Shown here in pieces: positions 1-64,000 of a stretch of 64,000 nucleotides of DNA (its first letter is position 1; the number at the start of each line of letters is the position of its first letter). The notes beneath the pieces are model-generated. The model worked only from the letters and a program-made list of their open reading frames with translations. It did not search any database and was not told where the DNA came from. Source of the stretch: Chrysomallon squamiferum (lineage: Eukaryota > Animalia > Mollusca); NCBI GenBank assembly GCA_012295275.1, contig CM022676.1, positions 8,866,001 to 8,930,000 of the forward strand, written 5' to 3'. Position numbers and translations under genes: made by a program.

Positions 1-405
1 TTTTATTTTATTTTTTTATTTCAATTATCTATTTATGTGTTTGTTTCATTTCAGTTTATTTCTATTATTTCAGTTTTCTTCATAGTTTATCTATCTATTT
101 ATTTATAGATTTATTTATTTTTCTTTTCTCTTTCATTTATGTTGTTCATATTATTTATTTCCTTTGATTTATTTCTTTATTTGTGTTTAGGTCCTATCAT
201 GTACAATAAATTAACATTTTTTATTATTACAGTTTTTACGAGATGATATTATAGATACTATTTTAATGTTTTATTATTATAATATTGTTTGCTTAGATGA
301 TATCCTGACTCTAATTTAATGGTTTGTTTATTCTATCAAGGACCCTAACTGAACATTTTTCCGTTACAATAGTTTGTACTGTTTTTGCATTATTTATTCA
401 TTCAT

Positions 406-456
<51 letters not shown>

Positions 457-460
457 TAAC

Positions 461-521
<61 letters not shown>

Positions 522-1029
522 TTTTATTTTGTTTTTTATTTATTATTATCACAAACTCTCCATTGCAAATGTTATGGTTCTATTTTATACATAATGGTTA
601 CCCTTAATGTTTAGAAAAAAAAAAAAAAAAGGTTTGTTTAACAATCTTGTTTTGTTACCTTTTTATTTGTTTTTATTTTTGTTGTTGTTTTTTTGTAACA
701 ATTCTGCATCATCACACAACTTTATGTTAAACAGTTCAGACGAATAAGTACATTTATGTTAAGTAATATTAATACTAACATACTTTATACACAGAATATC
801 ACCAAAACCAAAACCGCAAATAATAACATTGTTAACAACATTGAACCACTTTTTAGTGTTACAGTTGAGGAATGGTAGAACCTATCGTCCCATTTTGGCA
901 CACGCGATCACATCCACAAAGTCAATAACTTTATTATAATGATATTGAGCATACACTTGCTTAACCTGGAGATTTTGTAATTATTATAAATATCTGCTTT
1001 CTTTTTCTTTTTTTTATCTTTTGGAATTA

Positions 1030-1754
1030 CAGTATTCCCTCGCTATTCGCGGGGGTTACGTTCTTTACCCCCCCCCGCGAATAGCGAAAAACCGCGAATA
1101 TTGGATGCAGTTTTAAAACGTCTATTATGAGATTATATACGGTACTAAATGCTTCCCAAACACTTTCTAAAGACACTCTTACTCATTAATACAGTAATAA
1201 TGTAGTAATATTGCATGCAGTTATGTATTTCACTAATGTAGTAATGATAATGTAAACACATTTTAATTTTGTACTGAAACAATATTTTAATCAGAAAGAA
1301 ACGTAAGTACAGGAGGACAGTAACACCGCATAGCATAGTTACCCATACTGTATTACTGTACCGTAAAGTCATTTTCTATGCGTACAACATATGTATTAGA
1401 ACTGACAGAAAGTGGAACAAATTTAAAGGCAAACAGACAGATAAATACAGTACGCACAGTTCAGGTAATAATAATACAATTCAGTAATAATATGCAATCA
1501 AAAACATTATTAATACACGGTCACAAAAAATATGCACTGTACATACAGTGTATGCATTTATAAAAAAATACGTACTGTATTGCAATAATAATTGAAAAAA
1601 TTTCATATTGTTTGTGCGGTTTACCGAGCATTTGTTTTTATGACGTTATGACGCTCGCCTGGTATACCAGCATACTATGCGATAGGGTTAAGAGCCTAAC
1701 CCGCGAATATGCGGGGCCGCGAATGGGGAACCGCGAACAGGTGAGGGTATACTG
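1030..1754. mobile_element. Non-autonomous Tc1/mariner-pogo type element (MITE)
   Basis: Imperfect TIRs CAGTATTCCCTCGCTATTCGCGG / CCGCGAACAGGTGAGGGTATACTG flanked by TA. The paralogous site at ~8345-8365 (TTTGGAATTATTATT) is empty. Confidence 0.8.
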
Positions 1755-2223
1755 TAATATTATTATTATTATTTTTGTGTGTGTGTTTTATTTGTTGTAT
1801 TTTTTGTTGTATTTTGAATTCAGTTGTTGACTAATTTCAAGTATCTACTTACGGATGTTTCTTTCTGGGAAAGATTAACTGAATCCAGTTCTTTAGTTGA
1901 GAAAAAACTACAAAATGCGAAAAACATGCATGGATGCCTGAAGTGATTCTTTTAAATAGTTGTTAATAATATTAATACTAATAAGAAGAAGAAGAAGAAG
2001 AAGAAAAAATATTATGCGAATAATAATAACAGTTTACTTACTTATTTATTTGTCTTTTTTGTTTGTTTTAATTTAATTATTTATAGATATACTTTGTTTT
2101 ATTTTACTGATTTATTTTTATTTATTATTATTATAATATATTTTTTCTTTTTACTTTCTTTTTAAAAAGAAAAAAAAATCTTCTTTAGCAGTATAATTTT
2201 TGGAGCAAGTACATTTTCAAGAA

Positions 2224-2278
2224 ATGGAGATCAGTAGAAACATCATTATATTTTTACAAACATTTAGCACTTGCTCAG
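2224..2278 (+). pseudogene. Orphan copy of the family A signal-peptide exon, donor mutated (CAG|TT)
   Basis: MEISRNIIIFLQTFSTCS aligns to the A1-A3 signal exon. Further crippled copies at ~8680, ~9997, ~16230, ~16658, ~21490, ~21913 and ~24230. Confidence 0.7.
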
Positions 2279-2973
2279 TTAAATTCTGTTCCATGTAATT
2301 TATATATCATTGGAAAGACATAACCACCACCACCACCGACCCACCCACCCACACCGACCCCCCCACACATACACACATTTTCGTAACAAACTGTTTACTG
2401 AACAACAAGAAGAAGACCAAAAATAGCAAGAAGAAGAACAACAACAATCAAAATAATAAGGAGAAGAGAAACAATAACAGCAGCAGCAGCAGCAGAAACA
2501 ACAACAACAACAACAACAACAACAATAACAACAATAATAATAATGAAAAGAACACTAAGCCTCAGTACAGATGGGACAAGTCTGTTCTTTCGTCAAACTG
2601 CAACATTGATACATTATTTTGAAATAATGACGTCAATTACATCTACGTCGCTCATTACGAAATCAGTCAAGGTCATCAGATTTATCTTTTTGCATGAAGA
2701 GGATTTCGATTTGGTAAAATTTTACATTTGTTCTTTAAAATATCCATTGACTTGAAATTTTCATTATTATTATTATTATTATTATTTATTTATTTTTTTA
2801 TTTTATTTTTTATTTTTTTATTTTAGTACAGTGAATATATATATATATATAAGTATAAATAAACAATATATTCATTCTAATGAAAGAAAATACTAAATAC
2901 TATACGGTTCGAATATTCTCTGAAATGTAGCTTTTTAAGTACCAAATTAACCATCCAATAAAACAAACCAGTT

Positions 2974-3009
<36 letters not shown>

Positions 3010-3225
3010 GAAAATTTCGGAGCAGACGGCAAAAGCTAACACGGCATTAGGGAAGGCTCGGATTTATTCGCGTATTCGGCCGAGATAATCCGAATATTCA
3101 CATTTGGCGATGTGGTGACTGGCCATTTGAAGCCCTGTATCATTATTACTCTCTTAATAATTGTTATTGTTGTTGTTGTTAGTGTTACTATTCATTTTAT
3201 TATTGATGTTGTTGTTCTCATTATA

Positions 3226-3273
<48 letters not shown>

Positions 3274-3623
3274 GCAGTAGACCGATCATCTCCGATTTTG
3301 ATAAAATTTACTTTATGATTTTTCGATCCATATTAATAATGGAAACATTCAAAAACCTGTGTCCAGGTTCTTATTAATTTTGAAATTACAGTTGATCTCC
3401 CCAGCATTTGTGAAATGGATGTCGGGAATCGGCATAACTGGTACAAGTTAAACGAAGGGATGGTACAGAACAATGTTCAAATTACTTGTTTGTCAAAATA
3501 CTCCTATAAGTAATATTCCATCAAAGGAATTTACTATTAACAAGTTTATTATTATTTGCAATTAAATAAAAACCAAGTATCATTGCGGGCGAGTTTATTT
3601 ATATATATTGTTTTGTAACATTC

Positions 3624-3656
<33 letters not shown>

Positions 3657-4056
3657 GGTGTGGGTTTGGATGTGGGTGTGTCGGTGTGTGAAATGTAAGA
3701 TAGTTTCTTTGGCTCTGCAAGTAAAAGGTCGCCACGCATTGTGATAATGAATATTCATGAGAATGTGACGTTGAGTTGGCGATGCGCTGTTAATAATAAT
3801 CATTTTTTTATATTCAGTGGATCAAGCGCGTATCTCTTTTCGAAGCACGAAGAAAATATTTTAAAAAGTTATGAATGTATCTTTATACAGTGGCATGTTA
3901 AAACATTTGTAGCGATCACTAAAATTCATGCGCAATAATTTAGCAATGCAAAGTCTGCTATAGCAGCCTTGATTACACAGGCATCGTGAGAAGTCGGAGA
4001 TTTCACAGGAATCGAATCGCGTCTCCTCGAAACGTCAGAGGTGGTCATTTGTAAAA

Positions 4057-4700
4057 CTTACAAGTTTTTCGAGTTAAGAGCAGTCGCCGGGGCAGATTTT
4101 TGCTTTGAGTTGTAGGCCTAAATCCGAGTTACGAGCGACCTTCAGATGGGACGCCGCTAATTGGCGTAACGAACAACGTAACATCCGGCCAGCATCCCGC
4201 GTCTCACTCGTTTACTTCACGTGGTTCCTCGCCGCGGAAGTCTCTCTGTTGAGTTGTGCTCGCGTTATGTGGAGTATTTTCCCAAATTTCCATGGGTCGT
4301 AAGAAAATTAGTGCAAAGGATAATACTGAGAACAAGAATCGGATGATCTTATTGCATTAAAGCTTGAATTCATAGAAAATGTGAGTGACTTGGCTTGGCA
4401 GAACGAGCGTAGTATTTCCACGATGTGTACCATACCGAAGCTGAAGGAGTCGATAAAGGCTGTAACTCCAGGCAAAGGCGTTGAAATAATTTGTCTGAAA
4501 TCAAAGATATGTACACTTTACGAAACGAATTTATTTCTTTACCGTCTGTCTCTTTTTTTTTTCTTTTTTTTTTTTTTTTTTATACAATATTTGTCATTTA
4601 TACATACATTTTTCTTATTTAAAAACACGTTACAAATAAAAAAGAATTAAAAAATTGGAGTGGATTTTGAGGGCCTGGAACTTAAGTAAAGGTACCACTG
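4057..4700 (+). mobile_element. Tigger/pogo-derived element, 5' end lost
   Basis: Remnant DLAWQNERSISTMCTIPKLKESIKAVTPGKGVEII resembles the N-terminal HTH (psq/CENP-B type) of Tigger transposases. Right TIR AAGGTACCACTG at 4689-4700. Confidence 0.75.
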
Positions 4701-5264
4701 TTTATTGTTTAAGTACAAGACACGTGAACTGGTGAAAGCAAAAGGGCAAAACAATGGCTTAACAGCCAATCTAGATAAACGGGTGTCGGGTATTGCTGCC
4801 GCTACTGTGTTCGTAAGCCGTAGGTGATGTCGTGCCTGGCATCTCTTACAGTATGTAGCGAGATCTCTGAAAGGTAAAGCCTATTGTCCCATTTTGGCAC
4901 TCGCTACTGCTTCCAGAAAGCTAATAACTTTATTATAAAGACATGGAGCAGACATTTGCTTTGTTACATATTTCATAGCTGGAGAATTTAATATTCTTAT
5001 ACATATCTGTGTAGTTTTTAGTCTTTTTATCATTTGGAATGTTTTATTCTTTTCTTCTTTGTTTTTTTGTATTTTGGAATTCTGTTGATGACTGATTTGA
5101 AGTATGTTCCTATGGATGTTTCTTTATGAGATAGATTATCTGAGTCCAGTAAAGTATTAATATTGTTGTTGAGTTGCAAAGTTGAGATAAAAAACTACGA
5201 AATGCAAAAAATATGCTTTCATGCCTGAAGTGATTCTTAAAAATATTTATGAATATATTAATAA

Positions 5265-5420
<156 letters not shown>

Positions 5421-5473
5421 TACATTTTCTTCTTTAGGTATATTAATTTTGGTACAAGAATATTTTTGAAAAA

Positions 5474-6599
5474 ATGGCGTTCAGTGGAAACATCATTATA
5501 TTTCTACTGTGCTTTAGCATGTGCGCAGGTAAAATGTGTTTGAGATAAATTGTTTTTCATTTGCACCAAATTTATTTATCACTGAGAACACGCACAGGCA
5601 AGCTACTTTCACAAATAATTTAGTGGACCAGCTACTTTGCAAATAATTCAGTATATCAACTACTTTCTCAAAACATTCTATACATTAACTACTTTCGCAA
5701 ATAATTCAGTAGATTATCTAGTTCTTCAAATAAATCTCTACATTAACTATTTTCGTGAATAATTCAGTACATTAGCTACTTTCTCAATTAATTCAGTACA
5801 TAAGCTATATTCTCAAATAATTCAGTGCATTAGCTCTTTTCTCAAATAATTGAGTACATCAGCTGGTCTGTCAAATAATGCAGTACATTGGTGAGAGAGA
5901 GAGAGAGAGTGTTTTCACTTAGTGTTTTTAAACTTTTGTTCCAGCAATACAGATGTCTTTTAGTTCGTCGGCGTTGACAGCGGTAAAGAATCAGCCTTTT
6001 TCGTTTACGTGCACTGTGTCAGAATTACCTTATCACGGTGGCTTAATAAGAATCATTTTTGATAAATTCGTTGCTGCTTCATTTGCTCAGTCATGGCAAA
6101 AATGTCAGAACATCGACGGCTTTCTGCTTCGTGGCTTCACAACTGTTTGTGGAGAAGGAACTGATGATCCTTGTTCTGAAACCAAAAAATATATAGTAAC
6201 GACTGAGAAAGTGACTGAGCTTAGATACAAAACATGGTGGTGTGAAGAAGAGTATTCCAAGACAGCTAGCAATAATGTAACTGTAAGTCTCAAAGTAAGT
6301 AGAGATGAATTATATTTTGCGTGTGCGCGAGTTGTGTGCATGGATATTTCTTTTGTGTGTTTGCGGGCGTGTTTCTTTTATTTTTCTCTATATATGTGGG
6401 TTTATCTTATTGTTTGTGCGTATTTGTTTGATTCTCATATTTTATGTGTGCGTGTCTTTTTTTTTCTTCTTTTTTTGAGTGTATTCATATGTCTATGTTG
6501 CAGACACAGTGTGTTTTGCAATAACAACAAATCCAGTAATGAGGAATACAATAGAAAGAAAATGTTTTAAACATTTGTTTTATTTCTCAGGAAGATTGA
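5474..6599 (+). CDS. Family A gene A1: secreted single Ig-like domain protein, 137 aa; coding exons 5474-5528, 5945-6294, 6591-6599
   Basis: Signal-peptide exon MAFSGNIIIFLLCFSMCA ends CAG|GTAAAA (phase 1). Acceptor TTCCAG|CA leads into AIQMSFSSS...FTCTVSELP...VCGEGTDDPCSETKKYIVTTEKVTELRYKTWWCEE...NNVTVSLK, donor AAA|GTAAGT (phase 0). Last coding exon CAG|GAA GAT TGA. Same exon layout and phases in A2 and A3. The Ig-like call comes from the F-x-C ... Y-x-V/L-T ... W-x-C pattern, not a database hit. Confidence 0.8.
5600..5890 (+). repeat. Imperfect ~29-30 bp minisatellite in the family A signal/Ig intron
   Basis: About 10 units like AGCTACTTTC(G/T)CAAATAATTCAGTACATT. Homologous arrays at ~13490-13630, ~18680-18890 and ~26620-26725. 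Confidence 0.7.
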
Positions 6600-6742
6600 A
6601 AAAAAAAAAAAGCTAGTGACAGAGTACTTTGTGTCTTTCGATGACTTTCGTGTAAGTAAAATAATATTTATTTAATTATTTATTTAAAATGATTAATAAA
6701 TATCAAATATTAGGATTGAATCTAATAATATAGATCTCCGTC

Positions 6743-6787
<45 letters not shown>

Positions 6788-8871
6788 TATAGATATAACA
6801 AATAATTTAATGTATGGGTGCCAAATTAATTCAAAATCTTTGCTATTGTAGATTAGTCAGCTTAATCCACATAGCTGGATTACCAACAATCACCACTGAA
6901 ATAATATTCGATTGACATTTGTTTCCATTATTCCTGTTGCAGTTTCCAAATTTGTTCTATTTTCTTTGTAATTTTTAGAAAATGCGGTTAGTAGACGTAT
7001 ATATTTTCCTTTATTTTTTCTTGTATTTTTAGTCATTTATATTCTCCTGTTTTTTAAATTCAAAGATTATTAATATTATTATTAATATATATAAATATAT
7101 ATTTTTTTACAATCTAAATAAAAATATTTTACTGCTTACTACCACGGAGATTAATAAATTGATATTTTAGAATAACAAAAGAAGGAATTTTAATGAGTAA
7201 AAGATTGTTTGATTTCAATTATTTATTTATTTATTTTATTTTATTTTATTTTATTTTATTTTATTTTATTTTATTTGAAATTCGTTACTTATTTTCTTTT
7301 AATTTATTTATTAATTTTAATTTTATTTAATTTACTTTAATTTTATTCTATTTTATTTTAGTTATTTATTTATGTGTCCCTCTCATTTGAGTTTATTTGT
7401 TTTATTTCACTTTTATTCCTAATTTATTTATTTATTTATTTATTTATACTTTTATTTATTATTTGTTTCTTCTCTTTCATTTATTTTGTTCATTTTATTT
7501 ATTTCTTTTGATTTATTTGTTTGTTTGTTTTTAGGTCTTATAATGAACCGTAAAGGAACATTTTTTATTACAATATTTTTTTTTTTTTCAGATGATGTTA
7601 TGTATACTATCTTAATGCTTTTATATTATAATATTTTTTGCTTAGATGGTATGATGTCTCTAACTGAAAGTTTGTTTTTAATTCTATCGTTGACCCTAGC
7701 TTAACATGTTTTTGTTATAATAGTTTGTACTTTTTTATTTCTTTATTTCTTTATCTATTTATTAGTGTTATTATTATTAGTAGTAGTATTAGTATTAGTA
7801 TTAATAATAATAATAATAATAATACTGTATTAAGTTTCAATCGCTCCATTGCAAATGTAATTGTTCTATTTTATACATAATGGTTACTCTTAATGTTTAG
7901 AAAAAAAAAAAAAAAAAAAGGTTTCTGTAACAAACTTGTGTTATTATTTTTTTTATTTATCTTTTTATTTTTGTTGTTGTTTTGTTGTTGTTGGTGCTGC
8001 AGTTGTTGCTGTTTTTGTTGTTATAACGATTCTGCATCATCACAAAACTTTGTGTTTAAGATTTCAGACGAATCTGTACAATTTTATTAGATAATAATAA
8101 TACTAACATATTCTTAGACGGAACATCACCAAGAAATGCTGTAACAACATTGAACCACTTTTTAGTGTTACAGTTGATGAATGGTAGAACCTATTGTCCC
8201 ATTTTGGCACACGCGATCACATCCACAAAGTCAATATCTTTATTATGAAGATATTGAGCATACATTTGCTTTGTTACATATTTCATACCCGGCGATTTTG
8301 AAATTATAATACATATCTGTGCATTTTTTTTTTTTTTTTTATTCATTTGGAATTATTATTATTATTTTGGGATTTTTTTTTTTTTGTTATATTTTGAATT
8401 CAGTTACTGAAAGTATCTACCTATGGATGTTTCTTTATTGAAAACATTAACTGAGTCTAGTAAAATATTGATATTTTAGTTATGTTCTAAACTTGAGAAA
8501 ACATTAGAAAATGCAAAAACAACAATAATAAGAATAACAACAATAATAACAATAACAACAACAACAACAACAATAATAATAATAATAATAATAACAATAA
8601 TAAATGAATGAATAATGAACAGTTTACTAATTTATTTATTTGTCTTTTTTGTTTGTTTTAATTTCGTTTATTTTCAAGAAAAGGAGATCAGTAGAAACAT
8701 CATTATACTTTTACTAACCTTTAGCACTTGCTCAGGTAAATGCTATTCTACATAATTTATATATCAGTGGGAAGACACACACACACCCTCCCATACACAA
8801 GCACAAATACAAATTATTTTCGTAATAAACAGTTTACTGAAGAAGAAAAGACCAATATTAGCAACAACACC

Positions 8872-8902
<31 letters not shown>

Positions 8903-9267
8903 TTAAAGACATTTGTGAAACTGGAGTTGTAAAACATAGGTTAAATGATTAAGTTTTTTTTTTTTTTTGCTTTTGAAACAATTTCAAGTAATTACTTTTT
9001 TTATTTTATTTTAGTGTACAGTGAATAAATATAATTATAAATAAACAATATACTGACTCTGATGAAAGAAAATCCTAATTACTACAGGGTTCGAAATTTG
9101 TCTGAAATGTAGCTTTTGAAGTACCAAATTAACCAACCAATTCGAGCCCTGTACCATTATTACTGTCTTTATCATTGCTATTGTTGCTGTTGTTGTTACT
9201 CTTACTATTTATTTTAATGTTAATATTGTAGTTGTCATTGTAATTATTATTATCATTATTATTATTA

Positions 9268-9336
<69 letters not shown>

Positions 9337-10095
9337 AAAATATTCAAACATGTGTGTCCAAGTTCTTATTAAGTTTGAAATTACAGCTGATCAGAGACAG
9401 AGCTTATGGTTCCATTTTTGCACTCGCGACTACATCCAGAAAGCTAATAATTTTATTATAAAGATATTGAGCAGACATTTGCTTCATTATATGTTTCATA
9501 CCAGGAGAATTTAAAATTGTTATACATATTTCTGTAGTTTAGTTTTTTATCATTTGGAACATTTTATATACATATATGTGTGTGTGTGTGTGTGTGTACA
9601 TTCGTATTTTGGAAGTCTATGAATATTTGTCATAGACACAAAATTTTGACTGATTTGAAGAAGGTATGCATGGATGTTTCTTTATGTGAATGATTAACTG
9701 AGTCCAGTAAAATATTAATATGTAAGGTTCTAAATTTGAGGAAAAACTATAAAATGCGAAAAATATGCATGCATACCTGAAGTGATTCTTAAAAATAGTT
9801 GTTGTTAATAATAATAATAATAAAAATAATAATAAATAATGAACAAAGTTTACATATTTATTTATTTACTTTGTTTTATTTTATTGATTTATTTTATTTA
9901 TTATTATTATAATTTATTTTTGTTTTTTCCTTTTTTCTAAAAAGAAAAAAATCTTCTTTAGCTCTATCATTTTTGGTGAAAGAATATTTTCAATAAATAG
10001 AGATCAGTAGAAAAATCATTATATTTTTACTAACCTTTAGCACTTGCTCAGTTAAATTCTGATCTATATAATTGATATATCAATGGGAACACACA

Positions 10096-10144
<49 letters not shown>

Positions 10145-10453
10145 TTTCGTAATCAACAGTTTACTGAACAACAGGAACACCAACAAGAGGAAGAGCAACA
10201 AGTACAACAATTATAATAATAATGAAAGAAAACTAAGCATCAATATAGATGGGACAAGTCTGGTCTTTCATCAAACTGTGATATGGTTTTTGACAAACAG
10301 TGTTACATTATTCTGAAATAATGACGTATAATAACTACGTCGCTGATTACGAATTCAGTTAAGGTCACGAGAATTATCTTTTTGCAAGAAGACGATTTCG
10401 ATTTGGTAAAAATTTTCATTTGTTCTTTAAAATATCCATTTCAAATTTTCATA

Positions 10454-10506
<53 letters not shown>

Positions 10507-10988
10507 TTTTTTATTTTTATTTATTTATTTATTTATGTATGTATTTATTTATTATTTATTTACTATTATTTTCTTTTTGAAAAGACATTTGGAAAACTAG
10601 AGTTGTAAAATACAGGTTGAATGATTCAGTTATTTTATATTCTGCTTTCCAAACAACCTCTAATTACATTTCTGTTTTGTTTTGTATTTTTTTTTTTTTT
10701 TTTTTTTGACTATCGTATCAGGTTCAATATGGCTGCCGAAAGACAATGTATAGTTAGCTTTTTATGAAGATTCCTTTTTTTTTTTTTTTTAACTTTTACT
10801 TTGTTCTTACATTAACTAGTTAAGAGGTATCGTACGTAAAGAAATAATTACATTTTTATTTATTTATTTATTTATAAAAATATTTATTTATTTATTTAAG
10901 TATTTATTTATTTATTTTAGTACAGTGAGTAAATATAAATATAAATAAACAATATATTGACTCTAATTTAAGAAAATACTAGATGATA

Positions 10989-11291
10989 CAGGGTTTGAAA
11001 GTTGTCGTCTGAAATGTAGCATTTGAAGTACCAAATTAAACAACTCAGTTGATAAAAAAAGAAAAAAAAGTACAAAATTAACCAACCATTTAAACAAATC
11101 AGTTCAAAAAAAAAAACACAAAAAAAAACGAACAAACGAAAAAAAAGACCGTAAGAAAAAACTGAACACCGTGAAGCAGACGACAGAAGCTAAGACGGCA
11201 TTCGGGAAGGTTCGGATTTATCCGCGTATTCGGCCGATATGATCCGAATACATACATTTGGCGACGTGATGACTGGCGATTTCGAACCCTG
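10989..11291. mobile_element. Short MITE with TIR CAGGGTT(C/T)GAAA, carried along in the family A repeat units
   Basis: TA|CAGGGTTTGAAA ... TTTCGAACCCTG|TA. Copies at 2903-3137, 9085-9151 (internally deleted), 17595-17838 and 22841-23062 (3' truncated). Superfamily not determined. Confidence 0.6.
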
Positions 11292-11374
11292 TACAGTTAT
11301 TACTGTCTTTGTTACTGTTGTTGTTGTTGTTACTGTTACTATTCATTTGAATATTAATGTTGTTATTCCCATTA

Positions 11375-11434
<60 letters not shown>

Positions 11435-11782
11435 TGTAGAGTGATCATCTCCGATTTTGACAAAATTTCATTTAGTTTATTTTTTCATCCATATTAATGA
11501 TGGCAGTATTCAAAGACATGGGTCCAAGTTCTTATTAATTTTGAAATTACAGTTGATCTCCCCAGCATTTGTGAAATGGATGTCGGGAATCGGTGTAACT
11601 GGTGCAAGTTAAACAAAGGGATGGCACAGAAATATTTCAGGGTACAAGTTCTCTGAACAATGTTCAAAGTACTTGTTTGTCGAAAATACTCCTAGAAATA
11701 ATTCCATCAAATGCATTAACTATTAACAAGTTTATTTTATCTGGTTGTTCTGTGAATTATATTCTTTACAAAAAATATACAA

Positions 11783-11814
<32 letters not shown>

Positions 11815-12258
11815 GTAACTGTCTGTATATTATAAATACACGTGTCTGTGTGTGTGTGTGTGTGTGAGAGAGAGAAATGTTAGATCGTTTTTATTGCTGT
11901 GAAAGTAAAAGATCGCTACTCATTGTGATAATGAATATTCATGAGAATGTGACGTTGAGTTGGCGATGCGCTGTTAATAATAATCATTTTTATATTCAGT
12001 GGATCAAGCGCATTTCTGTTTTCGAAGGACGAAGAAAATATTTCAAAAGTGATATATGTATATTTATTTATACAGTTTCAAGTTAAAAATTTAGACCGAT
12101 CACTGAAATTCATGCGCAATAATTCAGCCGTGCAGTAGCCTTGGTTACAGAGGCGTCGTGAGAAGCAGCACATTTCAGAGGAACCGAATCGCATCCGCTC
12201 GAAATGCCAGACAGGTGTAATTTGTGAATACAGCAGTCGCCGCATCGAATTACAGCTA

Positions 12259-12507
12259 CAGTGGTAACTCGACTGACGTGTGGCCCAACTTACGAGTTTT
12301 TCGAGTGAGGAGCAGTCAGTCCCCCGTCGAGTTATTGCTTTGAGTTGTCAGACAAAATTCGAGATACGAGCGAGTTTCAGCTACGCCGCTAGTCGGCCAG
12401 CATCTCGCGTCTCTCATGTTTACTTCACATTGTCCCCTCGTTGTTCCACAACTTGAGATACGAGCTAGGTCCCGGAAAAATTAAACTCGTAAGTCAAGGT
12501 ACCACTG
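12259..12507 (+). mobile_element. Tigger/pogo-derived element, internally deleted
   Basis: TA|CAGTGGTAACTCGACTGACG ... CGTAAGTCAAGGTACCACTG. Same position relative to A2 as the 4057-4700 copy is to A1. Confidence 0.75.
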
Positions 12508-13042
12508 TCTTTTGTTTAAGGATAAGACATGTGAACTGCTGATCCCAAAAGGGCAAAACGATTGCTAATCTAAAGAAATGGGTGGCGGTTGTTGCTGCCG
12601 CTGTTGACGAATGGCGGGCGAACACGACGTAAGCCGTAAGTGATGTCGTGCCCGACATCTGTTATTATATGTAGCGAGACCTCAGAAAGTTAGAGCCTAT
12701 TGTCCCATTTTTGCACTTTCGCGACTACATCCAGAAAGGTAATAATTTTATTATAAAGATATTGAGCTTTGTTTCATTTCATACCTGGATAATTTAATAT
12801 TCTTATACATATCTGTGTAGTTTAGATTTTTATCATTTCGAACATTTTTCTTTCGGACTTTTTTTTATATGAAACTGTGTTGTTGATTGATTTGAAGTAT
12901 AAACCTATGGATGTTACTTTATGGGAAAGATTAACTGAATCCAGTAAAATATTAATATGTAATTAAGTTCCAAAGTTGAAAAAACATTACAAAATGCGAA
13001 AAATACCCATGCATGCCTGTTGAGATTCTTTAAAAAATTTTA

Positions 13043-13127
<85 letters not shown>

Positions 13128-13345
13128 GAAGAAGAAGAAGAAGAAGAAGAAGAAGAAATTGACAATACAATAGGCAAAGTTTTTCTTCATTCTTATTAAA
13201 TGATTAATTAATTAGTAAAATTGTTTGTTTGTTTGTTTGTTTGTCTATTGCTTGTGTTTGTTTGTTTGTTTTGTTTGCTTGCTTGCTTCCAAGTTTGTTT
13301 CTAATTTTTTTTTTTTTTCTTTAGGTACAAGATTATTTTCCTGCA

Positions 13346-14560
13346 ATGGCGTTCAGTAGAAACATCATTATATTCCTTCTAAGGTTTTGCACTTGCTCAG
13401 GTAAAATGTGTTCTAGATAAAAAAAATTCTTAATTTCGACCCATTTTATATATCAGTCGGGACACGCACAGACGCACACTCTCACATACAAGCTATTTTC
13501 ACAAATAATTAAGTATGTTAACTACTTTCGCAAACGCATGCTTTCGCAAACAGTTCACTATATTATCCACTTTCTGAGACACTCCAATACTTCAGTTACT
13601 TTCGCAAATACTTCAGTACACTAGCGGTTGTGCAGCACATTATAAAAGGAAGAGAAATATTTTTCTTTCAAATTTTCTTCGTTAAAAACTTTTGTTGCAG
13701 CAATACAGCTGTCTCTTACTATGTCGGCCCAGACAGCGGTAAAGAATCAGCCTTTTTCGATTACATGTTCTGTGTCAGAATTACCTGTTAAGGGTGGCAC
13801 GATGTATATGCATGGTGGCAGATACATTATTGCTACATTTACCCAGTCAAAGGAATTGTGTAAAGTGGACGAAAGAAATCTGGTTGATGGCTATACAGGT
13901 GCCTGCGGAGAAGGAACTGATGATCCTTGTTCTAAAATAAAAAAATATATTATAAACTTTGAGAAAGTGACTGAGATCACATTCAAAAGATGGTGGTGTG
14001 AGGAATCCTGGACCCGTGCAGCTAGCAATAATGTAACTATAACTATGAAAGTAAGTATAGATCAATTATATTTAGTGTGAGCGTGTGTTCTGTGTATATA
14101 TATATATATAGTGTGTGTGTGAGTATTTCTTTGTGTGTTCACGTCTGTTTTTTTTTTTTTTTTTTTTTGTGTATCTGTGTGTGTTTATCTAAATTTACGT
14201 GTTTGTTTTAATGTGAGATTCTGTGTGTTTGGCGTGGTCTTTGCATTTGAATTTATATCGCTGCTTTGCAGACTGCGTGTATTGTGCGATTTCTTTTATA
14301 TTTGTCTGCATCTTGTGTTTGTTCATATATATTGTCATTTTTAAGAATATTTGAATTTAATCAATAAGAAAGATTATTATCAAGATTACGTGTGTGGTGC
14401 TTGATACAAGTAAAAAAAACATTGATTTTATATTTAGTCATAGCTTTAAAATGCATGAACTACAGGTTATCCAACTTTTTCATTTGGCACAAATTCAGTA
14501 ATGGAGAATATAATAAAAATAAAACGTTTTAGACATTTATTTTTTTTTCAGGAAGATTAA
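13346..14560 (+). CDS. Family A gene A2: secreted single Ig-like domain protein, 137 aa; coding exons 13346-13400, 13701-14050, 14552-14560
   Basis: MAFSRNIIIFLLRFCTCS|AIQLSLTMSAQTAVKNQPFSITC...ACGEGTDDPCSKIKKYIINFEKVTEITFKRWWC...NNVTITMK|ED*. All introns GT-AG, phases 1 and 0 as in A1. Confidence 0.8.
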
Positions 14561-15488
14561 AAAACGCTAGTCACAGACTGCTTTGTGTCATTGATGTCTT
14601 ACATGTAAGAAAAATAATATTTATTTATTTAAAATTATTAATACATATTATATATTTGTATAGAATAATATGGATCTCTCTGGCTTCACACACGCACACA
14701 CACACACACACACAGACACACACACACACAGACATACATACACGCAGACACACACAAACACATACACATTATAGATATAACAATTAATTTTATCTGTTGG
14801 TGCCAAATTAATTCAATATCTTTGCTTTTTCAGATTAGTCAGCTTAATCCATATGTTAGCTGGTTGACCAACAATGACCACTGAAGTAATATTCGATGGA
14901 CATTTGTTTGCAGTATTCCTGTTGCAGTTTGAAAAAAAAATTCTTTTTTCTTTGTAATTTTTAGTAAACGCGATTATCAGATGTATAAAGTTTTTTTGCT
15001 TTGTTGTATTTTTATTGTCATTTACACTCATGTTTTTAATGTGGTTTTAAATTCAAAGATTGTTACTGATTTATTTATTTATTTAATTATTTATATATTT
15101 ATTTTATTTTATTTTATTTTAATTATTTATTTTTCTGTCTGTTTCATTTCAGTTTATTTGATTTATTTCATTTTTCTTCCTAGTTTATCTATTTTTATTA
15201 TTATTTTTTTTTCTTTCATTTATTTTTTTCATTTTATTTATTTCCTTTGAATTATTTATATGTTTGTTTTTAGGTCTTATCATGTACCATCAATTAAAAT
15301 TTGTTTAATACAGTTTTTACCAGATTCTATTATGGATAGTATTTTAATACCTATTTTTTTTTTTTACAATACTTTTTGCTAAGATGGTACCATGACTCTA
15401 AGTGAATATTTTAATAATTTTTTTTATTCTGTAATGGGCCCCATCTTAACATTTTTCTGTCACAGAAGTTTGTTATTTTTAGCATCAT

Positions 15489-15577
<89 letters not shown>

Positions 15578-16349
15578 CATCATTATTATTACTATTATTA
15601 TTTATAGTGTATTAAGTTACAAACATGTATTGCAACTCTAATAGTTCTCTTTTATACATAATGGTTACTTTTAATGTTTTGAAAAAATAAAAAGGTTTCG
15701 TTTAAGAAACTTGTGTAGTTATTTTTTATTTATTTATTTTATTTTTGTTGTTGCTGTAGTTGTTGCTGCTGTTGTTGTTATGACAATTCTGAATCATCAC
15801 AAAACTTCGTGTTTAACATTTCAGACCAATATGTACACTTTTATTATTTTATTCTATTGTTTCTTAGTTGTTTTTTGTTGTTGTTTTCTTTTTGTATTTT
15901 GAATTCAGTTGTTGACTGATTTCAAGTATCTACCTATGAATGTTTCTTTATGGGAAAGATTAAGTGTGTCCAGTAAAATATTAATATTTTAGTTAAGTTC
16001 TTAACTTGAGAAAAAATTACAAAATGTGAAAAATATGCATTAAAAATAGTTGTTAATAATAATAATAACAATAATAATAATAATAATAATAATAAGGTGA
16101 ATAATAATAATAAATAAATGAATAAACTTTACTTACTTATTTATTTATATATTTATTTTCTCTTATTTTGTTTTATTGATTTATTTTATTTATTATTGTT
16201 ATCATTTATTTTCCTTTAGGTATATCATTTTTGTTGCAAGAACATTTAGCACTTGCTCAGGTAAATTCTGTTCTATATAATTTATATATCGGGGGAAGAC
16301 AGGCACCCATACAAATATACACACACACACACACACATAATAATAATAA

Positions 16350-16380
<31 letters not shown>

Positions 16381-16478
16381 AAATATAATGTGAATAATAA
16401 TAATAAATCAAACCGTAAATAAATGAATAATGAATATTCTATTTATTTATTTTTGTCCTTTTGTTTGTTTGTTTTAAT

Positions 16479-16513
<35 letters not shown>

Positions 16514-17924
16514 TATACTTTGTTTTACTTTCTTTTATTTTATTGATTTATTTTCATTTATTATTATTATAATTTATTTTTACTTTTAATTTTTTTCTAA
16601 AAAGAAAAACGCCTTCTTTAGCTCTATCATTTTCGGTGAAAGAACATTTACAAGAAATGGAGATCAGTAGAGACATCATTATGTTTTTACTAACCTTTAG
16701 CACTTGCTCATTTAAATTCTATTCTATAATTTATACATCAAAGGGAACACACAGACAAACACACACACACACACACACACACGTTTTCGTAAACAACAAC
16801 AACAATCATAATAATAAGGAGAGGAATAAGACTAGCAGCAGCAGCAGCAGCAGAAACAGCAACAACAACAACAATAATAATAATGAAAAGAAAACTAAGC
16901 ATCACTATAGATGGAATAAGGCTGATCTTTCATCAAACTGTCACATGTTTTTTGAGAACGCTACAGTATGTTGAAATAATGACGTAAATTATATCTCCGT
17001 CGCTCATTACGAAATCAGTCAAGGTCACTAGAATTATCTTTTTGCAAGAAGAGGATTTCGATTTGGTAAAGTTTTGCATTTGTTATTTAAAATATCCCTT
17101 TCAGTTTTCCATATTTTTATTGTTATTATGATTATGATTATGATTATGATTATTATCATTTATTTATTTATTTATTTATGTATTTTTTTTTTTATCTATC
17201 TATTTATTTACTATTATTTTATTTTCTTAAAGACATTTGGAAACTACAGTTGTAAAATATAGGTTAAATGATTAAGTTATTTTATATTCTGCTTTTCAAA
17301 CAATCTCCAGTAATTACATTTTTGTTTTGTTTATATATTTTTTTTGTTTTGTTTTTGTTTGACTATCGTATCATTTTCAATATGGCTGCCGAAAGAAAAT
17401 GAATAGTTAGCTTTTTATGAAGATTCCTATTTTTTTTAACTGTTACTTTTTTCTTGCAATTAGCCCTTTGAGAGGTATCGTATGTAAAGAAATAATTCCA
17501 TTTATATATATATTTATTTATTTATTTTAAGTGAATAAATATAGATATACATAAACAATATATTGACTCTAATAAAAGAAAGTACTAAATACTATAGGGT
17601 TTGAAAGTTGTCTGAAATGTAGCATCTGAAGTACCAAATTAACCAACCATTTAAACAAATCAGTTCCCAAAAAAAAAAAAAAAAAAAAAAAAAGACCGTA
17701 AGAAAAAACGGAACACCGTGAAGCAGACGACAGAAGCTAAGACGGCATTCGGGAAGGTTCGGATTTATCCGCGTATTCGGCCGATATGATCCGAATACAC
17801 ACATTTGGCGACGTGATGACTGGCGATTTCGAACCCTGTACAATTATTACTGTCTTTGTTACTGTTATTGTTGTTGTTGTTACTGTTACTATTCATTTGA
17901 ATATTAATGTTGTTATTCCCATTA

Positions 17925-17984
<60 letters not shown>

Positions 17985-18556
17985 GATACAGTGATCATCT
18001 CCGATTTTGTTTTTTCGTCCATATTAATGAAGGAAACATTCAAACACTTGGGACCAAGTTCTAATTAATTTTGATGTTACAGTTGCCTATTGTCCCATTT
18101 TGGTTCTCGCGACTGGATCCAGAAAGCTGCTAATTTTATTATAAAATATTGAGCAGACATTTGCTTTGTTACATATTTCATACCTGGAGAATTTAATATT
18201 GTTATACATCTCTGTGATTTAGTTTTTTATTATCTGTAACATTTTCCTTTCTTTCTCTTTGTTTGTATTTTGGAATTTTTTTGTTGACTGGTTTGAACCT
18301 TTGTACCTATGGATGTTTCTTTACAGGAAACATTAACTGAGTCGAGTAAAATATTAATATTGTAGTTAATTTCCAAAGTTGAGAAAACATTCGAAAATGC
18401 TAAAAATATGCATACATGCCTGAAGTGATTCTTAAAAATATTTTTCTCTGTTCTTTGTTGTTTGTTTGTTTGTTTGCTTCCTTCATTCCATGTTTATTTC
18501 TAAAAAGAGTTTCTTTATTAGGTACTTTACTTTTGGTACAAGAACAGTTTCAAGAA

Positions 18557-19788
18557 ATGACGTTCAGTAGAAACATCATTATATTGCTACTAAGCATTAG
18601 CACTTGCTCAGGTAAAATCTGTTATAGATAAATTGTTCTTCATCAGCACCAAATTTAATATATCAGTGAAATCGCACAGAGAAGCTATATTCGCATATAA
18701 TTCAGGATATTAGCTAACTTTCTCAAATAATTCAGTTCATCGGCTACTTTGGAAATAATTCAGTATATTTACTACTTTCACAAATAATTCTGTCCATTAG
18801 CTGCTTTCGCTAATAATTATATAACATTAACTACTTTCTCAAATAATTCAGTATATTAGCTAGTTTGTCAAATAATTCTGTACATTAGCGGCTGTCCACG
18901 AAAGAGAAAAATTTTGTTTTCACTTTTACTTTTTTAAACTTTTGTTCCAGCAATACAGATGTCTCTTACTACGTCGGCCCCGACAGCGACATATAATCAG
19001 TCTATTTCGTTTACGTGTACTGCGTTAGAATTATCTAGAGACTATGCCATAACATATATCTTCGGTCGCGGATACATTATTGGTACATTTAAACAGACAT
19101 TAGATTCGTGTTTTGCCCGTAGCGATAAGGGTTACAAAGCTGTTTGTGGAGAAGGAACTGATTATGGTTGTTCTAAAATAAAAAAATATATTTTAACCGT
19201 TGAGAAAGTGACCGATCGAACATTCAAAACATGGTCGTGTCAGGAATGGAAAACCAAAGCAGCTAGTAATAATGTAACTTTATCTTTCAAAGTAAGTATA
19301 GATAAATTATATTTTGTGTGTGCGTGAGTTGTATGTATATATTTAATGTGGGTATAAATACTTCTTTTTGTGTTTATGTGCGTGTTCTTTTTAAATTTTG
19401 TTGTTGTATATCTGTGTGTTTATCCAAATGTTTGAAAGGAATTTTTTTTAATGTGAAATTTTGTGTGTATCTGTGTTGTTCTTTTATACGTGTGTTGCAG
19501 ATTGTGTGTATTTTGTGATTTTTTTATATTTCTGTGCATTTTCTGTGCATATATGTAGTAATTTTTAAGAATATTTCATTAATAAATAACAAAGTTCGTA
19601 TCAAGATGACGTCAATTGTCCTTGATACAAGTAAAAACATTGATTTTATATTTAGTAATAAGTTTAAAATGTCATCAACTACAGCGTATCTAAGTTTTCA
19701 TTTGCCACTTGTAATAACAACAAATTTAGTCATCTTCAATATAACAAAAAGAAAATATTTTAAACATTTATTTTTTCAGGAAAATTAA
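18557..19788 (+). CDS. Family A gene A3: secreted single Ig-like domain protein, 134 aa; coding exons 18557-18611, 18951-19291, 19780-19788
   Basis: MTFSRNIIILLLSISTCS|AIQMSLTTSAPTATYNQSISFTC...VCGEGTDYGCSKIKKYILTVEKVTDRTFKTWSC...NNVTLSFK|EN*. GT-AG introns, same phases as A1/A2. Confidence 0.78.
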
Positions 19789-19849
19789 AAAACCTAGAAA
19801 CAGAGTGCATTGTGTCATTCGATGAATTACATGTAAGGGAAATAACAAT

Positions 19850-19880
<31 letters not shown>

Positions 19881-19963
19881 TTTGTTTGTTTGTTTGTTTA
19901 CAATAATTAATAAACATTAAATATTTGGATATATGTCTAATAATATGGATCTCTCTTGGTTCA

Positions 19964-20016
<53 letters not shown>

Positions 20017-20249
20017 ATTATAGATTTAACAATTAATTTAAGCTATAGGTGCCAAATTTGTTTTTGTAGATTAGTCGGCTTAATCCATATGTTAGCTGGT
20101 TGACCAACAATGACCACTGAAGTAATATTCGATGGACATTTGTTTGCAGTATTCCTGTTGCAGTTTGAAAACAAATTCTTTTTTCTTTGTAATTTTTTAG
20201 TAAACGCGATTATCAGATGTATAAAGTTTTTTTTCTTTGTTGTATTTTT

Positions 20250-20735
20250 TTTGTCATTTACACTCATGCTTTTAATGTGGTTTTAAATTCAAAGATTGTT
20301 ACTGATTTATTTATTTATTTAATTATTTATATATTTATTTTATTTTATTTTATTTTAATTATTTATTTTTCTGTCTGTTTCATTTCAATTTATTTGATTT
20401 TTTTTTTTTTTTCACTTTTCTTCCTAGTTTATGTATTTATTTTTAATTTTTTTCTTCTTTTCTTTCGTTTATTTTGTTGATTTTGTTTATTTGCTTTGAA
20501 TTATTTGTATGTTTGTTTTTAGGTCTTATCATGTACCATCAATTAAAAATAAGTTTAATACAGTTTTTACCAGATTATATTATGGAAACTATTTTAATAG
20601 TTTTTTATTATGATATTTATTGCTTAGATGCTATCATGACTCTAACTGAATGTATTTTTGTTTTTTGTTTTTATTCTGTAATGGACCCTATCTTAACATT
20701 TTTCTGTTAAAATAGTTTGTACCTTTTGGCATCAT

Positions 20736-20767
<32 letters not shown>

Positions 20768-21317
20768 TAATTTATATATTTATTTAGTTATTTATTATTA
20801 TTATTATTATTACTATTATTATTATCATCATTATTATTACTATTATTATTTATAGTGTATTAAGTTACAAACATGTATTGCAACTCTAATAGTTCTCTTT
20901 TATACATAATGGTTACTTTTAATGTTTTGAAAAAATAAAAAGGTTTCGTTTAAGAAACTTGTGTAGTTATTTTTTATTTATTTATTTTATTTTTGTTGTT
21001 GCTGTAGTTGTTGCTGCTGTTGTTGTTATGACAATTCTGCATCATCACAAAACTTCGTGTTTAACATTTCAGACCAATATGTACACTTTTATTATTTTAT
21101 TCTATTGTTTCTTAGTTGTTTTTTGTTGTTGTTTTCTTTTTGTATTTTGAATTCAGTTTTTGACTGACTTGAAGTATCTACCTATGAATGTTTCTTTATG
21201 GGAAAGATTAAGTGTGTCCAGTAAAATATTAATATTTTAGTTAAGTTCTTAACTTGAGAAAAAATTACAAAATGTGAAAAATATGCATTAAAAATAGTTG
21301 TTAATAATAATAATAAC

Positions 21318-21349
<32 letters not shown>

Positions 21350-21736
21350 GGTGAATAATAATAATAAATAAATGAATAAACTTTACTTACTTATTTATTT
21401 ATATATTTATTTTCTCTTATTTTGTTTTATTTTATTGATTTATTTTATTTATTATTGTTATCATTTATTTTCCTTTAGGTATATCATTTTTGTTGCAAGA
21501 ACATTTAGCACTTGCTCAGGTAAATTCTGTTCTATATAATTTATATATCGGGGAAGACAGGCACCCATACAAATATACACACACACACACACACATAATA
21601 ATAATAATAATAATAAAAATAATAATAATAATAATAAAAAATATAATGTGAATAATAATAATAAATCAAACCGTAAATAAATGAATAATGAATATTCTAT
21701 TTATTTATTTTTGTCCTTTTGTTTGTTTGTTTTAAT

Positions 21737-21771
<35 letters not shown>

Positions 21772-23062
21772 TATACTTTGTTTTACTTTCTTTTATTTTA
21801 TTGATTTATTTTCATTTATTATTATTATAATTTATTTTTACTTTTACTTTTTTTTAAAAAGAAAAACGCCTTTTTAGCTCTATCATTTTCGGTGAAAGAA
21901 CATTTACAAGAAATGGAGATCAGTAGAGACATCATTATGTTTTTACTAACCTTTAGCACTTGCTCATTTAAATTCTATTCTATAATTTATACATCAAAGG
22001 GAACACACAGACAAACACACACACACACACACACACGTTTTCGTAAACAACAACAACAATCATAATAATAAGGAGAGGAATAAGACTAGCAGCAGCAGCA
22101 GCAGCAGAAACAGCAACAACAACAACAATAATAATAATGAAAAGAAAACTAAGCATCACTATAGATGGAATAAGGCTGATCTTTCATCAAACTGTCACAT
22201 GTTTTTTGAGAACGCTACAGTATGTTGAAATAATGACGTAAATTATATCTCCGTCGCTCATTACGAAATCAGTCAAGGTCACTAGAATTATCTTTTTGCA
22301 AGAAGAGGATTTCGATTTGGTAAAGTTTTGCATTTGTTATTTAAAATATCCCTTTCAGTTTTTCATATTTTTATTGTTATTATGATTATGATTATGATTA
22401 TGATTATTATCATTTATTTATTTATGTATTTTTTTATTTATCTATCTATTTATTTACTATTATTTTATTTTCTTAAAGACATTTGGAAACTACAGTTGTA
22501 AAATATAGGTTAAATGATTAAGTTATTTTATATTCTGCTTTTCAAACACTCTCCAGTAATTACATTTTTGTTTTGTTTATATATTTTTTTTGTTTTGTTT
22601 TTGTTTGACTATCGTATCATTTTCAATATAGCTGCCGAAAGAAAATGAATAGTTAGCTTTTTATGAAGATTCCTATTTTTTTTAACTGTTACTTTTTTCT
22701 TGCAATTAGCCCTTTGAGAGGTATCGTATGTAAAGAAATAATTCCATTTATATATATATTTATTTATTTATTTTAAGTGAATAAATATAGATATACATAA
22801 ACAATATATTGACTCTAATAAAAGAAAGTACTAAATACTATAGGGTTTGAAAGTTGTCTGAAATGTAGCATCTGAAGTACCAAATTAACCAACCATTTAA
22901 ACAAATCAGTTCCCAAAAAAAAAAAAAAAAAAAAAAAAAGAACGTAAGAAAAAACGGAACACCGTGAAGCAGACGACAGCAGCTAAGACGGCATTCGGGA
23001 AGGTTCGGATTTATCCGCGTATTCGGCCGATATGATCCGAATACACACATTTGGCGACGTGA
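20250..23062 (+). repeat. Near-identical segmental copy of ~15015-17815; a third partial copy starts at 23063
   Basis: Long stretches match almost letter for letter (ORF track 15711 vs 20959, 17592 vs 22838, 20474 vs 23283). At 23062/23063 the truncated MITE joins TTTGTCATTTACACTCATG. Confidence 0.85.
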
Positions 23063-24048
23063 TTTGTCATTTACACTCATGTTTTTAATGTGGTTTTAAG
23101 TTCAAAGATTGTTACTGATTTATTTATTTATTTAATTATATAATTTATTTTATTTTATTTTATTTTAATTATTTATTTTTCTGTCTGTTTCATTTCAGTT
23201 TATTTGATTTTTTTTTTTTTTTTCACTTCTTCCTAGTTTATGTATTTATTTTTAAATTTTTTCTTCTTTTCTTTCGTTTATTTTGTTGATTTTGCTTATT
23301 TGCTTTGAATTATTTATATGTTTGTTTTTAGGTCTTATCATGTACCATCAATTAAAAATAAGTTTAATACAGTTTTTACCAGATTATATTATGGAAACTA
23401 TTTTAATAGTTTTTTATTATGATATTTATTGCTTAGATGCTATCATGACTCTAACTGAATGTATTTTTGTTTTGTTTTTATTCTGTAATGGACCCTATCT
23501 TAACATTTTTCTGTTAAAATAGTTTGTACCTTTTGGCATCATTTATTTATTTATTTATTTATTTAATAATTTATATATTTATTTAGTTATTTATTATTAT
23601 TATTATTATATTATTATTATTATTATTTATAGTGTATTAAGTTACAAATATGTATTTTAAATGTTATAGTTCTATTTTATACATAACTGTTACCTTTAAT
23701 GTTTTGAAAAATTAAAAAGGTTTTGTTTAAGAAACTTGTGTAGTTATTTTTTATTTATTTAGTTTATTTTTGTTGTTGCTGTAGTTGTTGCTGCTGTTGT
23801 TGTTATGACAATTCTGCATCATCACAAAAGTTCGTGTTTAACATTTCAGACCAATATGTACAATTTTATTAGATAATAATAATACTAACATATTCTTAGA
23901 CGGAATATCACAGAAAACCGCATTATAATAACATTGTTAACAACGTTCAACCACTTTTTAGTGTGTCCAGTAAAATACTAATACTTTAATTAAGTTCTAA
24001 AGTTGCGAAAAAATTACAAAATGCGAAAAATATGCATTAAAAACAGTT

Positions 24049-24089
<41 letters not shown>

Positions 24090-24334
24090 GAATAAACTTT
24101 ACGTATTTACTTATTTATTTATTTATTTATTTATTTATATATATATATATATATTATTTTATTTTGTTTTATTTTATTGATTTATTTTATTTATTATTAT
24201 TATCATTTATTTTCCTTTAGGTATATCATTTTTGTTGCAAGAACATTTAGCACTTGCACAGGTAAAGTCTGTTCTATATAATTTATATATTAGGGGGAAG
24301 ACAGGCACCCATACAATTATACACACACACACAC

Positions 24335-24398
<64 letters not shown>

Positions 24399-25306
24399 TA
24401 ATAATAATAATAACAATAAATATAATGTGAATAATAATAATAATAAATCAAACCGTAAATAAATGAATAATGAATAACAAATTTAGTAATCAGTAATATA
24501 ATAAAAAGAAAATATTTTAAACATTTCGTTTTTCAGGAAGATTAAAAAACCTAGAAACAGAGTACATTATTTAATGTATATAGTTTATTTTGTTCTTTCT
24601 TGTATTTTTCAAATCAGTTATATGTTCCTGTTTTTAAATTCAAAGACTATTTTTTATTTTATTTTTTTATTTTATTTTACATTATTTTATTTTAATTAGT
24701 TATTGATGTGTTTGTGTCATTTCAGTTTATTTCTATTATTTCACTTTTTTTCCTAATTTATCTATTTATTTTTTTATACTTTTATTGATTATTTGTTTTC
24801 TTCTTCTGTTTCATTTATTTTATTCATTTCATTTATTTCCTATGATTTATTTATTTCTTTGTTTTTAGTTTCATAAATTATTATTTTTTATTATAATAGT
24901 TTTTTTTTTATCAGATGATATAATAGATACTATTTTAATGCATTTTTTATTATAATATTTTTTGCTTAGATGGTATCACGAATCTAATTGAATGTTGTTG
25001 TATTTTTTACTCTGTTATGGACCGTATCTTAAACAATTTCTGTTAGAAAGGTTTGTATTTTTTTAATAATTTTTTTTGCTTTATTTTATTTATTTATTTA
25101 TTCGTTTATTTATTTATTTATTTATCTATTTATTTATTATTTATTTATTTATTTATTTATTTATTACTGTTATTATTATTATTATTATTAATAGTGCATT
25201 AAATAACAAACTCACGATTTGCAAATGTAATAGTTCTATTTTATACATTATGGTTACTGTTAATGTTTTGAAAAAAATAAAAAGTTTTGTTTACGAAACT
25301 TGTGTT

Positions 25307-25337
<31 letters not shown>

Positions 25338-25440
25338 CTGTAGTATTTACAATTAAATAAAATCAAATTATCTTTGCCGGCGAGTTTTGTCTGGTGGTTC
25401 TGTGAATTATTTTCTTTACAAAATAATATATATATATATA

Positions 25441-25874
25441 CAGGGTGTCCCAGAAGTCACGCACCATGAAGATTTTTATTTAGATACATATGAATAAAAA
25501 TTTTATTAATAATAATCATAAAAATGCTCAAATTGTTTGCCCTCTGCATTGATACATACTTCAATTCTCTTTATAAAACTGTTTTTTACTCTGTTGAGGG
25601 TTTCGCTACTAATTTTTTGACATTCAATTGTTATTGCATCTTTCAAATCATTAAGAGTTCGTGGACGATTCTGGTAAACAACAGATTTAAGATGTCCCCA
25701 AAGAAAATAGTCAAGAGGTGACAGATCTGGTGATCGAGGTGGCCACTCCACAGGACCTCTTCGCCCAATCCATCTGTCAGGAAAAGTCTGATTCAGGATA
25801 TAATATAATAAAAAATAAAAAAAAATAAAAATATTATATACATGTATATGGTGCGCGACTTCTGGGACACTCTG
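25441..25874 (-). mobile_element. Tc1/mariner deletion derivative retaining the transposase C-terminus
   Basis: ~27-bp TIRs CAGGGTGTCCCAGAAGTCACGCACCAT / ATGGTGCGCGACTTCTGGGACACTCTG, TA on both sides. Minus-strand WIGRRGPVEWPPRSPDLSPLDYFLWGHLKSVVY...CINAEGKQFEH contains the third catalytic-Asp region typical of Tc1/mariner transposases. Confidence 0.9.
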
Positions 25875-26792
25875 TATATATTGTTTTGTAAAATTATGTA
25901 TACATTATAAACGTGTGTGTGTGTAGCTGTGTATGTGTGTCTGTGTGTGAAATGTAAGATCGTTTCTGTGGCTCTGCAAGTAAAAGGTCGCCACGCATTG
26001 TGATAATGAATATTCATGAGAATGTGACGTTGAGTTGGCGATGCGCTGTTAATAATAATCATTTTTTTAGATTCAGTGGATCAAGCGCGTATCTCTTTTC
26101 GAAGCACGAAGAACATATTTTATAAAAGTTATTTATGTATTCGTATACAGTAACATGTTAAAAAAATTAATAATAATTTATTGAACTATTTTGCGAAAGT
26201 CCAATCTACAATGAACCGTTTTGCGAAAGTAATATCACTAATTCAGTAGCTTTATGTGTTTTGATTTTTTTGTTGTTGTTTTTTTAACAGCAAAACGTTT
26301 ACTGTATTAGGCGCTATTGTCATGTTTAAAAATCATTCAAATATTTCGTTATTTCCATAATAAACAATTCATTGAATTAACTGTAACATTATTTTCTCAA
26401 AACATTTTGTTACTTATACTATTTTACATTATATTAGAAACTAAATTAATGATAAGTACTCAAAATTATTGATTTGTAATATGTGAATTAATAACGTCAT
26501 TTTTGAAAAATTGTTAAACAAACTTTTTATTTTCTTTGTAAATTCACTGAAAATAGTTATAGTATTATTTTCTCAAAAGATTTACATATTTACCCTATTT
26601 TCTAGAAGTAATAGACCAGTTTTTCGGCAAACAATTCACTGGAATAAGTCAGTACTTTCGCAATAAATTCAGCCATATTAGCTACCTTTTTCGCAAACAG
26701 TTCAGTATATTAGCGACTTTCCAGCAAATTATTATTGAAAGAGAAACATAATTGCTGTATTTTATTTTTGCATTTTAAGACTTTTCTTCCAG

Positions 26793-27153
26793 CATTTTCG
26801 CTGTCTTTTTCGACCTCGGCCCCGACTGCCGTAAAAATCGGCCGCAATCAGACTTTTCCGTGTACTGTAACAGATGCCGACGCTCTGGCAGCTATGTTAC
26901 ATATCTTTGCTGACATCTACGTTCGTTACATTTAATCAGGCACTTGAATCGGGTAGACACGAAAAACATTATCAGCCTTAAGGCTACATAGGTGTCTGTG
27001 GGGAACGAACTGATGGTCCTCAAGGCTTTAATATATTGTAACCATTGAAAAAGGTGACTGAGATTGAACATAAAACATGGTGGTGTGATGAATGTCTTTC
27101 CAATATAATTAGCAGTAACATAAGAGGGACGGGAAAAAGGTATATATAAAAAC

Positions 27154-27189
<36 letters not shown>

Positions 27190-27309
27190 AAGTGATAGTT
27201 TTAAGCCTATTTAAATTAAAAAATTGTTTTTTTTTGTGTGTATATATATACTTCACATAAGTGAAAACTATTTGCTTTATAATTACTAACAGGTCATGTA
27301 CTACACAGT

Positions 27310-27358
<49 letters not shown>

Positions 27359-27431
27359 AAATTATGATAACAACAAAGTAACATTGAATATTATAAAAAG
27401 AAAGTTTTAAGGAATTTTGCAGGAAGATTAA
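26793..27431 (+). pseudogene. Family A pseudogene A4 (Ig-like exon plus terminal ED* exon)
   Basis: Acceptor TTCCAG|CA, then FSLSFSTSAPTAVKIGRNQTFPCTV with a stop at 26933-26935. GYIGVCGERTDGP and VTEIEHKTWWCDE lie in shifted frames. Terminal exon AG|GAAGATTAA at 27423-27431. No signal exon seen immediately upstream. Confidence 0.8.
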
Positions 27432-27462
27432 CTTTTTTTTTTTGCATTATTTTATTATTCGT

Positions 27463-27522
<60 letters not shown>

Positions 27523-27724
27523 ATAGAAAGTTTTAACTCAGTTTTGTAGGTTCTATTTTATATATATGGTTACTGTTAATCAAAAAAATAAAAAAGTTTT
27601 GTTTAGGATTTGTGTTAAATTTTTTTTTTTTGTCTATTTAAATTTATTTTGCTAGTCAAAAAGTGATTTGTGTTATTTATTTATTTATTTCGACAAATGT
27701 AAAATATTTACATTTGAATATAAA

Positions 27725-28614
<890 letters not shown>

Positions 28615-28843
28615 TTTATATATATATATGCTATTACTATAAAATTCATCTACGGGTGCCAAATTAATGGAAAATATTTGTTTTCACGTTAGCCTTTTAA
28701 TTCAGATGTTAACAGCTGTGAACATTAATCACCGTTAAAGTCATATTTGAAGAAGATTTGTTTATATCGTTTCTGTTGCAGTTTGAATTTGACCTTTTTT
28801 CCTATGACAGTTATTTGTTCTGAATGATAATGTTATCGTATTA

Positions 28844-28886
<43 letters not shown>

Positions 28887-28909
28887 ATTAATTATTATTA
28901 TTATTATTA

Positions 28910-28941
<32 letters not shown>

Positions 28942-29348
28942 ATTTCACACATTGTCAGCATAAAGAATTGATTCGCAGAATAAAGGAATCACCTGTTAAA
29001 AATAGTATTTATTTATTTATTTGTTATTATTATTATGATTATTATAATAATTATCATCATTATTATTCTTGTTGTTGCTGTTGTTATTATTATCATTATT
29101 TATATTATTATTATTTTTATTATTGTTATTATTATTGTTGTTACTATAATTATTATTATTATTATTATTATTAACTTATAAAAACTAATGAATGTTTATG
29201 TGTATGTGTATATACATACATACATACATACATATACATAGGTATACATACATAGCCAGTGAACAGAAAATTATGTAATTTTCATTTTGAATTTTATTTC
29301 TATCTATATACTACTTTTTATTTTATATTTATTGTTATTTCTCTTTGT

Positions 29349-29404
<56 letters not shown>

Positions 29405-29406
29405 CA

Positions 29407-29449
<43 letters not shown>

Positions 29450-29549
29450 CTTAAATGAATAAGGTTTTAGAAAAAAGGTTTACTTCAGCAACAAGGAACA
29501 ATAATTATACATTTACTAATTTATTGTAAAGTTTTGATTGTGTAACCCT

Positions 29550-30701
29550 TTCTCCAGACAATTATTCATCTCTCTCTCTGGAACATACTACATCAGTCTT
29601 CTTGTAGTGGCTACCTCATATGTAACATTTACCTCCTGCTGTGCAGTGATTTTTCTGTAACATTATGTACTTCGTGTTAGTAAGCTGATATTTCATATAT
29701 AGCAATAATTAACACAGCTACTGTTCAATGTACGGAATTATTTTAATATTCAGAAATCGTTTATAAGTTGATATATTTTAATATCTGAAAATGTTTATCA
29801 TATTAAAAAGCATAATTGAAAAATATTTTAGGTATTTTGAAATGTTGAAGATATTATTTGGTAATATTGTAGGCATCTGGATATTTTTGTAGATATTCAG
29901 AAATATTATGAATATCTCGATTTGTGGCTCATATTTGGAAATGTTATAGATAATTAGAATCACCATATCTATAAAGGCTGTAGATTATACGGAATTTTGT
30001 AGATACTTGGAAAGGTTGTAGGATCTGGAAATGTATGTGTCAGACGTGTAAACATTTAGAAACAGTCAATTAAATTGCTTACTGCCACAGAACAAGTTAT
30101 TGTGTTTCCATTGATGTGACAACTTTCACATTCAGAATTGTGGATGACAACCACGTGTTTTTTTGCTGAAAGTTTTACCAATCATTTGAAACTGACATGT
30201 AAATAACACGAATAGCATCGATACCAGGAAAGCCATTATTCGGTATTTTGTATTTTCTTTTGCGTATAATACACAAGGCCTCCACTGCATTCTGTACATT
30301 AGACAATATTATCTTTTTTTTTCTTTTTTTTTTTTTTTTTTTTTCCTTTTCTGAATAATTAGTGAGTTGTTGATCTGTGAATGAAAGTGTATAAGTACAT
30401 TTTAATTCAAATGATTACCATGGACACCATTTTTTCATTTCGGGTCTTATGGTAAGTGTGAAAAGAACTATCCTCACTATGAGCTCTTCTTTTACCAGTT
30501 AATGATAATGAATCATTTATATGTTACTAGCTAAAACAAAATCAGTAGTGTTTGCTAACCCACAAGGGTTTTTCTTTTCCTATATATTGTAAATCTTGAC
30601 AACACAATCATTGTAAATATTCTTTGTAAAAAGAATGCTATATTGATTATCATAACACAAATAATAATAATAATAATCAGTATACTACTACTAATAAAGA
30701 C

Positions 30702-30733
<32 letters not shown>

Positions 30734-33565
30734 GAGATATCTATTATTCAAAGAACTAAATTCTTCATCTTATTACAACTGTTGTTACAAAAACTACTAC
30801 TACTAAAACTTACATAAATATTCTCGCAGTTTACACGTTGCTTTTGAGCTGATAAGAAACTATTTAGCGTTAACTGTAACATTATCACAAGTGTCATCAA
30901 TGAGATCACACCCTTCCCATCATTGATGTCATGAACAACTGGTAGAATTCGAGAATTTAAGCACCCATAAGGTTTCTCTCACAGACACAAGTTCCTGATT
31001 AAAAGAAAACAAAAGAAAAAAAAACAACACAGGAAGAATGGTGATAGTTAAAAGCAAGGTATAAAGACATTCTTCTTTTGATTGGTATTAAAATAAGGCA
31101 TAGAATAATCTACTATTTCAACATGAAGTAAAGGAAAGAAATATTAAACAGAAAGTTCACATGATGCCATACACCTGAGCAAATATTACCCTATCGTAAG
31201 GAACTGTTTATAACGGAAAATAATTATTTAACTGAGTAAAATAAATCAAATGTACATCAAACTCTTAATTTTGTTCATGATTATTGTATATTTATTGTAG
31301 CACTCGGCTTTAAACTTCGAAAAGATGTTGAGTTAAAGCTAAGAAAGCAGACGATGAAAAGAAACAAACCATTAGCACACTGCCCTCTATGTGAACAGTG
31401 AGATGGACAGGAAACTCTGATGACTTTAGTCAGTATCGATTCTTTCCCTTTTGTCTTATGAAAATCTTCATTCATAACTGCTTCATTTACGCAAGAAGAT
31501 TTCACATTTTCTATCGCTGATTCAGCAAAGATGGTTTGCCCAGAATCCTGAATAACAGAAAACTAATTTCATTTACTAGAATATGTTTCGTTTTTACTTT
31601 TTTGCAGAGCTGATACATCTTCAGTCTTCTGTGTATTATTTCTTATTGAAGGGAAAGGGAATATAAATGTCAAGTTTCTTCTGAATAGAAAGTGTGCAGC
31701 AGATTTATGTTCTCTTAGTTTTTAATCATATGTATGAACCAGTGAACTTGTAGTTCAAAAATATATTAAGAATATTGTTTTAATAAGTAATTAACATTTT
31801 TAAAAAATGTCTTTCTTTCTCTTTATTTGCATTGTTTAATTCCACTAACACCATGTTAATTCTCTGAGAAAGTGTAGATGGACTGATTCCAGTTTCAACA
31901 AACAACTGTTATAAATGTAAACATTTTATCTTGTTGCTTAGAAGGACAAACAAAAGCAGATATCATGGCTATCTGCACATCATGAACAGGATTGTTGCAA
32001 TCCGTATAACTGTCATACAGGGCAGGTTTGTAAATCTTCTGTCTGCTGTTGCACGCCAGTCCAACCTAACTTCTTTGAGAGGATTCTCACCACGTCTTCG
32101 TATAGTTTTGAATCGAGCTCGAAATCATTGGCAGCGTTTATAAAGTTACAGTGACGACAGAACACATAAAATAATTGGTGAGATATGAGGTCAAAACCTG
32201 GAGGCCTTGTCCATCTGAACTAAAAATTAAGATTTCAGAAGTTTGTATTTTAACCATTATGCTGTATGAAGAAATAATCAAATCCTCACCATGGTGTCAA
32301 ATATACAGTCTTCCAGATTTCCACCCACAAATTTGCTTTGAACTGATTGACACTTTTTTGATTGTGAGAATAATTTCTTACATATCCCTGCTGCTAGGGA
32401 TTTTGTTATGGTCTGTGTAGTATTTGATACATCCTGTGGCAAAAAGTGAAGAAAAAATGTAAATACTGACACATATCTCACTTAACAGAAATTACAAAAA
32501 ATAATAATAATGACAAGAACAGTAGCTCTGGAAATTCAAATTCAGAAAGCCAAAGCTAAATTAGGAGTGCCATTTAGTAGAACTTCTCCACCCTAAATTC
32601 AATCATTATATATTATTCACGTTATTCTATTTGGGAACAGGGAAATGCAATCTCTTGAGTACAGGGTTGTTGTACCAGTTGATCAAGATAGAACAAAGTA
32701 TGGGTATTTGTATGTTGAAGGAGAAACACAAAGAGAGAGAATGTTAAGAGGTGATCAATTTGCTGTCAATTCAGCTCAACATAATGCACCAACAGACTCA
32801 CTCTTTTTTTCTGGAACTGCTGTGAACATTGTCTTTACTTTCAGCATAAGTGATAGATCTCTTTTTCTTGCGAGCTCGGAACATGCATTTTCTCCTGTTT
32901 GGTTTTTCCACTGTTTTAGGTTTGATAGGCTTGACAGAACTCACGCTCCGCTATTGTTTCGTCGCAGGGCGGATGTTTACATTTCATTTGTTTAGGACAA
33001 TAACACAGGAATGAAACATCTTTCCACTTCCTGAGTGTGTTGCAGTAGTTATTTCTCAATAAGAGATTCTCCGAATCAAATAATCTGTCAGAACATTAAA
33101 CTGTGTCACTTGTTTGACATATCCATCATGCTCACATCAGAAAATATTAACAGAATACAATACCACTTCTACCATTATTATTATTATCATCAGGACAACT
33201 TACTATGCCATACCTAATCATAACAGCACATCTGGATACATATATTTTTCAAAACATACCGTACTTTATTCATAATAATAAAAAAATAAAAAAAATAAAA
33301 ATGATGGCAAAAAGAAAAGAAAAGAAAAAAGAAACAAATTAAATTAATAATTTCTGACAAGTACTTCCAAGAGTTCACGAAGTCCTTTTCATTTTTTTTC
33401 GGCAGCTTGTCACTACCACGCAGATATCTTTTCCCTGTACCAAGTTCTTCACAGATACCTCTTGTACTTTTATAATCCAGGATATGAAGGGTAGATGAAC
33501 ACATTTATGAATTTGTTGTTAAAATATATACGTAAGAGAACTCTTGCTTCTGTAGGAAAGTATAC
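29550..33565 (-). pseudogene. VWD and EGF domain-containing (VWDE-like) gene, 3' segment, disrupted; copy 1
   Basis: Minus-strand exons: 33565-33365 (VYFPTEARVLLRIYFNNKFINVFIYPS / DYKSTRGICE...DFVNSWK, frameshifted, VWD C-terminal pattern); 33084-32802 (Cys linker, disrupted); 32433-32290 (AAGICKKLFSQS...EDCIFDTM); 31547-31370 (...SCPSHCSHRGQCANG, EGF-like); ~30995-30814 (TCVCERN..); ~30292-30060 (EAL..VSND-like, decayed); ~29655-29550 (KNHCTAGGKCYI*). Family assignment is from remembered motif order, not a search. Confidence 0.7.
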
Positions 33566-34678
33566 CTCGGTGGAAAAAGAAGGAACAGAAATGACGAGAA
33601 GAAAATTTAGGACGTCTGATGGTAATTAAATTAATCCGATTTGTATTACCATTATGAAAAGAAAACTGAAAAGTAAAACACACTGCATATGTCTTGTTTA
33701 TTCTTTTATTTTGTCACATACTGACTGTGTGTTTTTCAACTGAACTAATGAGTCTGTCAGACAGACACACAGACAAACACACACACGAACACACATACAC
33801 AAAAATAAAATAGAAATAAGATTATAATCAAATAACACTAATAAAGATCAGAAAACATGTGTAATCTGTTATTACTTGCTTTATATTAAATTACATCTAA
33901 AAATGAAGATAATCTGATTTCTATAGCATTATGAAGATAATTAGAATCACCATATCTACAAAGGCTGTAGATTATACGGAATGTTGTAGATACTTGGAAA
34001 GGTTGTAGGATCTGGAAATGTATGTGTCAGACGTGTAAACATTTAGAAATAGTCAATTAAGTTGCTTACTGCCACAGAACAAGTTATTGTGTTTCCACTG
34101 ATGTGACAACTTTCACACTGAGAATTGTGGATGACAACCACGTGATTTTTTTGCTGAAAGTTTTACCATCATTTGAAACTGATATGTAAATAACACGAAT
34201 AGCATCGACACCAGGAAAGCCATTATTCGGTATTTTGTATTTTCTTTTGGGTATAGGACACAAGGCCTCCACTGCATTCTGTACATTTTTTTATTTTTTT
34301 ATTTTTTTTGCTTTTCTGAATAATTAGTGAGTTGTTGATCTGTGAATGAAACTTTATAAGTACATTTTAATTCAAATGATTTTACCATGGACACCTATTT
34401 TTCATTTCGGGTCTTATGATGAGTGAGAAAAGAATTTTCCTCACTATGAGCTCTTCTTTTACCAGTTAATGATAATGCATCATTTATATGTTACTAGCTA
34501 AAACAAAATCAGTACACAATATTCATAGTGTTTGCTAACCCACAAATGTTTTTATTTTCTTATATACTGTAAATCTTGACAACGCAATCGCTGTAAATAT
34601 TCTTTGTAAAAAAAATGATATATTGATTATCATAACAAAAATAATAATAATAATCAGTATACTACTACTAATAAAGAC

Positions 34679-34712
<34 letters not shown>

Positions 34713-34749
34713 TAATAATAATAATCAGTATACTACTACTAATAAAGAC

Positions 34750-34796
<47 letters not shown>

Positions 34797-37700
34797 GAGA
34801 TATCTATTATGCAAAGAACTAAATTCTTCATCTTATTACAACTGTAGTTGCAAAAACTACTACTACTAAAACTTACATAATTTCTCGCAGTTTACACGTT
34901 GCTTTTGAGCTGATAACAAAATATTTAGCGCTAACTGTAACATTATCACAAGGGTCATCAAGGAGATCACATCCCTCCCCATCATTAATGTCATGAACAA
35001 CTGGTGGAATTCGAATATCAGTGGAGCAGTCAGCACCCATAAAATTTCTCTCACAGACACAAGTTCCTGATTAAAAGATAACAAAATAAAAAAATAAAAT
35101 AAAAAACACATAAAGAATGGTGATAGTTAAAAGCAAGGCATAAAGGCATTCTTTTTTTATTTTTTTTTTTTAGTATTAAAATAAGGCATAGACTAATCTA
35201 CAATTTCAACATGAAGTAAAAGAAATATATGTTAAACAGAAAGTTCACATGATGCCATACACCTGAGCAAATATCACTCTATCGTAAGAAAATGTTTATA
35301 ACGGAAAATAATTATTTAACTGAGTAAAATAAATCAAATGTACACCACTCTTAATTTTGTTCATGATTATTGTATATTTATTGTAGACTCGGCTTTAAAC
35401 TTGGGAAATATGTTGAGTTAAAGCTAAGAAAGCAGACGATGAAAAGAAACAAACCATTAGCACACTGCCCTCTATGTGAACAGTGAGATGGACAGGAAAC
35501 TCTGATGACTTTAGTCAGTATCGATTCTTTCCCTTTTGTCTCATGAAATTCTTCATTCATAACTGCTTCAGTTACGCAAGAAGATTTCACATTTTCTATC
35601 GCTGATTCAGCAAAGATGGTTTGCCCAGATGCCTGAATAACAGAAAACTAATTTCATTTACTAGAATATGTTTCGTTTTTACTTTTTTGCAGAGCTGATA
35701 CATCTTCAGTCTTCTGTGTATTATTTCTTATTGAAGGGAAAGGGAATATAAATGTCAAGGTTCTTCTGAATAGAAAGTGTGCAGCAGATTTATGTTCTCT
35801 TAGTTTTTAATCATATGTATGAACCAGTGAACTTGTAGTTCAAAAATATATTAAGAATATTGTTTTAATAAGTAATTAAGATTTTTTTTAAATGTCTTTC
35901 TTTCTCTTTATTTGCATTGTTTAATTCCACTAACACCATGTTAATTCTCTGAGAAAGTGTAGCTGGACTGATTCCAGTTTCAACAAACAACTGTTATAAA
36001 TGTAAACATTTTATCTTGTTGTTTAGAAGGACAAACAAAAGCAGATATCATGGCTATCTGCACATCATGAACAGGATTGTTGCAATCCGTATAACTGTCA
36101 TACAGGGCAGGTTTGTAAATCTTCTGTCTGCTGTTGCACAAAAAGTGGCCAGCCCAACCTAACTTCTTTGAGAGGATTCTCACCACGTCTTCGTATAGTT
36201 TTGAATCGAGCTCGAAATCATTGGCAGCGTTTATAAAATTACAGTGACGACAGAACACATAAAATAATTGGGGAGATATGAGGTCAAAACCTGGAGGCCT
36301 TGTCCATCTGAACTAAAAATTAAAATTTCAGAAGTTTGTATTTTAACCATTATGCTGTATGAAGAAATAATCAAATCCTCACCATGCTGCTAAATATACA
36401 GTCTTCCAGATTTCCACCCACAAATTTGCTTTGAACTGATTGACACTTTTTTGATTGTGAGAATAATTTCTCACATATCCGTGTTGCTAGGGATTTTGCA
36501 ATGGTCTGCGTAGTATTTGATACATCCTGTGGGAAAAAGTGAAGAAAAAATGTAAATACTGACACATATCTCACTTAACAGAAATTACAAAAAATAATAA
36601 TAATGACAACAAGAACAGTAGCTCTGGAAATTCAAATTCAGAAAGCCAAAGCTAAATTAGGAGTGCCATTTAGTAGAACGTCTCCACCCTAAATTCAATC
36701 ATTTAATATTATTCACGTTATTCTATTTGGGAACAGGGAAATGCAATCTCTTGAGTACAGGGTTGTACCAGTTGATCAAGATAGAACAAAGTTTGTGTGT
36801 TTGTATGTTGAAAGAGAAACACAAAGAGAGAGAATGTTAAGAGGTGATCAATTTGCTATCAATTCAGCTCAACATAATGCACCAAAAGACTCACTTTTTT
36901 TTTTCTGGAACTGCTGTGAACATTGTCTTTACTTTCAGCATAAGTGATAGATCTCTTTTTCTTGCGAGCTCGGAACATGCATCGTCTCCTATTTGGTTTT
37001 TCCACTGTTTTAGGTTTGATAGGCTTGACAGAACTCACGCTCCGCTATTGATTCGTCGCAGGACGGATGTTTATATATTCATTTGTTTAGGACAATAACA
37101 CAGGAATGAAACGTCTTTCCACTTCTTGAGGGTGTTACAGTAGTTTATTTCTCAATAAGAGATTCTCCGAATCAAATAATCTGTCAGAACATTAAACTGT
37201 GTCACTTGTTTGACATATCCATCATGCTCACATCAGAAAATATTAACAGAATACAATACCACTTCTACCACTATTATTATTATCAGAACAACTAAGTATG
37301 CCATACCTAATCATAACAGCACATCTGGATACATATATTTTTCAAAACATACCGTACTTTATTCATAATAATAAAAAAATAAAAAAAATAAAAATGATGG
37401 CAAAAAGAAAAGAAAAGAAAAAAGAAACAAATTAAATTAATAATTTCTGACAAGTACTTCCAAGAGTTCACGAAGTCCTTTTCATTTTTTTTCGGCAGCT
37501 TGTCACTACCACGCAGATATCTTTTCCCTGTACCAAGTTCTTCACAGAGACCTCTTGTACTTTTATAATCCAGGATATGAAGGGTAGATGAACACATTTA
37601 TGAATTTGTTGTTAAAATATATACGTAAGAGAACTCTTGCTTCTGTAGGAAAGTATACCTCAGTGGAAAAAGAAGGAATAGAAATGACGAGAAGAAAATT

Positions 37701-38033
37701 TAGGACGTCTGATGGTAATTAAATTAATCCGATTTGTATTACCATTATGAAAAGAAAACTGAAAAGTAAAACACACTGCATATGTCTTGTTTATTCTTTT
37801 ATTTTGTCACATACTGACTGTGTGTTTTTCAGCTGAACTAATGAGTCTCTCAAACAGACACACAGACAAACACACACACGAACACACATACACAAAAATA
37901 AAATAGAAATAAGATTATAATCAAATAACACTAATAAAGATCAGAAAACATGTGTAATCTGTTATTACTTGCTTTATACTGAATTACATCTAAAAATGAA
38001 GATAATCTGATTTCTATAGCATTGTGAAGATAA
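29948..38033 (+). repeat. Direct tandem duplication, units 29948-33934 and 33935-38033
   Basis: Collinear high similarity along both units. AGATAA occurs at the left end, the junction and the right end. Confidence 0.9.
34050..37658 (-). pseudogene. VWDE-like gene 3' segment, disrupted; copy 2
   Basis: Tandem duplicate of copy 1 with the same VWD-exon frameshift. Better preserved in places: TCVCERNFMGADCSTDIRIPPVVHDINDG and EALCPIP...ISVSNDGKTFS. Confidence 0.7.
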
Positions 38034-38540
38034 CGATTAAGAACATGTGACACCGATCTCCAGATGATAGCTTTTTACAATGAGAGAACAAAACACAGAA
38101 AACCGATAATATGAAAACTTAAAAAGAAGCGCTATAATAAGGCATAATGATTCATTTTCGTTATTCCATTATGAACTATCATTTGAAATCTTAGAATTAC
38201 AGAAGCATATATTTATGTCATCATCTGATATTAGTACTGAGGGCCTGTACAGTTATTTATTTATATTTTATTTTTACTCGCTGTTGTTTATTTGTACAGT
38301 GATATGTATGTACTCGAATAAATAAATAAATAAATACATAAAATACATACATAAATAAATAAATCTGAAGTAATAGTCAAAGCATCTCAACCACTCCACA
38401 CAATCAGCTAGTTAATCTTTTAAATGTCTTACGGAAAAAAAAAAAAAAAAAAAAAAAAAACACGCTCACACACACGCACACACACATAGACACAAAACCG
38501 GTGACGATAATTCTCAAGATACCTGCGGATTTAAAATCAG

Positions 38541-38583
38541 TGACGTAGACCTATTTTACGTCATTGTTTCAGATTTGACGCAA
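38541..38583 (+). promoter_or_regulatory. Cluster of bZIP (CRE/C-EBP-like) motifs upstream of B1
   Basis: TGACGT, TTACGTCA and TGACGCAA within 43 bp. Retained upstream of B2 (~43050-43092) and B3 (~47653-47695). Function is inferred only. Confidence 0.3.
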
Positions 38584-38668
38584 TACGAGACATGACCCAT
38601 GTATACTGATGCTTGCCAGTTGGTTTGTTTTTCATTATTATTATTAGTAGTATTAGTATTAGTATTAA

Positions 38669-38709
<41 letters not shown>

Positions 38710-39560
38710 TTGTTGTTCTCGTTCCAATAAAAGGCATACCAGAATGATATTCATGCGTCACGTAGAATTCTTTTCAGAAAGCGGTATGACTGATATTCTT
38801 TGTGCATCTCAGTACAATCTTTGTGCTGTAATATTAATTGGCCGAAATTTAAAAACACATTTGTTTTTTGTTTGTTTTCTTTTTCATCTCAGTAGAATTT
38901 AAAACAGAGAAAAAGATCGTAGTTTTCACCATTACAGTCTACCCGTTTTCTCAGAGTTGCAGTTTGTTCATCTTTAAATCTGACCAAATAAAACCATTTT
39001 ACTGATAGAATGTCTTCAAAATATTACTGAGCGCGAAAGTAATTGGCCTGTTAGAGTCTGTGAAAATCCTGTTTTGGCGGTATGGATTGTGATAAGTCAC
39101 CTGATGAATATACTGTCATTTGATGTTTATTTGTAATTCAGTTTCAGTGCATTAAACGCTTACAGTCTGTATGAACGTTTTCCTACGTTCTGATTTATTT
39201 TGGTTACGACAGACCAAACTCTTTTCTTGCTAAAGGAATAAAGGTAAAGGTTTCTTTTCCTTAACAAGTTAATTTATGTAATTTATATGAACTGTTAGAG
39301 AAAGAAATGTCAAATTCAATACTAATTTAATTAACAGGAGAGCTTGAAAATATTTTAAGTGATTTATACAACAACAACAACAACAACAACAATAATAATA
39401 ATAATAAGTAAATACTTTCAAAAATATAAATATTTACATTCTTACATACTTGTCTGTAATAAAAATTATTATCAATAAATTTAGATCAGGTAAATTAATT
39501 CAAGTCCATTCAAGTTGATTTTTGCGTAAAATTAAAAGCTGAAATTATTTACATATTTCC

Positions 39561-39618
<58 letters not shown>

Positions 39619-39623
39619 GAAAA

Positions 39624-41066
39624 ATGACTAAAGTACGTCCGTCTCGAAAAAACCTCCACAAAACGTTTAAGAAGAAATGGTGGTTTTATTTGCTTTTTGT
39701 GCTTTTCTTCACGACTATTCTCGATAAAACAGGTAAACTGTTAATTGTGGCTAGAATTTCACAAATAATTAAAATAATCCTACACGAAATCAATACGAAA
39801 ACGAAGCCATGAGTACGCAAGAGCTTTTAATTCAGTTAATATTTCAGCCAGTGACAGTATTTAGTTTCTTTGTATTTACGGAGGCAGTTATATCATATAT
39901 TCACTCAGTGATGATGTGATGAATATAATCAACACTTACATTCTGTATGTGACGAATTCACTCAGTATTTGTAGGCAGGCATATTTTAATGAATGTATTG
40001 TCCATTTCTTATTAGTGATGTTATCATAAATTAATTCAGTATTTCTCATCAGTACTTTATTATAATTATTATTATTATTATTATTATTATTTTTTTGGTG
40101 ATGTTATGTTCTGTTTCAAGTCACTGTATTATAATGAATGTTCTCAATATTTGTATACATTCATATTTTAATTAACTTACGTTCTATATCAAGTCATTGT
40201 ATTGAGATGACGTCACTGAATGTTCGAAGACAATCATATTAAAGTTAATTCATATAGTATATCTGGTCAGCGGTATTAGGTTTTTTTTTTTTTCATTCAG
40301 CATTAGAATTCATTCATTCATTCATTCATTCATTTTCAGATGCTCCGGGATTACATACCCGTATCCTAAGAATAAACAAATTTGAGCTTCCATTTGTAGC
40401 TAAAGGGGTGTTTGATTGTGAGAGACAGTTCGTACACTGCATATGGGAATATCAGGTATGCACTAGAATGCTTTGTGGCTTGGAGTCTAAACTGTTATCC
40501 TGAAGAGCGATTGTTCGCAAGAAGGCTGATCTGACTCCAGCTGTAGCCTACAATTGTTACTGACTGAATATTTATAGAGTATGCGTTATATTTAAGATCA
40601 TTCGGTAGAGCACTTTGGGCCCTGAATTTAAAATCTTTGTTATTTTTTTAATAGTGACAACAACAACAAAAGCAACTGCAGATAAATAGATAACAAGATA
40701 GATAGAAAGACAGACAAACAGATTGATAGATAGACAGATGGACTGATCAACAAATAACTAAAAAAAGAAATAAAAATTAATTATTATAGCAGCAGCCTTT
40801 TTACTAATTGTACCTTTTTTTTTTTGATTAACCGTTTTTGTTCTCCTGCTTTGTATTATCATTATTATTATTATTATTATTATCATTATTATTATTATTA
40901 TTATTGTAGTTGTTGTTGTTGTTGTTTTTGCTGTTGCTGTTGTCGTTCTTATAGTTGTTGTTGCTCTTATTGTTGTTGTTCCTCTTTTTTTGGTCTTCTG
41001 TTCTTCTTCGTATTATTACTGTTATTGTTATTGTTGTTGTTGTTATTGTTATTGTTGTTGTTGTTG

Positions 41067-41148
<82 letters not shown>

Positions 41149-41531
41149 AGCTAGAAGGTAAAAAACGTATTGCGTTTCCTTCCAAGTTCTCAACAAGTCA
41201 AAACCTGACACCTGGCTGCTATTCAGTGTATACGACTACGACAGTATGCACACTGTATTTGGAGAGCAGACCTTCTTTTCTAGTTGGCAAAGGTTACATC
41301 GTATTAAGGACTCAATCTGGTTATAGAGTATCTACACAGTTGTTAACTTTCACAGGTAAATATAGGAAGGAAATATTTGTTGATGGTAAACATTAGGGTA
41401 ATGCAGTGAACATTTTCCTCTCATAAACTTTGTCACATTAATCGTGAGACGTGATGAATTGCATTCAGACAATGCCACAGCGATTCATCGATTGTGCAAA
41501 TCGGCTAAACTATGTACGTGATGACGTAACA

Positions 41532-41573
<42 letters not shown>

Positions 41574-41875
41574 GTTGTTGTTGTTGTTGTTTTTGTTGTT
41601 ACCGTTATTATTATTATTATGAATATGATGATTATTATTGTTATTATGATTATTATTATGATTACAATTATTATTTCAGATTCCAGTGCCAATAGGGCTC
41701 GTTCTCCAGCCAAACTTCCTAATGGTACGACTCCTGCTGCATGTTCTTCCACGCCACTGTTTTTTATAATGTAAAACAATTACTTTTTATTTCAACATAC
41801 GATCGTATACATAATTAGATATCTACATGCATGCCTACTTACATACCTACATACATACATATATATAAACAGAGA

Positions 41876-41963
<88 letters not shown>

Positions 41964-42288
41964 AAATAAATGATGGAAGACAAAATAAAGGCCTGCTTCG
42001 AGGGATGCGATGGTTACACTCGGTTATTGAACAATTTCTTTGCGACGTTGTCCTCATGTCCGAAGGTAACGTCGTCTGCCTACGAAACACGACCGAATGG
42101 GTGCCATATGTTCGAATCTTGTCAGCGGCGTTTCTTAATAAAATTTCTGAATGGTTTGTTTAACATTCAAAATCGTTAGCGATCACATTATCTACTATGC
42201 TTTCAATCTACTGATTCATTCATTATTTTTGTTCTCTTTTATTTCTAGTTTTGCCGTCGCCGTCATCTTCGTCATTGATTGGCCATAG
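39624..42288 (+). CDS. Family B gene B1: 186 aa putative GPI-anchored surface protein; exons 39624-39732, 40340-40455, 41151-41355, 41680-41770, 42249-42288
   Basis: [36 protein letters not shown]|[39 protein letters not shown]|[13 protein letters not shown]...[30 protein letters not shown]...LLTFT|[31 protein letters not shown]|[12 protein letters not shown]. All GT-AG; phases 1,0,1,2 close exactly (561 nt). Confidence 0.72.
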
Positions 42289-42577
42289 CTGATTGTCACA
42301 AACTTTCATTAACAGCAACGATAAATTTTATATTCGCAACTTTCGCGAAATCTGTTTTCATCTTGAACAGAAAATAGCTGAAACCATTATGATGACAACG
42401 GTACTTTGATATCAAGGCGCCATTTTCTATGTTAACCTCATTCAGAGTTAGTTCTAACAATTTCTTACACGAAATAATCGATTATATTCAAACAATGTTG
42501 ACTGTATCGATTTCATTGAAGTATAGGTATGACTCAGAATTTTTACATCTAGATCGAAATTACTCTTTTTCTTCTTC

Positions 42578-42616
<39 letters not shown>

Positions 42617-42757
42617 ATTGCTCATTTCTAAATGATTTATTACAAGTGTTTTTGGTAAACGATGGTTACTGTTAATGTTTCAAAGAGATAAAAGTTTTGT
42701 TTAAAAGTTTCTGTGTTTTTTGTCTTATATGCCTATGTATATGTACATGTGTATACA

Positions 42758-42830
<73 letters not shown>

Positions 42831-42850
42831 AAATAGACAGATAATGTATC

Positions 42851-42909
<59 letters not shown>

Positions 42910-43406
42910 CTGGGATTGCAGAATATAATACCTTAATAGTTTAACCTGCATTCTACGAAAAATTTTCCATATATATAAACAAAATAAAAAATAAAAACGA
43001 ACAGAAACTATAGCGATAATTCTCGTGATCCCAGCTGATTTAAAACCAGTGACGTGGACATCTTTTACGTCATTGTTTCAGATTTGACGCAAGAGCAGAC
43101 ATGTTCTACGTATATTGATGCTTGCCAGGTGATTTGCTTTCCATTATTGTCATTTGTAGTAGTAGTAGTTGTTGTTGTGGTATTGTTCTTGTTCCAATAA
43201 CAGGCGTACGAGAATGACATTCATACGTCATGTAGAATTCTTTTCTGAAAGCGGTGTAACTGATATTCTTTGCTTGCATCTCGGTACAGTCTTTGTGCTG
43301 TAATATTAACTGGCCGAAATTTAGAAACACATGATTTTGTTTTCGTCTCAGTAGAATTTAAAATACGATGCACGAAGCTATTTTCCATTTACTTTTCTTA
43401 ACTTAG

Positions 43407-43448
<42 letters not shown>

Positions 43449-43904
43449 TAAGGACATCAGTTTTAGAGCTCCGTTAATAACAGTCCGTATACTGAATTAC
43501 AGTACATAAAATAAAGGAATAAATTTAAAGGTTTCTTTTCTTTAACAAGTTAATTTCTTAAATTTGTAGGAACTGTTAGAGAAAGAAATGTCAAATTCAG
43601 TACTGATTTTATTAATAGAAGAAATTCAAAATATTTAAAATGATTTAAGACTCGTGACGTAGATAGGAAACTAGAGCTAATAATGGCTCGTTAACTACGA
43701 TAAAGATGTTACAGCTTCCGGTGATGCCAAAATACAAACTTTCATTACAATAGCAGGCTAATACAAGTATGCGTGTACGTATCTATGTATGTGTGTGTGC
43801 GTGTGTGTGTGTGTGTTGTTTAGGTGATCTTAACTATACCCTTGGAACTACAACAACAATAAAAACAGCAAGAATAAAATAATAACAACAACAACAACAA
43901 TAGA

Positions 43905-43979
<75 letters not shown>

Positions 43980-43984
43980 GAAAA

Positions 43985-45208
43985 ATGACTAAAGTACGTC
44001 CGTCTCGAAAAAAACTCCACAAAACGTTTAAGAAGAAATGGTGGTTTTATTTGCTTTTTGTGCTTTTCTTCACGACTATTCTCGATAAAACAGGTAAACT
44101 GTTAATCGTGGCTAGAATTTCACAAATAATTAAAATAATCCTACACGAAATCAATACGAAAATGAAGCCATGAGTACGCAAGAGCTTTTAATTCACTTAA
44201 TATTTCAGCCAGTGACAGTCTTTAATTTCTTTGTATTTACAGAGGCAGTGATATCATGAATACACTTAGTGATGGTATAATGAATATAATCAACACTTAC
44301 ATTCTGTATATGACTCAGTATTTGTAGACAGTCATATTTTAATGAATGTATAGTCCATTTCTTATTAGTGATGTTATGATAAATTAACTCAGTATTTCTC
44401 ATCAATATTTACTTTTTTACTTTTTGTTATCTTATGTTCTGTTTGAAGTCACTGTATTACAATGAATTTTCACATTTTTTTGTACACATATTTCAATTAA
44501 CTTACGTTATATATCAATTCATTGTATTGAGATGATATCACTGAGTGTTCCAAGACAATCATATTAAAGTTAATTCTGGTCAGCGGTATTAGGTTTTTTT
44601 CATTCAGCATTAGAATTCATTCATTCATTCATTCATTTTTCAGATGCTAGAGGATTACGAACCCAGCTCTTTCAATTAGACAAAGTTCAGCTTCCATTTG
44701 AAGTTGACGCGGTGTTTCATTGTCAGAGACACTATGTGCAGTGCGTGTGGGAATATCAGGTATGCACTAGAATCTTTTGTGGCTTAGAATCTAAATTGTT
44801 ATCTTGAAGAGTGATTGTTCGCAAGAGGGTTCATCTGACTCCAGCTGTAGACTACAGTTGTTACTGACTGAATATTTATAGAGTATACGTTATATTTAAG
44901 ATCATTCGGTAGAGCACTTTGGGCCCTGAATTTAAAATCTTTGTTATTTTTGTAATAATGACAACAACAACAACAAAAGCAACTGTAGATAAATAGATAA
45001 CAAGATAGATAGAAAGACAGACAAAGAGAATGATAGAGAGACAGTTACACTGATCAACAAATAACTAAATAACTAATAATAATGAATTATTATAGCAACA
45101 GGAGCCGTTTTACTACTAGTAGTAGTAATAACATGAGTAGTAATACCGTACACTATACTTTTTTCTTTATTATTGTTTAACCATTTTTTCTCCTTTTTCT
45201 TCTACTTC

Positions 45209-45261
<53 letters not shown>

Positions 45262-45402
45262 GTTGTTGTTGTTGTTGTTTTTGTTGTTATTGTTGTTCTT
45301 GTTGTTCCTTTTCTTTTTCGTCTTCTTCTGTTCCTCTGTTCTTCTTGTTATTATTATGGTTCTTATTATTATTATTACTTCTTGTTGTTGTAGTTGTTGT
45401 TG

Positions 45403-45448
<46 letters not shown>

Positions 45449-46331
45449 TGTTATTATTATTATTATTATTATTGGGGTTTTTGTTGTTGTTGTTATTATG
45501 ATTATTATAGTTAGAAGGTGAAGAGACTGTTGAGTTTCCTTCCAATTTCTCAAAAAGTGAAAAAAATACAACTGGCTGCTCGGGAGTGTATTCGACTACG
45601 ACAACATGCACACTGTCTTTTGATAACAGACCTTCTTTTCTAGTTGGCAGAGGTTACATCGTATTAAAGACTCGATCTGGTTATAGAGTATCTACACAGT
45701 TGTTAACTTTCACAGGTAAATATAGGAAGGAAATATTTTTTTCATGGTAAACATTAGGATAATGCAATGAATATTTTCCTCTCATAAACTTTGTCACATT
45801 AATCGTGACACGTGATGAACTGCATTCAGACAATGCCACAGCGATTCATCGATTGTGCAAATCGGCTAAACTGTGTACGTGATGACGTAACAACGGTACA
45901 CATGACGTCGTCCACTAGATTTTAAACTGTGTTTTCGTTATACTTCTTCGCTCAATAAGATTGCACCGCTAAATAATTAAGTAAATAAACTAAAGAAAAT
46001 AAATTATTATTATTATTATTATTATTATTATTGTTGTTGTTGTTGTTGTTTTTGTTGTTACCGTTATTATTGTGATTATGAATATGATTATTATTATGAT
46101 TATTATTATTATTATTACTATTATTATTTCAGGTTCCAGTGCCAATAGGGCTCGTTCTCCAGCCAAACTTCCTAATGGTACGACTCCTGCTGCATGTTCT
46201 TCCACGCCACTGTTTTTTATAATGTAAAAAAATTACTTTTTATTTCAACATACGATCGTATACATAATTAGATATCTACATGCATGCCTACTTACATACC
46301 TACATACATACATATATATAAACAGAGAGTG

Positions 46332-46364
<33 letters not shown>

Positions 46365-46908
46365 GATGGAAGACAAAATAAAGGCCTGCTTCGAGGGATG
46401 CGATGGTTACACTCGGTTATTGAACAATTTCTTTGCGACGTTGTCCTCATGTCCGAAGGTAACGTCGTCTGCCTACGAAACACGACCGAATGGGTGCCAT
46501 ATGTTCGAATCTTGTCAGCGGCGTTTCTTAATAAAATTTCTAAATGGTTTGTTTAACATTCAAAATCGTTAGCGATAACATTATTTACCATCATTTCAAA
46601 CAGAACAAATGTCTTAATGAAATTTAAAAATTGTTCATTGTGATTAGTACCATCATTCAAAAAGAGTGAAATTCCTACAGAATCTTCCATAATTCACCTA
46701 AACTTATATCCAGAATGGACATCAGTAAACTAATACTTTGTTTACTTTTTATTTTTATTTTTTTCAGATATAATGACAAAACATTTCAATTATTTATACA
46801 TTCATTCATTAATACATGTTTTCAACCTACTGATTCATTCATTATTTGTTTTTCTCTTTTATTTCTAGTTTTGCCATCGCCGTCATCTTCGTCATTGATT
46901 GGCCATAG
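43985..46908 (+). CDS. Family B gene B2: 186 aa putative GPI-anchored surface protein; exons 43985-44093, 44644-44759, 45511-45715, 46133-46223, 46869-46908
   Basis: Same exon sizes as B1 (109/116/205/91/40). DARGLRTQLFQLDKVQLPFEVDAVFHCQRHYVQCVWEYQ|LEGEETVEFPSNFSKSEKNTTGCSGVYSTTTTCTLSFDNRPSFLVGRG...|...STPLFFII|[12 protein letters not shown]. Confidence 0.72.
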
Positions 46909-47359
46909 CTGATTGTCACAAACTTTCATTAACAGCAACGATAAATTTTATATTCGCAACTTTCGCGAAATCTGTTTTATTCTTGGACAGAAAGTAGCTG
47001 AAACCATTATGATGACAACTGTATTTTGATATCAAGGCGCCATTTTCTATGTTAACCTCATTCAGAGTTAGTTCTAACAACTTCTTACAAGAAATAATCG
47101 ATTATATTCAAACAAGGTTGACTGTATCGATTTCATTGAAGTATAGGTATGACTCAGAATTTTTACATCTAGATCGAAATTACTTTTCTTCTTCTTCAAT
47201 TATTATTATTATTATTAAATTGCTCATTTGTAAATGATTCATTAGAAGTGTTTTTGGTAAACGATGGTTACTGTTAATGTTTCAAAGAAATAAAAGTTTT
47301 GTTTAAAAGTTTCTGTGTTTTTTGTCTCATATGCCTATGTATATGTACATGTGTATACA

Positions 47360-47432
<73 letters not shown>

Positions 47433-47445
47433 AAATAGACAGATA

Positions 47446-47490
<45 letters not shown>

Positions 47491-47770
47491 TATATATATA
47501 TTACTGGGATTGCAGAATATAATACCTTAATCGTGTAACCTGCATTCTACGACTAATTTTCCATATATATATATATATATAAAAAAATAAAAAATAAAAA
47601 CGAAAAGAAACGATAGCGATAATTCTCGTGATCCCAGCTGATTTAAAATCTGTGACGTAGACATATTTTACGTCATTGTTTGAGATTTGACGCAAGATCA
47701 GACATGTTCAACGTATATTGATGCTTGCCAGGTGATTTGCTTTCCATTATTGTCACTAGTAGTATTATCT

Positions 47771-47809
<39 letters not shown>

Positions 47810-48039
47810 CTAGCAGTAGTAGTAGTAGTTGTGGTATTGTTTTTGTTCCAATAATTGGCATACGAGAATGACATTCATACGTCATGTAGAATTCTTTTCT
47901 GAAAGCGGTGTGACTGATATTCTTTGCTTGCATCGCGGTACAGTCTTTGTACTGTAATATTAACTGGCCGAAATTTAGAAACACATGATTTTGTTTTCAT
48001 CTCAGTAGAGCTATTTTCCATTTACTTTTCTTAACTTAG

Positions 48040-48088
<49 letters not shown>

Positions 48089-48538
48089 TAACTATAATAA
48101 TAATAATAATATTAATAAAAAAAATAATAATAATTATAATAATAATAAATTAAGGACATCAGTTTTAGAGCTCCGTTAATAACAGTCCGTATACTGAATT
48201 ACAGTACATAAAATAAAGGAATAAATTTAAAGGTTTCTTTTCTTTAACAAGTTAATTTCTTAAATTTGTAGGAACTGTTAGAGAAAGAAATGTCAAATTC
48301 AGTACTGATTTTATTAATAGAAGAAATTCAAAATATTTAAAATCATTTAAGACTCGTGACGTAGATAGGAAACTAGAGCTAATAATGGCTCATTAACTAC
48401 GATAAAGATGTTACAACTTCTGGTGATGCCAAAATACAAACTTTCATTACAATAGCAGGCTAATACAAGTATGCGTGTACGTATCTATGTATGTGGGTCT
48501 GGGTGTGTGTGTGTTGTTCTAGGTGATCTTAACTACAC

Positions 48539-48592
<54 letters not shown>

Positions 48593-48598
48593 AGAAAA

Positions 48599-50542
48599 AT
48601 GACTAAAGTTCGTCCGTCTCGAAAAAAACTCCACAAAACGTTTCAGAAGAAATGGTGGTTTTATTTGCTTTTTGTGCTTTTCTTCGCGACTATTCTCGAT
48701 AAAACAGGTAAACTGTTAATCGTGGCTAGAATTTCACAAATAATTAACATAATCCTACACGAGATCAATACGAAAACGAAGCCATGAGTACGCAAGAGCT
48801 TTTAATTCACTTAATATTTTAGCCAGTGACAGGATTTAGCTTCTTTGTATTTACGGAGGCAGTGATATCATGAATTCACTCAGTGATGGTATAATGAATA
48901 TAATCAACACTTACATTCTGTATATGAGGAATTCACTCAGTATTTGTAGACAGTCATATTTTAATGAATGTATAGTCCATTTCTTATTAGTGATATTATT
49001 AAATTAACTCAGTATTTCTCATCAGTATTTAATTTTTTATGTATTTATTTATTTTGTGAATTTATGTTGTGTTTGAAGTCACTATATTATAATGAATTTT
49101 CACAATATATATACACATTCATATTTTAATTAACTTACGTTCTATATCAAGTCACTGTATTCAGATGAAGTCACTGAATGTTCGAAGACAATCATATTAA
49201 AGTTAGTTTATATAGTATATCTGGTTAGCGGTATTAGGTTTTTTTCATTCAGCATTAGAATTCATTCATTCATTCATTCTTCAGATGCTCCGGGATTAAG
49301 AACCCATCTCTTGACTTTAGACACATTTCAGCTTCCATTTGAAATGAAGGCGGTGTATATTTGTGTGAGAGACACTCTATGCAGTGCATATGGGAATATC
49401 AGGTATGCACTAGAATGCTTTGTGGCTTAGAATCTAAATTGTTATCTTGAAGAGTGATTGTTCGCAAGAGGGTTCATCTGACTCCAGCTGTAGGCTACAA
49501 TTGTTACTGACTGAATATTTATAGCGTATTCGTTATAGGTAAGATCATTTCGTAGAGCTCTTTGGGCCCTGAATTTAAAATGTTTGTTATTTTTTAACAG
49601 TGACAACAACAACAACAACAACAGCAAGACTAAGGTAGATAAATAGATAGATAGAAAGAGAGACAATTACACTGATCGACAAATAACTAAAAAACTAATA
49701 ATAATGAATTATTATAGCAACAGGAGCCGTTTTACTACTAGTAGTAGTAATAACATGAGTAGTAATACCGTACACTATTCTTTTTTTTTTCTTTTTTTAT
49801 TGTTTAACCGTGTTTTTCTCCTTTTTCTGCTTCTTCGTATTATTATTATTATTATTGTTGTTGTTGTTGTTGTTATTGTTGTTGTTGTTGTTCTTATTGT
49901 TGTTCCTTTTCTTTTTCGTCTTCTTCTGTTCCTCTGTTCTTCTTGTTATTATTATGGTTCTTCTTCTCATTATTATTATTGTTGTTGTTTTTGTTGTTAT
50001 TATGATTATTATAGTTAGAAGGTGAAGAGACTGTTGAGTTTCCTTCCAATTTCTCAAAAAGTGAAAAAAGTACAGCTGGCTGCTCGAGAGTGTATTCGAC
50101 TACGACAACATGCACACTGTCTTTTGATGAAAGACCTTCTTTTCTAGTTGGCAAAGGTCGCATCATCTTACGGTCTCAAACGGGATATGAAGGATCTTCC
50201 AAGTTGTTAACTTTCACAGGTGAAAGATATAGCAAATATTTTTTTCATGGTAAACATTAGGATAATGCAGTGAACATTTTCCTCTCATAAACTTTGTCAC
50301 ATTAATCGTGAGACGTGATGAATTGCATTCAGACAATGCCACAGCGATTCATCGATTGTGCAAATCGGCTAAACTATGTACGTGATGACGTAACAACAGT
50401 ACAGATGACGTGGTGCACTATATTTTAATTTGTATTGTTGTTGTAGTTCTTCATTAAATAAGATTGCACCGCTAAGTAATTAAATAAATAAACTAATGGA
50501 AATAAATTACTATTATCATCATCATCGTCGTCATCATCATCA

Positions 50543-50589
<47 letters not shown>

Positions 50590-50912
50590 TTTTATTTATT
50601 ATTATTATTATTATTATTTATTATTATTATTATTATTGTCGTGTGGTTCTATTTCGTAAACATTTTGCACTTTACTTTCTCATTATTATTTATAATACAA
50701 TATATATTAATTACATTAATCGTCATTATCATTATTATTATCAATGTTATTATTACTGTCATCATCATTATTATTACTATGGTTTCATGTGGTTCTCTTG
50801 TGATATAATTATTGCACTTAACTTTCTAATTATTATATCTGTAAAGAAATATGTTATTATTATGATGATCGCCTTTATAAATACATTAATCCTCATCATC
50901 ATCATTATGATC

Positions 50913-50975
<63 letters not shown>

Positions 50976-51284
50976 TCAGCTCCCAGTACTGCTTCGAGAG
51001 GTACGACTCATTCAGCATTGAAATATCTTTTCCTTTTTTATAATCATTATCATCATCATTTCCTTCTTCTTCTTGTTGTTTTCTTCCTATGACTATTATT
51101 TGTAGTTACTATTATTACTATTACAATCACTATCACTATTGCTATTGTTATCATTATTGTTATTATTATTGTCATCATCATCATCATCATTATTATTACG
51201 ACTATTATTCTGATTATTATTATTATTATTATTGTTATTATTATTATTGTCATTATTATTATTATTATTATTATTGTCATTATG

Positions 51285-51325
<41 letters not shown>

Positions 51326-51673
51326 TGTGATTGTTGTGTGGATCTATTTCGTAAACATTTTGCACTTTACTTTCTCATTATTATTTATAATACAATATAT
51401 ATTAATTACATTAATCGTCATTATCATTATTATTATCAATGCTGTTATTACTGTCATCATCATTATTATTGTGATTGTTTCAGCTCTTCTTCTTATAATA
51501 ATTATTATCACCATCATTACCATCATCATTATTATTACTGTGGTTTCATGTGGTTCTCTTGTGATATAATTATTGCACTTAACTTTCTCATTATTATATC
51601 TGTCAAGAAATATGTTATTATTATGATGATCGCCTTTATAAATACATTAATCCTCATCATCATCATTATGATC

Positions 51674-51727
<54 letters not shown>

Positions 51728-51975
51728 TCAGCTCCCAGTACTACTTCGATAGGTACGACTGATTCAGCATTGAAATATCTTTTCCTTTTTTATTATCATC
51801 ATCATCATAATTTTTTCTTCTTCTTCTTCTTGTTTTTTTATTGCTATGACTATTATTTGTTCTGTTACTATTATTACTATTACTATCACTATTACTATAG
51901 CTATTGTTATCATTATTGTTATTATTATTTAATCATCATCATCATCATTATTATTATTTTTATATTATTATTCTG

Positions 51976-52017
<42 letters not shown>

Positions 52018-52265
52018 TCAGCTCCCAGTACTACTTCGATAGGTACGACTGATTCAGCATTGAAATATCTTTTCCTTTTTTATTATCATCATCATCATAA
52101 TTTTCTTCTTCTCCTTCTTGTTTTATTGCTATGACTATTATTTGTTCTGTTACTATTATTACTATTACTATCACTATTACTATAGCTATTGTTATCATTA
52201 TTGTTATTATTATTGTCATCATCATCATCATCATTATTATTATTTTTACGACTATTATTATTATG

Positions 52266-52309
<44 letters not shown>

Positions 52310-52553
52310 GATGATGATGATTATTATTATTTCAGCTCCCAGTACTACTTCGATAGGTACGACTCATTCAGCATTGAAATATCTTTTCCTTTTTTATTAT
52401 CATCATCATTATTATTACTGTGGTTTCATGTGGTTCTCTTGTGATATAATTATTGGTCTTAACTTTCTCATTATTATATCTGTAAAGAAATATGTTATTA
52501 TTATGATGATCGTCTTTATAAATACATTAATCCTCATCATCATCATTATGATC

Positions 52554-52631
<78 letters not shown>

Positions 52632-52880
52632 TCAGCTCCCAGTACTACTTCGGGAGGTACGACTCATTCAGCACTGAAATATCTTTTCCTTTTTTATCAT
52701 CATCATCATAATTTTCTTCTTCTTCTTCTTGTTTTATTCCTATGACTATTATTTGTTCTGTTACTATTATTACTATTACTATCACTATTACTATAGGTAT
52801 TGTTATCATTATTGTTGTTATTATTGTCATCATCATCATCATCATTATTATTATTTTTACGACTATTATTATTATGATTA

Positions 52881-52914
<34 letters not shown>

Positions 52915-52915
52915 G

Positions 52916-52956
<41 letters not shown>

Positions 52957-53001
52957 GATTATTATTATTATTATTTTTATTATTATTATTATTATTATTA
53001 C

Positions 53002-53046
<45 letters not shown>

Positions 53047-53392
53047 TGTGATTGTCGTGTGGTTCTATTTCGTAAACATTTTGCACTTTACTTTCTCGTT
53101 ATTATTTATAATACAATATATATTAATTACATTAATCGTCATTATCATTATTATTATCAATGTTGTTATTACTGTCATCATCATTATTATTGTAATTGTT
53201 TCAGCTCTTCTTCTTATAATAATTATTATAGCATCATTGCCATCATCATTATTATTACTGTGTTTCATGTGGTTCTCTTGTGATATAATTATTGCACTTA
53301 ACTTTCTCATTATTATATCTTTTAAGAAATATGTTATTATTATGATGATCGCCTTTATAAATACATTAATCCTCATCATCATCATTATGATC

Positions 53393-53443
<51 letters not shown>

Positions 53444-53690
53444 TTTCAGCTCCCAGTACTACTTCGGGAGGTACGATTCATTCAGCACTGAAATATCTTT
53501 TCCTTTTTTATCATCATCATCATAATTTTCTTCTTCTTCTTCTTGTTTTATTCCTATGACTATTATTTGTTCTGTTACTATTATTACTATTACTATCACT
53601 ATTACTATAGCTATTGTTATCATTATTGTTATTATTATTGTCATCATCATCATCATCATTATTATTATTTTTACGACTATTATTATTCTG

Positions 53691-53722
<32 letters not shown>

Positions 53723-53960
53723 GATGATTATTATTATTTCAGCTCCCAGTACTACTTCGATAGGTACGACTCATTCAGCATTGAAATATCTTTTCCTTTT
53801 TTATTATCATCATCATTATTATTACTGTGGTTTCATGTGGTTCTCTTGTGATATAATTATTGCTCTTAACTTTCTCATTATTATATCTGTAAAGAAATAT
53901 GTTATTATTATGATGATCGCCTTTATAAATACATTAATCCTCATCATCATCATTATGATC

Positions 53961-54008
<48 letters not shown>

Positions 54009-54253
54009 TCAGCTCCCAGTACTACTTCGGGAGGTACGACTCATTCAGCACTGAAATATCTTTTCCTTTTTTATCATCATCATCATAATTTTCTTCTTCT
54101 TCTTCTTGTTTTATTCCTATGACTATTATTTGTTCTGTTACTATTATTACTATTACTATCACTATTACTATAGCTATTGTTATCATTATTGTTATTATTA
54201 TTGTCATCATCATCATCATCATTATTATTATTTTTACGACTATTATTATTCTG

Positions 54254-54307
<54 letters not shown>

Positions 54308-54529
54308 TCAGGTCCCAGTACTACTTCGGGAGGTACGACTCATTCAGCACTGAAATATCTTTTCCTTTTTTATCATCACCATAATACTTTTCTTCTTCTT
54401 CTTCTTGTTTTCTTCCTATGACTATTATTTGTAGTTACTATTATTGCTATTACAATCACTATCACTATTGCTATTGTTATCATTATTGTTATTATTATTG
54501 TCATCATCATCATCATCATCATTATGATC

Positions 54530-54601
<72 letters not shown>

Positions 54602-54859
54602 TCAGCTGCCAGTTCTACTCCGGGAGGTACGACTCATTCAGCATTGAAATATCTTTTCCTTTTTTATCATCATCATCATAATTTTTTTCTTCTTCTTCTT
54701 GTTTTCTTCCTATGACTATTATTTGTACTGTTACTATTATTACTATTACTATCACTATTACTATAGCTATTGTTATCATTATTGTTATTATTATTGTCAT
54801 CATCATCATCATCATCATTATTAATATTTTTACGTCTATTATTTTTATGATTATTCTGA

Positions 54860-54930
<71 letters not shown>

Positions 54931-55063
54931 TCAGATCGTAATGTTACGTCAGTAGGTACCACTCCTGCTGCATCTTCCTCCACATCACTGATTTTAATAA
55001 TGTAAGAAAATTACTTTTATATGGACCTACGATCGCATACATGCATCCGTCCTATATAGATAT

Positions 55064-55098
<35 letters not shown>

Positions 55099-56010
55099 GC
55101 ACACACACACATGACTTGATTTCACTTTGTTTTCTCGTGCCAGTGCGTTCCTCACTATTGTCTATGCAATGTTATCATCATTACACGAACATATAGAACG
55201 AATTCAAGCGGTAAAATACATACATAGAAACACATACATAAGCATACATACAGATACATACATACACATAAAATCATACATTGAAACATAAGTAAACATA
55301 AAGAATTGAATAGGATTTATTTTTATGCTTATCATTTTAGCAGAAAAAAAGACAATTCAAAATGCATAACGATTAATATTAGAAAGTCTTGTTTTGTTTC
55401 CAATAAATAATTATTTAAACCATTTCTTTGGAAATTTCTTAATAACGTACTAAAGTGACATAAAAGTGGACATTCGACCTACATTTTATAACAGTAAATT
55501 TTCCTAAGAAATCTTCACAATTTCTAATTTCATTTATTCATTACGTCTTTTACAGCCTGCATATGAAAACATAAAAAATTCTTAATAAAATTATAAAATG
55601 TTTTGCCATTATGTTTAACACCGTCATTCGAAAAGTAAGAAATTTCTCAACAAAATTTCATAATAGTTAGCGATCACATTAACTATCATCATTTCAAACA
55701 CAACAAATGTCATAACGAAATTTAAAAATTGTTCGCCATTGTAATTACTACCATCGTTCAAAAAGAGTGAAATTCCTACAGAATCTTCCACAGTTCACCC
55801 GAACTTATATCCAGAATGAACATCAGTAAACTAATACTTTGTTTACTTTTTATTTTTTTTTTTTTTTTTTTTTTTAATGAGTAAACATTTCAATTATTTA
55901 TAAATTGATTCTTTAATTCATGCTTTCAATCTACTGATTCATTCATTATTTTTTTCTCTTTTATTTCTAGTTTTGCCATCGCCGTCATCTTCGTCATTAA
56001 TTGGCCATAG
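48599..56010 (+). CDS. Family B gene B3 with micro-exon-encoded Ser/Thr/Pro stalk; 2-nt frameshift in exon 2 (pseudogene, null allele or assembly error)
   Basis: Exons 48599-48707, 49285-49402 (118 nt vs 116 in B1/B2), 50015-50219, ten 21-nt exons in 50980-54626, 54935-55001 (DRNVTSVGTTPAASSSTSLILII), 55971-56010 (FAIAVIFVINWP*). About 248 aa if the extra dinucleotide at ~49363-49372 is removed. Confidence 0.6.
50500..54934 (+). repeat. Higher-order tandem repeat of (TAT/CAT)n microsatellite blocks, period ~270-330 bp, carrying the 21-nt micro-exons
   Basis: Conserved core TTTCAG-CTCCCAGTACTACTTCG(AT/GG)AG-GTACGACTCATTCAGCA(T/C)TGAAATATC recurs ten times, separated by two or three recurring spacer types. 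Confidence 0.9.
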
Positions 56011-56295
56011 CTGTTTGTCACAAACTTTCCTTAACAGCAACGATTTATTTTATATTCGCAACTTTCGCGAAATGTATTTTCATCTTGGACAGAAAGTAGC
56101 TGAAACCATTATGATGACAACGGTAATTTGATATCATGGCGCCATCTTCTGTGTTAACCTCATTCAGTGTTAGTTCTAACAATTTCTTACACGAAATAAT
56201 CGATTATATTCAAAAACAAGAGTCTGTTTCGATTTCATTGAAGTATAGGTATGAATTTTTACATCTAGATCGAAATTACTCTTCTTCTTCTTCTT

Positions 56296-56347
<52 letters not shown>

Positions 56348-56893
56348 ATTGCTCATTTGTAAATGATTAAAATAAATGTTTGAATGTACATGCATGTGAT
56401 TAAAAAGGTTGAATTAAAACACAGAAATACTGAACATGAAACTAACAATGCAGTGGTTATTATTCATAAATGGTTTCCAACTGATTTCTAAGAAAGTATA
56501 AATTGTAAAAATATTCTGATTATGGTCTGTATGTTCACTAAACTGTTATTAATTTGGAAATTTTAGAGGCACATTTGTCAAAATATGAAATAAACATTCG
56601 AGAGAAAAACCCAGAAAAAACAAAGGCATAAATATACATAAAATAAAGTTAAAATAAACAATAATAATAATCACAACACTATCAATAATAATACTAAAAT
56701 ATTTTTAAAAAGACAATAAATAAATAAAGAAATACATAAAATACGTTAATAAGTAACTTAAATAAATAAAATGTAATAAAAACTAAAACAACCAGAACAA
56801 TAATAATAATTAAAATAGTAAAGAATAAATCAAAACAGAAATGAAGGAAATTATATGAAATAAAGTGAATGAATGAACGAATGAATACAATTC

Positions 56894-58376
<1,483 letters not shown>

Positions 58377-58378
58377 CC

Positions 58379-58412
<34 letters not shown>

Positions 58413-58548
58413 AAATTCAATACTATTATTGTAGCTGTCGCAGTAGTATTTGTTGTAGTAGTAATAACGATAATGACGATGGATATCATGATAATAAGTA
58501 AATATAAATTTTGAATAATATCTTTCCAATAGATAAATAAACAAACTG

Positions 58549-58613
<65 letters not shown>

Positions 58614-58890
58614 GAGAATAAAGAGAATAAAGAAAAAATGTTCTGCATTATTGTCAAATCATACACTAAACTAAATTTCAGACAAAAAGCTGAAAATAAA
58701 CAGTCGACTTCTTTGAATAGGTAAGATTACATCGTACAGGTTGGAAACTCGACATGTTTCCGCTCTCAGAATTGTTCCAGTTTTTAAACATAAGGACATA
58801 GCCTGAAAATAGGATCTAAGTCTAAACATATATTTCATGTACACCTTATACAAGAATCTACATAATATTTTTGCACATATTTAATTTTAA

Positions 58891-58929
<39 letters not shown>

Positions 58930-60013
58930 TGCTTTGCTAGGATAGGATAGGATAGGAAAAAAATTAACGTGCTAATCAGAGCAAGCTGTTGTGAAGCACG
59001 TCTGCGACGGGCACGCTTTCTGACAAGTCAGCGGGCGTGTCCGTCACAGAACGGGCACGCTTTCTGGTCATGGCCTTATATACTTTCACTTACATCTGAA
59101 CTACAGATCACTTGCCAAATGAAAGGAATCTTTAGCATTTAATTAGCCTGAATTACTAATTAACTGACTCGCACCAGTTAGCTTTGATGTTAGGTGATGT
59201 TTTATAAGAAGTTTAAGCTAGAGCAATGAATCCAAATGCCTTTGATCAAGTTTAATTAGTAATTAGTTGACTCAAGAGAGCTTCGACTAAGTTACTGGAA
59301 TTAGTAATCCAAATGCCTTTAATCAACTTTAAAATAACACTTTACTAATTTATTGGAATGTTGCTTAAGGTTCATTCTAAATGGTATATTTGAAGAAAAA
59401 TGGGGGTAAGTTGTCCGGGAGCAATTGTCCTGATACCTTACGGGTGTGGGGGGGGGGCGATAAAAAGTGTCCCCTCAAGATAGGTAGCACAGTATACAGT
59501 AAGTCCATCATACTATTTTCATAATTTCATAAATAGTGATTGAATTTATCATATCACAGAATTTAAGATACTTCATACTGATTGAATTCATCATATAACT
59601 GAATTTTAAATACTGAGACAATTCATTGTGAAATTTTAGATATTAAGTAGTGAATTCATTGAGTTCTTAAAATGCGTAATAAGTCCATCATATCACTGAA
59701 ATAGAAATATTAAATATTTAATGAATTGAGCAAATCACTGCAGTTACAAATGTTGAATGAATTCGTCAAATCATTTGATTAATTCGAATTACATGTTGAA
59801 TTACACATCTGTTTGTTTGACATAAATTATGAATATAAAGTTAAATAAATAACTGTTCTCAAACATTTTCAGATATTCTTTCTTCAGTCTTCGATATTTT
59901 GGTGATTTCAAAAAAAATAAAGCCAGCAATGTTAAGAAAATACAGTATCACTGGATAATTGCGTAAACTAATAAAAACTATTGATAACGATATCGAAACA
60001 CCTATAACATATG

Positions 60014-60060
<47 letters not shown>

Positions 60061-61385
60061 CCAATGTTCCATGTATTTGAGTATTTCACACCATAAAAAC
60101 GGTGATCGGATATTTACGGTAGTACACTATGGCCAATGCTTTTTGTTTCATGTTCTGTAATATTTTTCTGTATAAGAAATGATTAACTGAACGTTCATAA
60201 GAAAGATCACAAATACTTAATATTTGTTATGCCTGAATTTCTCAACAAAAAAAAAACAAAAAATAATAATAATAATAAAAAATATTAAAAATAAAAAAGT
60301 GGCATTTTGCAAATCATCCCTTACGAACTCGTTTTCGAAATATTTTCGTCTGCTTTGCGCAGTTCGGTAAGTTCGGCAGAAATGAAATTGAGAGCTTAAA
60401 GTACCTAATTTTCTAACCGAAAGCAAATCAGTAATTCTTTTAAGAATTATAATTGCTTATAGGTTGTTGTACAGTTTCAGCAAGTTTTCTGTATTTGTAT
60501 AATGAGAAAATGCATTTCTGTTATCTGCGAATCTTGTTTTATTTATCAATAAAGACTGTAATGACGTCATTTGACACCTAAATGAAGAATATTATTCTTA
60601 TTGTCTTGTTTTGTAACTAGGTATAACATAGAGAAAAAAAAAAAAAAATGAAAAAGAAAAGACTGGAAATGAATTTCCATACGTAGAAGAAACTCAAAAA
60701 AAAAAAAAAAAAAAAAATTGAAAACTAAAACTTAGATTTGGAAAGGAAAAAAAAAAGGAGTATAATACTGGTACATACTTTGATCAACCAGCAGCCTGAA
60801 TCAGGAAGAGCGAAATGACGTCATAACGTTCCAAAAATTTTGTCGTCTATTTATATCATACCTTACAGTGAAGAAATATTTTCTTACAATTACCAGATGA
60901 TTTATGGTCCTACTTGCAATCCAGATTCTTGAATTTTCAACACACACACACATATATATATGCACACACACACACACACACACTTGGAAATGTATATAGA
61001 TGTGTGTGTGTGGGGGCGTGTTTATTTATACATATATTTATGAATCAGCTTCAAATTACTGTTTTCACAGGAGCATGTAATATGAACCATAATAAAGAGC
61101 TTCATTTTCTCTTTCCAGTGCACCGCTTGTTTTTGTTGTGATGAATCTGTACGAACTGTACGAACCTTTGTTACTTTTTAAATATCGCGTCATTGCACGT
61201 ACTCACATAGCGTGGTGTTCTTTCATACGCGTCGGAAAATATATATGCATTCGTTTCTGTCGTCACCAGAAGGCAAAGAAAAAAAAACAGTTTCATCTGA
61301 AAGAGCATAGATTTGTCTATAAAAAGTGATTTATTTATTTATTTATTTATTTATTATTATTATTTTTTTTTTTTTAAATTATATA

Positions 61386-62141
61386 CAGTGGTACCTTGAC
61401 TGACGAGTTTAATTCGTTCCGTGACCGTGCTAGTAACTCCGTTTGCCCGTATATCAAATCAAATTTACCAAATGAAATCAACTGAAATACCATTAATCCG
61501 TTGCGGAGTGTTTTCGAATAAGAAAAATGTATGTATCAATGACAAATATTGTATAACAAAAAAAAAAAGAAAAAAAAAATAAGAAAAAGAGAAGTTAAAG
61601 AAATAAATTCGTTTTGTAAAGTTTACAGGGTTAGAGGGTTTCTCCATCTTTTCATGGACAGAGGTCAGCAGCTTAGAAACTATTTTAACGGCTTTGGCTG
61701 GAGTTATAGTCTTTACCTTCTCCTTCTGCTTCAGTATGGTGCACGTCGTAAAAGTACTACGCTCGTACTGCCTAACCATGTTGACTACGCGCTCAGCTTC
61801 GCATGTTTTTCCGCGATTTCATGCTTTGATTCAATGAACATCATACACTTTTTCTTCTTCTTAGCATTGTCCTTTGGAAATTTGATAAAAATGCTGCATA
61901 AAACACGAGCACAACACGAGAGAGACGCTTCCACAGTGAGGTAACCAACGTGAAACAAACGAGTAAAAATGGGGGATGCTCGACGAATGTCGTGTTGTTC
62001 GTTGCGTCAAGTAGCCACGGCGTATCTCAAGCTCGCATCTAATTAGGATTTTGGCTCGCAACTCAAAGCCAAAAAAAAAATCGACCGGGTGGCTACTCGT
62101 AACATGGGAAGTTGGAGCACTCGTAACTCAAGGTACCACTG
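61386..62141 (-). mobile_element. Tigger/pogo-derived non-autonomous element
   Basis: TA|CAGTGGTACCTTGACTGACGAG ... CTCGTAACTCAAGGTACCACTG|TA. Minus-strand remnant MVRQYERSTFTTCTILKQKEKVKTITPAKAVKIVSKLLTSVHEKMEK. Confidence 0.85.
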
Positions 62142-62351
62142 TATGTATTTTTAACTGAATATATTTTTGTTTCGAAACTTAATAAATAAGTTTTTGTCAG
62201 AAATGAGTTTCGACAACGACCAACTACCTCAGTAAACAAGATGATGGGACGGTGCATTATGACACTTACACTGAAAATAACAGAATGAATCTATACGAGG
62301 AATAATAGATATTTACTATTATTTTTCTTCTTCTTCTTCTTCTTCTTCTTC

Positions 62352-62385
<34 letters not shown>

Positions 62386-62648
62386 CATCATTATTAGTTC
62401 GTTTTTGTTTTTGGTTGGGTTTTTTTTTATTTACCCACTGACTCGTTTTTTAAACTGCAAATATTAAAATATATTCATGGCTTTGTTCGACAAGGTTGGT
62501 GTTAGTGGTTTCAAGGGAGGTAATTTAGGATCGATTTCCAGTTTGACGTTAACATTACTTTGCTTTTAGCCAACATTTCAGTTTATTCTGATGAATAATT
62601 GCTTATCTTCTACACAAACATAGATACATATATATAAATAGATACATA

Positions 62649-62709
<61 letters not shown>

Positions 62710-63556
62710 TGCATACATACGTAAAATATATAAAAAGTAAAGTATGAAATCTACATGTAGTTAAAAGTCCAAACTTTTAATTAATTTATTCGATATATTA
62801 ATAAATCTTTAGTAATAATAATTAAAACAAATAAAAATAAACACAAAACAAAGTGAGGTTTAAAAAAGAAAAATACAATATGCTAATACACGAGTCACGT
62901 TTTGAAAGAGGTAATGATAAGTTTAAACAAATTCAAACAACCAACTCCAATTGTAGCTCATAGGAAAACACAGCTGAATCAGTAAAACGTAGATCATTGT
63001 CGATAAGTAACTTTTCTTGACGAAAAGCTAGAACCAGTCAAATTTGAAGATGCAAACTGCGACCAATCTAGAAATAAAGCAAAGAGACCCGATGAACTAA
63101 TAAAATGAAAATTCTACAATCTATGCGTAGGAATGGATTAAATGTGACATTTTCTCAGAAACATTCTAACTATTCAAACGACAGTTTCTAAACGCACTCA
63201 CAGTTGTAAAGAAATATTCGTATTATGGTCTGTATGTGCACTAAATTCTTATTAATCCGGACATTTTACAGACACATATGTCAAAATTTGAAATAAACAT
63301 TGGAAAACAATAATAACAATAATAATAAAAAGTTAAAAAATTAAAATAAATAAATAAATTAATCAATAAATGCGTTAATAAGTAATTTAATAATAGTAAT
63401 AAAAACAACAGCAACAGCAATAATAATAACAACAACAACAACACCAAAAACGACAACAACAACAACATTAATAATGATTAAAAGTGGTAATGAATAAATC
63501 CAAACGAATAAAAAAATTCACATAAAATGAAATGAATTAATTAATAAAATTCTTAC

Positions 63557-64000
63557 ATAATCAACATTAGACTATCAGGAGACGACGAAGGGCAACAGCT
63601 TATATCCACATGGCCTGAATAATAATAATAATAGTAATAATAATAATAATGATAATAATAATAATAATAATGATAATGATGATGATAATAATAATAATAA
63701 AAAAGAAGAAGAAGGAAGAATATAATGATGATCATCAATAATTGTAATTATTGCTGACCTTGTAACATAAGAATGTTAATAATAACAACACCAACAACGA
63801 CAACAACAAAAATGATAGTGGTAGTAGTAGCAGTAGTAGTAGTAGTAATAGAAGAGGAAAGCGAAGAAGAACAAGACAGTGATGATCAACAACAATCGTA
63901 GTTATTGCTCTACCTGGGAACTGGAGCATCTTGCTTTCATGCTTTTCACCGCCTGGACTCATCATAATAAGAACTGCTTTTTTTCCCACTAAGAAATGAA
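63557..64000 (-). CDS. C2: 3' part of another family B/C relative, truncated by the window edge; exons (>64000)-63914 and 63614-63557
   Basis: ...GKKAVLIMMSPGGEKHESKMLQFP|GHVDISCCPSSSPDSLMLI| with CCAG|GTAGAG, TTCAG|GC and AT|GTAAGA; phases 1 and 2 as in B. Flanks match C1 (57070-57350, 56500-56600). One extra A in the run at ~63978-63984 relative to C1 may be a frameshift. Intact status unknown. Confidence 0.55.

Follow-up and report, generated by a model that had tools for sequence, protein, structure and literature searches.

In the window, that is, the whole 64-kb stretch of DNA analysed here, three tandem paralogous genes (B1, B2 and B3) were found, and B3 carries ten islands of 21 nt between its exon 3 and its fourth coding exon, hereafter called the anchor exon (Table 1). 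The islands are probably truncated tandem duplicates of the anchor exon together with its flanking intron; at least one of them, unit 9, is spliced, and the units likely encode a Ser/Thr-rich stalk located before a predicted GPI-type anchor. The transcript evidence consists of contigs from four public runs: X1, X2 and X4, which are RNA runs belonging to a single study, and X3, for which there is no library record.

The array was searched for with the pattern TTTCAG-N21-GTACG, which matched 10 times in the 64-kb window as compared with a mean of 0.04 and a maximum of 1 in shuffled sequences. All ten islands described in a first-pass annotation of this DNA were recovered in this way. As that annotation had stated, each of the ten is bordered by a TTTCAG acceptor and a GTACGA donor-like site, and retranslation in phase 1 gave identical peptides; exon 3 of B3 ends in phase 1 and the anchor exon starts in phase 1, as judged from the intact frames of B1 and B2. 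Every unit (10/10) is 21 nt long and symmetric (phase 1-1), has T at base 8, and ends with GAG or TAG, and exon 3 of B3 ends with CAG. The units are separated by introns of 249-793 nt, so that the genomic repeat including spacing measures 0.27-0.81 kb. Taken together, the ten-unit segment comprises 38 Ser/Thr and 10 Pro among 70 residues, and by inspection it is a candidate for O-glycosylation. We also scanned both strands of the window with the unit plus 9 nt of flank, allowing up to 10 mismatches of 30. Apart from the ten units themselves, the only unit-like sequence was the beginning of the B3 anchor exon, indicating that the array is missing from B1 and B2, in agreement with the earlier description.

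The three paralogues each have five coding exons of 109, 116, 205, 91 or 67, and approximately 40 nt. The anchor exon is not the final one of B3, since 55001 is spliced to 55971 in an RNA contig, across an intron with GT..AG ends. Exon 2 of B3 is 118 nt in the window, versus 116 nt in B1 and B2, and a stop results at the start of exon 3, upstream of the array. B3-like contigs of X1, X2 and X3 are without the two surplus bases, indicating that open B3-like copies exist. The two B3-like contigs from RNA differ from exon 2 of the window at three other places, which in X1 are substitutions; with these and no frameshift, X1 does not represent the window allele. The B3 of the window is thus either a null allele or an assembly error, and the ten-unit allele may make no protein because its exon 2 is frameshifted.

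Hydropathy analysis of B2 gave hydrophobic stretches near residues 19-35 and 163-186. By inspection and hydropathy, the C-terminus consists of small residues, a polar spacer and a hydrophobic run with no tail behind it. GPI signals have a small-residue omega site, a polar spacer and a terminal hydrophobic run without a cytoplasmic tail; the pattern fits, and a GPI-type lipid anchor is predicted at the C-terminus of the B proteins. No relative or fold of the ectodomain was found by homologue searches with exon 3, Pfam, Atlas or a structure model. Specifically, Pfam gave nothing above cut-off for any exon tried, including exon 3 (68 of approximately 107 ectodomain residues), and a search with B2 exon 3 among longer proteins returned no homologue at E 0.01. 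The leads for B1 exon 3 in Atlas were all below 0.9 (best, 0.81), and two structure models had pLDDT of 32 and 39 (39 for exon 3), both unusable. Four matches of B3 exon 3 among representatives were rejected as artefacts, as all were long repetitive proteins with 26-36% identity over 4-18 short stretches. A search with an exon of the A family also returned no homologue at E 0.01. A neighbouring gene family was nearest to two mollusc-dominated Atlas clusters (0.95), and Ig V-set clusters stood at 0.90-0.91 for it; the DNA is thus probably that of a mollusc, although this is a lead and not an identification.

Table 1. Positions of the B genes, the B3 exons and the ten array units in the window
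Feature	Position	Strand	Description
B1	39624..42289	+	Open reading frame in five coding exons; array absent; anchor exon of 91 nt at 41680-41770, internal site ATG/GTACGA
B2	43985..46909	+	Open reading frame for 186 aa in five coding exons; array absent; anchor exon of 91 nt at 46133-46223
B3 whole gene	48599-56010	+	Ten-unit array between exon 3 and anchor exon
B3 coding exon 1	48599..48707	+	Encodes a basic N-terminus with a hydrophobic stretch, either a signal peptide or a signal anchor; X1 and X2 RNA contigs over 48601-48707, joined to exon 2
B3 exon 2	49285..49402	+	Ectodomain part 1; 118 nt, two surplus bases near 49362 giving a frameshift (allele or assembly)
B3 exon 3	50015..50219	+	Ectodomain part 2; end phase 1; X1 and X2 RNA contigs
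Unit 1	50980..51000	+	21 nt, APSTASR; splicing not seen
Unit 2	51732..51752	+	APSTTSI; splicing not seen
Unit 3	52022..52042	+	APSTTSI; splicing not seen
Unit 4	52336..52356	+	APSTTSI; splicing not seen
Unit 5	52636..52656	+	APSTTSG; splicing not seen
Unit 6	53450..53470	+	APSTTSG; splicing not seen
Unit 7	53743..53763	+	APSTTSI; splicing not seen
Unit 8	54013..54033	+	APSTTSG; splicing not seen
Unit 9	54312..54332	+	GPSTTSG; both ends spliced (X1 RNA contig, unique placement)
Unit 10	54606..54626	+	AASSTPG; acceptor used in X1 RNA contig, donor not seen
B3 anchor exon	54935..55001	+	67 nt, phase 1 to 2; internal site TAG/GTACCA; RNA joint 55001 to 55971
B3 last coding exon	55971..56010	+	Hydrophobic tail FAIAVIFVINWP, then stop

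The relationship between the units and the anchor exon was examined by alignment against shuffled sequences for units 1, 9 and 10 of the ten, each with 44 nt of flank. Scores against the B3 anchor exon were 38-42 with shuffle means of approximately 14, and none of 500 shuffles reached the score in each of the three tests; against the anchor exons of B1 and B2, 0-2 of 500 shuffles reached it in each of six tests. Without gaps, 24-25 of the first 39 bases match. The donor position of the unit corresponds to Gly-Thr-Thr codons inside the anchor exon, where the sequence is GAG or TAG/GTACGA in the units, ATG/GTACGA in B1 and B2, and TAG/GTACCA in B3. Furthermore, the flank of unit 1 ends with a T-run and ATAAT as in the B1/B2 anchor exon, where a GT comes next that unit 1 does not have; the old 3' donor of the anchor exon is missing from the unit copies. 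In RNA, this donor is represented by the 55001-55971 joint (X1) and by a B1/B2-type exon end before 55971 (X2). An X1 contig covers approximately 64 of the 67 anchor-exon bases, as estimated by hand from bin depth, indicating that the internal site of the B3 anchor exon is read through. Because a donor within the GGT codon falls after its first base, a phase-1 exon shortened there becomes symmetric automatically. From the two paralogues and this frame logic, with no outgroup, we infer that the long anchor exon would be the ancestral form. Note that a derivation of the units from the anchor exon was absent from the first-pass annotation.

We then turn to splicing. When contigs were mapped on 48000-56500, about half of this interval was skipped as repeat (4434 letters), which took 4 joints and 36 loose ends out of the mapping. 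RNA over the array was therefore unreadable in this mapping, and the absence of cover over units 2-10 has no evidential weight, since repeats were skipped. The earlier expectation that the array would be hidden by repeat masking was borne out to the extent that most of it was skipped as repeat. The mapped contigs cover exons 1, 2, 3 and 5 and contain the joints from exon 1 to exon 2 and from 55001 to 55971. An X1 RNA contig of 149 nt, starting from 50099, runs through B3 exon 3 with two differences, continues with unit 9 exactly, and ends with the first 7 nt of unit 10; its unit 9 and unit 10 pieces each place uniquely. This contig, spliced from exon 3 to unit 9 to unit 10, indicates that unit 9 is a true 21-nt exon. 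Both splice sites of unit 9 and the acceptor of unit 10 are thus used, on the evidence of one contig in one of three RNA runs. No junction between exon 3 and a unit was present in X2, which covers only the 5' part of exon 3, or in X4, which covers nothing on exon 3. The RNA contigs, in whose mapping the array was mostly skipped as repeat, contained no junction of units 1-8 and none between unit 10 and the anchor exon. The earlier proposal that the islands are symmetric micro-exons consequently holds for unit 9 in full and for unit 10 at its acceptor, and splicing of units 1-8 was not seen. A candidate reading in which GTACGA is coding sequence only and never a donor was ruled out for unit 9 by the X1 contig.

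Further contigs touch the region around exon 3. A loose end of X1 before 50204 suggests that a B1/B2-type exon 3 is joined to some partner in the B3 region. One X3 contig is identical to B3 over 50239-50396 and then enters a B1-like TAT run, a switch that hints at structural variation of the intron between exon 3 and the array among copies. There is no X3 contig over 50410-50480, a gap in cover that proves nothing.

Compared with the window allele, the X1 contig passes over units 1-8, and this bears on the idea that combinatorial skipping is the main mechanism, with one ten-unit allele giving rise to a ladder of stalks of 0-70 residues as advanced in the first-pass annotation. The splice signals do not differ among the ten units, which speaks for this idea. 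In addition, the X1 contig closes with 30 bases made up of the AG at the end of exon 3, the whole of unit 9 and 7 nt of unit 10. Contigs of this set overlap by 30 at branches (50099-50128, with a variant at 50129), and if another unit were also joined to unit 9 in a second RNA, the contig would stop exactly at this base. However, a repeated unit 9-10 pair, another paralogue or the end of coverage would give the same break, and X1, being another allele, may lack or rearrange units 1-8. Moreover, there is no branch at the end of exon 3, and no junction to a unit starting with C or to the anchor exon survives in the X1 contigs, although rare splice forms are lost from such contigs. This unbranched path gives no preference to free combinatorial splicing, and a change in copy number would account for the data equally well; we consider it unlikely that skipping is the main mechanism.

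Another X1 contig, with a depth of 2.8, runs from position 13 of a unit through the donor and 99 further bases, with 7 substitutions and a 3-base gap, and fits unit 5, 8 or 10 equally. This passage across a donor would be expected if the units doubled as alternative last exons, read-through giving a short hydrophobic tail and a possible second anchor signal; in fact, read-through of 7 of the 10 units stops after 36-37 residues with a Leu/Phe/Val run at the end. At that depth, however, the contig may be pre-mRNA or DNA, the run derives from a (CTT)n microsatellite that is hydrophobic in two of three frames, and unit 9 is spliced at its donor. Given this origin of the run, and a contig that could stem from unspliced RNA or from DNA, we regard a role as last exons as very improbable.

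The introns of the array are built of shared modules in the order U1 abcdefghijk U2 abc U3 abcd U4 ahijk U5 abcdefghijk U6 abcd U7 ahijk U8 abcd U9 abck U10 abcd. Higher-order sets recur, with abcdefghijk present twice and abcd-unit-ahijk present twice; such repeated multi-unit blocks are as expected from unequal crossover, which had been suggested earlier. The mean p-distance between copies was 0.009-0.036 for unique intron modules and 0.099 for the islands. Differences of only 0.9-3.6% on average in the unique intron modules indicate that the array is young. The absence of stops and indels in the islands, pointed out in the first-pass annotation, carries no weight as a sign of selection, since the unique intron modules vary less than the islands do. 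All seven variable island positions are at first or second codon positions and each changes an amino acid, which is not significant (neutral P approximately 0.10), and neither is the difference in variability between islands and flanks (P 0.066).

The recent amplification, with intron modules 96-99% alike on average, is also what one would expect if units 9 and 10 alone were functional and formed a fixed stalk of 14 residues, and units 1-8 were an unselected amplification, perhaps in a dead allele. Units 9 and 10 are the only ones seen in spliced RNA, and the window allele is frameshifted in exon 2. Nevertheless, the acceptor and donor of units 1-8 are the same as those of unit 9 and bear no mark of death, the contig break described above would suggest a unit upstream of unit 9 in some RNA, and the amino-acid change at 7 of 7 variable positions is a weak hint in the same direction. 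A fixed stalk of two units appears distinctly unlikely.

We favour the derivation of the units from the anchor exon, and the following course of events is proposed. The anchor exon would have been duplicated together with flanking intron, and the copies would have lost the old 3' donor. An AG ahead of the latent phase-1 donor (G/GT ACG A, in the Gly-Thr-Thr codons) would then have made it a working donor, converting a phase 1-2 exon into a phase 1-1 micro-exon that could be multiplied without breaking the frame. The anchor exon of B3 itself has a weaker internal site (C at +5), which is read through. Microsatellite-rich introns likely drove unequal crossover, by which the array would have been amplified. 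Under this scheme, stalk length would vary mainly between gene copies or alleles: B1 and B2 have no units, this B3 allele has ten, and X1 possibly has another arrangement. Exon skipping may add a second layer of variation. Each unit likely adds seven Ser/Thr-rich residues to a stalk between a small ectodomain and the predicted anchor. The stalk would likely serve to set the distance from the membrane of a fast-diverging recognition or adhesion domain, and the degree to which the stalk itself is glycosylated.

As for divergence of the ectodomain, comparison of the paralogues gave pN of 0.12-0.27 in ectodomain exons 2 and 3, 0.04-0.10 in the adjacent intron, and pN of 0.01-0.07 in exons 1 and 5. 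An excess of pN over pS was clear only in exon 3 between B1 and B2 (0.174 vs 0.066, P 0.04 uncorrected). In exon 2, pS between paralogues was as high as pN, so homogenisation of introns could explain the contrast between exons and intron. Diversifying selection on the ectodomain is plausible from these sequence comparisons, and gene conversion in the introns is a plausible alternative.

More broadly, and with less confidence than doubt, we put forward that the locus records the birth of a symmetric micro-exon array through duplication of an asymmetric anchor exon and activation of a latent Gly-Thr donor, and that the resulting frame-safe cassette of 7 residues, which may expand, contract and be skipped, tunes the reach of a fast-evolving mollusc surface receptor. 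If this is true, ancestral and derived states stand side by side and offer a direct test of how MEG- or SmPoMuc-like genes originate. On the same reading, a basic N-terminal hydrophobic segment that escapes cleavage would fix the protein to the membrane by both ends, and the number of units would then decide how long the loop between them is. Known short symmetric-exon arrays usually show no trace of their source. Here, the parent exon, two paralogues of the older type and the few diagnostic donor bases that separate read-through from a working donor are all found in a 16-kb interval, which opens the origin to a direct test in a minigene. If the animal is a mollusc, the locus would also be an RNA-supported case outside flatworms of a gene design concealed by repeat masking. 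A literature search covering titles and abstract openings found nothing on point for such an array design in molluscs or for such an origin. The array design is known and seems to recur; what is new, and can be tested, is that its descent from the anchor exon is visible.

Finally, the locus was compared with known systems as described in the available parts of the respective reports. In schistosome micro-exon genes (MEGs), the coding region consists mostly of micro-exons, and the family is described as limited to flatworms (PMC4350168, bioRxiv 10.1101/2023.06.21.545858). B3 resembles them in its symmetric exons of very small size and in being difficult for automatic annotation. A hydrophobic signal at the N-terminus and a product that is secreted or anchored in the membrane, as in MEGs, are predicted for B3, hydropathy giving hydrophobic stretches at both ends of the protein. 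Unlike those of MEGs, the micro-exons of B3 are near-identical, present in one paralogue only and probably those of a mollusc. They make up 210 of 744 coding bases (28%), with 0 units in B1 and B2. The resemblance to Schistosoma MEGs noted in the first-pass annotation therefore extends to the symmetric units but not to a coding region composed mostly of micro-exons, and with a share of only 28%, B3 is not a member of the MEG family. As to a MEG-type pool of isoforms, one spliced path was seen in B3 and a second is suggested by the contig end.

Chicken BG genes, in the part of the report available, code for surface proteins and form a cluster that expands and contracts; they contain repeat exons of 21 nucleotides, are alternatively spliced and show read-through of introns (PMC4046983). 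Runs of 21-nt exons in a surface-protein gene cluster are thus common to BG and B3. However, the BG exons, as far as that report describes them, stand for heptads in the cytoplasm, where a coiled coil is presumed to follow the transmembrane segment, whereas the B3 units would encode an extracellular Ser/Thr stalk.

The closest function is that of the STP segment of CD46 (MCP), which the accessible text describes as alternatively spliced, Ser/Thr/Pro-rich, O-glycosylated and extracellular (PMC2118878). As a Ser/Thr/Pro-rich extracellular segment of a membrane glycoprotein, it provides a functional model for a tunable stalk. By the same text, it differs in being a 15-residue segment of a type 1 transmembrane complement regulator with SCR domains, for which splicing and protein size are experimental (PMC2118878), and, unlike B3, in having no recent tandem array of 7-residue exons within that description.

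The closest architecture is that of SmPoMuc of Schistosoma mansoni. In the sections of the source at hand, a 27-bp exon lies in tandem repeats of approximately 1 kb split by microsatellites, with a repeat number that varies between genes (PMC2576457); the repeat exon is exon 2, up to 20 repeats occur, and transcripts can exceed the genomic repeat count (PMC2576457). The 15-exon structure of SmPoMuc, compared by description, was not found in the B genes, which have five coding exons besides the units. Furthermore, relative to that description, the B3 repeats are 0.27-0.81 kb long, are placed after an ectodomain with Cys and before a predicted membrane anchor, and visibly descend from the anchor exon. 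On the other hand, both systems, so far as the source describes SmPoMuc, have a short exon (27 bp there, 21 here) in tandem genomic repeats with microsatellites and highly similar intronic parts, clustered genes of unequal repeat number including one with none (here 10 in B3 and 0 in B1 and B2), and glycosylatable repeats, which in B3 are predicted.

In B3, the tandem paralogue that carries the ten 21-nt units, a TG run of exon 2 holds two additional bases (window 49362) that shift the reading frame. These bases were absent from the B3-like contigs of the public sequencing runs X1 and X2 (both RNA) and X3 (which has no library record), and the frameshift is either a null allele or an assembly error. 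Over 50099-50268, run X3 contained at least three types of exon 3 and X1 contained several. Some of these matched none of B1, B2 or B3 exactly, so the B family includes additional alleles or mosaic copies.

A second tandem family (A), whose Cys-containing domain of ~116 residues is encoded by single exons, was observed in window 1-27200, along with many partial or decayed copies. The nearest clusters in the Atlas protein-cluster resource were mollusc-dominated, with Ig V-set clusters lower in the ranking. Arrays of 29-bp minisatellites lie immediately 5' of two of the domain exons.

Coordinates of the repeated features (window positions)
Feature	Positions
A-family frames, Cys-containing domain	5932-6570, 13646-14080, 18938-19327
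29-bp minisatellite arrays	5601-5889, 18683-18889
Dispersed 0.6-0.85 kb element	4055-4640, 27810-28620, 61380-62164
B N-terminal exons, basic start	39624-39732, 43985-44093, 48599-48707

A 3.3-kb segment is duplicated with 94.7% identity (30640-33940 and 34689-38033). Its minus-strand frames, which include an EGF-like Cys motif (31371-31547) and may resemble von Willebrand D/EGF proteins, gave no match above the cut-off in a Pfam search. Past the B cluster, 56503-57359 and 63204-64000 form a further duplication (76% identical). The dispersed element, with three copies that are 69-74% alike and one of them inverted, is probably a decayed DNA transposon. A minus-strand frame at 25506-25904 carries a WPPRSPDL-type motif, which we take to be that known from Tc1/mariner transposases; a Pfam search with this frame returned no match above the cut-off.

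The predicted B proteins begin with ~18 strongly basic residues followed by a hydrophobic stretch, and no obvious cleavage motif was found at these N-termini. If this stretch were left uncleaved, the protein would be held at both ends, an arrangement that may resemble the topology of tetherin.
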